The notes: generated by a model from the letters alone, not told the origin. Positions 1 through 64,000 are shown, counted from the first letter of the stretch. The stretch is DNA of 64,000 bases from an uncultured Verrucomicrobiae bacterium (GCA_963809845.1 CAWELO010000013.1:309665-373664), one strand, 5' to 3'. Translations and numbers: made by a program.

Positions 1-380
1 TCGCCGAAATCACCTGACAGCGAGCCCTGGTCCATTCGATTGGTCTTCAGCGTCTCATACACCTGCGAGGCGGCCATCCCGGCATCCACGTCGCGCCGTT
101 GCAGGGCTCGCGCGTTCCGCAGCGTCGTCGAGACCAGGGCCAGGATGGCAAAGGTCGCCATGAAGAAAAGGCCGCAGGCAATCATGACTTCCATGAGCGT
201 GAACCCCCTGCGCGGCGTCGCATGGGGGTGCTTCGGGGCCAAGCGCACGGCGCGCGGCGTCCTTAAACGGATGCCGGGCGCGCGCGCCGCAAGACACGTG
301 GCGCGGGGCATCGGGGTGGTCGGACGATCGGGCGGACAAAACGCACCCTGCCGCCCGGCGATGTCGGCGCTCGGCTTCAT
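1..380 (-). CDS. prepilin-type N-terminal cleavage/methylation domain protein (GspI-like pseudopilin), runs off window start
   Basis: Manual translation from ATG 380 (overlaps TGA of upstream gene): ...RRG|FTLMEVMIACGLFFMATFAILALV..., a G|FTLxE prepilin motif plus hydrophobic helix; not in the ORF track because it is open at the edge. Confidence 0.8.
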   Translation of the reverse strand, partial: MKPSADIAGRQGAFCPPDRPTTPMPRATCLAARAPGIRLRTPRAVRLAPKHPHATPRRGFTLMEVMIACGLFFMATFAILALVSTTLRNARALQRRDVDAGMAASQVYETLKTNRMDQGSLSGDFG

Positions 381-1021
381 GAGACCCGGTTACGCAAATT
401 CTGCAAGTCGTTTTCCGTCAGCACACTAGCCAAGGCGGTGGTCACTTCCAGGGTGATGCCCAGGCGTCGGGCCTGGTCCGAAACCAGGATCAGCGTGAGT
501 TCATCGCTGGTGCCATCCGGAAAGAACCGGATGACCGCCTGCTCATCGTCGCGGAAATCGTGGGGCAGCTTGTTAATGTCCAGCATTTCGATGGTCACCC
601 GGCCCGAAAACTGGGCGCTCGTCCCGGAACCCACCGCGGTCGAAATGCTCGCCGTCACCGGACCCTTGCTGGCTTGGCCCCCGCCGGCGCCGCGGATTTC
701 CAAACGGCCCTCTCGAGGATGGAAAACGACGTCCATCTCCCTGCCTTGCAGGATGGCGCGCGCGCGGGCGTTGCTCAAGACCTCGACGGCATCTTTCACG
801 GCCTGGTTCAAAGGTTCGCGATGCCAGACCTTGTACACGATGGGCACGCCGATGGTCAGCATGATGCCCATGATCCCCACGACGATCATGATCTCGATGA
901 GCGTGAAGGCGGAATACCACCGGGCGCCACGGTCGCGGTGCGGACGCGCAGCCCCCCCGCCGCCAAGGCGCTCGCCGGCGGTCCCGAAACTGGCCATCTG
1001 AAATCTCGGGCTCGCCATCAT
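377..1021 (-). CDS. type II secretion minor pseudopilin (GspH/FimT-like)
   Basis: SA|FTLIEIMIVVGIMGIML prepilin motif, ARARAILQG helix and IRFFPDGT motif typical of GspH/FimT; coupled to gspF by ATGA overlap. Confidence 0.8.
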   Translation of the reverse strand: MMASPRFQMASFGTAGERLGGGGAARPHRDRGARWYSAFTLIEIMIVVGIMGIMLTIGVPIVYKVWHREPLNQAVKDAVEVLSNARARAILQGREMDVVFHPREGRLEIRGAGGGQASKGPVTASISTAVGSGTSAQFSGRVTIEMLDINKLPHDFRDDEQAVIRFFPDGTSDELTLILVSDQARRLGITLEVTTALASVLTENDLQNLRNRVS

Positions 1022-2292
1022 CGGGCAATATTAGCGGTCATCGCGAACATGGCGGAAAGCACACTCAGCAGGAGGAAGCCGACGCCGACGGCCATGACGA
1101 TGATCATAACCGGTTCGATCATGTTCATCATGACCTGCAGCGCGATATTGAGCTCGTTTTCATAGGTGTCCGCGACGTTTTTGAGCGCCCCGGGCACGTC
1201 TCCGGTGTCCTCGCCAATTTTGACCAGGTCCACCATGAGCTGGGGAAAAATCCGGCTGCGGGCCAAAGGCTGGGCAATGGTTTTGCCATCGGTGACCTCT
1301 TCGCGGGTTTTGGCGATGGCATCCTTCACCATCGTGTTGGGGATGATCTGCTCGGTGATCTTGAGCGCCGTGAGGACGGGCACGCCATTTTCGAGCAAGG
1401 TGGAGAGGGTTCGGGCGAACTGGCCGAAGAGATTCAGCTTGATCACTTTGCCAACCACTGGGGCGGTCATTTTCCATTGATCGAGTTTTCGGCGGCCCTC
1501 CGGGCTGGATTGAAAGCGCTTGAACAGGATGAGCAGTGCCGCCACCACCAGGAGCATGAGCCACCAATAGGCCGCGAAGACGTGGCTGATCCCAATCAGG
1601 ATCTGCGTCATGAAGGGCAACGGCACGTTCATGCCCTGAAAAATGCTCATGAACTTGGGCAGCATGTACGTCATGAAAAAGAACATGATGCCGATGCCCA
1701 CGACCCCGACAAACGAGGGATAGACCAGGGCCGAGGTGAACTTGGTCTGGACCTTGGCAAAGCGCTCGAAATGGTCGGCCATCCGCCGCAGAACTTCCAC
1801 CAGCGCGCCGCTCGATTCTCCGGCGCGCACCATGTTGACGTATAAATCGGAAAAAATGCGCGACTGCTTGGCCATCGCGTCCGAAAGGCTGCGCCCCTCC
1901 ATCACGTCCTGCCGCAGCTCCCGGCTGACGTCGGCGGAAATGCCTTTGGTCTCGAGGTGGGTCATGCTGTTGAGCGCCACGGTCAGCGGCATGCCCGAGT
2001 GCAGCAAGTTGGCCAACTGCTGGGTGAACGTGGCCAGTTCCTGCAGCTTGGGCTTGCGTTTCTGGGAAAGGGAGGCGCGCAACGACAGCGGCAGCAGCGC
2101 CAGCCAATCCGCCTTCTGACGCGTAGAAACGGTGGCGGCGACCGCCACCCCGCCTTTGGCGGCATCGACGGCCACGGGAAAGAGCCCCAGGCGTTCGATC
2201 TGAATCAGGGCGGCGGAGCGGTCAGCCACTTCGAGCATCCCTTCCACGACCTCGCCCGTGCGCCGCCGGGCTTTGTACGAAAACTGTGGCAT
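1018..2292 (-). CDS. gspF: type II secretion system F / PilC family inner-membrane platform protein
   Basis: MPQFSYKA start, FTQQLANLLHSGMPL, YVNMVRAGESSG, ALVYP, FARTLSTLLENGVP, IEP motifs. Confidence 0.93.
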   Translation of the reverse strand: MPQFSYKARRRTGEVVEGMLEVADRSAALIQIERLGLFPVAVDAAKGGVAVAATVSTRQKADWLALLPLSLRASLSQKRKPKLQELATFTQQLANLLHSGMPLTVALNSMTHLETKGISADVSRELRQDVMEGRSLSDAMAKQSRIFSDLYVNMVRAGESSGALVEVLRRMADHFERFAKVQTKFTSALVYPSFVGVVGIGIMFFFMTYMLPKFMSIFQGMNVPLPFMTQILIGISHVFAAYWWLMLLVVAALLILFKRFQSSPEGRRKLDQWKMTAPVVGKVIKLNLFGQFARTLSTLLENGVPVLTALKITEQIIPNTMVKDAIAKTREEVTDGKTIAQPLARSRIFPQLMVDLVKIGEDTGDVPGALKNVADTYENELNIALQVMMNMIEPVMIIVMAVGVGFLLLSVLSAMFAMTANIAR

Positions 2293-2361
2293 AAAGCGTA
2301 GCTACTCGTTCTTAAACACTTAGTTTAGCAAAAAGTTGCCGCATTCCAAGATACAATTTCA

Positions 2362-2556
2362 AGCGCAACCCTTGGGCGCGCACAAAGAAGCCCGCGCCGA
2401 AAAGCACGGCCGCCCGGAGGGTTGCGCTCCGTTTTGCCTGTGGCTTCGTTGCTCCTCGGTCACCGATCCATGCGGATAGGCTCCTTCGTCGCGCCTCGCC
2501 ACAGGCCAAATGGGGCGCAACGAACGCCATCGTATTTATGTTCATGACGACTTAGT
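2362..2556. repeat. intergenic palindromic (REP/MITE-like) element
   Basis: 24-bp inverted arms 2421-2444 / 2498-2521 (21/24) and an alternative perfect 11-bp pairing 2362-2372 / 2418-2428. Confidence 0.6.
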
Positions 2557-2600
2557 GCCTCCCATATCCACAGGAGCACGATAAGAATCGCCGAACCCCG

Positions 2601-2625
2601 TAAGCCGGCTCAAAGCCGGCGCTCC
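2601..2625 (+). repeat. short REP-like hairpin, copy 1
   Basis: TAAGCCGGCTCAAAGCCGGCGCTCC, identical to 31194-31218; GCCGGC-TCAAA-GCCGGC hairpin. Confidence 0.75.
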
Positions 2626-2869
2626 GGGGTGACTGCCGGGATGCGCTCACCCCTGGCGGTGCCCGCATTCGCGCAGCGGGCAGTCCCTGACCGCATCGGT
2701 GTCTGTGCTCTCCTCTTGGATTTGTTACAGCGTGCTCTGGGTTCGAAGATTCCCAATCGTGCCCACGTCAGGCATCGTTGGGCCGCTTGATGCGGCGGAG
2801 CGGGGTGGCCGGGCAACCGCGGATTCCCGGTCCATGCATCGCGCGCGCCCGAGAACCCATCGGAATTGC

Positions 2870-3478
2870 TTAGTCCTCCTCCTCCTCTGCGTGAGTGCGC
2901 ATGAAGGGCAGCTTGACGGTCTTTTGCAGGAAGCCCAGGAAGGTCTTCTTCTTCTTCTTTTCGGCACCAATCCGCTCGCACGGATGGCTGCACAACGGAC
3001 AAAGCTTGAGAACTTTTCCGCCCCGGCGGCGCAGGCGGTGAACGCATTCGTCGCAAAGGACCTCGTTACAGTGGGTGCACTGGTGGGTCACCCGAGCCTG
3101 GGGATGACGCCGGCAAAGCATCGAACCGTCCCAAAGGACCACCGGCGGCGCAGGGCGCGGCACGTCGATTTGTGGGATGGCAATTTTCACCTCGGTGGAA
3201 TCCACCAGCAATTCCACGTCGCCCAACCGCAAGGTCTGGCCGGTTTCGAGCCGGGCCTTGGTGATGGGCTCGTTGGCAATAAAGGTCCCATTGGTCGAAT
3301 CGCAGTCCCGGACCAGGATCTCGCCTTCGCTCAGCACGATTTCGCAATGCATCCCGGACACGGTGGGATGCTCGATTCGGAAATCATTGGCGGGGCCGCG
3401 GCCCAAGCGGTTCACGCCCAACCGCAACTCAATGACGGTGTCGTGGAATCCCGGCGTAACTATTTGGAGCCTCGCCAT
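2870..3478 (-). CDS. FHA domain protein with C-terminal Cys/His zinc-binding (B-box-like) region
   Basis: LGRGPANDFRIEHPTVSGMHC...DCDSTNGTF FHA motifs; CRRH..CTHC..LCDEC..CPLC; start taken at MARLQ. Confidence 0.85.
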   Translation of the reverse strand: MARLQIVTPGFHDTVIELRLGVNRLGRGPANDFRIEHPTVSGMHCEIVLSEGEILVRDCDSTNGTFIANEPITKARLETGQTLRLGDVELLVDSTEVKIAIPQIDVPRPAPPVVLWDGSMLCRRHPQARVTHQCTHCNEVLCDECVHRLRRRGGKVLKLCPLCSHPCERIGAEKKKKKTFLGFLQKTVKLPFMRTHAEEEED

Positions 3479-3599
3479 ATTGTCTTGACGTACGTGATTT
3501 TTAGCCGATTCCCGGCGTCTCTGTCCACTATAATCGCGGACCATGACAAAATATTTATAATGTGCTAAGTTTTGCTTAACCTGGGAAGGAGCACTGACT

Positions 3600-3926
3600 A
3601 TGGCGGCGCTGGCGGAAAAAGCATGTGTGCCCTGCAAAGGCGGCGTACCGCCTTTGAAAGGCGGGGATCTGACCCGCCTGCGCGGGGAGCTGGGACCGGA
3701 CTGGAGGGTCGTGGAGGAACATCACCTCGAACGAGAATTCAAGTTCAAGGATTTCCGTAAGGCCCTCGAATTCACCAATCGCGTAGGCGAGTTGGCCGAG
3801 GCCCAGGGCCATCACCCGGACATTTATCTGAGCTGGGGCAAGGTGCGGCTCACCATTTGGACGCACAAGATCGATGGCCTGACGGAGAGCGATTTCATCA
3901 TGGCGGCCAAGGTGGATCATTTATGA
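3600..3926 (+). CDS. phhB: pterin-4-alpha-carbinolamine dehydratase
   Basis: AEAQGHHPDI, WTHKIDGLTESDFIMAAK signature. Confidence 0.93.
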   Translation: MAALAEKACVPCKGGVPPLKGGDLTRLRGELGPDWRVVEEHHLEREFKFKDFRKALEFTNRVGELAEAQGHHPDIYLSWGKVRLTIWTHKIDGLTESDFIMAAKVDHL

Positions 3927-4020
3927 GGCAGGCCCCGTCCGGACCGGGATCTCATCCCCCCGGATTGATTGCCTCCCCGCCCTCGGGATCATCGGCCGGG
4001 CTCTGACCTAACCGAGAGGA

Positions 4021-4416
4021 TTAGCGTTGCACCGTGGGCAGCGCCGCGCCCGGTCCACCCAAGGGATTCCGCGCGAAGGCAAATTCCTGCACGATCTGTC
4101 CACCGATGAGATGGTCCTGGATGATGCGTTCAAGGACCTCGGGCGTGCATGAATGATACCAGACGCCTTCCGGATAAACCACCGCGATGGGGCCTTGAGT
4201 GCAGACCCGCAGGCAGCTGGCCCTCGTCCGATAGACCAGCGGTTCCGCACCGGCCAGGTTCAATTCTTTAAGCCGGCGTTTGAGGAACTCCCACGATTCC
4301 AGGCTCCGCTCACGCGGGGCGCATTTCGGTTCCGCCGGGTCGGTGCACAGGAAGATGTGCCGCCGGTATCGAGCCAGGCCCAGCGAGTTCGCAACCGCTT
4401 CGAGATCGGTGTTCAC
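4021..4416 (-). CDS. thioredoxin-like [2Fe-2S] ferredoxin
   Basis: RHIFLC...KC...[20 protein letters not shown]...IIQDHLIGG; start taken at GTG 4416. Confidence 0.88.
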
Positions 4417-4499
4417 GCGGGGGGTGCTGCGGGGAGCCGGGGGCGCCGAGGCGATCGCTGACCCGGGCGGTGGCGTCACCCACCGTCCGCTCCGGCCAG

Positions 4500-4925
4500 C
4501 TACTTCGCGCCCTGGTCGATCCAGGCCCGAATGAGACCCATTTGCTCCTTGGTCAAAGGTCCGATTCCGGCTTTGTTCTTTGGTGGCGGCATGTAGTCGT
4601 CCGGATCGCCCACGTGAACGATATTCGCCATGAGCACGCTCTCGGTGCTCTTGCCCGGCACGATGACCTTGCCGTCTTCGCTGCCCTTGAGAATGCCCTC
4701 GAGGCTGTCCAATCGCAGTTTGCCTTTGGGCTTTTTCTCGCCGTGACACCGGACGCAGGATTTTTCAAGAATGGGTTGGATATCCGTGGCGTAGGTCACG
4801 TTCTGCTTTTCAGCCGCGGGTGGGAGCTGGGCCGGATCGATATGTACCTTTTCGGCGGCATGAAGGGACAGCCAAGCCACCGTGAGACCGGCGGCGCTGC
4901 ATAGAACCAGGGTTTTTCGCATCAT
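4500..4925 (-). CDS. secreted planctomycete-type cytochrome c domain protein
   Basis: signal peptide, [15 protein letters not shown] (CxxCH), [17 protein letters not shown]...IRAWIDQGA. Confidence 0.88.
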
Positions 4926-5043
4926 AAAAACGTGGTTTAGGTTGCGGATAAGTTGTCACAGAACGTTCCGGAGTCAAATGTTTTACGGAGTTTGCCATTG
5001 CCGCGGAGAGGCAAACCGGTAGAGTGCTTTCCCGGCGGCCTCA

Positions 5044-6273
5044 ATGGAGAGGAAACAACATAGAATCGGGTCCGTCTCGCGGAGCGTCTTGACCATCAAT
5101 GGCGGCTCTTCGAGCATCAAGTTTGCCTTGTTCGAACCGGAGGATCGTTTGCGCCGCTCCCTCGAGGGAAGTGTGCAGCGAATCGGTCTCCCCGGGGCCA
5201 CCCTCGAAGCCAAAGGCACGGAGCCTTCCGACACCTTTTCGCGCAAAATTTCCGCCCCGAACCACACTGCGGCGGTAGAAGTCCTGATGGACTGGCTTTC
5301 CGAGCGCATCACGCGCGGGGGGCTGGCCGCCGCGGGACATCGGGTGGTGCATGGCGGCCCGAAGCACAGCGCGCCGGAAAGGATTACGCCACGGCTCGTG
5401 AGGGATCTGCGCGCGTTAACGCCCTTCGACCCCGAGCATCTCCCCGAGGAAATTCTGCTCACCGAGGCCTTTGCCCGGCGATTCCCCAAGCTGCCGCAAA
5501 TTGCCTGTTTCGATACCGCATTCCATCACGATCTGCCGCGCGTGGCACGGCTGCTGCCCCTGCCCCGCCGGTATGAGGCGCAAGGCGTCCGGCGTTACGG
5601 CTTTCACGGTCTGTCGTACGCGTTCCTGATGGAAGAGCTGGGCCGGAAGGCCGGCCGGCGCGCCGCCCGGGGGCGAATCATCCTGGCCCATCTGGGGAAT
5701 GGCGCGAGCCTGGCGGCGGTGCATCGCGGCCAGCCGATCGACACCAGCATGGCGCTCACGCCCACAGCGGGCGTGCCCATGAGCACCCGTTCCGGCGATC
5801 TCGACCCCGGCCTCGTCTGGTATTTGGCGCGGACGGAGAACATGACCGCCAAACAATTTAACGAGATGGTCAACTTCCGCTCCGGGTTGCTGGGTGTATC
5901 GGAGACCAGTTCGGACATGCGCGACTTGCTCCAACGCGAGGCGCGGGACCGTCGCGCGGCTGAGGCGGTGGCTCTGTTTTGCTACCAGGTCAAGAAGTGG
6001 ATCGGCGGGTTTGCCGCCGCGCTCGGCGGATTGGACACACTCATCTTTTCCGGGGGAATCGGCGAGCACGCGCCCCCGGTGCGCGCCCGAATTTGCGACG
6101 GCTTGGAATTCCTGGGCGTCAAGCTTGACCGCCGGCTGAACCGGGCGGGCGCGGAAATCATTTCGCCCGCTGGCGGATGCGTGACCGTTCGCGTGATGCG
6201 CACCGACGAGGAACTGATGATCGCCCGGGCTGCTTGCCTTAAGCTCCGAATCAAAATCTCCAACCTTGCCTAA
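5044..6273 (+). CDS. ackA: acetate/propionate kinase
   Basis: [55 protein letters not shown]. Confidence 0.96.
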
Positions 6274-6284
6274 CGCATGCGCCT

Positions 6285-8690
6285 ATGAAGACCCGTCAAA
6301 CCCAGGATCCCAAACCACCGTTGTCACCGGATGTGCTGCGGAAAATGGACGCTTACTGGCGCGCCGCCAATTACCTGTCCGTGGGCCAAATCTACCTCTT
6401 GGACAACCCGCTGCTGAAAAAACCGCTCGAAGTCGGGCACGTCAAGCCGCGACTCCTGGGGCATTGGGGCACCACTCCCGGCTTGAACTTCATTTATGTT
6501 CATCTGAACCGCCTGATTCGGGAGCTCAACCTCGACATGATCTTTATTGCGGGCCCCGGCCATGGCGGCCCGGCGGTCGTGGCCAACACGTACCTCGAGG
6601 GGACCTACAGCGAGCTCTATCCCAACGTGTCGCAGGATGAAGCCGGGCTGAAGGAACTTTTCCGACAGTTCTCCTTCCCGGGCGGCATCCCCAGCCATGC
6701 CGCCCCGGAAACCCCGGGCTCGATCCACGAGGGCGGCGAACTGGGATATTCGCTCGCGCACGCCTTCGGCGCCGCGTTTGACAACCCGGACCTCATCGTC
6801 GCCTGCGTGATCGGGGATGGCGAGGCCGAAACGGGGCCGCTGGCGGCCAGTTGGCACGCTAACAAATTTCTGAACCCGGCGCGGGATGGAGCCGTCCTGC
6901 CCATCCTGCATTTGAACGGCTACAAGATCGCCAACTCGACGGTTCTGGCTCGCATCCCGCGGGGTGAACTCGAGGAACTGCTGCGGGGTTATGGCTATCG
7001 GCCTTACTTCGTCGAAGGCGATCAGCCCCCTGCCATGCACCAAAGCATGGCCGCCACCCTCGACGAGGTGCTAGGCGAGATTAAAAGAATTCAAAACCAG
7101 GCGCGCACCGGCGGATTCAAGATCCGCCCCGCCTGGCCGATGATCGTGTTGCGCAGCCCGAAAGGCTGGACCGGGCCGAAGATCGTCGATGGCGTGCAAA
7201 TCGAAGGCACCTGGCGCGCTCACCAGGTGCCCCTGTCGGAAATCGCCACTAAACCCGCTCACCTCAAGCAGCTCGAAGCCTGGATGAAAAGTTACCAGCC
7301 CGAGGAACTCTTCACCGAAAACGGCCGGCTCCGGCCCGAACTGGCCGAACTCGCGCCGGCCGGCGACCGCCGCATGGGCGCCAGCCCGCATGCCAACGGC
7401 GGGCTCCTGTTGCGCGATCTTAAACTCCCGGACTTCCAAAGCTACGCGGTGGCCGTCAAAGCCCCGGGAACCACAACCGCCGAAGCGACCCGCGTCCTGG
7501 GGGCCTTCCTCCGCGACGTCATGAAGCTCAACTCCGAGCAGCGTAACTTTCGGGTGTTTGGCCCGGACGAAACCGCCTCCAACCGTTTGGGCGCGCTGTT
7601 CGAAGTCACCAACCGGGCCTTTGTGGGCGAGATCGAAAAGACCGATGACCATACGGCGCCGGACGGGCGGGTCCTGGAAATCCTCAGCGAGCATTTATGC
7701 CAGGGCTGGCTGGAAGGCTATCTGTTGACCGGACGCCATGGTCTTTTTTCGTGTTACGAGGCCTTTATCCACATCGTGGATTCGATGTTCAACCAGCACG
7801 CCAAATGGCTGAAGGTAACCAAGCACATTCGCTGGCGGCGGCCGATCGCCTCGCTGAATTATCTGTTGACCTCACACGTTTGGCGCCAGGACCATAATGG
7901 CTTCAGCCACCAGGACCCCGGCTTTATTGATCACGTGGTCAACAAGAAAGCCGATATCATCCGCGTGTATCTGCCGCCCGATGCCAATACCTTGCTATCG
8001 GTGGCCGACCACTGCCTGCGCAGCCGCCATTACGTCAACGTGATCGTCGCCGGCAAGCAGCCAGCCTTGCAATGGCTCGAGATGGACGCGGCGGTTAAGC
8101 ACTGCACGGCCGGCATCGGCATCTGGGCCTGGGCCAGCAACGACCAGGGGTGCGAGCCGGATGTGGTGATGGCCTGCGCCGGCGATGTGCCCACGCTGGA
8201 GACACTGGCCGCGGTGGAAATGCTCCGCCAGCATTTCCCGGAACTCAAGATTCGGGTCATCAACGTCGTGGATCTCATGACCCTCCAGCCTCAGACCGAA
8301 CATCCGCATGGCTTGAGCGACCGGGACTTCGATGCACTGTTCACGTCCGATAAACCCATCATCTTCGCCTACCACGGTTATCCCTGGCTGATCCATCGCC
8401 TGACCTATCGGCGCGCCAATCATCGCAATTTGCATGTGCGCGGTTACAAAGAGGAAGGGACCACCACGACCCCGTTTGACATGGTGGTGCTCAACGAACT
8501 GGACCGGTTTCACCTGGTGGCTGATGTCATCGACCGGGTCCCCAGTCTCGGCGCGCGCGCCGCCTATGCCAAACAAGCCATCCGCGACAAGCTGATCGAC
8601 CATAAAAAATATATCCATACCTATGGCCAGGACATGCCCGAGATCCGGGATTGGAAATGGGGCGCAGCCCGGAAATCCAAGCCGGCTTGA
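6285..8690 (+). CDS. xfp: xylulose-5-P/fructose-6-P phosphoketolase
   Basis: [54 protein letters not shown]. Confidence 0.97.
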
Positions 8691-8784
8691 GCCGGCGCCA
8701 ACCCGAATCGCGGTGAATTCGACGTTCGCTGATGGGCGGTGGCAGACCGGCGGGCGCATTCGCCTGCAGCAGCGCTGAACGGCT

Positions 8785-9534
8785 GTGCTGGACTTTAGCC
8801 TAACGCCCGCTCAATGGGTCTTGCTCTGCCTGGGCGCCCTGATTACCGGCCTTTCCAAGACCGGAATTGCCGGCGCCAGCGTGCTCGCGGTGGCGCTCTT
8901 CGCCAACGCCATTCCCGCCCGCGCCTCAACCGGCGCCCTGCTGCCGCTGCTGTTGTGCGCGGACGTCTTTGGCGTTGCGTTCTTCCGCAAGCACGCCAGT
9001 TGGCCGCACTTGTGGCGGCTCTTCCCCTGGGTGGGGGTCGGAGTGCTGGGTGGCTACTTCGCGCTGGATAAAATCAGCAACGCGCAGGTGCAACGGATGA
9101 TTGGCGGAATTCTTTTGGTCATGGTGGCGCTACATTTGTGGCGGCAGCGGAAAGGGGGTTCCGCGGGGGAAAAACTGCCGCACGCCTGGTGGTTCGCCGC
9201 GCTGACAGGCGTGCTGGCGGGTTTTACCACCATGGTGGCCAACGCGGCCGGTCCCATCATGATTCTGTACTTCCTCGCGCTGGGATTGCCCAAGCTCAGT
9301 TTCATCGGCACCGGCGCCTGGTTTTATCTCCTGGTCAATGCCTTCAAGGTGCCTTTCAGCGCACGCCTGGGATTGATTACGCGCGAATCCCTGTTGCTGG
9401 ATGGGCTGCTGTTGGCGCCCATGATCCCAGGCGCGCTGCTCGGCCCTATCATTCTGAAGCGCATCAACCAGCGTGCCTTCGAAGCCATGGCCTTGCTGCT
9501 CACGGTCGCGGCGGCCATCCGGCTTTTGCTATAG
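8785..9534 (+). CDS. TauE/SafE family membrane transporter
   Basis: multi-TM; GLSKTG, LLPLLLCADV, GFTTMVANAAGP motifs. Confidence 0.88.
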   Translation: MLDFSLTPAQWVLLCLGALITGLSKTGIAGASVLAVALFANAIPARASTGALLPLLLCADVFGVAFFRKHASWPHLWRLFPWVGVGVLGGYFALDKISNAQVQRMIGGILLVMVALHLWRQRKGGSAGEKLPHAWWFAALTGVLAGFTTMVANAAGPIMILYFLALGLPKLSFIGTGAWFYLLVNAFKVPFSARLGLITRESLLLDGLLLAPMIPGALLGPIILKRINQRAFEAMALLLTVAAAIRLLL

Positions 9535-10060
9535 CCGTGGCGATGGCGGCGCGCACTTCCCGGTGCTTGTCCTGCGAATCCGCGCGCAACGCGGCCAACG
9601 CCCCAGGGTCCGCGAATCCACGCTCGCGCAACGCGCCTAAAGTCATCGCACAGACCATTCGCACCGCGGGGTCTTTCTCCCGCAAAGCCGCGGCCAATTG
9701 CGGAATCACCGCCGGCCCGACTTCGAGCAAAGCTGCCGTGGCCTTGAACTCGTCGAAGCCGCCCGCGTGCGGTTTGGGCAATACCTTCCGCACCAGCTCG
9801 GGAAGGCGGCGCCAGAACCGCTGGTATTCCTCCCACCAACCCCAACTGGGATGTTCCCACCGCAATTTCTTCAGGATCCAGGGCGTGGCGGCGGGCCCGA
9901 TCTCATGCACGGCCAGCGCGGCAGGTTCGCCTCCGGAATCCAGCCAGTCGCTCAGCCGCCGCCCCGCATAAACCGGCTCGGTTGAGCGGAGCCCAGCGGC
10001 GCCCCAAAGCACGGCCAGAACGGCGAGCACAACCAGCGCGAGGCGGAAAATCCGGCGCAT
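9500..10060 (-). CDS. membrane-anchored HEAT-repeat protein
   Basis: N-terminal TM, EPVYAGRRLSDWL, VGPAVIPQLAAALREKDPAVR HEAT-like repeats. Confidence 0.65.
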   Translation of the reverse strand: MRRIFRLALVVLAVLAVLWGAAGLRSTEPVYAGRRLSDWLDSGGEPAALAVHEIGPAATPWILKKLRWEHPSWGWWEEYQRFWRRLPELVRKVLPKPHAGGFDEFKATAALLEVGPAVIPQLAAALREKDPAVRMVCAMTLGALRERGFADPGALAALRADSQDKHREVRAAIATAIAKAGWPPRP

Positions 10061-10175
10061 GGCCCACTGTCGTCCTGGCCGCTCCGTGACGCCAGTGAAT
10101 TCCCGCGGGCGGGCAGGCCGGGAAAATCGATTGACAAGCGGATGCGATACTTTAGACCTGAACCCCGTGCGGAAC

Positions 10176-11219
10176 ATGACCAAGTACAGCCTGGTCCTCC
10201 TTTCGTTTCTGTGCCTCTGGGCGGGGAGCGCGTTCGCGGCCTCAACCGATCCTTTCACCCTCTGGCAACAGGGCGAGCTCCGTGGCGCGAATGTAATGCC
10301 GGCGCAATGCACCGTCGAAGATCTGCGTGTGCTGCGGAGCTGGGGCGCGAACCTCGCGGAGATCCCCGTGCTGAACGTTTATGCGCCGACGTCGCCCTAC
10401 GCTTTTCAGCCGGAGAATCTGGCCCAATTGGATCGAATGGTGGCGGCGGCGGGGGCGGCTCATCTTTACGTGGCCCTGACCTGCCGCGAGGGGCCGGGCC
10501 GTCCGGATTTTAACCGCAGCCACGAGATCTGGCAGGACGCCGCGGCCCAGGCGGCCTACGTGAAAATGTGGGGCGAAATCGCCCGGCATTATCGCGGGCG
10601 CGCCTCGGTCATTGGCTACGATTTGATGTGCGAACCGCACCCCGATCAATACGCCGATCAGCCCCTGGGCGACTGGAACGCGCTGGCGAAACGGATCACC
10701 GCGGCCATTCGTGAGGTGGATCAACAAACCCCCATCTTGATCAACTCGATTGGCTGGGCCTATCCCCACCAATTTCAGTCGCTGCGGCCCACTGGCGATC
10801 CACGCACCGTGTATGTGGTGCATTTCTATGATCCGCACTATTACACTCACCAGAAGCCCGGGGAAAAAGTCGGCTACCCCGGATTTCGCGTTCCCGGCCA
10901 CGACGACAGCCCCTGGGACAAAGCCACGCTCGAAGCCCACCTGGCGCCCGTGCGCGCCTTCCAGGAGAAATACCACGTGCCCATTTTCGTAGGTGAATTC
11001 GGCTGCGCGCGCTACGCCCCCGGAGTCGAGCAGTGGTTTCGTGACCAGATGGATCCCTACAAGCAATACGGCTGGTCCTGGGCTTACTGGGCTTTCCGGG
11101 AGTGGGACGTAATGAACATCGAACGCACGGCCGAGCCCGCGGACAAAACGAATCAGCCCGACACCCCCCTGCTGCGGTTGTTCAAGAGCTACTTCGCCAA
11201 GGACACTCACTTCCCCTGA
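10176..11219 (+). CDS. secreted glycoside hydrolase family 5
   Basis: signal peptide; GYDLMCEP (acid/base), VHFYDP, IFVGEFG (nucleophile), WAYW. Confidence 0.88.
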   Translation: MTKYSLVLLSFLCLWAGSAFAASTDPFTLWQQGELRGANVMPAQCTVEDLRVLRSWGANLAEIPVLNVYAPTSPYAFQPENLAQLDRMVAAAGAAHLYVALTCREGPGRPDFNRSHEIWQDAAAQAAYVKMWGEIARHYRGRASVIGYDLMCEPHPDQYADQPLGDWNALAKRITAAIREVDQQTPILINSIGWAYPHQFQSLRPTGDPRTVYVVHFYDPHYYTHQKPGEKVGYPGFRVPGHDDSPWDKATLEAHLAPVRAFQEKYHVPIFVGEFGCARYAPGVEQWFRDQMDPYKQYGWSWAYWAFREWDVMNIERTAEPADKTNQPDTPLLRLFKSYFAKDTHFP

Positions 11220-12713
11220 AGGACCGGCGCGAGAACGTGAACAGCACCGCGGTCAGCACCAGGACCAGGAACACGATGGAATGGACCTGGAATGGGAAGT
11301 CGAACCGGGCATGCACCAGGCAGCCGGCGATGGCCAGCCAGAGGAACGGCGCTAACTTGTCCCCGCCCTGAAGGCCCCCCGGCACCAGCCAACGGAACCC
11401 CACGACCGCGAGCGCCAACCCCAGCAGGACGCAACCTGCCGCCCCAAAGGTGATCCGAAATTCGAGCCAATCATTGTGCGCTTGCGCGGGCCAAAAGCGG
11501 GTCCCCTGCGGACGGTACAACGCGGATACAGCCTCGTAGGTTCCGGGCCCGCTTCCAAAAATCGGAAAATCTCCCACCATGCGGCCCGCAGCCCGGCTGA
11601 GGCGATCGCGATCCGCGAATCCCTGTTCCAGCACCGCCAGCCGCGGCCCGAGCGCTTTCCAGCCAAGCGCCAGGCCCAGCACGGGCGCACCGAGGAAAAA
11701 CAACGCGAGGGCCAGGTTATTCCTCCAACGCGGGCCGGCCCCGATTTCCGCCGCACCCAGGTAGCGAGATCCCCGGCCCAAATATAAACGGCTGCCAGTG
11801 CCAACAGCCCAAAGCAAACCAACGCCCCGCCCCGGCTGGCTGAAACGATTGGACAGGCCGCCATCAGCACCGCGCAGGCAACCAATCCGTAGCGTGCCCT
11901 ACGGCGCCCCCTCCCTCGCGGGAGATCATCAGCCAGAACCCGAGGCAAACCGGCCACAACAAATTAAAATACGCGGCGGCATTCGCGCGATAGGCGAAAG
12001 GCCCGAATTGTGACTCGGCGAGCTGATGGATTTGGGGTTTTACCAGAAAGAGGAGCCGGGGGCTATCGGCCAGGCGTTGGACAATACCTTCAATTGCCAG
12101 CACCCCACCGTTCATTGACATCACCCAGAGCAGTCGCCGCAACCTATCCGGCAGAAGCTCCGGACCGCACTCTGCAGACTCCCGGCGGGGCTGGACAAAC
12201 CGCCATCTGTTCACGGGTGGATTTACCCCATAGCCACTGTCGAATCGCCCAAAAGGAGCACGCAAGCGCCAGATAGGACCAGAAAGCGTTCCACGTGCTT
12301 CGGCGATCAAAACTATGCGGCAGCCACTCGATGCACGGATAGTATTCGAACCGCCCCTGGCCGGTCAGATAGGTCGCGCGAGCATTGATCGCACTCACCA
12401 GGCAATAAGCCAGAATCGCCACGGTCAGCGCCCCCAGTGCCACGGCCGCCCGATGTGGCGTAACGTGCCTGGTCCAACTCCGTGGCGCGCCACCATGCGG
12501 AGCGCCTAATGCGTCTCCCCAACTCGGCGGGTGATAGCCGGTGCGGATACGGCTCCCATGCCCAACCAGCCACAGAACGCCCAGCGCGTAGCCCAGGCTG
12601 TTCATGGTCCAAATCGACCAGCTTTGGGTTGTGCCAAACGCCCAAGGCCCGAACACGACCATCCCGTAGATGATCAGTTCGGTGAGAACTTCCTGCGCCC
12701 GGTAAGTCCGCAC
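11182..12713 (-). CDS. O-antigen ligase/Wzy_C family protein, split across four frames by about three frameshifts
   Basis: GPWAFG, FGPFAYRANAAAY, SASRGG, PIFGSGPGTY, AHNDWLE, HARFDFPFQ motifs lie in consecutive overlapping ORFs (12144..12944, 11864..12310, 11352..11957, 11182..11817). Confidence 0.8.
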
Positions 12714-12714
12714 C

Positions 12715-13443
12715 TTATGGCGCCGCGTAGTTCCGCCCCACTTCCGTGTCGGTGCCCGAGCGCCCGGGATTGCCCGAAAGTGGAATGAAAGGTGGCTTGC
12801 TGACGCGCGCGCTCGCGGAAACTCCGTTTTTCGCCAGGGCTGGATCCGCGGCGGCAGTTGCACGGGCGGCGGCGAGATTCGCCGAATCCAACACGCCTTC
12901 GAGCGACAACGGCCTGCCTCCTGACGCCTCGATCGCCCTCTCAATCCCCGGCTTTAACTCAGGAAACACCTCGCTGATGGCGCTCAAAATCTTTGGAATC
13001 GATGAGGGAACCGCTCGCGCAACCGCCAGTGCGATGTTCCGGTATTCCGCCGGCACCTTCCGGCACACCGCAACCACCACGGCTCCGGCCTGGGATGGAA
13101 CTGCCGAGGCCACTGCCTTGGCCACGACCGCGGCCTGGCGCGGCTGCGCCTGGGCGGCTGTCCCGGCCACCACCGCAGCCAAGTCCGGCGCCGCTTGCGC
13201 CGCCGCTCCCGCGATAGCGGCCGCACCCGCGGGATTGAGCCGAATGGCGTTCTTAACCACGCGGATGGTTCTGGCCTCCCGTTCAGATGCGTTCGATGAC
13301 TTGATCACCTCCGCTACCTTCGCCGGCAATTCGGCCCGCGGAACCCCGGACAGCACCTCCCCGGAAAATTTGGCGGAGCCGCGCTCGCCCGCCGAGGCCA
13401 TGGAGAGAATCAAACAAACCCCGAGCCCGATCATCCCTTTCAT
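12715..13443 (-). CDS. secreted Ala-rich helical-repeat hypothetical protein
   Basis: signal peptide MKGMIGLGVCLILSMASA; ~15-aa repeats of the form P-x-AA-xx-A-xA-AA. Confidence 0.65.
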   Translation of the reverse strand: MKGMIGLGVCLILSMASAGERGSAKFSGEVLSGVPRAELPAKVAEVIKSSNASEREARTIRVVKNAIRLNPAGAAAIAGAAAQAAPDLAAVVAGTAAQAQPRQAAVVAKAVASAVPSQAGAVVVAVCRKVPAEYRNIALAVARAVPSSIPKILSAISEVFPELKPGIERAIEASGGRPLSLEGVLDSANLAAARATAAADPALAKNGVSASARVSKPPFIPLSGNPGRSGTDTEVGRNYAAP

Positions 13444-13553
13444 GAACCGGGAGTATGAACTGGGAGCGGTGGAATGACAACCAAATTGTTTTCGCCGCAC
13501 CCGCGCCTGACTCCGTACTAGACGGACCTCGGGGTTTGCCTTAGGTTCGCCTC

Positions 13554-13838
13554 GTGCCAAGTTCGCCGAAGAATGCGGGCCAGAACACTCCCGCGAAACT
13601 GGTTGGGCTGCCTTTCGAAGATGCGCTAAAAAAGCTTGAAGCGATCGTCGAGGCAATGGAATCTGAGGATCTTCCGCTCGAGGCCTTGTTGGCGAAGTAT
13701 GAGGAAGGCACGCAGTTAGCCAGGATGTGCCAGGAAAAGCTGGCCGATGCGGAGCTTAGAATTCAGGAACTGGAAAAGAACGCGGCGGGCGAGATCAAAC
13801 TCAAACCCCTGCCGCCTGAAGTCTCGGAATCGGATTAA
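13554..13838 (+). CDS. xseB: exodeoxyribonuclease VII small subunit
   Basis: PFEDALKKLEAIVEAMES.DLPLE...YEEG...C.EKL.DAE. Confidence 0.93.
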   Translation: MPSSPKNAGQNTPAKLVGLPFEDALKKLEAIVEAMESEDLPLEALLAKYEEGTQLARMCQEKLADAELRIQELEKNAAGEIKLKPLPPEVSESD

Positions 13839-13848
13839 GCTATCAGCT

Positions 13849-15831
13849 ATGAGTCAGTACCTTGACCTGGTGGACAGCCCGGCGCAAATGAAGCACCTGG
13901 GCCTCGACCAATTGCAGCGCCTGGCGGAAGAGATCCGACGGGAACTCATCACGGGGTTATCGAAAAACGGTGGCCACCTCGGTCCCAACCTGGGGGTCGT
14001 GGAGTTGACGCTTGCGCTGCACTACGTCTTCAACACGCCCAAGGACAAATTCGTGTGGGATGTCAGCCACCAGTGCTACGTGCACAAGCTTTTGACGGGG
14101 CGCAAGAATCGCTTTGGCACCTTACGCAGCACCGGCGGGCTGAGCGGGTTTGCTCTGCGCTCGGAAAGCGAGCACGACTGCTACGGGGCGGCTCACGCCG
14201 GCACGGCGCTTTCGGCGGCCCTGGGCATCTGTGCCGCGCGGGACCAGCGAGGCAGCGACGAGAACGTGGTGGCCATTTTCGGCGACGCGGCGTTGACCAA
14301 CGGCATTTCCTTTGAAGCCCTCAACAACATCGCCCAAACCACCAAACGTTTTATCGCCATTCTCAACGATAACGAATGGAGCATTGCCAAGAACGTGGGC
14401 GCGATTTCCGCTTACCTGAACAAACTGATTACCCATCCGTCGTACAACAAGCTGGCGAAGGATTTCGAACGTTTCCTGCGCCGGCTCCCCAAGGGCGAAG
14501 TCGCGTTGAAGCTGGCCCATAAAGCCGAGGAGAGCTTCAAGGGCGCCCTGGCGGAGGTGGGATTGAAGCAGAGCCCGAGCACGGCGGAAACCGATGGGCG
14601 CGGCGGCTATGGCAGCAGCTTGATTTTCGAAGAGATGGGGGTGCGCTACCTCGGCCCGATCGACGGCCACGACCTGCCGCTGCTGATCAGCACGCTCGAA
14701 TTTGCCAAGACCTACGACCAGCCCATCGTGATTCATGTGCTGACGCAAAAGGGCAAAGGCTTCGAGGCCGCGCTGAAGAACCCTGAAAAATTCCACGGCC
14801 TGGGGCCCTACGACGCCGCCACCGGCGCCACCCTGCCGGCCAAGGCGGGGACCCCGCCCAACTGGCAGGACGTCTTCGGCCAGGCCCTGGTGAGGCTCTG
14901 CCAAAAGGACAACACCATCGTGGGCATCACGGCGGCCATGCCCACCGGCACGAGCTTGAAGATCCTCGAAAAGGCCATGCCCGACCGCTACTACGACGTG
15001 GGCATCGCGGAAGAACACGCCGTCCTCTTCGCGTGTGGCATGGCTACCATGGGCTTTCACCCGGTCTGCGCCATTTACTCCACCTTCCTGCAGCGCGCCT
15101 ACGATTGCATCGTCCACGATGCGGCCTTGCAGGACCTGCCCGTGATTTTCTGCATGGACCGCGCCGGGCTCTCGGCCCAGGACGGCCCCACCCACCACGG
15201 GCTCTTTGATATCGCCTACCTTCGTCACGTGCCCAACTGCACGCTCATGGTGCCCAAAGACGAGGACGAATTGGTGGACATGATGTTCACCGCTACCCAG
15301 GAGCGTCACCCGACCTTTATCCGCTACCCCCGCGGCCCCGCCGAGGGCGTGCCGATCAAGGAACAGCCGCGGCTGCTCGAGGTGGGCAAGGCGGAGATCG
15401 TTCATAGCTTCACCAATGCGGGCGGACGCAAGGTCGCCCTCTTCGCGCTGGGCAACCTGATGCGGTTGGGCCAGCAGACCCGCGAACAGTTGCTGCGCGA
15501 AGGCTACGACGTCGCGCTGATAAACCCGCGCTTCGTCAAACCGCTGGACGCCGGCGTCACCGAATTCTTCAGCCGCGCCGCCGAGGTCGTGGTCACGTTC
15601 GAAGATCATGTGCTGATGGGCGGCTATGGCAGCGCGGTGCTCGAACTGCTCAACGAAAAGCGCATCGCCACGCCGGTCATCCCCATCGGCTGGCCCGACC
15701 AGTTCATCGAGCATGCCTCGAGCGTCGATGACCTCCGCCGCAAATACGGCCTCACCGCCGAAAATGCCGCCGCCAAAGTCCGCGCCGAGTTCTCGACGGT
15801 TCCCGCCTTGCGCGAAAGCGTCGTCGCCTGA
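13849..15831 (+). CDS. dxs: 1-deoxy-D-xylulose-5-phosphate synthase
   Basis: GGHLGPNLGVVEL, WDVSHQCYVHK, LNDNEWSI, GPIDGHD, DVGIAEEHA, YSTFLQRAYD, DGPTHHG. Confidence 0.97.
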   Translation: MSQYLDLVDSPAQMKHLGLDQLQRLAEEIRRELITGLSKNGGHLGPNLGVVELTLALHYVFNTPKDKFVWDVSHQCYVHKLLTGRKNRFGTLRSTGGLSGFALRSESEHDCYGAAHAGTALSAALGICAARDQRGSDENVVAIFGDAALTNGISFEALNNIAQTTKRFIAILNDNEWSIAKNVGAISAYLNKLITHPSYNKLAKDFERFLRRLPKGEVALKLAHKAEESFKGALAEVGLKQSPSTAETDGRGGYGSSLIFEEMGVRYLGPIDGHDLPLLISTLEFAKTYDQPIVIHVLTQKGKGFEAALKNPEKFHGLGPYDAATGATLPAKAGTPPNWQDVFGQALVRLCQKDNTIVGITAAMPTGTSLKILEKAMPDRYYDVGIAEEHAVLFACGMATMGFHPVCAIYSTFLQRAYDCIVHDAALQDLPVIFCMDRAGLSAQDGPTHHGLFDIAYLRHVPNCTLMVPKDEDELVDMMFTATQERHPTFIRYPRGPAEGVPIKEQPRLLEVGKAEIVHSFTNAGGRKVALFALGNLMRLGQQTREQLLREGYDVALINPRFVKPLDAGVTEFFSRAAEVVVTFEDHVLMGGYGSAVLELLNEKRIATPVIPIGWPDQFIEHASSVDDLRRKYGLTAENAAAKVRAEFSTVPALRESVVA

Positions 15832-16136
15832 CGGATACCTCATTCAGGGGGCTTTGCCGCCCGGCAACGCGCAGCGGGTCTGAGGCCTGGCCTCAACCGC
15901 TCCCTCAAGCGCGCCGTCCCCCGGCGCCCTTTGACCTGGCTTGGACCCGCCGCACCCCCGACGGTCCGTCGGCATCCAGGCGCCATGGGTTCTCTCCGTC
16001 CGGTTCCGGTTGTCCGCGCCGCCCCGATGACCTCGCACACCCAGGGGCGGGGCCCGGCCTGGGGGTGCCGCCTCACCCACCGTTCGCGGGGGGCCAAAAG
16101 GCGCTCAACAAAAGTTTTCTCCCTAACACATTATTT

Positions 16137-16165
16137 TTGACTTAGTATTGTCGCTGGTGTATAGA
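16137..16165 (+). promoter_or_regulatory. sigma70-type promoter upstream of mntH
   Basis: TTGACT-N17-TATAGA in an AT-rich patch. Confidence 0.6.
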
Positions 16166-16236
16166 GACTAAAGTATGGAATTAGAGCGGGCGCTTCAAGC
16201 ACCGGGGCTTCGCCCCGGCCGCTCGTTCTTGCCGCG

Positions 16237-17683
16237 ATGAACCCTTCACCGCAATCCGTGAAGCTGGGGCTGGCGGAAGCTGGTGCCCTGCCCCGCGGAG
16301 GCGCCCCATCCGATCCGCAAGGCGGCCATCGTTCCCTGGAAGGGCTGCACGGCTCCGTCGCGGTGCCCGACGCCGCGGCGGGTTTCTGGCAGCAATGGAG
16401 GGCCTTTGTCGGGCCCGCAATCCTCATCAGCGTCGGCTACATGGACCCGGGCAACTGGGGTACGGATTTGCAGGGGGGCGCCCAATTCAAGTATGGACTG
16501 CTCTGGGTGGTGGCCCTGGCGAGTCTCATGGCGATCTTCATGCAGGTGATTTCCGCCCGGCTGGGCGTGGTGACAGGGCGGGATCTCGCGCAATGCTGCC
16601 GCGACTGGTACCCGGCCTGGACCCGCTGGCCGAATTGGCTTTCGAGTGAAATCGCCATCGGCGCTTGCGATTTGGCCGAGGTTTTGGGCAGCGCGGTGGC
16701 GCTCAACCTGATGTTCCACATCCCCCTGCTGTGGGCCGTGATCATCACGGGGCTCGATGTGCTGCTGCTCCTGGGGCTGCAGCGGTTTGGCATGCGCACC
16801 ATCGAAGCCGTCGTGCTGCTGCTGGTCGCCACCATGGCGGTGTGTTACTACCTCGAAATCTTTGTTCTGGCGCCCACCCAACCCGCCTTTCTGGAAATGG
16901 GCAAGGCGCTGGTCTCTCCGAATTTCGCCCATCCAGGCATGATCTATGTGGCCGTCGGCATCATCGGCGCGACCGTCATGCCGCACAACCTCTATCTCCA
17001 CTCGGCGCTGGTCCAGAGCCGCAGGTTCCAGAAAGACCGGCCCTCGATGCGCCGCGCGCTGTTCTTCAACACCATTGACGCCACCACCGCACTGACCATC
17101 GCCTTTTTCGTCAACGCGGCGATTCTGGTGCTGGCCGCGGTTGTGTTCTACGGAAAGGAAAGCGTGGCCGTAGCCGGCGGGCAGGTCGTGCACTTCAGCG
17201 GGGACAGCGACTGGATCCGCGTGGCGTATCTGACGCTCGCGCCCTTGCTGGGCACGGGGGCGGCCAGCCTGCTCTTCGCCGTGGCGCTGCTGGCAGCGGG
17301 CCAAAGCAGCACCATCACCGGCACCCTGGCCGGCCAGGTGGTGATGGAAGGCTTCATGCACTGGCGCATTCAACCCTGGCTGCGCCGCCTCATCACCCGC
17401 TCGCTCGCCATCGTGCCCGCCGTCCTGGTCATCGGCTTGCGCGGGGATAGCAGCGTCACCGACCTGCTCACGCTCAGCCAGGTGGTGCTCGCGCTGCAGC
17501 TCCCCTTTGCCATGTTCCCGCTCCTCCATTTCACCAGCTCGCCGCGCGCGGATGGGCTCCTGGAAAAATGGCCGTTTCCTCCTGGTGGCGGGCTGGGGCA
17601 GCGCGCTGTTGATTACCGCCATGGACGTGTATGGCCTGCCGGATGCCCTCAAGGCCGCCTGGCACGTGGTTGTCGGCGGGTAG
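16237..17683 (+). CDS. mntH: Nramp family Mn2+/Fe2+ transporter; frameshift near 17548
   Basis: VGYMDPGNW, GATVMPHNLYLHS, QSSTITGT; the C-terminus (MGSWKNGRFLLVAGWGSALLI...VVVGG*) continues in another frame to TAG 17683. Confidence 0.92.
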
Positions 17684-17708
17684 CCGCCCCAGACAACCCG
17701 CGGGAACC

Positions 17709-18909
17709 TCAGCTCGCCGCATTCCGCGGGGCGTAACTCGCATTCCAGAACCGGCGCTCGACCAACTGATAAAACACACGAGCCACGCTCAGAGCCACCG
17801 CCAGGCAACAGGAGAGCCCCACCAGGAGGATGGCCAGGGGGTTTCTCAACCCCAGGTGATTCACTCCCCAGCTCACGATCGTGACCACCGGCCAGTGGAT
17901 CAGGTAGAGGCTGTAACACATCTCACCACAAAAAACTAAAGGCCGAAGGAGCCTGGCCCGGGCTAGCTTCCCGTCCCAGCGATGCAGCCCTAACAAAGCC
18001 AGGGCGAACGCGAACGCGGTGAAATAGCTCTGGTTCGGCTCGTTGATCCGGTCCGACAACAGGTGCTCGGGGGCCGCCACGGCGAACAACACGCCCAGAC
18101 CCAGCGGCACGCCAAACCAAACCACAAAGCGCTCAGGCGCGTAGTTCAACACGTAATACACCAGGACACCCGCCGCGAACATCAGCCACCGTCCATCCAG
18201 GAACAGGCCCAGGGTGCTGACGCCCAAGGCCGGAAGCACCAGCATGCCCCCTCCCAGCACCACCAGCGTGATCAGCGTGAGCGCCGTAAAAAGGAAGCGC
18301 CGGGCAAAGATCAGCGACAACCCCACCAGCGCGTAAAACTGCTCCTCATAGCAGAGCGTCCAGGAAGGTGAGAGCAATTCGCTTTCGACCCCATGGGTGA
18401 TATGCCACCGCCAACTCTCGGTCAGCGTGAGGTTTCCCAGCCATTGGCCGCCACTGAAACCCCGGGGATTGGGAATGAACGCGCCTTCAAAAAACCCCCG
18501 ATGCGCCGCTTCCCCCACCCAGACCAGGACGGCGACCGCAACCAACCAGGCCCAATACAGGCGGGTAAATCCGCCGGAAACGCCGCCAGAAAAAACTCGC
18601 CCCCGGCCGAGGCCGCCGCCGCACCGCATCCGCGCTGGCGGTCACGCAGTAACCGCTGATCACAAAGAAGAGCGGCACACCAATCCAGAGTCTTCGCACC
18701 ACGGCCACCACGACGCCCAACCGTCCCGGACCATCCGGAAACGTCAGGCCATAACCGGTGCAGACCGAATGGAAAATCAATACGCATAAGCACGCGAGCC
18801 CGCGCCAAGCCGTCAGACTCTCGTAGCGCGGCGATCGGGGCGAGGGCGCCGCACGCTCGTTTCGCGCGCTCTCGCCAAGCTCAGCCTGGGCAGTTGGTAT
18901 CGTGTTCAA
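17709..18909 (-). CDS. acyltransferase-3 (OafA-like) membrane acyltransferase; frameshift near 18560
   Basis: LTAWRGLA..VLIFH, GVPLFFVISGY, FFWRRFRRIYP in ORF 18487..18909; WTLCYEEQFY, GEMCYSLYLIHWP, VER in ORF 17709..18629. Confidence 0.88.
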
Positions 18910-18991
18910 AGCTGCGCAGCCGGTGATCCCTCAGACCCATTTCCCAAACCCGCCTGCGCAGTCGAGGATAACAGGAAAGTGCGGTGGAGCC

Positions 18992-19020
18992 AAAAAAAGA
19001 GCCACGCCGCAGCGTGGCTC
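18992..19020 (-). terminator. Rho-independent terminator of the small gene at 19053..19217
   Basis: minus strand GAGCCACG-CTGCGG-CGTGGCTC followed by T7. Confidence 0.85.
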
Positions 19021-19052
19021 GTTCAAGTTAATTGAGTTAGGTTCTTATCGTT

Positions 19053-19217
19053 TTATGTCCCCTCGCTAACCATCCAATCTCCCAGATGCATGTATTCTTT
19101 AATTTTCCGCCGTTCATAACGATGCTTCAGTGGCTTTTTCGGCTGATTATCCACTTTGCGGAACGGAGGTTTGGGGCTGCGGATAGCTTCGGTGATGACT
19201 TCCAACGATTTGGTCAT
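19053..19217 (-). CDS. small basic hypothetical protein (54 aa)
   Basis: MTKSLEVITEAIRSPKPPFRKVDNQPKKPLKHRYERRKIKEY...; AAAGGA RBS upstream, terminator downstream. Confidence 0.7.
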   Translation of the reverse strand: MTKSLEVITEAIRSPKPPFRKVDNQPKKPLKHRYERRKIKEYMHLGDWMVSEGT

Positions 19218-19442
19218 AGCTTGATTTCCTTTGTTCAAGTTTAGCCAGGCGTGAAGGATGCCAACGGCCGTCTCTTGGTTCGGCCCATGATGCTTGGATA
19301 TTGGCATCGGCTGCTTCAAGCAATTCAAGTATAGGACCATTTTCGAGGAATTCCATTCAAAAAAGTACGGATAGCCGGCCGGGGGCGGGAAGGCCTTGCC
19401 GATACCCGCCACGCCTGATGGAGCAACCCCGGGGTAGGGAAT

Positions 19443-20360
19443 TCAACGGCTCGAACGCGCGGGTTTCCAGCAGAAAGCTCCGGAGCACCACTCTTTCTCC
19501 TTCTTGGAAACCACCAGTTTAAGCCCGCCGATCGGTATGCGGCGCGGACCTGGGCGAATTCCCGATCCAGAATCCCCGCCAGCACCAGCAAACCGTCGGG
19601 CGCCAGCCGCGCCACCATCCGGTCGCGCTGGGCCAGGAGCAGAGGCGTGAGCAGGTTGGCGCAAATCACCGAATGCCGGCGCGCCGCGCGCTGTCCCAAC
19701 CGGGTCAGGTCCGCGACGCGGAACCGGACCCGCTGCGACAGCCGGTTGACCCGCGCATTGGCGCGGGCGATGCCGACGGCCTCGGCATCATGGTCGAGGG
19801 CCTCGACCGGCTGGTAGCCGAGCCGGGCGGCGCTGAGCGCCAGGATTCCGGAGCCGGTCCCTAAATCCAGAAACGATTGACGCCGTGCCGGGTCTCGATA
19901 GGCGACCAACTGCCGCAGACAAAACCGAGTCGTCGGGTGCTGGCCGGTGCCAAAGCTGAGCCCCGGGTCCAGTACCGATGAGTTTCTGCCCGGGCCGGAG
20001 CCGCCGGCGGATCCAGCTTGGGCGAATGAGCAAAGCCCGCCCGATCGCGATCGGTTTGAAGTGCCGCTTCCAGACCTCCGCCCAGTTCTGCGGTTGCACC
20101 CGGGCGGTCGAAATTCGGCCCGAGGCGATGTCCACGCCCGATGCTTTCAACTCGCGCAGGCCTGCGCGAAGCGCCTCGAGCCGGAGCGGGAAGTCGTCCG
20201 GTTTCCGAAGCACATACGCCGCCACCGTCGTGGCGCCGGTGCGCAACGACGTGTAGGAAAACGTGGGTTCCCTCAGCACCAGCGCCAGCAGCTCCGTGAC
20301 CGGGTCCTCGGCGGCGGGCGTGGTCCGGATCGAGACCTTCCACAGGGGCGCCCGCTTCAT
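19443..20360 (-). CDS. prmA: ribosomal protein L11 methyltransferase; two frameshifts (~19975, ~19520)
   Basis: NWAEVWKRHFKPI..IRPSW, VLDPGLSFGTGQHPTT, LDLGTGSGILA, ANL, LVLAGIL, ..KEW across three frames. Confidence 0.9.
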
Positions 20361-21055
20361 GGGTCGAGATCGCGCCACGGAGCGAAATTCAGCAACTGCA
20401 GGCGGGAGCGGTCGGGTTCCCGGTTGACTTGGGTGAGGCTGGCATAATCAATTTCAACTGCGGCCATTCGAGACAGCGGCCAATCCAGCAAGATGGCCAG
20501 CAGCATCCGAATCACGCCGCCGTGGCAAAACACGGCGACCTGCTGGCCGTCGTGGCGGCGCAGGATCTCGCGCAGGGCGGGTTCAAGGCGCGCCCGCAAG
20601 TCGGTGGCGCATTCGGCGTTTTGTATGCCCCGGCATTCGAGCTGATCCAGCCAGGTGAGCGGGCTGATGCCATACTTCAGCTCGACTTCTTCCCAGCTCA
20701 ACCCCGTCCAATCCCCAAAATCAACCTCGCGCAGTTCCGGCAGCACCACCGGCCCGGGCAGGCCGTTGCCCAGGCAAGCACCCAGGGTCTGCTGCACGCG
20801 CTTCATCGGGCTGGCATAGACGGCGCGGAATGGCCTGCCTTCGAGGTAGACCGCCAGCGCCGCGGCTTGCCGCCTGCCCAGCGGCGAAAGGTCCATGTCA
20901 ATGCGCCCGCCAAAAACGTTGTGATACTTCTCCTCGACCTCGGCATGCCGGATCAGCCAGAGCGTGGTCACCTGGGTTGTTGGGGGAAGGGAAACCCTCA
21001 CGCCGGGAGACGGCGCCGGGAGCGAGGCCTGCGTTGGGGGAGTTTGACTCGGCAT
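20357..21055 (-). CDS. histidine phosphatase family protein (CobC/GpmB-like)
   Basis: LIRHAE, YASPMKR, LREVDFGDWTG, VFCHGGVIR. Confidence 0.9.
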   Translation of the reverse strand: MPSQTPPTQASLPAPSPGVRVSLPPTTQVTTLWLIRHAEVEEKYHNVFGGRIDMDLSPLGRRQAAALAVYLEGRPFRAVYASPMKRVQQTLGACLGNGLPGPVVLPELREVDFGDWTGLSWEEVELKYGISPLTWLDQLECRGIQNAECATDLRARLEPALREILRRHDGQQVAVFCHGGVIRMLLAILLDWPLSRMAAVEIDYASLTQVNREPDRSRLQLLNFAPWRDLDP

Positions 21056-21111
21056 TTCAACAAAACAGCATTGGGATTCTGAACGGCGAACTCGGGACCG
21101 GCGACGATGGC

Positions 21112-21867
21112 CTAGGCCAAAGCGGCCTGCTGGGCTTGCAGCAACTCCTGAATACCCGCCTTGCCCAGGCGGAGCAGGTCCGCAAGTTGCGCCTCGCTGA
21201 ACGTGGCTTCCTCACCGGTGCCTTGCACTTCGATAAATTCACCCTCGGAATTCATCACGAGATTCAAGTCCACCGCCGCCGCGGCGTCTTCAGTATAGCA
21301 CAGATCCAACAGACATTGCTGCTCGACGATCCCGACGCTGACCGCAGCCACTCCGTGGAGCAGCGGGTTGGCGGAAAGCTTGCCTTCGGCTTGCATTTTG
21401 CGCACCGCAAGGCTCAAGGCGACGTACGCGCCGGTGATGGCGGCTGTCCGGGTGCCGCCGTCAGCTTGCAACACATCGCAATCGACCCAGATTGTCCGCG
21501 GCCCCAATCGTTCGAGATCCAGGGCGGCCCGCATCGCGCGGCCAATCAACCGTTGGATTTCCTGGGAGCGCCCGTCGATTTTCCCTTTGGTAATGTCACG
21601 GGGTTTGCGCTGCAGCGTCGAGTAGGGAAGCATCGAGTATTCGGCGGTGATCCAACCGCCGGTGACACCCTGCTCCTTCATCCACCGGGGGATCGTATCT
21701 TCGACGTTGACCCCGCAGATGACGCGCGTGTTGCCCCACTCGATCAACGTGGAACCGGTCGCATACGGTGCGATATCGTTGCGGAACCGCAGCGGCCTCA
21801 ATTGCCCGGCCCGGCGGCCGTCGGCCCGCTGGACCGGCGGCACGGGAAAGGTTTTTGGCTCGGCCAT
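21112..21867 (-). CDS. rph: ribonuclease PH
   Basis: RADGR...LRP, GWITAEYSML, GRSQEIQRLIGR, DCDVLQADGGTRTAAITG, EVQGTGE. Confidence 0.96.
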   Translation of the reverse strand: MAEPKTFPVPPVQRADGRRAGQLRPLRFRNDIAPYATGSTLIEWGNTRVICGVNVEDTIPRWMKEQGVTGGWITAEYSMLPYSTLQRKPRDITKGKIDGRSQEIQRLIGRAMRAALDLERLGPRTIWVDCDVLQADGGTRTAAITGAYVALSLAVRKMQAEGKLSANPLLHGVAAVSVGIVEQQCLLDLCYTEDAAAAVDLNLVMNSEGEFIEVQGTGEEATFSEAQLADLLRLGKAGIQELLQAQQAALA

Positions 21868-22079
21868 AATCGCGCAATGTTAGGCCACGACTCATCGCGC
21901 GGCAATCCTCATTCACCCCTAACAACCGGTTGCCGGCGGGAAACCTCGAACATCGAGTTAAACCGGTGGAGGATCGAACGGCTGGTGGTCCGGGCCTCGC
22001 GCTGATCCCAGGCCGCCGGGAGAACGGTGGCCCTCACGACCCTACCCCATTCGGCCCTGTCTCCGGGCCGGGATGCGCC

Positions 22080-22319
22080 CTACGCCACCGAGTTGGAAAC
22101 AATGACGGTCATGGCGCGCAATCGGCGGGTGCCCAGCTTCCTGAGCGCCTTTAAAATATCCGTGTCACGTTTGATCCACAGCTCGGGGAAAGGCGGCGTG
22201 CCGAAAGCGCCGTGGGCGAGCCGGTTCTTCTTAACCTGGCAGGGAATACCGGCGCGGGACAACTGCTGGCGCAGCGAGCGGAGCTCCGAACCGTCGAACG
22301 AGGAAAACAACATTTTCAT
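22080..22319 (-). CDS. small hypothetical protein (DUF2007-like)
   Basis: MKMLFSS...LSRAGIPCQVK...PELWI pattern. Confidence 0.55.
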   Translation of the reverse strand: MKMLFSSFDGSELRSLRQQLSRAGIPCQVKKNRLAHGAFGTPPFPELWIKRDTDILKALRKLGTRRLRAMTVIVSNSVA

Positions 22320-22614
22320 ACAGGGCTTATAACCAGACCTTCGCGCAAAATTGGAGGCGAGCAACTCCGGGTAATACGGATATCTGGCTTCGGGTTTTCT
22401 CCCGATTGGGGCGCCCCACACCTCGCGACAAGCGACAAAACAGCGCTCGGAAGATCATGCCGCGGCGACCGAAACTGCCCGAGCACCCGCTAAATCCCGT
22501 CTCCGCGATGATGGCCCATGGGCTAAACCGAGAGCTCCGGTCCCCCACCCTGCGACGGCCGGCATTCGGATTCTTGGTTTACGCCAATCCCAGTGCAAGT
22601 TATCTTGAGCGCTG

Positions 22615-24036
22615 ATGACCCGACCAAGAACAGTGCGATGGCTCTCCCTCTGGTTCGCGGCCACTGCGGCCTTTTCAGCATCCGCCCAAACCCCGGGCTC
22701 CTTGCAGCTCACCAACCTCGAGCAGGCGGCGGGCGCTTGGTCGCTCGGGTGGCAGCTCTCCACCACGGGCACGGCCTATACCGTGCAGTACCAGGACACG
22801 CTCCAAGACGGCATCTGGCGGCTGCCGGCCTCGCCAGCGCCCTTTCCGGTCGGTTCGAACGCCTGGTCCGATGCGGTCAACACCAACACATCGCGCTTCT
22901 ATCGTGTTATCGCGGTTCCCGCGGCGGACAGGGGCAAACTGATTTCGGCCAACTACAGCAACACGCTGCCCGTGAGCGTGCTGAAATTCCTCTTCAATAG
23001 CGCCGGGGTGCAAATCATGCCGCAGTACAACGTGCGCGAGTACAAGATCGACTATGAAACCATCACGCCTTTGGGCGCGCGGACAATGGCCTCCGGGGCG
23101 CTGCTCTTGCCGGAGAACACCGGCCAGTTGCTGCCGCTGGTGAGTTATCAGCATGGCACGATCACCCAGACCAACGGCGCCCCTTCAGCCATGGATCTCA
23201 CCGGCGAGGTCAGTGTCGGGGTGGCGTTCGCCTCGACGGGTTACGCCGCCGCGGTCCCGGATTACCTCGGTTTGGGCGATTCACCCGGATTTCACCCATA
23301 CCACCATGCCCGCTCGGAAGCCACGGCGTGCATCGATATGCTCCGGGCGGTGAAAACCTTCTGCGCCACGAACGGCTTTGCACTCACCAACAAGCTCTTC
23401 CTCTGCGGTTATTCCCAGGGCGGCCACGCCACCATGGCCCTGCTGCGGGAGCTGGAAATGTATCACACCAATGAATTCTCCGTTACCGCCTGCGCTCCGA
23501 TGGCCGGAGCGTACGACCTCTCGGGAGTCACTGCCTCCAATATCCTCGCGGGCGTGGCACAACCCGACCCGTACTATTTCCTCTACATCCTGGCGGCGTA
23601 TCAGGACATTTACCATTTCGCGCCGAGCCTTTCCGACGTGCTGGTCCCACCCTACAACACAATTCTGCCACCCCTCATCTATGGGAGTTCGACCGGTGCG
23701 GTGCTTAATAACGCCATGCCTACCAACATGATCCCTTTGGGGATCCTCAAGCCGGAATTCCTTGCCTCTTTTCGAACCAATCCGCGCCATCCGCTCCGGT
23801 TGGCGCTCGAAGACAACGACGTTTACCAGTGGAAGCCGCGCGCGCCGATGCACCTCTACCATTGCGCGGGGGATCGCGATGTGATTTTCGCCAACTCGCA
23901 AGTGGCCTTGGCCGCCTTTCAAGCCGCAGGGGCGACACAAGTCCAATTATTCGACCCGTTGCCCACGGCGGATCACGCGGGTTGCAGCGAACCCAGCCTC
24001 TTTTTGGCTAAGACCTGGTTCGACACCCTGCGCTGA
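22615..24036 (+). CDS. secreted lipase / alpha-beta hydrolase (LIP-type) with extra N-terminal beta module
   Basis: signal peptide; SYQHGT, PDYLGLG, GYSQGG nucleophile elbow, GAYDL, H..GD..V, DH. Confidence 0.88.
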   Translation: MTRPRTVRWLSLWFAATAAFSASAQTPGSLQLTNLEQAAGAWSLGWQLSTTGTAYTVQYQDTLQDGIWRLPASPAPFPVGSNAWSDAVNTNTSRFYRVIAVPAADRGKLISANYSNTLPVSVLKFLFNSAGVQIMPQYNVREYKIDYETITPLGARTMASGALLLPENTGQLLPLVSYQHGTITQTNGAPSAMDLTGEVSVGVAFASTGYAAAVPDYLGLGDSPGFHPYHHARSEATACIDMLRAVKTFCATNGFALTNKLFLCGYSQGGHATMALLRELEMYHTNEFSVTACAPMAGAYDLSGVTASNILAGVAQPDPYYFLYILAAYQDIYHFAPSLSDVLVPPYNTILPPLIYGSSTGAVLNNAMPTNMIPLGILKPEFLASFRTNPRHPLRLALEDNDVYQWKPRAPMHLYHCAGDRDVIFANSQVALAAFQAAGATQVQLFDPLPTADHAGCSEPSLFLAKTWFDTLR

Positions 24037-24082
24037 CCGCCCGACCGCCCGACCGCCCACCGCGAAACCGGCACCTCGCGTG

Positions 24083-26222
24083 CTACTGCTCCGCGCGAGT
24101 CAGCGCGGCGAGGATCGTGCCGGGTGTGAGGGCTTCGGGCAATACGATAGGCGGGGCCTGGGGATTCTTGGGATAGACCAGGACCAGCGGCACGCCGGCG
24201 CGGCCGAAGCGATTCAGCTCCTCGGTGATGTTGTCCGGAAACGCGGTATAATCAGCCAGCAAGGCGACCGCGTTGAGTTCGCGCAGCTTTTTGCGCACCG
24301 AGGCACTCTCCAAGGCGGGTTTTACCGATCGTGTTGCAGGTCAGACACCATTTTGCGGTGAAATCTACAACCACGGGGCGGTGTTCGGCGCGGGCCTGCG
24401 CCACGGCCGCCGGGGTCCAGGGTTGCCAGGGCACCCCGTTGGGCTCACGCTCGTCGGCCACGCCGGAGCCCGCTTGCTCGACGGGGTCGCGCCAGCGCAG
24501 GTGGCCCTCGATGACCGAAGCGTAGCCCGAACCGAGGATGAACAGGATGGCCAGGGTTGCCAGGACGGGATGGGCCCGGCTCCGCTGGATGAATTCACCA
24601 TAAATCCAGGCAGCCACCGCCACCAGGATAAGGAAGATGATGAGCCACCAGGAGCGTTCGCCGTAATGCAGTGACACCAGGCTGAAGAGCCAGACGGCGG
24701 CAGCCAGCATCGGGAAACCCATCGCCACTTTGAACCGTTCCATCCATGGCCCCGGTTTGGGGAGGAGTTTCAGCCAGGCCGGCTGCCAGGTCAGCACGAC
24801 GTAAGGCAGAGCCAAGCCGATCCCGATGGTCAAAAAGACCAGGAGGGTGATGAGGGCGGTCTGCGACGGCGCGAAAGCGAACCCAATCGCCGCGCCCAGG
24901 AACGGAGCCGTGCATGAGGTGGCCAGGACCGTGGCCAGCAAGCCGTTAAAGAAGGCCCCCGCCGCACCGTGTTTGGCCGATAATCCAGCCGCCGCGCCCA
25001 TGGTCCGTCCACCGAGGTGGACCTCGAAGACCCCGAATAAATTCAAAGCGATCAGCGTCGCGAGCGTCGTCATCACCACCAGGAAATAGGGATTGCCGAA
25101 CTGAATGCCCCAGCCCGCTTTGTGCCCCGCCGCCTTGATGCCGAGCACCAGGCCCGCCAGCGCGAGGAATGAGACCAGGACGCCCAAGGCGTAGATCAGG
25201 CTGAGTTTCCGCGCCCGGGCGGGATCCTCGCTTGCCTGGCCGACGAAGCCGAGGATCTTCAACGCGATCACCGGCAAAACGCAGGGCATCACGTTCAAAA
25301 TCAAACCCCCGATCAACGCATAGACCAGCATCTGCCACAGGGGCGGACCAGCGAGGGGGCCCGCTCCTCCGTCCATAGCCAAGGCCGTCGGCGCGGCGGC
25401 AAGCTCGCCTTCGGCCCCGATGGCCAGCGTCACCTGGTACACCGTCCGCTCCCCGCCCGAGGACTGGATCAACACGCCCGAAATCTGGCTCGGCCAAGCC
25501 GCGCCGAGCTTCTTGATCTGCTTTTGAATCAGAATGCTCCCACTGTCCGCCGGCAGCCTTTGGGTGGCGCCCTGGACCTCAAAGTCCTCGCTGCTGTCGG
25601 GAAAGAAATCCACCTCCGTGGCCGCCTGGGCCGAGTTCCAGCGCAACAACAGAGGACGCGTGTCCCCCGTGGCGGGTTTGCCCCATCGGGCCTGGGCGGC
25701 AATATTATCACCGGGCCCGGGCAGCTTCTTTTGCCATTCCGCCAGCAGCTTGGCATTCTCGGGAGCAGGTTTTGATTCAGCGCCGATATCGAGCCGGGCC
25801 TGCACTTCGGCCTTGCCGGGGACACACTGGATGTTGCATTCGAGCCAGGAAACTCGAGCGCGCAGATCCAACGGTCCGGGCTTCAGGTCAGACGCCAGCT
25901 TCAAAGGCACCAACAGGACGGCCTCGTTGCGGTACACGTAGGTCGTAAGTTCCTGGTCGGGCAACTTGTCCGGCGTGGGCCACTGGACCGGACCGGCGGT
26001 GACCCCGGGTGGGAGTTGCCAGTCGATGGTGGTGGGCATGCCCGAATCACCCGAGTTCTTCCAATAGGTGTGCCAGCCGTCGTCCATCTGCAACTCGACG
26101 CCCGCCAGCACCGTCTCGCCCGGCGTGGCCGTTCCCGCACTCAGCACCAAGCGCGCCTGAGTGTGGGCGGCCTGCGCGGAAAAGCCCGCCAGGCAAAACA
26201 GCATCGCAATCAGCATCCTCAT
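24083..26222 (-). CDS. dsbD: protein-disulfide reductase DsbD family; frameshift near 24325
   Basis: GWHTYWKNSGDSG, CNIQC, NVMPCVLPV, ATSCTAPF, PKPGPWM, DFTAKWCLTC; C-terminus FGRAGVPL in ORF 24083..24313. Confidence 0.9.
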
Positions 26223-26334
26223 GGTGAGTCGCACGAAAGGAAGATGCCTTACATTTGGGGATTGGAAACCAGTTTTTGTTCCGGCAGCGATGCTCCTCAT
26301 TGATTTCGCACGCCCGGTTATTAGAGTGTTCCTA

Positions 26335-27474
26335 ATGCAGGCTCAGAGTTCCGCCACGAGCAACACCTGGTTTCAGACCGGGCGCGATGCTTTTGCCGCC
26401 ATGCTCACGGCAATCGAGGCCGCGCGAGACTCTGTTTTTCTCGAGACCTACACGTATTCCGCGGGCGAACTCGGCGAGCGCTTCCGTGAGGCGCTGTGCC
26501 GCGCCCGACAGCGGGGCGCGCAGGTGCGCGTCCTGATCGATGCCCTGGGGTCGTACACCCTCCCCGCGGCCTTTTGGCGTCCACTGAAGGTTCTCGGCGG
26601 CGAGGCGCGTTTTTTCAATCCCCTTTCCTGGAACCGCCTGGGAATTCGCAACCATCGAAAGCTGCTGGTCTGTGATCGTCTCGTGGCGTTCGTGGGCGGT
26701 TTTAACATTGCCCCGGAGTATGACGGTGACGGCGTCACGTCTGGCTGGTGTGATCTGGGACTGCGGCTGGAAGCCCCGCTCGCCGAACAGCTCGCGGTGA
26801 GTTTTGAAGAGATGTTTGCCCGGGCGGATTTTCAGCATCGCCCCTTTATCCGGCTGCGGCGCTCCCCGGCCCGGCGGACCGTTCCGGGCTACCAGGAGCA
26901 ACTCCTGCTCAGCGGGCCCGGGCGGGGAGTGAATCCGATCAAGCGCGCCCTGTTTCATGACCTGGCCACCGCGCGCTCCGTCCAGATCATCGCGGCGTAC
27001 TTTTTGCCGACCTGGAGTTTGCGCCGGCAATTAGCCCGGGTGTCCCGCCGGGGAGGGCGGGTGCAGTTGATCCTGCCGGGAAAAACCGACGTGGCGATTT
27101 CGCGTTTGGCCGGCCAAAGCCTGTATCGGCGCCTGCTAAAGGACCAAATCGAAATCTACGAATACCAACCGCAGGTGCTGCATGCCAAGCTGCTGATTGT
27201 GGACGGTTTTGTCTATGTCGGTTCAGCCAACCTCGACCCGCGCAGCCTCAACATCAATTACGAACTCATGATCCGCTTCGAACACCCGGATATGGCGCGC
27301 CAGGCCCGGGCGTTCTTTGGCCGCTGCCTCGAACATTGCCGGCCGGTTCTCGCCCAGGACTGGCGCCGATCGAGATCTCTTTGGCGCCGGCTGAAGCAGC
27401 ACTGGGCTTATTTCCTGTTGGTGAGAATTGACCCCTACCTCGCCCGGCGCCAGTGGCGGACGTTGCCCGACTGA
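26335..27474 (+). CDS. phospholipase D family cardiolipin synthase (ClsB-like)
   Basis: two HKD motifs RNHRKLLVCD and LHAKLLIVD, GGFNI, GSANLDPRS. Confidence 0.9.
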   Translation: MQAQSSATSNTWFQTGRDAFAAMLTAIEAARDSVFLETYTYSAGELGERFREALCRARQRGAQVRVLIDALGSYTLPAAFWRPLKVLGGEARFFNPLSWNRLGIRNHRKLLVCDRLVAFVGGFNIAPEYDGDGVTSGWCDLGLRLEAPLAEQLAVSFEEMFARADFQHRPFIRLRRSPARRTVPGYQEQLLLSGPGRGVNPIKRALFHDLATARSVQIIAAYFLPTWSLRRQLARVSRRGGRVQLILPGKTDVAISRLAGQSLYRRLLKDQIEIYEYQPQVLHAKLLIVDGFVYVGSANLDPRSLNINYELMIRFEHPDMARQARAFFGRCLEHCRPVLAQDWRRSRSLWRRLKQHWAYFLLVRIDPYLARRQWRTLPD

Positions 27475-27476
27475 GA

Positions 27477-29888
27477 TTACCTCGGGCTGGCATCGGGCCA
27501 GTTGAGTTGCCGTTCGAGAAACTCGAAAGTGCCCACCCCGTGAATGGTGTGCGGGCCGTTGAAGAACTCGATCGCCGTTCGGTCCCCGATGCCCAGTTGA
27601 TCATAAAGCCGGCGAACCTTGGCGTACTCGCTCGCCACCCATTCATCGATGCCCACCCCGTCGTTGTGCCCCCGCTCGACCATGAACGGGCGTGGGGCGA
27701 TCAACGCCGCCATCTCGGCATAGTTGAAGGTTTCACCCAGGTTAAACTCGGGCAGTTCATACTCGTTCATGAACATGTAGCTCAGCGGGAAATCGGTCGA
27801 GGCATTCTTGCTGACCCAATCGTTGAAATCCCCCGAGCAAATCGAGAGCGCATAGCCTCCGAGGACGGCCGGCACGCGCATGGCCGTCTTGCCGCCGTAC
27901 GACAGCCCATAAAAGGCAATCCGCTTGGGATCGACAAACGGCTGCTGGCCAAGCCATTCCAGAAGCCGCGCGTGCTGGGCGATGATGAACGAGAAGAGCG
28001 ATTGGCCCAAGGGATTCGCCAGGCGTTGCAGGTGCCGGAACCGGTCGCCGCCCCGGTAGGGATTATGCGGGGCAAAGACGATAAAGCCCCGGTCGGCCAA
28101 CCGGGCCGCGAAGGCGTGGTAATAGTGAAACGCCTGCGAAGCGGGATCCGGGTTGATCACATCCGCGGGAACTCCCTCGAGGCCATGCTGACACACCACC
28201 ACCGGGCGCCGTTCGCCCGGCTTCAAATCCTTCGGCACCAGCAAATACCCCCAGGCGAAGACATCCGGCTCAACATCCAGGACCACTTCATAGCCGGTCC
28301 ACCGGCTCGGGGTGTTGGTCCCCTGCCCCGCCGGAGCGAGGTTCAAGCGACGCGTTCTGGGGTTGATAGGAATCGTGCTTGGGGGGAGTTTGCCCAGGAC
28401 ATCCTCCCAAAGCACCTTCTGGTAGGGAGCACACGAGGCCTCCCATTCAGTCGGTGAGCCTGCCGAGATGCGCCGCCAGAAAAACTCCTCTCGAATCCGG
28501 TCCGACTCGCGCAACCGCGCTTGAGTGAAGTCTTGCAACTCCGAAACCTGCCGATGCTGTCGCTCGCTTGGATCGAACCCCGGACGCAGATCGACCGGTT
28601 GCGTGCCAGGCTGCCTCACCGCTTCGCCGGTCACGCCCAACGCGTTGAGCAATGCCGAAAGGGCTCGGTCCGAGCCGGGCCCGGTCAGCATGCCCTCGGC
28701 CCCAGTGATGAGCTGGAGGTGATCAAACTGCGCGGGGTCGCCCCCCTTGAGCAACGCGCGCGCGCGCTCGAATTCAGCCTCGACACTCGTGTAGTCCGGT
28801 GTGCTCAGCTTGCCCGGAGCGGCGCCGCCTCGCCCCTCCTGTGCCGGCGTCGGCCCCTCCACCTTGGGAACCGCGCTATACTCCACCACCAACGCCCGGG
28901 GCGCGATCAAGCTGGCGATTTCCGCATCGCCAAATTCTCTTAACAGTCCAAATACATTGCGGTAAATGGGCTCTTCAGAGAGTTGCTGCCGGGAATCGAA
29001 ATAGCCGCTGACGAGCGCCGCATCGAGCCTCGGGTCCAGCGCCGCGCTGTACATCGCGAGCAATCCGCCCTCGCCATAACCGGCCACTCCGAGTTTCAAG
29101 TCGTGGCCCGGCCCCGACCCGTTCTCGCTTTTAAAGAAATCCACCGCCGCCATTACCTTTTGGACCTCGTAGCCGATCACATGGCGGCCCATCTCGAAGG
29201 CCTGGCGGTAAATCCACTCGCGGTGCGGTTGGTTGGTGAACCGCTTCAAAACCGGGTTGCCCGACCAGGTGTCGTCCCGGCTGACCAGGACCGGCACCAG
29301 CACCTCACAGCCGTTTTCGGCAAGACGCCGGGCAAATTGCCGCTCCGGGATGAGTCCCGGCGTCAAGCCGGCAATCATTTCGGGCGTTTGGCCGGCGTCG
29401 GGAATCGCAATCACACGAGCCACCGGTGCGTTTTTCGGTCGCAGCCACAACCCCTCCCCGCATACGCGCTCGAGTACCGGCCAGCGAACGGCGTGGACAG
29501 TGAACGCATCGGTCTCCGCGACGAGTGCCGGGGATTTCGTGCTGGTCACGAAACTCAATTCGGTCACCGGCAAGCGCGTATCCACCAGGCCAATGAGGGT
29601 TCGCAAACGCTCTCGATTCGGACCAACCGAGCGCTCCCAGGCCTCGTTCGACGAGAAATCCCGATGCCAGAATTGGGATCGCGCAGCCACCGAGTCGGCG
29701 GTCTCGCGTTTGAGGAAGCTCTCGATCCCGGAAACCATCTGGTCCGAAAGGTCGCCTTCCAGGTTCAAACCGGAAGTGCCGGGCAACACGTCCTGGGCGT
29801 GCAGGTGGACCGCGCCCAAAGTCAAACCCAGTAACAAAGCTCGAATCCGCCATTCCACGCCTGCGCGCCGTAAGCATTCAAGGGTCAT
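27477..29888 (-). CDS. secreted tandem alpha/beta-hydrolase (dienelactone hydrolase-like)
   Basis: two hydrolase-like halves (GYGEGG and GLSYGG), LIAPR twice, FNGPH; exact start uncertain. Confidence 0.8.
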   Translation of the reverse strand: MTLECLRRAGVEWRIRALLLGLTLGAVHLHAQDVLPGTSGLNLEGDLSDQMVSGIESFLKRETADSVAARSQFWHRDFSSNEAWERSVGPNRERLRTLIGLVDTRLPVTELSFVTSTKSPALVAETDAFTVHAVRWPVLERVCGEGLWLRPKNAPVARVIAIPDAGQTPEMIAGLTPGLIPERQFARRLAENGCEVLVPVLVSRDDTWSGNPVLKRFTNQPHREWIYRQAFEMGRHVIGYEVQKVMAAVDFFKSENGSGPGHDLKLGVAGYGEGGLLAMYSAALDPRLDAALVSGYFDSRQQLSEEPIYRNVFGLLREFGDAEIASLIAPRALVVEYSAVPKVEGPTPAQEGRGGAAPGKLSTPDYTSVEAEFERARALLKGGDPAQFDHLQLITGAEGMLTGPGSDRALSALLNALGVTGEAVRQPGTQPVDLRPGFDPSERQHRQVSELQDFTQARLRESDRIREEFFWRRISAGSPTEWEASCAPYQKVLWEDVLGKLPPSTIPINPRTRRLNLAPAGQGTNTPSRWTGYEVVLDVEPDVFAWGYLLVPKDLKPGERRPVVVCQHGLEGVPADVINPDPASQAFHYYHAFAARLADRGFIVFAPHNPYRGGDRFRHLQRLANPLGQSLFSFIIAQHARLLEWLGQQPFVDPKRIAFYGLSYGGKTAMRVPAVLGGYALSICSGDFNDWVSKNASTDFPLSYMFMNEYELPEFNLGETFNYAEMAALIAPRPFMVERGHNDGVGIDEWVASEYAKVRRLYDQLGIGDRTAIEFFNGPHTIHGVGTFEFLERQLNWPDASPR

Positions 29889-30059
29889 GGGAGTCAGGAT
29901 TGGCCCTCGGCGAAACAATGTCCAGTCAAAGCAGGCTCAAGCCGTCCACCCGGGCCGGGGTGGAAACCTTGGAAGAACTTCCGCAAAAGCCAGAGGATGA
30001 CGCAGGGCGACCCCTGCGCCGGTCACCCCCGTTCAAAAACAGCGTGCGCCCGGCGGGCG

Positions 30060-31043
30060 CTACCGGGACAGGTTCTTGGCGTCTTGCCGGTTTCCGGACG
30101 CAACCGGGGCGAACCGGGCCGAGGCCGGGCCTTTGGGGACCGAGGTTTGGGCCAGTTCATTGACGCTCCCCCGGCGGTAGCCTTGCAGATCCAAGGTCAC
30201 ATGCGCATAGCCCATCCGCTTCAGAGCCTCGGCGATCCTGGTCGAAAAACCAGGTTCAAGGACTCTCGCCATCTCACCCGCACCCACCTCGATCCGCGCC
30301 AAATGCAACACCACGGCCGGCGCCGGGAATGAAACGGCCGGCTGAGCGCCCGCGCCACCGGGCAACGATCCCCCGACCGGCAACCGGGACGCGGACACCA
30401 ACTCATGGTGCCGAACGCGCACATCGTAGAACCCCAGATCCCGCAGGACATTTTCCGCCTGCTCGATCATTCGCAGCTTTTCGGGCGTCACCGCCTCGCC
30501 GTAAGGAATCCGCGAACTCAGACAGGCCATTTGTGGCTTATCCGCCGTAGGCAATCCCAGGCGGGCGGACAACCCGCGAATCTCGGCTTTGGTCAACCCG
30601 GCCTCCTTGAGCGGAGCGCGAACCTGGAATTCGCTCGCCGCCTGCGCCCCGGGTCGAAAATCCCCTGCGTCGCTCGCATTCTCACCATAAGCAATCACGG
30701 CAAATGCCCTGGCCCGGGCCAGCGGAACCAACTCGGTGAACAGCTCGTGTTTGCAGAAGTAACACCGATTTGTGGGATTAGCCAGGTAGTCCGAGTTGTC
30801 GAATTCCCGGGTCCGGACGATCTCGACCGGAAAGTTGAACTGCCGGGCGATGGCCAGGGCTTCATCGAACTCGCGTCGCGGTAAACTGGGTGAATCGGCA
30901 ATCGCCGCCAATGACTTCTCACCCAGGACCTGGTGCGCCACGCAGGCCAGAAACACCGAGTCCACCCCCCCGGAGTACGCCACGAGGCAGGAGCCGTACG
31001 AAACCAGCAAATTGCGCAATTGTTCGAGCTTATCGCTTGCCAC
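30060..31043 (-). CDS. larE: ATP-dependent sacrificial sulfur transferase LarE
   Basis: AYSGGVDS PP-loop, NRCYFCK, DFRPG, ACLSSRIPYG, VRVRHH, LDLQGYRRGS. Confidence 0.92.
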   Translation of the reverse strand: MASDKLEQLRNLLVSYGSCLVAYSGGVDSVFLACVAHQVLGEKSLAAIADSPSLPRREFDEALAIARQFNFPVEIVRTREFDNSDYLANPTNRCYFCKHELFTELVPLARARAFAVIAYGENASDAGDFRPGAQAASEFQVRAPLKEAGLTKAEIRGLSARLGLPTADKPQMACLSSRIPYGEAVTPEKLRMIEQAENVLRDLGFYDVRVRHHELVSASRLPVGGSLPGGAGAQPAVSFPAPAVVLHLARIEVGAGEMARVLEPGFSTRIAEALKRMGYAHVTLDLQGYRRGSVNELAQTSVPKGPASARFAPVASGNRQDAKNLSR

Positions 31044-31193
31044 ATTGCCAAAATGGCACTCCTGGCCCCCAATGTCGAGGCTGGGACGACCGGTCAAGGG
31101 TGCGTCCGGGCAGTACCCCCCCAGTTCGCTGGCTCTGAGACGGCTTACAGCGTTCCGTGATTCTCATCGTGCTCCGATGGATTTTGGAGACGC

Positions 31194-31218
31194 TAAGCCG
31201 GCTCAAAGCCGGCGCTCC
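31194..31218 (+). repeat. short REP-like hairpin, copy 2
   Basis: identical to 2601-2625. Confidence 0.75.
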
Positions 31219-31385
31219 CGCGTCTGGCGGTGTTCGGTGGCAGTGCTGCCGGGATAGGTGGAGGACGGATTTCTTCGGAGGCCGCGGTTTTCCGTGGGCG
31301 CGGGCAATTGGTGTATCCTCGCCCGTAGATACCTGGCCCTCAAGCCCGGCGCTACGGGTAATCCCCGGCTGGCCACACCGCCCTT

Positions 31386-31577
31386 CAGGCCAAAGGCCTG
31401 GGTCATACCAGACCGGGGCAACGCCCCGGGTTCATAGGCCAAAGAGTGCATTCTGAGCGCTGAAAGCGCGAGTCCTCCCGGGGCTCATGAGGCAGGCCGT
31501 TGGCCTGCAACCCCAAACGACGCGCCTCGAACCCCGGGCGTGTGCCCGGGGCTGGTATAAATGACGCCTTCGGCGTC
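31386..31577. repeat. composite REP/REPIN-like element
   Basis: hairpins CAGGCCAAAGGCCTG, GCGCTGAAAGCGC, CAGGCCGTTGGCCTG, GACGCCTTCGGCGTC, with imperfect inverted arms ATACCAGACCGGGGCAACGCCCCGGG / CCCGGGCGTGTGCCCGGGGCTGGTAT. Confidence 0.75.
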
Positions 31578-31727
31578 TCCAATCCCCCGGCGGGCAAGCC
31601 ATGGAAACCCGGAGTTCTTGGTACACCAGGCAAACGAAGGCAACGAAGAATTCTGTCGTGCACCCTGCCGGGATCCGCGGCCCAGTCCAGGCTTGACCCG
31701 GCGGGCGAATCTGTTTGCATAGCAGTG

Positions 31728-32120
31728 ATGAAACCGATCATTTTTGCGATTTTAACCGGGCTTCTGATAGTGGGTGCGGGCTGTGTCAGCACCGTCAGCG
31801 AGCGCACCACGCCGGGCTTGCCGTTCGTCAAAGACAAGATCCAAGGCCGCTACGAGCGGCCCGTAGAGGAAATCTTCGTGGCCGCCAAGGACGTCATCCG
31901 GGCCAATGGCGTTCTGGTCAACGAAAGCGTCCTCTACAACGAAACGAATCTCGTCAAAACCGTCGAGGGCAAGGTCAACGAGCGCAACGTCTGGGTCCGG
32001 GTCGAAGCTGTCGATCCCAAGGTGACCGAGGTCACCGTTCAGACGCGGACGCCGGGCGGCGGTTCGGACATCGACCTGGCGCATGAACTCGAGAAGGAGA
32101 TCGCGCTGAAACTCCGGTAA
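31728..32120 (+). CDS. lipoprotein (DUF3568-like)
   Basis: lipobox-like LLIVGAGC; GRYERP..., TEVTVQTRT..GGSDIDLA. Confidence 0.7.
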   Translation: MKPIIFAILTGLLIVGAGCVSTVSERTTPGLPFVKDKIQGRYERPVEEIFVAAKDVIRANGVLVNESVLYNETNLVKTVEGKVNERNVWVRVEAVDPKVTEVTVQTRTPGGGSDIDLAHELEKEIALKLR

Positions 32121-32346
32121 ACCGCAGAAGGATCTACCCGAAGGAAACCCCTGGGGAGCCGGTGATCGCGACGGGGTTCAGGCCGGCGTATTTCCAGGCG
32201 ATGGCGCCCGCGGTGAGGTTCGGCAGGATCAACGTGGGAGCATGGCGCTTGCTGTGCCTTGACAGCGCAGAATCCGCGGCGGATAGTCTGAAGGCAGGTT
32301 ATTAGAACATACTTAAATTCGTTGGCTTTTCAGATGAAAGAAGTTT

Positions 32347-32565
32347 ATGGAGTCTAGAATTGAAAGCAGCACCACCCCGGACAATGAAGGTCTCTCCACG
32401 GACCGCATCGTCGAACAACTCAAAAACATGATCCAGCGCGCCGAGGAAACCGCCGTCGAGCGCGCTAAAGCAGCCGACCGGGTGATTCGCGATCATCCCT
32501 ACCAAACCGTCGGTTTGGCGTTCGGCCTGGGTCTGCTCATTGGCCTGTTGGTTCGCCGCAAGTAG
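32347..32565 (+). CDS. DUF883 / ElaB-YqjD family tail-anchored protein
   Basis: ADRVIRDHPYQTVGLAFGLGLLIGLLVRRK C-terminus. Confidence 0.9.
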   Translation: MESRIESSTTPDNEGLSTDRIVEQLKNMIQRAEETAVERAKAADRVIRDHPYQTVGLAFGLGLLIGLLVRRK

Positions 32566-32566
32566 A

Positions 32567-32956
32567 ATGGCCTCGGACGAGCCACCGCGCCCGGGGATTT
32601 TTACCTCGCTTCGGAGGATTTGCGATCTTGGTCTTGGGCTGGTGCAGAACCGGATCGAGTTATTCGCCGTTGAGCTCGAGGAACAGAAGGTTCGATTGGT
32701 CCGGGTGCTGGTGCTGGTGGCGGCGGCCGTGTTCCTAGCCAACACGGCCATCCTGGTCATCACCGCGACCATTGTTATAGCGGCTGGCGAAGCCGCGCGG
32801 GTGCCCGTGCTCATCGGGCTCTGCGTGTTTTATGTTCTGGCCGCCGTGATCTCCGGCCTGATGTTGCGGAAAGAGATCCGGGCCTCGCCGGCTCCTTTTG
32901 AAGGGAGCGTTTCCGAGATCAAGAAGGACCGCCAATGGCTCAAGCCTCCGAATTAG
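32567..32956 (+). CDS. YqjE-like (holin superfamily III) membrane protein
   Basis: QNRIELFAVELEEQK, two TM segments, PFEGSVSEIKKDRQWL. Confidence 0.85.
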   Translation: MASDEPPRPGIFTSLRRICDLGLGLVQNRIELFAVELEEQKVRLVRVLVLVAAAVFLANTAILVITATIVIAAGEAARVPVLIGLCVFYVLAAVISGLMLRKEIRASPAPFEGSVSEIKKDRQWLKPPN

Positions 32957-33279
32957 CCCGGATCGCCGAGCGCCGGAGAACACTCGTGGAACAGAGCGGC
33001 GCCATCCGCCAGCGGCTGGGCGAAGAGTGTTCGAATCTTCACGGGGCCGCGGGTTGGATCGATACCGGCTACTCCTGGGCGCGCTCCTTTCGCTCCTGGT
33101 GGCCGCTGGCCGCAGCCGGGCTGGGCCTGCTCATCGGGAAACGCGGTACCGGCCTGGTGCGAAACGCGGGCAAGCTCTGGAGCTGGTGGAGGGTGTTGAA
33201 GCAAGCGAGCGGCCTGTGGCGCCAGTTTTTTGCGGGATCGGGCTCTGCCCAGGCGCCCGGGCGCGCAAAGCCGGGTTAG
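32935..33279 (+). CDS. YqjK-like protein
   Basis: ELARIAERRRTLVEQS...R; third gene of a yqjD-E-K-like operon. Confidence 0.65.
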   Translation: MAQASELARIAERRRTLVEQSGAIRQRLGEECSNLHGAAGWIDTGYSWARSFRSWWPLAAAGLGLLIGKRGTGLVRNAGKLWSWWRVLKQASGLWRQFFAGSGSAQAPGRAKPG

Positions 33280-33536
33280 CTCCGCAGCGCCAGGCAGAAG
33301 CACGATGGCCAGGCTCCGAGATCGCCCTGCCCGATGGACTCACTTCGCTGCACGTGCAGCACGGCGACCAGCGTTTCCTCGTCCCCGTCTCCCCGCTCAG
33401 CTCCGCGCAGAGCGCACCACGAATGAGGCGTCTGCCACCCCCTGATGATCTCGATCCCCCTCCACCTTCAACCAAGCCGCAACGTGCGCGGGGCCCGAAG
33501 CCGAACCTCATTAAGCCTCATTAGGAACCGGCGCGG

Positions 33537-35600
<2,064 letters not shown>

Positions 35601-35736
35601 GGAGATGACTTACTCGAAAAAGCGGCGCGTTCCAATAAAAATGGGCGGGGAAAGCAGGTTCTACTGGGGAATGATAGCCCAAAAGTATCCGAGCGGGAAC
35701 AAGGCGAAGCCCTCGAGCCCACCCCTGCTTGCGAAC

Positions 35737-35765
35737 TTGATCCGGTGGCGGCGGGCTTCTAGCTT
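35737..35765 (+). promoter_or_regulatory. sigma70-type promoter for hisD (near-leaderless)
   Basis: TTGATC-N17-TAGCTT ending 8 nt before the ATG. Confidence 0.5.
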
Positions 35766-35773
35766 CGGAGCCG

Positions 35774-37063
35774 ATGAAAGTGACACGGCACACCGATAAA
35801 GACTTCGCGGCGCGCGTGCGCGAGGTGACGGCGCCCTCGAGCTTGTTCGACCCGGGCATCGAGCAGCGGACCCAGGCGATCCTCGACGACGTTTACCAGC
35901 GCGGGGATCAGGCGCTGCTCGAGTTGACCGAACGGTTTGACGGCGCCAGGCTGCTGCCCGACGCCCTCGCGCTGACGCGGGCCGAACTGATCACAGCCTC
36001 GCTGAAGGCTGACACGGCCCTGCGCGCGGCGGTAACGGAGGCGGAGCGCAACATCGCACGGTTCGCCGCGAAATCCTTGCGCCGGAACTGGCAGACCCGA
36101 AACAGTCACGGGGGCTGGGTCGGCGAGCGGTTCGACCCTTTTCAACGCGTTGGGATTTATATCCCCGGCGGGACAGCGCCCTTGGTATCCACAGCGTTGA
36201 TGACCGTGACGCTGGCGAAGGTGGCCGGTTGTCCCGAGATTGTCGTGTGCACGCCTTGCGGCAAGGACGGCAGCGTCAACCCGGCGCTGCTGTTCGCCGC
36301 GCGCGCCGCGGGCGCGACCGAGATTTACCGGGTCGGCGGGGCCCAGGCCATCGCGGCCATGGCGTACGGCACACGGACCATTCGGCGGGTGCAAAAGATT
36401 TTTGGCCCCGGGAATGCCTATGTCGTCGCCGCCAAGCGGTTGGTAGTCGGGCACGTGGCGATCGATCTGCTGCCGGGCCCGAGCGAACTCCTGGTGCTGG
36501 CCGATGACACCGCCCATCCTGCGCACGTGGCGTCCGACCTGCTGGCCCAGGCCGAGCACGGTTCCGGCCATGAACGGGTCTGGCTGGTGACGCCCTCAAG
36601 CAAGCTGCTCGAAGCGGCGCGCAAGCAAATCGTCCGCCAGTTGGCCAAGCTCACGCGCCGTGAATTCACACAACGCGCTCTGGACCACGGCTGGCTGATT
36701 CAGGTGCGATCGGTGGACGATGGGATTGCCCTGGCAAACCAGCTTGCGCCGGAGCATTGCGAAGTGATGGTTCGCCAGGCCAGGAAGGTGTCCGAGCAGA
36801 TCCTGACCGCTGGCGCCATTTTCCTGGGGCCTTGGTCGCCCACCGTCCTGGGCGATTACGTCGCCGGTCCAAGCCATACCCTCCCCACCGGCGGAGCTGG
36901 ACGGTCCTTTGCGGGCCTGACAGTGGACCAATTCCAGCGGCGGACCAGCGTCGTGGAATACAATCGGACGGCCTTGAGAAAGGCCCTGGGCGCGGTGAAA
37001 AAGTTCGCTGAGCTCGAGGGCTTGGATGCGCACGGAAAGAGCGCTGAAGCCCGGTTCGGTTGA
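35774..37063 (+). CDS. hisD: histidinol dehydrogenase
   Basis: GIYIPGG, GGAQAIAAMAYG, GPGNAYV, GPSE, DLLAQAEH, APEH, GDYVAGPSHTLPT. Confidence 0.97.
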   Translation: MKVTRHTDKDFAARVREVTAPSSLFDPGIEQRTQAILDDVYQRGDQALLELTERFDGARLLPDALALTRAELITASLKADTALRAAVTEAERNIARFAAKSLRRNWQTRNSHGGWVGERFDPFQRVGIYIPGGTAPLVSTALMTVTLAKVAGCPEIVVCTPCGKDGSVNPALLFAARAAGATEIYRVGGAQAIAAMAYGTRTIRRVQKIFGPGNAYVVAAKRLVVGHVAIDLLPGPSELLVLADDTAHPAHVASDLLAQAEHGSGHERVWLVTPSSKLLEAARKQIVRQLAKLTRREFTQRALDHGWLIQVRSVDDGIALANQLAPEHCEVMVRQARKVSEQILTAGAIFLGPWSPTVLGDYVAGPSHTLPTGGAGRSFAGLTVDQFQRRTSVVEYNRTALRKALGAVKKFAELEGLDAHGKSAEARFG

Positions 37064-37096
37064 ACGCCACACCGGACCGCCACTGACGAATCGCCC

Positions 37097-38246
37097 ATGA
37101 AGAACCCACGCCAAAGCGCCCCGGCTCTTTAACCGGCTCATTCCGTCCCGCGTCAAGGCCTTGGCCCCCTACGTCCCGGGAGAGCAACCAAAACTTCCCG
37201 GGTTGGTAAAGCTGAATACCAACGAAAATCCGTATCCCCCATCGCCGAGGGTCCTGGCCGCCACGAGAGCCGCCACCGATCAACGCTTGCGCCTTTACCC
37301 GGACCCCACCGCCGCGCCGCTGCGCGAAAAGCTGGCGCGCCTCCACGGCTGTCAACCGAAGAATATCATCGTGGGAAACGGTTCGGATGAACTGCTGGCG
37401 CTGGCGGTGCGGTGCTTTGTGGACCCGGCCAGCCCCGGCAAGTCACCTGCGCGCAGCCGGGTGCAGTTCTTTTCGCCAAGTTATTCCCTGTATCCGGTGC
37501 TCGCGGCGATTCACGGCGCGCAAAGCAATCCCGTGCCGCTCGGCGCGGATTTCAGCCTGCCGTCGCTCCCGGAGCTCAAGCGCGGCCGGAAATGGGATTT
37601 TAAAGCTGCGCTGACTTTGGTCACCACGCCGAATGCCCCCAGTGGCCGAGGCTACGCCACGGCCGAGCTGGAACGGCTGTGCCGGGCCCAGCACGGAGTG
37701 GTGTTGCTGGACGAGGCCTACGTCGATTTCGCCGCCGAACACGCCCTCGGGTTGGCCCTCAAATATCCGCATGTGCTGGCCGCCCGAACCTTCTCGAAAG
37801 CTTACTCGCTGTGTTTTCAACGCGTCGGTTACCTGGTCGGGCACCCTGCCCTGATCCACGCGCTGCAAAAAATCCGCGATAGCTACAACGTCAACGGCCT
37901 GGGCCAGATCGCGGCCGCAGCCACCCTGGACGACTTGGCGTACTACCGGGAGAATTTCCGGCAAATCATCGCCACGCGTGAAAAACTCGCGCGCGATCTA
38001 GCCGGGTTGGGGTTCGAGGTCCTGCCCAGCCAGACCAATTTCATTTTGGCCAAGCCCCCGGGATTTCCTGCGGAACGCTGGCTGAAGGAATTGCGGAAGC
38101 GGAAGATTCTGGTGCGCTGGTTTGCCTCGCCAGGTGTTCGGGATTATCTGCGGATCACCATCGGCACGCCGGGCCAGGCGGCGGCTTTGGTGCGTGCGGT
38201 CCGCGAGATACGAGGAGGCAAGAGTGCGCGGGAGCCGAGAGCTTAG
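37097..38246 (+). CDS. hisC: histidinol-phosphate aminotransferase; ATG 37097 is one base out of frame with the body (37161..38246)
   Basis: YVPGEQP, KLNTNENPY, GNGSDE, PNAPSG, DEAYVDF, RTFSKAY. Confidence 0.95.
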
Positions 38247-38282
38247 ACAGGGGTTCGGAGCTATTCGGACCTGCCGGGAGCA

Positions 38283-38308
38283 CGTGATGCGTGATGCGTG
38301 ATGCGTGA
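38283..38308 (+). repeat. short tandem repeat (CGTGATG)n
   Basis: CGTGATG x3 plus CGTGA. Confidence 0.8.
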
Positions 38309-38662
38309 CAAGGTCCCGTCCTGAAATAGGTTGGTGCTCGGTTCTTTCATGACCAAGCACCAACCTGGTTCAGGACTTGACCTAACGACAAAGGAGCCGG
38401 AGCAAGAACGGGATTCGAGCGGGAAAGGAAGCAACATAAGCGGGAAGAGAAGCGGTCGCCGGTTCCCCGGAAGTTAGGCAGAGCCCGCGCGCTGTCGCTT
38501 TTTGAGACACAAGAAACGCGGCCGCGTCGCTCCCCATCCTCGTCCTTGGCCGTCACCGGTGCGGTGAGGGGGCGGGCGCGGGCGAGGAGGACCGGGGTGT
38601 AAAGCCGCCGGGCCGATGCCCGAATGCGCCGCACCCGGCACCATTTGTGCTCCGCAGTAGGC

Positions 38663-39478
38663 GTGTACCTGGACTATTATGGCTTGAACGAACCGCCGTT
38701 CGATATCACGCCGAACCCGCGGTTTCTCTTCTACAGCGCGAAACATCGGGAAGCTTACAATCACCTGGTTTACGGCATTCGAGAACGGAAAGGGTTTGTG
38801 CAGCTCACCGGGGAAGTCGGCGCCGGCAAGACAACGCTCTGCCGGGCCATGCTGGAACAGCTCGATGACCAGTTCGCCACCGCGCTGATACTGAACCCGG
38901 TGATGAGTCCGGATGAACTCATGAAGGCGATCGCGCTCGAATTCGGACTGCCGGTGCACGGTTTGGATCGCCTGGACACCGTGGCGGTCATCAACCAGTT
39001 CCTGCTGCAGCAAGTCGAGGCCGGCAAGGACGCCGTGCTGATCATCGACGAGGCGCAGGATCTCACCGACGAACTGCTCGAACAGGTCCGGCTGCTCTCC
39101 AACCTTGAAACCGACAATCGCAAGCTCCTGCAAATCGTGCTCATGGGCCAACCGGAACTGCGCGACCGCCTGAACAACCCGCGTTTGCGCCAGTTGCGCC
39201 AGCGCATTACCGTCCGCTATCACCTGCAGCCCCTGAGCCGCCAGGAGGTCAGCCAGTACGTGCAGCATCGCCTCCATCTGTGCGGCGGCAACGGCACCCC
39301 CGCCTTCACCAGCCCCGCCATGTGGCGCGTCTATCGCTACAGCAAGGGCATCCCGCGGCTGGTCAATGCCATCTGCGACAAAGCGCTGCTGGCCGGGTTT
39401 GTCGCGCAGCAGGAGCGCATCAATTTCCGCCTGGTCAACCATGCCGTTCAGGAATTGGAAGGGAACATCAACTCATGA
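38663..39478 (+). CDS. exeA: ExeA/GspA-like AAA+ ATPase (no C-terminal peptidoglycan-binding domain)
   Basis: YYGLNEPPFDITPNPRF, TGEVGAGKTT, IIDEAQ, LMGQPEL, LRQRI, GIPRLVN..CD.ALL. Confidence 0.9.
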   Translation: MYLDYYGLNEPPFDITPNPRFLFYSAKHREAYNHLVYGIRERKGFVQLTGEVGAGKTTLCRAMLEQLDDQFATALILNPVMSPDELMKAIALEFGLPVHGLDRLDTVAVINQFLLQQVEAGKDAVLIIDEAQDLTDELLEQVRLLSNLETDNRKLLQIVLMGQPELRDRLNNPRLRQLRQRITVRYHLQPLSRQEVSQYVQHRLHLCGGNGTPAFTSPAMWRVYRYSKGIPRLVNAICDKALLAGFVAQQERINFRLVNHAVQELEGNINS

Positions 39479-40275
39479 GTCTGATCAATGATGCCCTCAA
39501 GCGCGTCAAGGCCGCCCAGCAACAACCTCCCCCTTCGGCGGCGATCGGACCGGGCTTGAAACCCGTCGAGGCCCCGACCCCGGTGGCTTACGGGCAAAGT
39601 CTGTGGTTACCCACGAGTTTAGCCGTCGGCGCAATCCTCGCTCTGGCCCTGGTCTGGGCGCTGCGTGGCCGAATCGACTTGGCCGCCACAGTGCCGGTCC
39701 GCGCGCAAACGATGCAGTCGGATCCTCCGGCCAACCAGGCCCATGACACCACGGACCCGCTCGCCCGTGCCCCGGATACATCGCTGACGCGCTCAGCATC
39801 ACCGCAGGAGTCGATCCTCAAGCCGGTAACGGCCGCGAAGACGCCCTCCGCACCACAGACGATCGACCCTTCCGTGGCGGTGACCGCAAGTCACTCACTA
39901 CCTCCGTCCGCGGAAAGCAACGCTCAGCGGGCAGTCCTGCCGCAGTCGAGCTCGGTCGCGCCTGCGCCGCCGGCCGCCACAGCCGGCACCGGCTCCGCAC
40001 CTGCCGCCGCACTTTCTCCGCTGGCCACCAATGCATCGCCGGTGGCGCTGGTGACCAGCAATGCCACACCCGTTGGAGACGCCGCACCCCCCAAACCGCC
40101 CGCCATGAAACTGCAGGGCATCATTTTTGATCCCAAACGGCCGTCCGCCGTCATCAATGGCCGGACCGTTTTTATCGGAGACCGTATCCACGGAATGCGG
40201 GTCGTCGCCATCACCTCAGGAACCGCCACCCTCGTCGGCGCCGGCCACACCAACCTCCTGAGCATGGCCGAGTGA
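39475..40275 (+). CDS. GspB/ExeB-like protein
   Basis: MSLINDALKR start, one TM, Pro/Ala-rich linker, C-terminal KLQGIIF...SAVING...GD; ATGA overlap with exeA. Confidence 0.75.
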   Translation: MSLINDALKRVKAAQQQPPPSAAIGPGLKPVEAPTPVAYGQSLWLPTSLAVGAILALALVWALRGRIDLAATVPVRAQTMQSDPPANQAHDTTDPLARAPDTSLTRSASPQESILKPVTAAKTPSAPQTIDPSVAVTASHSLPPSAESNAQRAVLPQSSSVAPAPPAATAGTGSAPAAALSPLATNASPVALVTSNATPVGDAAPPKPPAMKLQGIIFDPKRPSAVINGRTVFIGDRIHGMRVVAITSGTATLVGAGHTNLLSMAE

Positions 40276-40422
40276 CCCGGGGGCGTTAGAGCGGATGGAA
40301 GAGCGCTCGGAAGCATTGATTCGAATGCTGCGGGTATCAGGTTTTTCAATGTTCCGCATTATCCCGCCTGGACTATACTGGTGACGTTCCTATACGACTT
40401 AACGTGACCAGCCTTTGAAACT

Positions 40423-41625
40423 ATGAAAGCGCACAAATGGATTCTAGCCCTCGTCGTCAACCTGTTCGTGTTCATCGGACCAGCCGAAGCTCAACACAAT
40501 CCGTTCGACCTTTGGGCCTCGCGCAACAGCGAGACCACATGGCACTTACTGGGTGTCGCTTATGGCCATGGAACCTATGTTGCCGTTGGTGGCTTGCCAC
40601 CGTTCGACCCTTCAGGACCAATCCAGGCCAGCCTGCTCAGCTCCCCAGATGGAGTTACCTGGACCAAGCTGGCCCTGCCAACCAACGCCAACTTTTACGG
40701 GGTTTCTTGCGTGAATGACCGATTTATCGCGGTTGGGGATTTCGGATTGATCATGGCTTCACCCGACGGTGTATCCTGGGCTCTCCAAAACAGTTCGGCC
40801 CAAAATGCCACGAGCGATATCTATCCCCTGGGAGGCGTTGCTTTCGGTAACGGGACCTACGTGGCCATGGACCGATTGCTGGGGAATAATTGCTTGGTAT
40901 CTGCGGATGGCACCAATTGGGTCACCCGCACGCTTCAGTCAGGATCCAGTTTTGTCGAGATGGATCGAGTTCACTTCGATAATGGCTTGTTCGTGGCTGG
41001 CGGCTTGGTGAACAACGCTGCCATCCTCACCTCAACCAATGGTGTAAACTGGATCCCGCACCTCAGTCCATTGCCCGGCAGCGGCATCAATGACTTGGCG
41101 TATGGGGCGGGGCGCTGGGTTGCAGTTGGGGATCTTGCTGGTGTCATAACCTCTAGCAATGCGCTTACCTGGACGAAAGTTCAAGTCCCGGCTGCCTTAA
41201 CCCAGACAAACATCAATTTCCATGGCATTGTTTACAGCGACGGTTTCTTTGTGGTTGTCGGGGATTCCGGCACGGTTTTGACCTCACCAGATGGGTTGAA
41301 TTGGATTTCCCGGTCGTCACCGGGCACCGCGGCACTAAACGCGATTGCTTTTGGCACCGGCTCGCTCGTCGCGGTTGGGCTGTCCGGCGTCGTCTGGCAA
41401 TCGGCACCCATCCTGCACCTCACCGTCGGCTGGCAAAACGAAGGCGCAAACCTAACCCTCTCCTCGCCGTCCGGTCTCAACTGTGTCGTGCAAACGTCAA
41501 GCGATCTGATCAATTGGACCAACCTGTTTTCCATCCCCATGACCCAAACAACACAGACCTTGCTGGACACGAATGCATTGACATCACCGCAACGATCATA
41601 TCGAGCAATCACCCAAACCCAATGA
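40423..41625 (+). CDS. secreted beta-propeller (S-x-DG-xx-W repeat) protein with C-terminal beta module
   Basis: signal peptide; repeats V-A-Y/F-G-x-G-x-Y/F-VAVG...SPDGxxW; ends QTSSDLINW...RSYRA. Confidence 0.8.
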   Translation: MKAHKWILALVVNLFVFIGPAEAQHNPFDLWASRNSETTWHLLGVAYGHGTYVAVGGLPPFDPSGPIQASLLSSPDGVTWTKLALPTNANFYGVSCVNDRFIAVGDFGLIMASPDGVSWALQNSSAQNATSDIYPLGGVAFGNGTYVAMDRLLGNNCLVSADGTNWVTRTLQSGSSFVEMDRVHFDNGLFVAGGLVNNAAILTSTNGVNWIPHLSPLPGSGINDLAYGAGRWVAVGDLAGVITSSNALTWTKVQVPAALTQTNINFHGIVYSDGFFVVVGDSGTVLTSPDGLNWISRSSPGTAALNAIAFGTGSLVAVGLSGVVWQSAPILHLTVGWQNEGANLTLSSPSGLNCVVQTSSDLINWTNLFSIPMTQTTQTLLDTNALTSPQRSYRAITQTQ

Positions 41626-41797
41626 GCTTGGGCCATCACATTCAACCAAACCGAGAGAATTGGTAAGTGAAAGAACCCAAAGGCAAGTTCCGGTGCATCG
41701 GTTCATCGCTTGGGTCCCGCTCTTACGGTTTGGATTGGAAACAAGAAACCCCGCAAGCTCTCTTTCAAACCTCGACTTGGAAACCCGTGGAACTCCC

Positions 41798-42616
41798 ATG
41801 AATGAGGTAAATCTGATCCAAACGCAACCGACTGGCTTGAAGCTGCCACCCGCCGGCAGGGGTGTAATGTTCTATTGGGCCGTGTGCTGCCTGTGGTGGG
41901 GGCTGATGATGATCTGCTTTGCGACCTTCTACCACCGAAAGGTTTCGGGTGAGGCGGGCCATCTGACCTACAGAGACCGGATCGACCTGCTGCCGATCAT
42001 CCTGGTAACAGTGGTTTACCTGTCGCTCGTGGTCGTGCTACTGCTCCGGTTGCGCAAACGGTTCCGCGGGACGACCACCCGCCGGACGACCCGAGGTCTT
42101 TTGCATCTGCTCGTCGCTTCGCACGATGGCAGGCATCTCACGTTCCGAACCCCCCTGGAACGCGTCGTATTTGCGGGGGTGTGTTGCCTTTTCGCGGCCG
42201 CGGTTTCAGCTCTCAGCTTGATTCAGGCGGGTCCAACAAACGTTGCGGCGTTGATCCTCTCACTCATGCTTGTCGGTTCTATTTACGGTGTCGCTGCCTG
42301 GAGAAACGAACTTTATGTGAATCTGGAAGCCCGGTTCTTTCACCGCCGCCGGGGACTTTGGCCCCTCTACCGCGATTGGCACGGCTCCCTTTCGGAAGTC
42401 TCTCATGTCGCCATCGTTTGGCAGGGCACAGGCTTCGGCGGCAAATTACGTCGCGCCTATCTCATCTGGCGTGAACCAGGTGTTCCGCGGTTTCTGTATT
42501 GTGATGCATTGGCTGGCCTGCCCGTCTTCCAAGCAGCGCAACGGTTTGCCAAGACGCTGGCCGTTCCCCTGGAGGACAAGACGGGCGCTTTGCCGGAACC
42601 CCACGGGGAAACTTGA
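41798..42616 (+). CDS. hypothetical membrane protein
   Basis: four hydrophobic segments; no recognised motif. Confidence 0.6.
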   Translation: MNEVNLIQTQPTGLKLPPAGRGVMFYWAVCCLWWGLMMICFATFYHRKVSGEAGHLTYRDRIDLLPIILVTVVYLSLVVVLLLRLRKRFRGTTTRRTTRGLLHLLVASHDGRHLTFRTPLERVVFAGVCCLFAAAVSALSLIQAGPTNVAALILSLMLVGSIYGVAAWRNELYVNLEARFFHRRRGLWPLYRDWHGSLSEVSHVAIVWQGTGFGGKLRRAYLIWREPGVPRFLYCDALAGLPVFQAAQRFAKTLAVPLEDKTGALPEPHGET

Positions 42617-42622
42617 TGCCCC

Positions 42623-42961
42623 GTGATGAAGGTGACATTCCCGATCGCCTACACGATTCCCGAGCTGCGGGGATTCAATGGACAGCAGTTGTTCCGTGTC
42701 TGCAAACACTGTCATCCACGCGGCTACAATTGGTTTCTCATCCACTACCTGATGTTCGTCGGCCTGCTTGCCCTTTCCATAATTGAGGCTCTTTTGGTTC
42801 CAACCTGGGACGACGGCACGATCGGGTCGTGGCTCGCCCGGGCGGTTATTCTCCTGGCGCCTGTCGCCGTCGCAAACCTGTATTTCCACCTCGTATTTCG
42901 TGGAAGCCGGAAGCACCTGCAAGAGTTCATTCAAGCGCACAAACACGAGCTCGGATTATGA
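42623..42961 (+). CDS. hypothetical membrane protein
   Basis: two TM segments; closely spaced with neighbours. Confidence 0.55.
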   Translation: MMKVTFPIAYTIPELRGFNGQQLFRVCKHCHPRGYNWFLIHYLMFVGLLALSIIEALLVPTWDDGTIGSWLARAVILLAPVAVANLYFHLVFRGSRKHLQEFIQAHKHELGL

Positions 42962-42980
42962 TTCAACTCGCCAGGAAACC

Positions 42981-43250
42981 ATGAAGAGGTGGGTTCCCAT
43001 CCTGGCGGGGTTTGGTGCGGGCATTGTTTTGGCGTTCTGCTTGCTTTGCCTCAAGTCAAGACCCACCGAAGACACGTTCCTTGAAGCCCCGGTGAACTGG
43101 GCCATGAGCGTTCTCGAGCGTTCAATTCCGGCGCTTGGCTTCGGAGCAGTGTTAGTGTTTTTCCTGGTTTGGCTTTTATACTGGTCTTGCCTTGGCGCAC
43201 TCCTTGGCCTGCTCCTGCAATCCGCCCTTCGGTTATTCCGCAGAATTTAG
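42981..43250 (+). CDS. small hypothetical membrane protein
   Basis: CAGGAAACC-ATG; MKRWVPILAGFGAG..., hydrophobic. Confidence 0.55.
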   Translation: MKRWVPILAGFGAGIVLAFCLLCLKSRPTEDTFLEAPVNWAMSVLERSIPALGFGAVLVFFLVWLLYWSCLGALLGLLLQSALRLFRRI

Positions 43251-43272
43251 CCCACCATGGCCGGCAGAAAAA

Positions 43273-43307
43273 GGGTCAAGCCCTAACAAAGTGCGTCTTC
43301 CTTGACA
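43273..43307 (+). mobile_element. orphan left end of RAYT-like element
   Basis: GGGTCAAGCCCTAACAAAGTGC-N7-TTGAC, matching 43747-43780 which precedes a RAYT gene start. Confidence 0.65.
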
Positions 43308-43355
43308 GCCTCGCCGACGGCGGCGGCCTGATGTGTGATGCGCAATTGGGTGTCT

Positions 43356-43608
43356 ATCCCGAAGGGATCTGAGCACTCAGCCCAGGGTTGCCCCGCTCTT
43401 CCGCAGGAAGGGCGGGGCTACCCTGGGTCAACACGGCGTTGAGGATTATTTACCCTGAAAGGGTTTCAGCACCCCCGGTCCGGGGCTTCGCTCCAACCCT
43501 TTGCAGGGTTGACATTGGTTTGGGCACGCCAACCCAGGGTAGCTCGCGGACTCGCAACCCTGGGCTGAGTGCTCCCTATCCTTTCAGGATAACCGAAGGG
43601 ATCTGAGC
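43356..43608. repeat. composite REPIN-like element
   Basis: perfect 21-bp inverted arms 43371-43391 / 43554-43574, inner arms GCTACCCTGGGT / ACCCAGGGTAGC, four short hairpins, and a 16-bp direct repeat CCGAAGGGATCTGAGC at 43359 and 43593. Confidence 0.85.
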
Positions 43609-43726
43609 CTCCAAACCGGGCCTGGTCGTCGAGGCGGCGCGGGGTCGGGCGTAGCGGCACCGGAACATAGTATTTCAATTCTCACGTTCTTTCTTTCTCC
43701 AGTGGAGCAAATGCGCCACGAAAAAC

Positions 43727-44086
43727 GGGTCAAGCCTTAACAGATTGGGTTAACCCCTAACAAAGTGCATTGGGTTTGACGAGGCGAGCAGCTCTGGTCA
43801 ATCTGGATTTCATGCCGCGCCCATTGCGCAGCCAGTACCACGGCGCGATGTACCATCCTCCTTCGCCGTGGGCTACGGCGGGACAGGCGTCATGAGCCGA
43901 GGCAATCGGCGAGAGGACATTTTCCTGGATGACGTGGACCGCCATGACTTCTTGAAAACCTTGGCCGAGGCCTGTCAGAAAACCGGGTGGCAGGTGCACG
44001 CCTATGCGCCACCTCGTTCCTGTGCAGACTGCCCAGGCGACACTCCGTTGATGAAAGAAACCGACGCTTGTTACGGCACCCCTTTT
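43727..44086 (+). mobile_element. degenerate RAYT-like (Y1 HUH) transposase mini-element
   Basis: doubled left end, ATG 43812 MPRPLRSQYHGAMYH[32-nt insert]VMSRGNRREDIFLDD...GWQVHAY, cut off before the HUH motif; degenerate right end TTGTTACGGCACCCCTTTT. Confidence 0.85.
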
Positions 44087-44179
44087 CTTTGACCTGTTAC
44101 TGCTGTCAACAGTCTTTTTTTAACCAAATTCCACTTTTCTGGCAGGAAGCGCAGAAAACCACCCCCAACCGAGAGATTT

Positions 44180-44205
44180 ATCTTGCAATTCTCGTTTTGC
44201 AAGAT
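44180..44205. promoter_or_regulatory. palindromic operator upstream of the HTH-peptidase gene
   Basis: ATCTTGCAA-N8-TTGCAAGAT perfect 9-bp inverted repeat overlapping TTGCAA-N17-TATTTT. Confidence 0.65.
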
Positions 44206-44256
44206 TATTTTCCTCCGCCTAGTTAGAATCGCAACGAACACGACCACAAACCGCGC

Positions 44257-45399
44257 ATGAACCATTTCGCCAGCCAAGTCGGAGAGCGTATCCGTTTGGC
44301 CCGTGAGGCCAAGGGTGTGACGCAGGAGGCGTTCGCCAAGGCACTGGGCCACAACAATCACCAAACCGTTTCCGCAATTGAAACCGGCATCCGCCAGCTA
44401 CAGCCCGAAGAGCTCGCCCGTGCCTGCCAAATCCTCGCAAAGCCCCTCTCGTTTTTTACCGACCCGTACGTAGTCACAGAAACGAGGGCCTTTTCATACC
44501 GGGCCAAGCCCAACTCCCAGGACATCGACGCCTTCGAGAAGAAGGCCCATAACCTTATCTCCGCGAACCGGCGCTTCAGGGAAGTCCTCGACGAGCCCGC
44601 CGCGCCCATCGGACAGCAACTCCGAGGACTCACGCGCCAATCAACGCTTTACCAAGCCACCCTCCTCGGCCAGCAAATCTCGAAGGCACTCAGACTCGGC
44701 GACGCCCCAGCCGTGAAACTCCGGGAAGCCATCGAAACCGCGTGCAAAGTCATGGTGCTTTTCGTGGACGCGCCGCAAAGTATTTCCGGCGCGGCCTGCC
44801 ACCTGGCTGACGGCGACTTCATCCTCATTAACAGGACCGAAGTATCGTTCCGTCGCCATTTCGACCTCGGGCACGAGTTTTTCCACATCCTCACCTGGAT
44901 CGAAATGCCGCCCGAGCGGCTTGACCCGGAGTTGGAAGGCAAAGAAAAACCAAAGATCGAGAAACTCGCCGACGCGTTCACCGCCGGCCTGCTCATGCCA
45001 TACGAGGTCGTGTCGAAAGGCTGGCAGTCCCGCCAACCCAACCAGGACATTCACGACGCCATTCTGGCGTTGGCGAACGAACTGCGCGTTTCAGGCCCGG
45101 CTATGTACTGGCGCTTGGTCAACACCTCCCTGCTCAGCAACACCGAGCAGGAATCCGTTGACACCGACAAACTCAGCCGCCCGGACGACAACGACCCGTC
45201 CGGCCGGCCAAATCTCTTCAACGCTGACTTCGTCCGCCGCCTTCACGCCGTGCTTCAACGCGGGCTTCTAAGCGCACGCAAGGCGTCCGAATTGTTGGAC
45301 TGCGACCCGGACGATCTCCGCACCATCTGCGCAGCCTACGGGCACCCTTCACCCGTTTGCGCCCCAACCCTTCCAACGAATGCCCCCGCACCAGGCTAG
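44257..45399 (+). CDS. XRE HTH + ImmA/IrrE (M78) metallopeptidase fusion
   Basis: GERIRLARE..GVTQ..A..LG....TVSAIETG.R HTH; RRHFDLGHEFFH (HExxH); EKLADAF.AGLLMP. Confidence 0.92.
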   Translation: MNHFASQVGERIRLAREAKGVTQEAFAKALGHNNHQTVSAIETGIRQLQPEELARACQILAKPLSFFTDPYVVTETRAFSYRAKPNSQDIDAFEKKAHNLISANRRFREVLDEPAAPIGQQLRGLTRQSTLYQATLLGQQISKALRLGDAPAVKLREAIETACKVMVLFVDAPQSISGAACHLADGDFILINRTEVSFRRHFDLGHEFFHILTWIEMPPERLDPELEGKEKPKIEKLADAFTAGLLMPYEVVSKGWQSRQPNQDIHDAILALANELRVSGPAMYWRLVNTSLLSNTEQESVDTDKLSRPDDNDPSGRPNLFNADFVRRLHAVLQRGLLSARKASELLDCDPDDLRTICAAYGHPSPVCAPTLPTNAPAPG

Positions 45400-45732
45400 A
45401 GTCCTGGTTGACACCAACGCATTCCAGGCAGCCCACCGCTACGGCTGTTGGGCGGCGCTGCACAAGTCCTTTCGACTCGAAACCGCCGAGCACTGCATTG
45501 AAGAAGCCTTGCGTCCGAACCGGAAAGGCAAGCGCCTCGTTGACCGGCCCCGGGACGATCTCACAGAGGAGATTCTCGCTCACGCCGTCACCGACTCCCA
45601 AAGGGCGGTCCTGCTCCACGCGCTGCAAGGCCGCGTGGATCTTGACGACGGCGAACGCGACCTCCTCTCCATTGCACTCACCATCAAGACCGACGTATGG
45701 TGGCTGTGCGGCCCGGACAAGGCGACCGTCTT
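45380..45732 (+). pseudogene. PIN-like domain protein, 3'-truncated (ORF track reads through to 45892 into unrelated DNA)
   Basis: VLVDTN, CIEE, LDDGE, LCGPDKA acidic PIN pattern; sequence after ...DKATVF switches to an IS fragment. Confidence 0.7.
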
Positions 45733-45825
45733 CTGCAGTCGCTCCAACGCCAATACCAGCGCCTATCCGGCAGCCTGGCCGGGATCGGCTACATTAGCCA
45801 AGGTTCGGTGGTGGATCGCTCAATG
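45733..45825 (+). pseudogene. N-terminal fragment of IS accessory ORF (DUF6788-like)
   Basis: translates LQSLQRQYQRLSGSLAGIGYISQGSVVDRSM, which I recognise as the part normally preceding the GYQWTRKV motif seen at 55383-55616; family assignment is from recall. Confidence 0.5.
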
Positions 45826-45905
45826 CGAATTGGCCGACGGGCGTTTACGGAACCGCTGCCCAATTTGTCGCTCTGACGAATCGGGCAAATGATGTCACCA
45901 CGCCG

Positions 45906-48900
45906 TTGGGAACCAGTGAGTATCTTGCCTCTGGTGATAGTTTTCTGTTCTTATCCGGAGGAACAAACGCCTCGTCTGCGACTGAATTCTATGGTGCGGC
46001 CACAGGCGTTCTGACCCTCAGTTACAATGCGTCAGGGGCTACCGTGACGGCGTATTATAATGGAGCTCCCGTTGGAAGTTACTCTTTGACCAATTGGGGA
46101 TCCAACCCGCCGTTAACTCTCCTCGTCCTTTGTTTCTCGGGTGAGATTGTAGATGTCCCTGCGGGCACGGTTACGGCAAGCAATTTTTCTGTCAGCGTGT
46201 CGTCAGTCAGCACTCCTCTAGGCGTGACAACAACTTCGCTACCGAATGGAGCGAATGGCGTGTCCTACAACCAAACGTTGACAGCATCCGGCGGACAAAC
46301 TCCCTACAGTTGGACGAACATTTCCGGCGGTTTGCCACCGGGGTTGAGTCTCGCGACCAATGGCATCATCTCGGGAACGCCGACGACCAACGGGACGTTC
46401 AATTTCACCGTCGGGGTCACGGATGCCACCAACAGCACAGCGTCGCTGGCGTTGACCCTGACGGTGATTGCTACCAACAATCTGCTCTTGAATGGCGGTT
46501 TTGAAACCGGAGATTTCACCGACTGGACATTGTCTGGCGACATTAGTCGCACTTTTGTGGACGATGGCTCTCGATCTGGATTCACCCCCCACTCAGGCAG
46601 TTATCTGGCAATATTGGGAACCTCCGGAAACCTCGGCTATATTTCTCAGACCTTGTCCACGACTCCCGGCACAAGTTATTTGCTATCATTTTTTCTCAAA
46701 AACAGGTTTTTAGACCCTGTAAGCTTCCTTGTGTCATGGAATGGAAACGCCCTTTTCAATGTAACTAATTATAGCATATCAGGTTGGGGGTACCAGCAAC
46801 TTACGGCTACGGCTACGGGACTCAACACCATAATTCAAATCGGGTTTGAAGATGATTTTCAAGAATTCGCACTGGATGACATTAGTGTCGTGACGTTGGG
46901 ACCCGCGCCACTGTCGGTGACCACGACTTCCCTCCCCACCGGCGTGGACGGTTTTTTCTATGGTCAACAATTGTCTGCTCTAAGCGGACACCCGCCTTAT
47001 AGTTGGTCGTTGATATCCGGTTCTTTGCCACCTGGTTTGACTCTGGCTGCCAATGGCTTAATCTCCGGGATGCCGACAACCAACGGCGCCTTTAATTTCT
47101 CGGTCCAAGTGACCGACGCCACCAGCCGCACAGCAACGCAGCCTTTGACCTTGAGAGTTGGCAGTCCCCCCAGCGCTACGATTACACCTGCAAATAGTTC
47201 GGTCGCGATTCCGGTGGGGAGCGGTGTGAGCTTTGGCGTGTCGGTGACGGGCACCGGCCCCTTCAGTTACCTATGGCAGTTCTATGGAAGCAACCTCCCC
47301 AACGGCATCATCGTCACGGCAGCGGGAGGATATCTGGGCAACGGCGTCCCGGCGACCAACGCCAGTCTGAGTTCCGATTCCGGCGTGGCTGTGGACTCCA
47401 AGGGCAACCTGTTCGTTGCGGATTACTACAACAACGTCATCCGTGAGGTGGGCACAAACGGAATTATCACCACCGTAGCAGGCAACGGAGTTTATGGTTA
47501 TTCCGGCGACGGCGGCCCGGCGACCAGCGCCAGCCTCGCTTTCCCTTCCGGCGTTGCGGTGGACGCTAGCGGCAACCTGTTCTTTGCGGATTCAGGCAAC
47601 AGCCGCATCCGCAAGGTGAGCCCCAACGGGGTTATCACCACGGTGGCAGGTGGTGGAAGCAACTATTTCGGCAACGGCGGCCCGGCGACCAATGCCGTTC
47701 TAGGTACTCCTTCCGGCGTGGCAGTGGACGTCAGCGGCAACCTGTTCATTGCGGAACCCGTGTTTGTCCGCAAGGTGAGCGCCAACGGGCTTATCAGCAT
47801 GGTGGCAGGCGGTGGAACCAACTATCCCGGCAACGGCGGCCTGGCGACCAACGCCAGCCTCGTTTCCCCTTCCGGCGTTGCGGTGGACGCCAACGGCAAC
47901 CTGTTCATTGCGGATCGCTATCACAGCCTTATTCGCGAGGTGGGCACGAATGGCATCATCACCACGGTGGCGGGCAACGGGATAAGCGGTTACTCCGGCA
48001 ACGGCGGCCTGGCGACCAATGCCAGCCTATATAACCCTTCAGGCGTTGCGGTGGACGCCCGCGGCAACCTGTTCATTGCGGATCGCTATAACAACCTTAT
48101 TCGCGAGGTGGGCACGAATGGCATCATCACCACGGTGGCGGGCAACAGGATGAGCGGTTACTCCGGCGACAGTGGCCTGGCGACCAATGCCAGCCTAGCT
48201 AATCCTTCGGGCGTGGCAGTGGACATCAGCGGCAACCTGTTCATTACGGATAATATACGCATCCGCGAGGTGGGCACGAACGGAATTATCAATACCGCAG
48301 CGGGTGGATATTTTGGCAACAGGGTCCCAGCGACCAACGCTATTCTAACTAACCCTTTAGGCGTGGCAGTGGACGTCCGCGGCGACCTGTTCATTGCGGA
48401 TTCTGGCAACGACGTCGTCCGTGAGGTGGACACATACGGGGTTATCACCACCATAGCAGGCAACAGAGTTGCCGGTTATTCCGGCGACGGCGGCCTGGCG
48501 ACCAATGCCAGCCTACATACCCCTTCCGGCGTCGCGGTAGACGTCAGCGGCAACCTGTTCATTGCGGATTCGTATAACACCGTCATCCGCGAGGTGGACA
48601 CCAACGGCATTATCACCACGGTGGCAGGCGGCGGAGCCAGCCAACCCGGCGATGGCGGCCTTGCGACCAATGCCAGCCTTGCTTTCCCTTCCGGCGTTGT
48701 GGTGGACGGCAACGGCAACCTGTTCATTGCGGATGCTGGCAGCGAGGTTATCCGCAAGGTGAGCGCCAATGCGGTTATTACCACCGTGGCAGGTAACGGG
48801 ACAAACAGTTACACCGGCGACGGCGGCCCGGCGACCAATGCCAGCCTCGCCAGCCCTTCCGGCATGGCAGTGGACGTCAGCGGCAACTTGTTCATTGCAG

Positions 48901-49619
48901 ACTTCGGCAACAACGTCATCCGCGAGGTGGGCACCAATGGAATTATCACCACCATGGCAGGCAATGAAGTTTACGGTTATTCCGGCGACGGCGGCCCGGC
49001 GACCAATGCCAGCCTCGCCAGCCCTTCCGGCGTGGCAGTGGACGCCAATGGCAACCTGTTCATTGCGGATTCTGGCAACAATGTCATTCGCGAGGTGGAC
49101 ATCAACGGTACTATCACCACCATGTCAGGCAACGGAGTTGCCGGTTATTCCGGCGATGGCGGTGCGGCGACTAATGCCGAATTGTGGAATCCCGTGGGCG
49201 TGGCAGTGGACGCCAACGGAAATGAGTTCATCGCGGATGCGGGTAACAACCGCATCCGCGAAGTCAGTTTGTACTTTTTAAGTTCGACACTTATATTGAA
49301 TGATGTGGGTTTCGGAAATGCTGGGGCGTATGACGTGGTTGTTTCCAACCCTTATGGCAGCGTCACGAGCAGCGTGGTAAACCTGACCATCACGCTTCCT
49401 GCCATCGTTCTTTCAACTCCCCAAATAACCGTTGGCAATAACAGTTTTGCGTTTCAGCTTTCCGGTCCTTCCGGCAGCAGCTACGTGCTACAAGTCTCCA
49501 CGAACCTGGTCAACTGGAGTTCGGTTAGCACTTCCGCCATACCTGTGAGTGGATCAATCACATTGAGCAATGCCATCGGCGGCTCCAACCGCCGCTTTTA
49601 CCGGGTTTATCTGCCATGA
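45906..49619 (+). CDS. large exoprotein: putative Ig (He_PIG) domains, carbohydrate-binding-like jelly roll, 12 NHL repeats inside an Ig domain, C-terminal beta module; probably 5'-truncated
   Basis: TTTSLP...GGLPPGLSL...G.ISGTPT twice; NGGFETGDFT.W; 12 x AT(N/S)A.L...GVAVD..GNLFIAD-type repeats; no signal peptide at the TTG start. Confidence 0.88.
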   Translation: MGTSEYLASGDSFLFLSGGTNASSATEFYGAATGVLTLSYNASGATVTAYYNGAPVGSYSLTNWGSNPPLTLLVLCFSGEIVDVPAGTVTASNFSVSVSSVSTPLGVTTTSLPNGANGVSYNQTLTASGGQTPYSWTNISGGLPPGLSLATNGIISGTPTTNGTFNFTVGVTDATNSTASLALTLTVIATNNLLLNGGFETGDFTDWTLSGDISRTFVDDGSRSGFTPHSGSYLAILGTSGNLGYISQTLSTTPGTSYLLSFFLKNRFLDPVSFLVSWNGNALFNVTNYSISGWGYQQLTATATGLNTIIQIGFEDDFQEFALDDISVVTLGPAPLSVTTTSLPTGVDGFFYGQQLSALSGHPPYSWSLISGSLPPGLTLAANGLISGMPTTNGAFNFSVQVTDATSRTATQPLTLRVGSPPSATITPANSSVAIPVGSGVSFGVSVTGTGPFSYLWQFYGSNLPNGIIVTAAGGYLGNGVPATNASLSSDSGVAVDSKGNLFVADYYNNVIREVGTNGIITTVAGNGVYGYSGDGGPATSASLAFPSGVAVDASGNLFFADSGNSRIRKVSPNGVITTVAGGGSNYFGNGGPATNAVLGTPSGVAVDVSGNLFIAEPVFVRKVSANGLISMVAGGGTNYPGNGGLATNASLVSPSGVAVDANGNLFIADRYHSLIREVGTNGIITTVAGNGISGYSGNGGLATNASLYNPSGVAVDARGNLFIADRYNNLIREVGTNGIITTVAGNRMSGYSGDSGLATNASLANPSGVAVDISGNLFITDNIRIREVGTNGIINTAAGGYFGNRVPATNAILTNPLGVAVDVRGDLFIADSGNDVVREVDTYGVITTIAGNRVAGYSGDGGLATNASLHTPSGVAVDVSGNLFIADSYNTVIREVDTNGIITTVAGGGASQPGDGGLATNASLAFPSGVVVDGNGNLFIADAGSEVIRKVSANAVITTVAGNGTNSYTGDGGPATNASLASPSGMAVDVSGNLFIADFGNNVIREVGTNGIITTMAGNEVYGYSGDGGPATNASLASPSGVAVDANGNLFIADSGNNVIREVDINGTITTMSGNGVAGYSGDGGAATNAELWNPVGVAVDANGNEFIADAGNNRIREVSLYFLSSTLILNDVGFGNAGAYDVVVSNPYGSVTSSVVNLTITLPAIVLSTPQITVGNNSFAFQLSGPSGSSYVLQVSTNLVNWSSVSTSAIPVSGSITLSNAIGGSNRRFYRVYLP

Positions 49620-49671
49620 ATCATTAAGCCATTCCATCTGGATTAGGGTGGAAACCAGAAAATGGAAAATG

Positions 49672-50396
49672 GGTCAACCCATAGTTTGGTGCGTTTTATC
49701 GATTGAAATGCGTCTATGTTCCTCAGCAGCCTGATCGCGTGCCTCGCAAACTGCGTCTCCAATACCCTGGGGCCATGTATCACGCCATGAGCAGAGGGGA
49801 CCGTCAGGAGAGAATCTTCCTCGATGCGGTGGACCGGCAGGATTTCATCAAGACTCTGGCCGAGGCCTGCCAGAAGAGCGGCTGGCAGGTGCACGCCTAC
49901 TGCCTCATGCCCAATCACTATCACTTGGTCATCGAGACCCCGGAACCCAATTTAGTAGCCGGGATGGCGTGGCTGCAGAGCACCTACACCATCCGGCTGA
50001 ACCATCGCCATCAACTCTTCGGGCACGTGTTCAGCGGAAGATATAGAGCTCAATTGGTCGAGGGCAGTGGCAACGGTTATCTCAGGACCGCTTGTGACTA
50101 CGTGCATCTCAACCCGGTGCGGGCTGGGATGCTCAAGGCCGAAGACCGGCTCCTGTCTTATCCCTGGAGCAGCTTCGGAGCGTACTTGGCGTCGCCGGAA
50201 CATCGGCCCGGCTGCGACGGGAAACCACGCTGTCGATCAAGGCGATCGCCGCGCGCGTGGGGTTTGGAACATCCAAAACAGCGAACGCGAAGCTCCACCG
50301 CCACATGCGTCGGGCAAAGGCAGGCGAGACAAACCAGCCCCAGCCGGGCATCCCAAGGGTGTGAAGTGGAGAAACGAACCAAACTATGGGTTGACC
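49672..50396 (+). mobile_element. RAYT-like Y1 transposase element bounded by 25-bp inverted repeats
   Basis: GGTCAACCCATAGTTTGGTGCGTTT (49672-49696) vs AAACGAACCAAACTATGGGTTGACC (50372-50396), 24/25 complementary. Confidence 0.85.
49739..50364 (+). pseudogene. RAYT-like Y1 HUH transposase with apparent internal deletion (C-terminal HTH out of frame)
   Basis: MYHAMSRG, YCLMPNHYHL (HUH), GHVFSGRY, DYVHLNPVRAG (catalytic Tyr), YPWSS; after ~50210 another frame gives RLRRETTLSIKAIAARVGFGT...* to 50364. Confidence 0.88.
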
Positions 50397-50492
50397 GCTT
50401 TTGAGATTCAACGGGCGCGGGAGGCGTTAGCGCGCCAAAACCTATAATATCACGCATTTGAAGGACAGCACACTAGGTTTTCGGAGTAGATG

Positions 50493-51728
50493 TCACCGCT
50501 CTCGGAAATGGATTAAAACGATTTCGGATTTAGTGCCAACGCGCATTGGGACGCCCCAAGTTCCCGCGCCGCTGCTCGTGTAAACCAGCAGTTTGCCGAA
50601 ACGATTTAGTCCGCTGTTAAACCGCCCGTGAACGAGCGCCGCCACCCACGTCCAAGGCCAGACCTGTCCGCCGTGGGTGTGGCCGGAAAGCTGCAGTGAA
50701 ATGCCCGCCTCGTCGGGGATGGCCAAATTCGACGGCTGATGCGCGAGCAAGATGCTGGCGCGGCTCCCATCCAGTTCCGCCTGTCGTAAGAGCGTGCGAA
50801 ACTGTCGCGGATCGTCGGCTTCGCCGTCATGCACGCCCACGATCTGCAATCCATGAACGTCCACTTTCTCGTTATTCAAAACGCGGATGCCGACGCGCTG
50901 CACGGCAGCGATTAGGTTCGCGCGGTCGCCGAATTCCTCATGATTGCCGGTAACATAAAAAATTCCAGCCGGGGCGGATATTGTTTTCCACGGTTCGATC
51001 AACTTGTCGGGATTTGCCTCTGGCCCGTCAAACAAATCACCACTGATGAAGACGGCGTCGGGCTGCAAACTTTGAAGCTTTGCGACGACGCTGCGGGCGA
51101 AGCGGGCACTTCGGACACTGCCCAGATGCAGGTCGGTCACGAGCGCCACCGTGCGACCCCGCCAGGCGGCAGGCAGGTTTGGCAGGTTCACGGAGATACT
51201 TGTGATTCTCAGCCGGCTCGCGTTCCAAAGTCCGTAAATACTGGCAAGCATCGCCCCGCCAAAAAATGTTTCGGCGACGATCTTCGGTTCAAAATGGAAG
51301 GACGAAAGTGTGGCTGTTACTGAAACAATCCAGATTGAATAAGCTGCGAAAAAACTGAAATTCAGGATCCCCAGCCAGACCGCAGAAATCAGATACAACA
51401 GCCGTAGTCCAAAGCTGGAGTAGCGCCGTCCCAGAAAGGTCGTGGTGATGAACGCCAAAGTCAGTCCGGGGGGAACAATCTCCCACATCGGCACTGCGGT
51501 TATTCCCAGAAAATGATTCCAAGTCGCAAAAACAAACCAATTGGCCGATAACAAAACGGAAAGGACCATGGTCACAACAACAGTGATTCGTAAACGTGGG
51601 ACGCCGGGAGTGCGGGCAGCGGAATCCGCAGTGTCCGCCTCGAACGCCGCCGGGTTTTCAATTTTGGAAGCTGGCATGGAAATTAGTTTGGGTATCGGTG
51701 CTGCGCTTTCCGGTTGAGTAGTCAACAC
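50493..51728 (-). CDS. membrane-bound metallophosphoesterase (YkuE-like)
   Basis: N-terminal TMs; TDLHLG, SGDLFD, TGNHE, LAHQP, SGHTHGGQ; start may be ATG 51677. Confidence 0.92.
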   Translation of the reverse strand: MLTTQPESAAPIPKLISMPASKIENPAAFEADTADSAARTPGVPRLRITVVVTMVLSVLLSANWFVFATWNHFLGITAVPMWEIVPPGLTLAFITTTFLGRRYSSFGLRLLYLISAVWLGILNFSFFAAYSIWIVSVTATLSSFHFEPKIVAETFFGGAMLASIYGLWNASRLRITSISVNLPNLPAAWRGRTVALVTDLHLGSVRSARFARSVVAKLQSLQPDAVFISGDLFDGPEANPDKLIEPWKTISAPAGIFYVTGNHEEFGDRANLIAAVQRVGIRVLNNEKVDVHGLQIVGVHDGEADDPRQFRTLLRQAELDGSRASILLAHQPSNLAIPDEAGISLQLSGHTHGGQVWPWTWVAALVHGRFNSGLNRFGKLLVYTSSGAGTWGVPMRVGTKSEIVLIHFRER

Positions 51729-51757
51729 CGTTCGCCAGCCATTGACCGGCCACTATC

Positions 51758-51773
51758 AGTCAGGCAACTGACT
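51758..51773. promoter_or_regulatory. putative TetR operator 1
   Basis: AGTCAG-GCAA-CTGACT palindrome just downstream of a minus-strand TTGACA (51805-51810). Confidence 0.75.
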
Positions 51774-51908
51774 CTCTTAATATCATTAAGCGGAGAGATT
51801 CATTTGTCAACAGGGGAATGTTGCGCTGCCGCCAATGCTCCTTAAGAAATGCCAAAAAGCACTCTTCTGACCGGATTGACGAAGGCCCATGAGATGCTTT
51901 AGAGTGGC

Positions 51909-51924
51909 AGTTAGTTGGCTGACT
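51909..51924. promoter_or_regulatory. putative TetR operator 2 (autoregulatory)
   Basis: AGTTAG-TTGG-CTGACT, 11 nt before tetR ATG. Confidence 0.65.
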
Positions 51925-51935
51925 GTCTTAAAACT

Positions 51936-52502
51936 ATGGCGAAGCAAATAAATTCCAAGGTTCGGACAAGACTGATTCAGGCCGCCGTGAGCCTTGCCCA
52001 CCGGCATGGTTTTGAACACACCACGCTGGTAGAAATTGCCAAGGCGGCAAAAGTTCCTCCAGGCAACCTGTATTACTATTTCAAAACGAAGGACGAAATC
52101 GGCGACGCAATTGTGGAGCGACGACTCTCCGAATTGTCCGCCATGAAAACTGAACTCGGCAAGGTGGTCTCCCCTAAAGAACGCCTCTGCAGTTTTGCCC
52201 TGATGTCGCTCAAGGGGCGGGAAATCGTGGCGCAACACGGATGTCCGATTGGGACTTTTTGCTCGGAATTAAACAAGGGGGGAGGATCGTTGGCCCAAAA
52301 GGCATCACGGATCGTTACTGACATCCTGGCGTGGGTCGAGTCTCAATTCCTGGAGTTTTGTGCAAAGGATGAAGCGCGAGGGCACGCGGTGCATCTGGTG
52401 TCGGCGCTCCAAGGGGCATCTGTCTTGGCTAACTGCTCTAAAGATCCCGATTTGATTAAGATGGAGGCCACACGGATCGTTGGCTGGCTTCGCTCTTTGT
52501 AA
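51936..52502 (+). CDS. TetR/AcrR family regulator (NemR/LmrA-like)
   Basis: RLIQAA..L....GFEHTTL.EIA.AA.V..GNLYYYFKTKDE; GCPIG. Confidence 0.93.
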   Translation: MAKQINSKVRTRLIQAAVSLAHRHGFEHTTLVEIAKAAKVPPGNLYYYFKTKDEIGDAIVERRLSELSAMKTELGKVVSPKERLCSFALMSLKGREIVAQHGCPIGTFCSELNKGGGSLAQKASRIVTDILAWVESQFLEFCAKDEARGHAVHLVSALQGASVLANCSKDPDLIKMEATRIVGWLRSL

Positions 52503-52553
52503 GGCGAGTTTTCACTTTCTGAATTCGGTCCAAAGGAAGTTTTAATTTCGACG

Positions 52554-52604
52554 TTGACAACACGATTAACTCGTTTACCTTTCCAGTCAGTCAGTTGCCT
52601 GACT
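52554..52604 (+). promoter_or_regulatory. promoter plus putative TetR operator 3 upstream of SDR genes
   Basis: TTGACA-N16-TACCTT then AGTCAG-TTGC-CTGACT (52589-52604), the exact reverse complement of operator 1. Confidence 0.75.
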
Positions 52605-52693
52605 CAGTTGCGACGACCGCCGACTGAACGGATGCTGCGAATGTGAGGAAGGCGCCGTCGTTTGAAGCAAACCCGCAACCGCAGAATTGAAAC

Positions 52694-53476
52694 ATGCGGA
52701 AAATTATGCAAAAATTAACAGGAACCGGTGACGGGAAGTTTAGTGGCAAGGTTGCCGTTATCATCGGCGGCACCAGCGGCATGGGGCTCGCCACGGCGAA
52801 GATGCTCCTCGATGGGGGTGCGCGTGTTCTGGTGACGGGGCGGTCGCAGGCCGGCCTGGAATCGGCGCAGAAAGCGCTTGGAAAGGACGCCCTCGTGGTT
52901 TCGAGCGACGCGCGGTCGTTGACGGACATCGACGCCCTCGCCTCTCGGGTGAAGGCCGAGTTCGACACCTTCGACCTGCTCTCCGTCAGCGCCGGGTTCA
53001 GCATCCGAGCGCCTCTTGAGAGCATAACCGAGGCTGTTTACGATGAGATGTTCAACCTGAACGCCAAGGGACCGCTTTTCGCGGTGCAGAAGCTCGCGCC
53101 GCTGATCAACCGGGGAGGCTCTGTCGTCTTCACGACCTCGGTCGCCAACGTCAAGGGAATGCCCGGCAACGCCGCATACGGAGCGGCCAAGGCCGCGGTG
53201 CGATCCTTCGCTCGGACGCTCGCCGCCGAGTTGCTTCCTCGCGAGATTCGCGTCAACGCGGTGACGCCCGGTCCCATCGACACGCCGATCATCGCTAAAG
53301 TGTTTACTGGTAAAGACGAGGCCGCCCAGATGAGGGAGAAGATGATCGGTATGGTCCCGATGAAGCGCTGGGGGACGTCGGAGGAAATCGCCAAGGCCGT
53401 CCTCTTCCTCGCGTTCGATGCGACCTTCACGACCGGCGCCGAGATTCCCGTGGATGGAGGATGGTCTCAACTATAA
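52694..53476 (+). CDS. short-chain dehydrogenase/reductase
   Basis: GGTSGMG, YGAAK (YxxxK), IRVNAVTPGPIDTP, VDGG. Confidence 0.93.
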   Translation: MRKIMQKLTGTGDGKFSGKVAVIIGGTSGMGLATAKMLLDGGARVLVTGRSQAGLESAQKALGKDALVVSSDARSLTDIDALASRVKAEFDTFDLLSVSAGFSIRAPLESITEAVYDEMFNLNAKGPLFAVQKLAPLINRGGSVVFTTSVANVKGMPGNAAYGAAKAAVRSFARTLAAELLPREIRVNAVTPGPIDTPIIAKVFTGKDEAAQMREKMIGMVPMKRWGTSEEIAKAVLFLAFDATFTTGAEIPVDGGWSQL

Positions 53477-53490
53477 ACAGGATAGGAAAA

Positions 53491-54417
53491 ATGAACGAAA
53501 GTATCTTAATAACCGGAGCAAATGCTGGGCTTGGGAAAGAGACTGCCCGACAGTTAGCATTGAAAAAAGAAACAAAAAAGGTAATTCTTTTTTGCAGAAA
53601 TCAAGCGAGGGCAGAGGCAGCAAAAAAAGACCTTGAGGAGAAAACGGGGAAAAAGATTTTTGAGATTATTATTGGGGATGTTACGGATGCAAATTCTGTA
53701 AGAAAAGCAGTAGAAACAATAAAGGAACCTGTTGATGCAATAGTTTTAAATGCAGGTGGAGTAATTGGGAAAACGGCTGCGAAATCTACGCCTTCCGGAA
53801 TGAATCAATTAGCTGCTACGAATATTTTGGGAAATGTAATTTTAGCGGAGGAATTAATTAAACGGGACAGTTTAAGGAAAACAGTTCTATCAGTCAGTGC
53901 GGAAGCTGTTCCGGGAGTAAAGATGCTCGGAGTAAAACCAGTTTCAATGAGGACTTCTTCTGTAGATGAGTTTGCTGCTGTTCTTGATGGATCATATTTT
54001 GGTAATAAGTTCAATGCATTGCAAGCATACGCATACGTCAAGTATGCAGAAACCATGTGGACGTTATCAATGGCAAGAAAATATCCTAAGCTCAAGTTTA
54101 TTGTTGTGAGCCCGGGAAATACAAAAGGAACTCAGGCGCCAGATAGTCTTCCCCCGGCAATGCGGTTTATGTTGAAGTATGTGATGATGCCTATTGTATT
54201 CCCATTGATGGGGGGAATGGTGCATACGCTGGAAGTAGGTGCAAAACGCTTTGTAGATGCCATTTCGGATGAGCGGTATAAAAGCGGCGTTTTTTATGCC
54301 AGTAAAGAAGGTAAGTTATCAGGGGACATGGTGGACCAGAGCACCTTTTTTACGGATTTGAAAAATACTTCATTTCAAGATAACGCCAACGAGGCAATTC
54401 ACCATTTCATAAATTAG
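53491..54417 (+). CDS. short-chain dehydrogenase/reductase (AT-rich gene)
   Basis: ILITGANAGLG, LNAGG, YAYVK, VSPG. Confidence 0.88.
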   Translation: MNESILITGANAGLGKETARQLALKKETKKVILFCRNQARAEAAKKDLEEKTGKKIFEIIIGDVTDANSVRKAVETIKEPVDAIVLNAGGVIGKTAAKSTPSGMNQLAATNILGNVILAEELIKRDSLRKTVLSVSAEAVPGVKMLGVKPVSMRTSSVDEFAAVLDGSYFGNKFNALQAYAYVKYAETMWTLSMARKYPKLKFIVVSPGNTKGTQAPDSLPPAMRFMLKYVMMPIVFPLMGGMVHTLEVGAKRFVDAISDERYKSGVFYASKEGKLSGDMVDQSTFFTDLKNTSFQDNANEAIHHFIN

Positions 54418-54555
54418 TCCTGAAAAGTAGTGGTTCTTCATATCTGAGTCACACCTGAACGGTGTCGTCCCGAAGAACCGCCCAATCCCGCTTTTGGATC
54501 TTTCCGCCCATCGCTGTCATTCCCCACCGCAAAACATAACTCAAGTAAAACGACT

Positions 54556-55125
54556 ATGAAAAACGCGTTCCATCATCACCTATGCATCGTCTTCCTGGTT
54601 TGCATATTGCCCATGACCCTAATGGCTGCCACTCCTCCTAAAGTGGGTGACAAAGCGCCGGATTTCACGCTCAACACCCTGGACCGTCAGAGTGTGCGCT
54701 TGAGTGACGTAACGCCCAAGGGCAAAACTGTTCTTATTGTCTTGCGTGGATGGCCCGGCTACCAGTGCCCTTTCTGCACGCAACAGGTCCAAGACTACAT
54801 CAAATCGGAATCTGAATTCGCGGGAAGCCATGCGCGAGTCCTGATGGTTTACCCCGGACCGGCGGATACCCTAATAGCGCACGCCAAAGAATTCCTCAAC
54901 AACAAGGATTGGCCCAAGGATTTCACCTTCGTCATCGATCCAGCGTTTAACATGGTTAACGCTTACGGTTTGCGCTGGGACGCACCAAACGAAACGTCTT
55001 ACCCCTCCACTTTCATTTTGGATCAAAAAGGAATCGTTCGCTTTGCGAAAATCAGTCATAGCCACAGTGATCGAACAAAAGCGGCCGCCATCGTTGATGA
55101 ACTCGATTGCATGCACGATGAATGA
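54556..55125 (+). CDS. secreted AhpC/TSA peroxiredoxin-like protein
   Basis: signal peptide, VGDKAPDFTL, RGWPGYQCPFC, YPSTFILD. Confidence 0.85.
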   Translation: MKNAFHHHLCIVFLVCILPMTLMAATPPKVGDKAPDFTLNTLDRQSVRLSDVTPKGKTVLIVLRGWPGYQCPFCTQQVQDYIKSESEFAGSHARVLMVYPGPADTLIAHAKEFLNNKDWPKDFTFVIDPAFNMVNAYGLRWDAPNETSYPSTFILDQKGIVRFAKISHSHSDRTKAAAIVDELDCMHDE

Positions 55126-55180
55126 ACGAGAGGAAATGATCATACTTCGACCTGAAACTGAGGACAGAATAGCACAAAAC

Positions 55181-55342
55181 ACTCGGCATTGAGCTTGCCG
55201 GACGGCGAATCCGCGTCAACGTTATCAGCCCCGGCCCGGTCACCACGCCCATCCTTGGAAAAATGGGAATGCCCAAGGAGATGGTCGACCCGATGGCGGC
55301 GGGGATTGTCCAGCAAGTGCCGCTCAAACGTTTCGGCGAAGC
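55181..55342 (+). pseudogene. SDR C-terminal fragment
   Basis: LGIELAGRRIRVNVISPGPVTTPILGK...VPLKRFGE without an N-terminus. Confidence 0.75.
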
Positions 55343-55373
55343 AGTCATAAAAGGGATAAAAGGGGTCAACCCA

Positions 55374-56065
55374 GAATGGCGCTTAAATAGCGCGCAAAAC
55401 ATTTTTGTTCAAGGGCTTGCGTCGGTGCGTATCGGGTAAGGAGTCGAAGAGTATCCTGCGGGATAGGTTCTCCATTTTGATCAGGGTTCTGGCTAACCGA
55501 CGCCGATTCTCTATCGCCTTTCCAATCCCTTGGAACTGCTCCGGGCTCAGTGCGACGGTGACCGTTTTTTGGGCCACCTTTCTGGTCCATTGGTAGCCTG
55601 AACGGGGGTGGCGCAAGGGGATTCCCGCGCTGATGCGCCTGCACCACGCGCGCAGCGCCGATTTGCGTCGCGGCAAACGTTTGGGCAAAAACGACCGGCT
55701 AATCGTCTGGCGCAAGCCGCAAAATTGCGAGCGCCGGTATCTACCCCTGAGGCTGTGGAAGTGTCTGGGTCCCGAGTTATCCGTACGGATTTTGCGCTAT
55801 ACGCTGCGACGTCGGGGTTTCCGGACTCGCTCGGTGACGCTGGTTACCACGCTGCTGGATCCGGAGCGTTACCCGGCCGAGCAACTCGCTCTGCTCTATG
55901 CCAGGCGCTGGCAAATCGAGCTGTGGTTTCGCGATATCAAAACCTCCATGGGCATGGAGGTGCTGCGTTGCCAGAGCCCGAAAATGATCCACAAAGAATT
56001 GGAAATGTTTTTCATCGCCTACAATCTGATCCGCTGTTTGATGATCCAGGCCAGCCGAGCCCAGG
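55374..56065 (+). mobile_element. IS4-family remnant with internal deletion (end GAATGGCGCTTA, opposite-strand accessory ORF fragment, DDE transposase fragment)
   Basis: 55383-55616(-) RHPRSGYQWTRKVAQKTVTVALS...; 55612-56060(+) GFRTRSVTLVTTLLD...LYARRWQIELWFRDIK (IS4 Y-2-R-3-E-6-K) ...AYNLIR. Confidence 0.85.
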
Positions 56066-56354
56066 AGGAGGATATCCGTGGAGCGGCTTTCCACTGCATT
56101 TGGCCGCGCGCGAGGATCGAGGCCCCAGCGGTGGGGGTGATGCTGGGGGGCGATGCCTGGGTTGCGAAAGGCCAGGACTCGACCGTGTGAGAGGTTCAGA
56201 TGCCGCCCGCACCCTCTCTACCAAGACAACAACCTGACTCACGCCGCCTACGCCCACCACCGCGACATCACCAACACCTGCCACGTGCCCACCCGCGCGG
56301 CGTGCCCATCCACGCATGCGCCAAAAAGCGAATTCCCATGAGCAATTCAGGCAA

Positions 56355-57284
56355 TTAGTTCTTGGACGGCAGAAAGTCCGCGGGGGCATAGGATTGGTTG
56401 ACCGAGATCTCGTTGTGAGTCTGGGTGTAGAGAACGCCTTCTTTGAAGCCGGCTTTGACGGTGGTTTGCACTTGCTTCATCATTTCTCTCATCTTCGGCC
56501 GCAAGGCGGCGATGGCTTCCGGCGTGACCGGTTGGTTTTGCATTTCCAAGGTCTTTTTCGCCGCCTGGTCGATGACTTCGTCGTTTGCGGAAAGGTCTTG
56601 AGTCACTTTCTCGAAGTATCGGTCACTGGTTTTGTGAATGAGAAAATCATTCTTGCCGATCCAAAGCTTGGTCGAGACCGTGCCGGGTTTCCCGGCCTCG
56701 GGGGTTTTGGACAAATCCGCTTCGGCGGCGATGACATAGCAGTCCACGTCGCCGACTTTCTCGTCCTTCTCCTTTGTCATTGGGAACTTCCCGGCGATGG
56801 CGGGATAGACGAACGGATCGCCCAAATTCCGGCCAAAGAACGCACTGGGAATGGTGGTGGTGATGGACATGGAGAAACCGCTCGCCGCGCCGAGCGCGTC
56901 TTTCGTGCCGGGCATTTTCTTCCTGGCAACCGGGCCGTTGCCGACCCACGAAGTGGTCTGGTAAAAATCACCGTCGCCATCGGACCACGCCATGCCGTTA
57001 TCAGCCGGCAGGCCGGGCATGAGGCCCTTTTTCTGGGTCCAATTGATCCGATAGAGACTTGGGCGCTGGAGCCGGGTGTTGAATTCGAGCGAAATCGTTT
57101 GACCTGACATTACCGTGACCACTGTCCCGCTGTCGCTATAGCTGGAAAGAGCGGCATAGGCGGCGCGGGTTTTTTGCATGATTTCGCCGGCGTCCGGTTC
57201 TTCCGCGGCCAAAGCGCCGGGGGCGAGCAGTGTCAAGGCGAGGGTTGCCGTCTGTATCAAACTTGGTGTTTTCATCGTGTTCAT
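56355..57284 (-). CDS. secreted LolA-fold-like (DUF2092-like) protein
   Basis: signal peptide; EIMQK...AYAALSSYSD.G, RP..YRI.W, WSDG, KLWIGKNDFLI; strong GGAGG RBS. Confidence 0.7.
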   Translation of the reverse strand: MNTMKTPSLIQTATLALTLLAPGALAAEEPDAGEIMQKTRAAYAALSSYSDSGTVVTVMSGQTISLEFNTRLQRPSLYRINWTQKKGLMPGLPADNGMAWSDGDGDFYQTTSWVGNGPVARKKMPGTKDALGAASGFSMSITTTIPSAFFGRNLGDPFVYPAIAGKFPMTKEKDEKVGDVDCYVIAAEADLSKTPEAGKPGTVSTKLWIGKNDFLIHKTSDRYFEKVTQDLSANDEVIDQAAKKTLEMQNQPVTPEAIAALRPKMREMMKQVQTTVKAGFKEGVLYTQTHNEISVNQSYAPADFLPSKN

Positions 57285-57300
57285 AGTTCCTTTCCTCCTC

Positions 57301-57328
57301 TCTTAGGACAAAACGGCGAAAGGTAACG
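57301..57328 (-). promoter_or_regulatory. putative ECF-dependent promoter
   Basis: minus strand CGTTACC-N14-CCTAAGA, same as 60309-60336. Confidence 0.65.
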
Positions 57329-57334
57329 CGCATT

Positions 57335-60301
57335 TCAGCGGGGGACAGGCCAGGTGCCGGCGAGGCGGTCGGCCAGGCCGCGTTCGGGCAAAGCCACGGA
57401 GACGGCGGTGAGGACGCAAATGGCCGCCAGCGAAAACAGCGTAACCGTGGACACGCTAAACAGTCCCTTGCAGGCCAACGCGACAAGGAACGGAGACCAA
57501 GTCAGCAGCGCGCGCCAGAAAACCCGAAGACGCGATGCGGGCGCGCCGTCCTTGCGGACAAACGTTACCCCGGCGATCAGCAGGACCAGCCCGCCGCGAA
57601 AGAGCAAAGCGGCGACAATGGCTGGAAGGCAGACATAAATCGCGAGCGCGCCGGCTGCCATAAGGAATGGTTCCGCTGGCTGCTTCAAGAAGTTGAACAT
57701 GTGCGAATCCGGCAGATACTTCTTCAGGGCCGACTCCGCGTCCGTTAATTCCGCCGCCGAGGGCGCGGGGCCTTCGGCCACGCTGCTCTCGGCGAATTTG
57801 CGGTCGTCGCCCTTGATCAGCATCAATGTATAGGCGCCCGTCCACACGGCATCATTCGTTATGACCGGCCGGTAGTGGCTGGCGAGGTAGATGGAAAACT
57901 GGCGGTCGGTGGGATGGGGACGCGCTTTCATCAAGCGGGAATTCAGCATCGCGTGCTGCGCCAGTATTTGGCTCAGGTCCATGATCCCGGGATTCTGCTG
58001 GTTCCACTGCTCCATCATCCTGGCGCCGAGAATGAAGCTGATGCCCATGAAGAAGGGCGCGGCAGCGCAACCGGCGACGATGGCCGCGCGCCGCCAGCGC
58101 GTCACCGCCGGGACGCGCCGCAACAGAGGTTTCAACTCCTTGATGACGGAGTCGGCGCCGGGGAGAGCCGGCAGGTGTTCGAGGAATCTCCGGGCATGGA
58201 CGGGCATGGGAACGCGGGTGCTTCCGCCGGCGGCGGCGGCTTGACTCAGGAATTGGCCACAGGATTGGGCCGCTTCGGGGGGAGCGGTTGCGCCGCCAGC
58301 GCCGGGGGCGGGGAAGTCAAGCAGTTTGGCCCGGCCATCATCGGTTATCCAGATGTGATCCAGGGTCAGACTTTCCGGCAGGGTGCCGTCATTCGAGGCC
58401 GCGCTGATTTCTTTGGCAAGATCATAAAGCCAATAGCGCGCCCGCGCCCAGCTTGGGCGGGTTGGAGCAAGGTTCACCAGCGGGCTGCCGGTGGGGGCTT
58501 CGAAGGCGTCCCAGTTTGCTTCCGGAGAGCGCTGTCCGGCGAGCCAGCGAAGCCGGCCAACGCGGCCCAACCTTCGCAACGCGGCGGGCACCGGCGGTGT
58601 GCCGGGCGGCACCATGCGAATCCAGACCTTGCGCAGCAGGCGCAGGTCGTAGCCCAGCAGCCACTCGGCGGCGCCGGTCTTTTCCAAAGTTTCGAGCACT
58701 TGATACGGACCGGCGGTGCGACGGCTTTGCGAAGCCAGAGGCTGAATTTCAGGCAGGGCGGTAAGGGGACGCGATTCGAGCACCGAGCGCGAGACGACCC
58801 GAGTTTTGGTGATGAAGTCCTGCAAGGCGGCAAAACCGTTGCGGCGGCGCGCTCCGCAGAAAAGCAGGGCCAGGACGACGTACATCGACCCGCCCATGAC
58901 GAGTTGCATCGCGTAAGCAGACTGCACATACAATCGTGGATTGATCAGGTTAACCATCCAAAACGGCAACAGCGGCAGCAGGACATAAATCGCCGCCCTC
59001 GCCAACGCGCGGCCGAAGCCGGGTGCGCTTCGATTGGGACCGGTGAGGCGCAGGCCGCAAACGGCTTTGCCGAGCGCCGCGCCCCAATGGCCTTCGAGCA
59101 CGCCAAAGTAAATGATTTGGCCGGCTAACATGGGAAGAACCATCGGCAGCGCTTTGAGCGAAGCTTTGCCGGCCACATTCAGAAAATCGATCGGGCTTGT
59201 CCCCGCCAGGGCCACCATCAGGGTCGAAATGGCGCCAACGAAGACTTGATCGATCAAGCCCGCGACAAAGCGCAATCCAAGCGAGGCAGGGGTGGGGGCG
59301 GCGCTGGCGTATGGCCCCAGTGCTTGACGGAGTTCCTGGCAGTTTTGGAACCGGTCGCCGGGCTGTTTTTCCAGACAGCGCAAGACCGCTTTGGCCAGGC
59401 CTTTGGGAATGGCGGGCCGGAATTTTGCCGGCGAGGGCGGTTTTTGTTCGAGCACGGTGGCCAGCAGCTTCACCGGGTCCCTGGCCTCGAACGGCGTCCG
59501 GCCGGTGAGAATGTAGAAAAGCGTTGCACCGACCGAATACATATCCGAGCGGACGTTCAGCTCGTCGCCGCGGAGCTGTTCGGGCGAACAAAAGGCCGGG
59601 GTGCCGATAAAGTTGCCGGCGGCGGTAATGGCCGGCTCGGTGCGGATGGTTGTGGAAATGGAAAGGCCGAAATCGCCGATTTTGACCGCGTTGTCGGAGT
59701 CCACGAAGCAGTTGGAGGGTTTGATGTCGCGGTGCAAAATGCCCACACCATGGGCCGCCTCGAGGCCAGCGATGATTTGGAGGATGCAGTCCACCGCTTC
59801 GGCGGCGCCCAAAGGCCCATGCTGGCGCACGCGTTCCTGAAGGGTGCCGCCTGGAACCAGTTCCATGGCGATGGCTGGAATGCCGCCGATTTCCTCCGTG
59901 CCGAAAACATAGACGCTGTTGGGATGATTGATCGAGGCGGCGAGGCGGCCTTCGCGGAAAAAGCGCTGGCGGGCTTCGGGTGAATCCAGCTTCTCGCTCA
60001 AGACTTTGAGGGCAACGCGGCGGCCGGTGTCGATGTCTTCAGCATCAAAGACCGCGCCCATCCCGCCTTCGCCAAGCAGGTGCATGATGCGATAATGGCC
60101 GAGTTGTTCGCCGGGCTTGGGCATGGCGCGCGAATGCGACGGAGCGGGCGAACCGGCGGCGGTCAGTGCGCGGGTCTCGCCAGGCTGGGTGCCGAGCGCC
60201 GCTTGCAGGAGGCATTTCGGGCAGAGGTCCTGTGCCAGCCCCGGGGGCAGTTCCGCGCCGCAGCGAGGACATTTGTGCGAAAGAGAACGGATATCGCTCA
60301 T
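57335..60301 (-). CDS. membrane Ser/Thr protein kinase with N-terminal Zn ribbon, RDD domain(s) and degenerate second kinase-like domain
   Basis: CPRC..CPKC; LGEGGMGAV, VALK, HRDIKPSN, DFG, GTPAFCSPE; RFVAGLID...ALQD RDD pattern; ends RGLADRLAGT. Confidence 0.92.
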   Translation of the reverse strand: MSDIRSLSHKCPRCGAELPPGLAQDLCPKCLLQAALGTQPGETRALTAAGSPAPSHSRAMPKPGEQLGHYRIMHLLGEGGMGAVFDAEDIDTGRRVALKVLSEKLDSPEARQRFFREGRLAASINHPNSVYVFGTEEIGGIPAIAMELVPGGTLQERVRQHGPLGAAEAVDCILQIIAGLEAAHGVGILHRDIKPSNCFVDSDNAVKIGDFGLSISTTIRTEPAITAAGNFIGTPAFCSPEQLRGDELNVRSDMYSVGATLFYILTGRTPFEARDPVKLLATVLEQKPPSPAKFRPAIPKGLAKAVLRCLEKQPGDRFQNCQELRQALGPYASAAPTPASLGLRFVAGLIDQVFVGAISTLMVALAGTSPIDFLNVAGKASLKALPMVLPMLAGQIIYFGVLEGHWGAALGKAVCGLRLTGPNRSAPGFGRALARAAIYVLLPLLPFWMVNLINPRLYVQSAYAMQLVMGGSMYVVLALLFCGARRRNGFAALQDFITKTRVVSRSVLESRPLTALPEIQPLASQSRRTAGPYQVLETLEKTGAAEWLLGYDLRLLRKVWIRMVPPGTPPVPAALRRLGRVGRLRWLAGQRSPEANWDAFEAPTGSPLVNLAPTRPSWARARYWLYDLAKEISAASNDGTLPESLTLDHIWITDDGRAKLLDFPAPGAGGATAPPEAAQSCGQFLSQAAAAGGSTRVPMPVHARRFLEHLPALPGADSVIKELKPLLRRVPAVTRWRRAAIVAGCAAAPFFMGISFILGARMMEQWNQQNPGIMDLSQILAQHAMLNSRLMKARPHPTDRQFSIYLASHYRPVITNDAVWTGAYTLMLIKGDDRKFAESSVAEGPAPSAAELTDAESALKKYLPDSHMFNFLKQPAEPFLMAAGALAIYVCLPAIVAALLFRGGLVLLIAGVTFVRKDGAPASRLRVFWRALLTWSPFLVALACKGLFSVSTVTLFSLAAICVLTAVSVALPERGLADRLAGTWPVPR

Positions 60302-60308
60302 CGTTCTT

Positions 60309-60336
60309 TCTTAGGCAGAACGGGGCGAAGGTAACG
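60309..60336 (-). promoter_or_regulatory. putative ECF-dependent promoter (kinase gene, near-leaderless)
   Basis: minus strand CGTTACC-N14-CCTAAGA, 7 nt before the kinase ATG. Confidence 0.65.
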
Positions 60337-60344
60337 GGTGAGGT

Positions 60345-61085
60345 TCACGATTCGAACGTGGAAAAAAGGTGGCGGATCTCCTCCTGCACTTCGCTCGGCG
60401 AAGAAACGGTTTGGGCGATTTCGCCGTGGAGGATTTCGCGATAGCGCACGCGGAGACGGTGGACGGCCATCTTGACGGCGGCTTCGGTGAGGTTCAATTC
60501 GGCGGCGATTTGGGCGTAAGGCAGGGCCGATTCGTCGCGGGCAAGACAATGGCGAAGGCGCTCGAAGAGCCGGACGCGGCCGGAGTTGAGATACTCTTCC
60601 TGAAGGCGGGCCATGACGCGCTCAAGGAGGGTCACGGCCCATTGGCGGTCGAAAAGGACGTCGGGTTGCAGGCGGTGCGCGGGTTCGGCGGCGAAACGTG
60701 ATTCGGCCAGGTCCTGGTCGATGGGGACAATGGTGGCAAACCCGCCTCGTTTTTGGGCGTGCTGGCGGTCCCATTCGTCGGCGAGAAAGCGCTTGAAAGC
60801 GGTGAGCAGAAAGGTGCGGAAGCGGCCCTTTTCGCGCGCGGCAGCTTTGAGGTAATCCTTTTTGAGCAGGCGGGCGAAAAACTCCTGGGTGAGGTCCTGG
60901 GCGTCATGGGACCGCTGGCCTTGGCGGCGCGCGAAGGCGTATAAAGGATACCAGTAAGCGCGGCACAAGGCTTCGAGTGCTTCGAGTGAAGCGGGGGAGT
61001 CCTTGTCCCGGGCCGAGAGCACAAGCGACCAGTGAGTGGTGACAAAAACAGCTTCTCGATTGGTGCCGCTGGGATCAGTGCTCAC
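60345..61085 (-). CDS. ECF sigma-70 factor (PVC type, kinase-associated)
   Basis: FVTTHWSLV, LCRAYWYPLYAFARR, DAQDLTQEFF, GRFRTFL, KRGG, YAQIAAEL...AVKMAVHRLR; start taken at GTG 61085. Confidence 0.92.
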   Translation of the reverse strand: MSTDPSGTNREAVFVTTHWSLVLSARDKDSPASLEALEALCRAYWYPLYAFARRQGQRSHDAQDLTQEFFARLLKKDYLKAAAREKGRFRTFLLTAFKRFLADEWDRQHAQKRGGFATIVPIDQDLAESRFAAEPAHRLQPDVLFDRQWAVTLLERVMARLQEEYLNSGRVRLFERLRHCLARDESALPYAQIAAELNLTEAAVKMAVHRLRVRYREILHGEIAQTVSSPSEVQEEIRHLFSTFES

Positions 61086-61149
61086 GCGGGCAGCTTTGCA
61101 GAAGGCCCGCCGCACGGCAAGGCCCCCGGGGTTTTGCTTATGTCGCGGT

Positions 61150-61204
61150 GCGAGCAAAACCGGACGGCTGTAGCGAGCAAAACCGGACGTGCGAGCAAAA
61201 GCGG
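61150..61204 (+). repeat. three direct repeats GCGAGCAAAA(C/G)CGG
   Basis: copies at 61150, 61173, 61191; partial inverted copy GGTTTTGCT near 61130. Confidence 0.75.
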
Positions 61205-61508
61205 CCTTCTTCCTGGCCCTCTTGTCCTGAGGTTGAAGGCTGAGCTGCTTGAGGCGCTCCAGCGGAGGATAGCGCAACGCCGGGATGCGGCCTGGCTCCA
61301 CCGACCATGCGGACCACCACGACGCAGTCGGCCTGGACAACCCGCGCCCGCGTGATCTGCGGGTATTGGGGTTGCGTGAACCATTCGCTGGCAACTTGCG
61401 CTCCGCCGCCTTGGCACCTGTTTTGTGATTCAGCGTAATGCTAGTGGACGAAGCACCTTGGTTGCGCGTCCGCCAGCCTTGATGCCATCCATCCGTCGGG
61501 CACAGGCT

Positions 61509-63011
61509 TTACCACTGCCGGAGTCGGTAATACGATTGGGGACGGTTGGTGAGTGAGCCCAAATCACTGAAAAACAGGTCAGGCAGTATGGGACTCAACG
61601 ACTGAAAAGGACCGGTCGCCGTTTCGGCACGTTCGACCTGGAAGACGCGGCCTTGGCCTTGCCACGTCAGGCTGGCGCTGGCCGAGGCGCCGTCGCGCGC
61701 GACAGCAAGCAGCGGAGCCGGCGCGAACGGCGTGGCGTCAGTCACCACGTAAAGGGCATCGAGCCCAAAGTCCGCCAGGGTCTCCTTCGGCGCGAAGGCG
61801 TTCAGCAGTTCCAAGTTACGGAATACGATGTAGCCCTGGTCGCTGAGCAAATCGCCGCCCAGCACGGAGCCGAGCACCTGATCCTGGAAGCCGGTTTCCG
61901 TCGAGAACCAGATTTCGCCGCTGGGCCAGACGTAGAGCGCATCGAGGCCGTAGTCGTTAGTCGTGTCGGTGGGATGAAATCGGGCGAGCAAGTCCTGGTT
62001 GCGGCGCACGATCGTACCGGTGCTGGAGAGCAGGTCCCCGTGTTGGAGCGTGGCGTTCAGTGATTTGGAGAAGACATTCGTCCGGATCGAAAAAAGGATT
62101 TCGCCGGTGTCCCGGACATGCACGGCATCCAGGCCCACATCGTTCGTCGAAGGGTCGGTGATGAAGCTGGCGAGCAAGTCCTGGTTGCGGCGCACAATGC
62201 GACCTCTGTTCGAGAGCAGATCGCCCTGTTGGAGCAGACCGAGTGTGCCGCTGAAAATGTCGCTTCCAAGAGAAAAAACCATCTCGCCGCCGGGCAGCAT
62301 GTCCACGGCGTCCAGGCCGAGATCCGGGGCGGGGGGGAAGGCTCCAACCGAGGTGAACAGATCTGCATTACGTTTGACGACGCGGCCAGAGGTGGAGATC
62401 AAGTCGCCGCCCTGTACGTAATTCGAGGCGCTTTGTCCGGCGGTCGCGGTGAAGCCACTGACCGTCGAAAACCAGATATCACGCACGGGCGCGGCGGCAA
62501 TCCGCAGTGTATAGACCTGGGTGAAAGTCCCGTTCGTCTGGCCCGTGGTAATGTCGATCATGGGCCACAGCCGATTTAGAGTTCCCGTCGTGTTTGTGAA
62601 ATAGCAGACCTTGTTCGTGACGCCGTCATCAATCACCACCTGAAGGTCCAGGCGAACCGTTAATGCCACTTCGCCGCCGATTTCTAACGTGCCGCCACCC
62701 GTAACGCGGTAAGGCCGAGTTCCAGCACTGAACTGAATGTCCTCCACTGCGTAACGAGTGGAGATGGGATTCTCGTCGATCAGCCTGAGCCCGAAAGAAC
62801 CGCGCAACGGCACCTCGATGGCTGGCCGGTCGCAGAGCGGACAGTCGTCGAGCAAGAAACTGTCGGTGAGGAGCAAGTAGGTCCAGGGAGGATTGGTGCT
62901 CGGATTTTGGGCCCATGCCCTGCCGGGGCCGGGACCGAATAGCGCCAGTCCGGCCAGGAATGCACCCATCAGGGGCGAGGGCTGTTGGAACAAGTGACGC
63001 ATCGTCGTCAT
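61509..63011 (-). CDS. secreted repeat protein (GDLLS / GLDA repeats) with C-terminal beta module
   Basis: signal peptide, DCPLCD, four repeats .FS...GDL(L/I)S..G.(I/V)V.RN.DL...GLDA, ends QSYYRLRQW. Confidence 0.75.
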   Translation of the reverse strand: MTTMRHLFQQPSPLMGAFLAGLALFGPGPGRAWAQNPSTNPPWTYLLLTDSFLLDDCPLCDRPAIEVPLRGSFGLRLIDENPISTRYAVEDIQFSAGTRPYRVTGGGTLEIGGEVALTVRLDLQVVIDDGVTNKVCYFTNTTGTLNRLWPMIDITTGQTNGTFTQVYTLRIAAAPVRDIWFSTVSGFTATAGQSASNYVQGGDLISTSGRVVKRNADLFTSVGAFPPAPDLGLDAVDMLPGGEMVFSLGSDIFSGTLGLLQQGDLLSNRGRIVRRNQDLLASFITDPSTNDVGLDAVHVRDTGEILFSIRTNVFSKSLNATLQHGDLLSSTGTIVRRNQDLLARFHPTDTTNDYGLDALYVWPSGEIWFSTETGFQDQVLGSVLGGDLLSDQGYIVFRNLELLNAFAPKETLADFGLDALYVVTDATPFAPAPLLAVARDGASASASLTWQGQGRVFQVERAETATGPFQSLSPILPDLFFSDLGSLTNRPQSYYRLRQW

Positions 63012-63246
63012 TCAAGCGTAGCGAGTTCAAGATACTCCCCTGTTGAGCGGGTGCAATAGCGTCGTTCATGCAGGCGCGAGAGCTACTGCTGGGGGCAGAG
63101 TCCCCATCCGCAGCAGCAAAGGCCAGGTCCGTGAACGGGGTCGTCAATCATCATGTCATCTTGTGCTCGCTGACGCCGAGATACGGCTCGTGATGGCTTT
63201 CCTGCGCTCCACCTGCCGCCGCGGCGGGGGGTGATCCCTGAGTATG

Positions 63247-63346
63247 TCGCGAAGCGTTTGGAGTGCGGCTGGCTTGCCGCCGCTTTAGAGCGGGGCAAGC
63301 GGTCCAAAAGCGGCGGCAAGCCAGCCGCACTCCAAGCGCTTCGCGA
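63247..63346. repeat. REP doublet (long inverted repeat)
   Basis: 40-bp arms 63247-63286 / 63307-63346, one mismatch, 20-nt spacer. Confidence 0.9.
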
Positions 63347-63432
63347 GGATTCGGATCGGGAAGGGTGGTCCGCCGGCCGGACCCGCGCCGCGCAAAGGGT
63401 CTGAGCCCAGCCTCATTCGAGCATTTCTCAAA

Positions 63433-63461
63433 TTGACTTTAGCGAGCCGCACCCATTTAAT
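63433..63461 (+). promoter_or_regulatory. sigma70-type promoter
   Basis: TTGACT-N17-TTTAAT about 110 nt before the CAAX protease-like gene. Confidence 0.5.
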
Positions 63462-63574
63462 TTTGCGGGCGCCACAGGGCCTTTCCCGGCAGCGCGGTTC
63501 CCGACCCGCCGGGAACGACTGCGGCGCGCGGCGGACGGCACGCTTGCCCGGGACAGCCCCACAGAAGCCCATCG

Positions 63575-64000
63575 ATGACTGTTCTAGCGAAGAAGTTCAA
63601 AGCCTCGCCCATCCACGCGCGAGTGGTGCCCTATATCCTGCTGGTAGCACTGACGGTAGCGCAGGACTCCTTTGCAGGCCCGGAACGTTACTGGCTTTAC
63701 TTCGGGAAGATACTGCTGGGGCTCTGGTGCGTCTGGGAGATGCGCTGGCTGGTGCCTGAGATGCGCTGGGCGTTTAGCTGGGAAGCCGTGGCGGTGGGGG
63801 TTTTTGTATTTGTTATTTGGGTGGGGTTGGACCCCTACTATCCCAAGCTCGAAGTCCTCTTTAAGGAAGGCGAACCATGGAACCCGTTCAAGCAGTTCGG
63901 AGCCGGCTCCGGCGCGGCCTGGTTCTTCGTCGCCGTGCGGACGCTTGGGTCCACGCTGATCGTGCCCCCGATTGAAGAGGCCTTTTACCGGTCCTTCCTC
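63575..64000 (+). CDS. CAAX prenyl protease-related (CPBP) membrane protein, runs off window end
   Basis: manual translation MTVLAKKF...ARVVPY...AVAVGVFVFVIWVGLD...PWNPF...LIVPPIEEAFYRSFL (EExxxR motif). Confidence 0.85.
   Translation, partial: MTVLAKKFKASPIHARVVPYILLVALTVAQDSFAGPERYWLYFGKILLGLWCVWEMRWLVPEMRWAFSWEAVAVGVFVFVIWVGLDPYYPKLEVLFKEGEPWNPFKQFGAGSGAAWFFVAVRTLGSTLIVPPIEEAFYRSFL

Follow-up and report, generated by a model that had tools for sequence, protein, structure and literature searches.

The TIRtron/TIRYT family (Di Nocera et al., 2013, PMC3733652) is the same as subclass 2.1 of the TnpA-Y1 enzymes (Quentin et al., 2018, PMC6006769), and TIRYT is Group 1 of the RAYTs (Bertels et al., 2017, PMC5581495). 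As far as the accessible text of these works describes them, the elements encode a Y1 HUH enzyme with NH[YF]H, Y[IV]HLNP and SS motifs and a C-terminal HTH or DnaA-like domain, and they have GGGGWSAS-type inverted repeats on either side, which also occur solo and in groups. All of these features are shared by the elements described here, which lie in a stretch of 64,000 nucleotides from an uncultured Verrucomicrobiae bacterium (the window). The same accounts report approximately 1.9 copies per genome, with 6% duplicates, and give no mechanism, whereas the present source genome has about 50 remnants. It also adds to the published accounts, in the form available, recent whole-element copies, MITE families, polarity at the level of islands, stuttered ends, long flank duplications and targeting by IS4-type elements. 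Searches of open-access papers on TIRtron mechanism, capture and shared polarity turned up nothing beyond the works cited here, and supplements that list TIRYTs might describe stutters or clusters.

In integron cassette arrays, directional sites lie just behind genes in an accessory locus. The window is similar in these respects, but it has no site for each gene, its cassettes are not reused, and some of its genes are cut; no tyrosine recombinase was found among the island ORFs scanned with Pfam. IS91 and ISCR elements are alike in their HUH chemistry, the lack of a short target duplication and their directional arrays, and perhaps in an occasional co-mobilisation of neighbouring DNA. However, according to the portion of PMC13181058 that is available, the IS91 enzyme is of the Y2 type, the ori and ter ends differ from each other and lack inverted repeats, and the target is 4 nt long; TIRtrons, by contrast, encode a Y1 enzyme, their inverted repeats match, and no target word is apparent. 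The canonical RAYT or REPtron (TnpA-REP, PDB 4ER8) provides the closest solved fold and has the catalytic motif Y-x-x-x-NP in common, but it is single-copy, flanked by REPs and without a DnaA-like domain, whereas the elements here are multi-copy and bounded by repeats. Full and truncated TnpA-REP copies associated with prochlorosins, which belong to the same subclass, are found among variable genes, and the accessible preprint text proposes a diversifying role (bioRxiv 10.1101/2020.03.09.984088). A later note by its authors, in the part available, leaves causality without strong evidence either way, and the cargo in the window consists of unrelated genes.

TIRtrons in the window and in the source genome

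The elements in the window are TIRtrons (TIRYT, TnpA-Y1 subclass 2.1). The window copy contains NHYH and YVHLNP, matching the HUH motif and the catalytic tyrosine motif. H60, H62, Y121, N125, P126, S144 and S145 are invariant in 52 sequences and agree with the subclass 2.1 motifs, the two serines forming the SS motif that follows the catalytic tyrosine. C-terminal Pfam matches were to Bac_DnaA_C (5/52 members), HTH_23 (5/52) and HTH_28 (1/52). The structure predicted for an intact copy from the source genome (pLDDT 93) matches TnpA-REP 4ER8 (Z 17.2, rmsd 2.3, 158 aligned). It also matches domain IV of DnaA at Z 8.0–8.5, with Z 8.0, rmsd 2.7 and 74 aligned for 1J1V. GGGGWSAS-type inverted repeats flank both window elements and were judged true pairs at 54 of 78 loci in other genomes, where 12 of 66 inverted pairs were removed by eye as chance or incomplete before stutters were counted. 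The last letter of the motif is variable in families A and C.

The sequence-only reading had called the repeated ends RAYT-like, with RAYTs described as usually single-copy, domesticated enzymes. The ends are real, but they are the terminal inverted repeats of TIRtrons, and the REP-like cluster beside them is a separate dispersed family. The single-copy premise is inapplicable to this subclass: the source genome has 47–54 TIRYT loci with 6 intact frames, and element copies that are 97–99% identical sit in unrelated flanks.

The island (Table 1) is larger than the range of 40300 to 56350 first proposed. In 10 of 12 relatives the next gene after the exeA/exeB-like pair is the one found here at 63575, so that the right edge is placed at about 63450 and the island covers ~23 kb. 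Its blocks do differ in base composition, as had been noticed (GC 0.41–0.63).

Table 1 Features of the accessory island, in window coordinates
Position	Strand	Feature	Remarks
40276..63450	.	Accessory island, between exeB-like gene and CAAX-protease/exosortase-type gene	Based on synteny in relatives, gene family of the right flank, and GC
40423..43250	+	Cargo: β-propeller-type secreted protein and three small membrane genes
43268..43313	+	Partial left end, TIRtron family A, ~40 nt	23 nt past stop codon; 88% to C9:5105
43308..43640	.	Dispersed palindromic REP-like cluster	A repeat family of its own; many matches in the genome
43641..43719	-	Right end and last codons of oppositely oriented TIRYT
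43722..43746	+	Stuttered partial left-end copy
43744..44086	+	Non-autonomous, MITE-like TIRtron, family A	93–95% copies at C2:356716 and C8:365429, flanks unrelated
44257..45729	+	Cargo: HTH/IrrE-like regulator and PIN-like partner	Partner cut at 45729
45730..45823	-	IS4-type element fragment at PIN/NHL junction	88% to C13:106611-106518; joint present in an independent contig
45906..49619	+	Cargo: NHL-repeat/Ig exoprotein	5' part apparently missing
49666..50400	+	TIRtron, family C, both repeats present	94–95% copy at C13:126354-125338
50493..55125	.	Cargo mosaic: metallophosphoesterase (-), TetR, two SDRs, peroxiredoxin-like gene
55190..55345	+	SDR-like gene fragment, cut beside TIR stub	Family assigned by eye
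55350..55373	+	Stuttered outer stub of family-C repeat	The 11-bp target of the IS4-type element
55374..56077	+	Deleted IS4-family element: DUF6788 gene and DDE fragment
56355..63011	-	Cargo without clear ends: exported protein, Ser/Thr kinase-RDD, ECF sigma factor, secreted protein

Faulty assembly at repeats could produce such a mosaic: the source genome was assembled from a metagenome and comprises 22 contigs, some of which end at TIRtrons, and no single contig spans the whole island. However, independently assembled contigs from runs of two studies cross the five end junctions (40276, 43273, 43641-43747, 50396 and 55363) with 0–8 differences where listed, island parts uncovered in those runs not being counted as absent, and the element copies and duplications have diverged (93–98%). 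Chimeric assembly, named at the outset as a refuting possibility, is unlikely at these joints, and as an account of the mosaic an artefact is extremely improbable.

The co-oriented motif was found on the plus strand at 43273, 43727, 43747, 49671 and 55363 (previously 55362), and the inverted right ends at ~44080 (degenerate) and ~50396. Left ends do lie close to the ends of genes or fragments, with gaps of 23, 52 and ~18 nt. Not all elements face one way, since the five plus-strand sites stand but the right end at 43641, which had been missed, belongs to a minus-strand TIRYT. Its tail is VAHLLHWRKKEREN, and this piece occurs again at C1:207k, behind a Y1 fragment; indeed 43308-43719 is 95% identical to C1:207204-207618, and the REP-like cluster and this end together make a 415-bp piece flanked by two family-A left ends. 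The motif at 55363 is present but is not an intact left end, being the outer remnant of a repeat that an IS4-type element interrupts, with an 11-bp duplication. The family-C TIRtron retains its HUH and Tyr motifs, but has lost ~345 nt internally, and for this reason its C-terminal DNA-binding domain is out of frame.

The bare motif is poor evidence: its 10-mer has 88 genome matches, many of them within genes, and the generic 7-letter core is unenriched in the window (21 matches, 27.6 expected). Searching with the 18-nt family ends is specific, giving 78 matches at 0–1 mismatch compared to 0 in a block-shuffled control. An end profile, trained partly on the island's own ends, gave 4 strong matches in the island, 0 in window positions 1-40275 and 0–2 across 30 shuffles. 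Candidate mini-ends at 63138 and ~63395 failed the profile and were left uncounted.

The element at 55374 is assigned to IS4 by matches to the DDE_Tnp_1 and IS4 models, along with terminal repeats and a target duplication. Paired IS4-type copies have 11-bp target duplications, and TIRtron repeats are the insertion target at 18/20 IS4-type termini. A comparable habit is that of IS231A, which targets the ends of Tn4430.

Movement of the elements and origin of the cargo

Joints lie 3–7 nt (families A and B) or ~10 nt (family F) outside the core, and there are no short target duplications. Stutters were found at 18/54 left and 11/53 right ends, compared to 14/1080 random points. At L064 the flank carries a 199-bp duplication, where orthologous sites are single-copy, and at C4 one of 252 bp. 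Self-nested copies, all co-oriented, show an 84-nt deletion and a 102-nt duplication; these come from two metagenome assemblies, and assembly error could contribute. Long duplications are rare, occurring at 1/66 loci in other genomes (identical to the L064 site) and in 1/26 pairs for the complete elements of the source genome, plus one 40-bp match. It appears that each end is joined to the target on its own, and that duplications of 102–252 bp or deletions result.

The sequence-only reading proposed that TIRYT picks up gene blocks of unrelated kinds and lines them up as cassettes bounded by its ends, in the manner of an integron or ISCR but without a tyrosine recombinase. Several of its expectations hold. 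Ends cluster (16 neighbour pairs within 25 kb, compared to 7.0 expected, P=0.0004), they lie in slightly low-GC DNA (median 0.597 vs 0.617), and left ends tend to lie behind the 3' end of a gene with the same orientation (20/29 here and 34/44 elsewhere; left versus right ends, Fisher p=0.0012 in each set). The shared polarity described below is also in its favour, as are the non-conserved DNA upstream of the left ends at L053, L054 and L066, the 415-bp piece of another locus between two window left ends, and one pair of near-identical copies (L057/L093) with 1.58 kb of passenger DNA in common that ends at a distal repeat-like end. However, both of these shared passengers are pieces of other mobile repeats and not genes, and in the other 21 of the 22 near-identical pairs the element alone has moved. 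The window cargo has no close paralogue in the genome (best 29–50% identical), and the same blocks with the same ends did not recur elsewhere: TIRYT was present at 0/16 cargo-homologue loci, with 2 weak profile matches, in samples of 300 genomes. Of the 18 island junctions, whose positions we chose ourselves, 12 are at least 173 nt from any end and the remaining 6 are the elements' own edges, and in filled/empty comparisons at L053 and L054 the outer edges of the inserts have no end. Genes are indeed cut at block edges and ends are joined to cut foreign DNA, but the PIN gene was cut at 45729 by the IS4 piece and not by a TIR. Given that most junctions lack an end, that one cut was made by IS4 and that no cargo locus has a TIRYT, a dedicated cassette array is not supported, and we consider capture and stacking by TIRYT unlikely. 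Taken as a gene-cassette system, the window does not convince; the ends likely trim or occasionally move adjoining DNA.

The cargo blocks themselves are varied. No DNA match to the block at 40423..43250 was present in 300 other genomes searched. The regulator/PIN pair is full-length, and without a TIRtron, in genome G136. In the mosaic from the metallophosphoesterase to the peroxiredoxin-like gene, the two SDRs differ in origin and no ends separate the genes. No right-to-left circle joint was seen among the joints listed (4 in one set, 15 of 66 in another), which come from assembled contigs that drop rare forms. The relatives returned for the source genome included no same-genus genome, so that strain-level empty sites for the window island are not readable, and genus g17 was used for empty sites instead. 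There, 6 queried loci gave 3 empty sites, 1 conserved flank on one side beside the element, and 2 with nothing usable near the element.

Polarity of the islands

The shared orientation seen in the window generalises. Within 25 kb, neighbouring remnants here are co-oriented in 15/16 and, in a second count, 19/20 cases, compared to 7/14 and 7/17 farther apart; in other genomes the figure is 10/11 (from 78 loci). One counted pair is opposite (on C9), and opposite-facing short pieces (window 43641, C3:136238) fall below the counting threshold. Orphan IS91-type origins elsewhere in the source genome have the same polarity as the TIRtrons, and with them counted in, 19/21 clusters are uniform; no such origin was found in the window island, and no PF04986 match in the genome. 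Solo copies of the elements' own repeat in other genomes have no strand bias (15 vs 12).

Cluster polarity matches the local coding direction in 14/21 cases, which, with the left ends placed behind co-oriented genes, suggests that transcription or selection may contribute. In the simplest form of this idea TIRtrons insert anywhere and persist in dispensable islands, mostly behind genes and along transcription, and gene direction and selection would produce the polarity incidentally. The placement of left ends fits, as do the cargo of the window, mostly on the plus strand from 40423 to 55125, and the cargo-free movement of the elements. Against it, polarity is discordant with the coding strand in 7/21 clusters, a 12-copy array at C8:140-157k is uniform though its genes run both ways, and stutters, long duplications and co-oriented self-nesting are left unexplained; passive accumulation of this kind seems improbable to us. 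Replication could also orient the elements along whole replichores, by a fork bias as in IS200/IS605 on the lagging-strand template, which related Y1 enzymes target according to the available text of PMC6006769. The loci on C4 agree with this (6/6), as do 21/30 loci with a strong proxy, but agreement is 28/47 overall, 17/31 per cluster and 11/21 for clusters once IS91-type origins are counted in, and opposite islands share the sign of the proxy (C10:520k vs 823k; C13:1-126k vs window). The proxies are all weak (GC skew 30/47, GC skew at four-fold sites 24/47, T/A skew 28/47), and replication direction was rejected as the cause, a fork bias being very unlikely.

On the basis of these sequence comparisons, we consider it moderately probable that the island is a TIRtron landing zone, in which elements are copied as whole units and pile up one way within each island, with the ends likely joined separately as single strands, so trimming, duplicating or occasionally carrying neighbouring DNA. 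The best reading is a polarised hotspot of HUH transposons, with capture as a by-product. The DnaA-like C-terminal domain would bind the repeat, and the HUH domain would nick just beyond it and pass the nicked strand to a 3'-OH with little target preference; stutters could arise from repeated abortive joining. We propose that local exposure of the same strand makes new insertions face as the resident HUH ends do. Most cargo would have come via IS4 and recombination, the ends merely trimming it. A bolder version, which we put forward tentatively and hold to be rather doubtful, is that accessory islands in these bacteria are built as polarised HUH arrays, in which one strand is locally exposed by a resident end, TIRtron or IS91-type, new HUH ends join it singly, and DNA outside or between ends is drawn in.

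Among the Y1 enzymes, subclass 2.1 ranks second in size and is present in 14.9% of the species sampled (PMC6006769, in its available text). The source genome offers intact elements of recent copying, MITEs, and joints that can be read in dozens of cases; together these predict the position of the cut, a strand bias and separate joining of the ends; such predictions make the movement of an inverted-repeat element by an HUH enzyme directly testable. A polarity that holds through whole islands and extends to IS91-type origins would indicate a general rule of accessory-island growth. If islands are indeed built as polarised HUH arrays, two unrelated families of single-strand transposases would stack foreign genes one way with no integrase, while an IS4 lineage parasitises their repeats.

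Enzyme family and copy number

The window protein is an HUH enzyme of the Y1 type and carries the motif set of TnpA-Y1 subclass 2.1. PMC6006769 and PMC3733652 equate this subclass with TIRYT, the genes of which have GGGGWSAS-type inverted repeats on both sides; the element bounded by these repeats is here called a TIRtron. The fold predicted for an intact copy is that of TnpA-REP plus a DnaA-like domain. Related DNA is present in 36 of the 44 family genomes, and the named relatives are mostly Verrucomicrobiota. The sequence-only reading took RAYTs to be usually single-copy. Among the true RAYT groups, Bertels et al. (PMC5581495) rank Group 1 as the most IS-like, and the premise therefore does not hold for that group.

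In the genome carrying the window (G000), tblastn finds 47 loci and a profile finds 54 (the profile count including two of another RAYT class and one chimera); six frames are intact. Whole elements are repeated at 97–99% identity between unrelated flanks. Copies at ≥90% were found for 11 of 14 elements queried, giving 22 distinct pairs, 21 of which have at most 17 nt in common beyond the ends. In the remaining pair, which has one copy at the start of a contig, the two copies also have in common a 1.58-kb piece of another IS, which runs up to a distal repeat-like end.

Clustering and polarity of the ends

The end motif was confirmed at the positions given in the sequence-only reading, and the right ends fall close to 44080 and 50396. 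As markers, the 18-nt family ends are specific (78 matches at 0–1 mismatch; a shuffled control gives 0), but the 10-mer by itself is common, with 88 genome matches. It had been anticipated that ends would cluster and share orientation within islands, and they do: 16 TIRYT neighbour pairs lie within 25 kb (7.0 expected), and such neighbours are co-oriented in 15/16 and 19/20 cases in two counts, whose thresholds two short opposite-facing pieces (window 43641 and C3:136238) do not reach. The first of these is a right end that had been overlooked, so that the window ends do not all face one way. Beyond 25 kb, co-orientation is 7/14 and 7/17 in two counts. Eleven of 12 clusters are uniform (5.1 expected), and among 78 loci in other genomes 10 of 11 neighbours are co-oriented.

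Another directional repeat of G000, a module of 55 bp present in 41 copies, faces the same way as its neighbours in 25/25 pairs and as the nearest TIRYT in 20/21. On 10 contigs of relatives the module lies downstream of a same-strand Y2_Tnp match, at a distance of 336–573 nt, and it is similar to the ISCR27 origin as quoted in PMC8894482; it is here taken as a putative IS91-type origin. Y2_Tnp has zero matches in G000 itself.

When TIRYT and these origins are pooled, 19 of 21 clusters are uniform. Their majority strand matches the replication proxy in 11/21, and a bias imposed by the replication fork is improbable. It matches the local coding strand in 14/21. The association of left ends with gene ends was upheld: by crude gene calls, the 3' end of a co-oriented gene precedes the left end in 20/29 cases in G000 and 34/44 elsewhere, and precedes the right end in 4/20 and 20/47. 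Passive accumulation along transcription is nevertheless, in our view, unlikely.

Island limits and cargo

The island, accessory DNA starting at 40276, reaches ~63450, further than had been thought, since its flanking genes adjoin each other in 10 of 12 relatives. Five end junctions are bridged by contigs from runs of two studies, and an artefact is very improbable.

The sequence-only reading proposed a dedicated cassette array, with gene blocks stacked by RAYT-like ends. The strongest hint of capture within the window is a 415-bp piece between two left ends, 95% identical to C1:207204-207618, which is repeat DNA rather than a gene. Cargo genes have no close paralogue in G000, and the first block has zero DNA matches in 300 genomes. 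The same blocks do not recur with the same ends; cargo homologues occur singly, with TIRYT beside 0 of 16 loci, in a search of which one step scored just two candidates per genome. Nor are block junctions generally bounded by ends, 12 of the 18 that we marked being at least 173 nt from the nearest. The PIN gene is cut by an IS4 piece, not by an element end; the end at 55363 is present, but as a stub interrupted by an IS4-type element. Comparing filled with empty sites in two cases gives inserts of 7.2 and 10.2 kb that hold TIRtrons but have no end at their outer edges, the nearest lying ~570 and ~230 nt inward from the right edge. The two SDR genes each have their own relatives, which diverge from the point where the gene ends; no repeat lies there. 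We regard a dedicated array as doubtful, a little more so than transcriptional accumulation.

Features of the window (plain coordinates) and of G000 contigs (C), with numbered loci (L)
Location	Feature	Observation
43744-44086	MITE	Copies at 93–95%
49666-50400	TIRtron	~345 nt lost internally
45730-45823; 55374-55616	Neighbouring parts (positions 247-340; 1-244) of one IS4 element type	10 kb apart, inverted; 88% / 98% identity to reference; common breakpoint
52694-54417	SDR genes	Relatives 88–97% identical, covered very deeply in soil runs; second gene with GC 0.41 and homology ending at its stop codon, suggesting recent gain from another abundant organism
56078-56350	3' of IS4 fragment	Weak match to C20:180836-180751
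63247-63350	Second palindromic dispersed repeat	At island's right edge
C13:106257-107660	IS4-type copy inside tiny hairpin of two family-C repeats	Hairpin is a REP-sized TIRtron derivative
C8:140168-157539 (L168, L184)	12 co-oriented orphan IS91-type origins in 17 kb, cargo between	This and similar arrays resemble an ISCR-type array more closely than the window
C8:362-363k; C2:40-46k; C10:519-529k; C13:1-8k	Further arrays of co-oriented orphan origins, likewise with cargo between	Across these arrays and the C8:140168-157539 one, some orphan origins fused behind a TIRtron end (96-bp chimera)
C8:139697-140224 (L182)	TIRYT C-terminal domain fused to IS91-like tail, origin module after	Chimeric frame with zero family matches
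C3:135-152k; C12:1-2k	RHS-like repeat fragments joined to TIRtron ends	Left end + 737 nt repeated at 98% in two places
C1:194373; C2:102; C5:246199; C8:160004; C10:823299	Five identical 2-kb copies, presumably IS66-like	Most ≤~20 nt from a TIRtron end
C2:158433-160313; C7:40832-44661; C13:495183-497063	Multi-copy group II intron-like reverse-transcriptase element	One copy interrupted by IS4-type element

End joining and IS4-type insertion

At joints whose outside DNA is a known repeat, homology breaks off 3–7 nt away from the core in end families A and B and ~10 nt away in family F; the flank is often cut, and no short target duplication was seen. Stuttered ends are found at 18/54 left and 11/53 right ends, against 14/1080 random points. 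Long flank duplications are rare: one element has a 199-bp duplication on both sides, which is single-copy in three related genomes, and another has a 252-bp flank duplication. Among self-nested copies, which are all co-oriented, an 84-nt deletion and a 102-nt duplication are seen. From these observations we infer that each end would be joined separately, both on one strand.

In the IS4-type family, 18 of 20 termini fall in a fixed register within the repeat core (chance 0.039 each), as do 4/4 in other genomes, and paired copies have 11-bp duplications. Two of the 18 lie inside a group II intron, which argues that the target is the sequence and not the element. IS231A reportedly targets transposon ends in a parallel manner.

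The open-access literature yielded no published description of shared polarity with IS91-type origins, separate end joining or IS4 targeting. The window element belongs to a known family without mechanistic study, and we lean towards reading its locus as a polarised hotspot of TIRtrons, parasitised by IS4 elements, in which trimming or capture would be a by-product.
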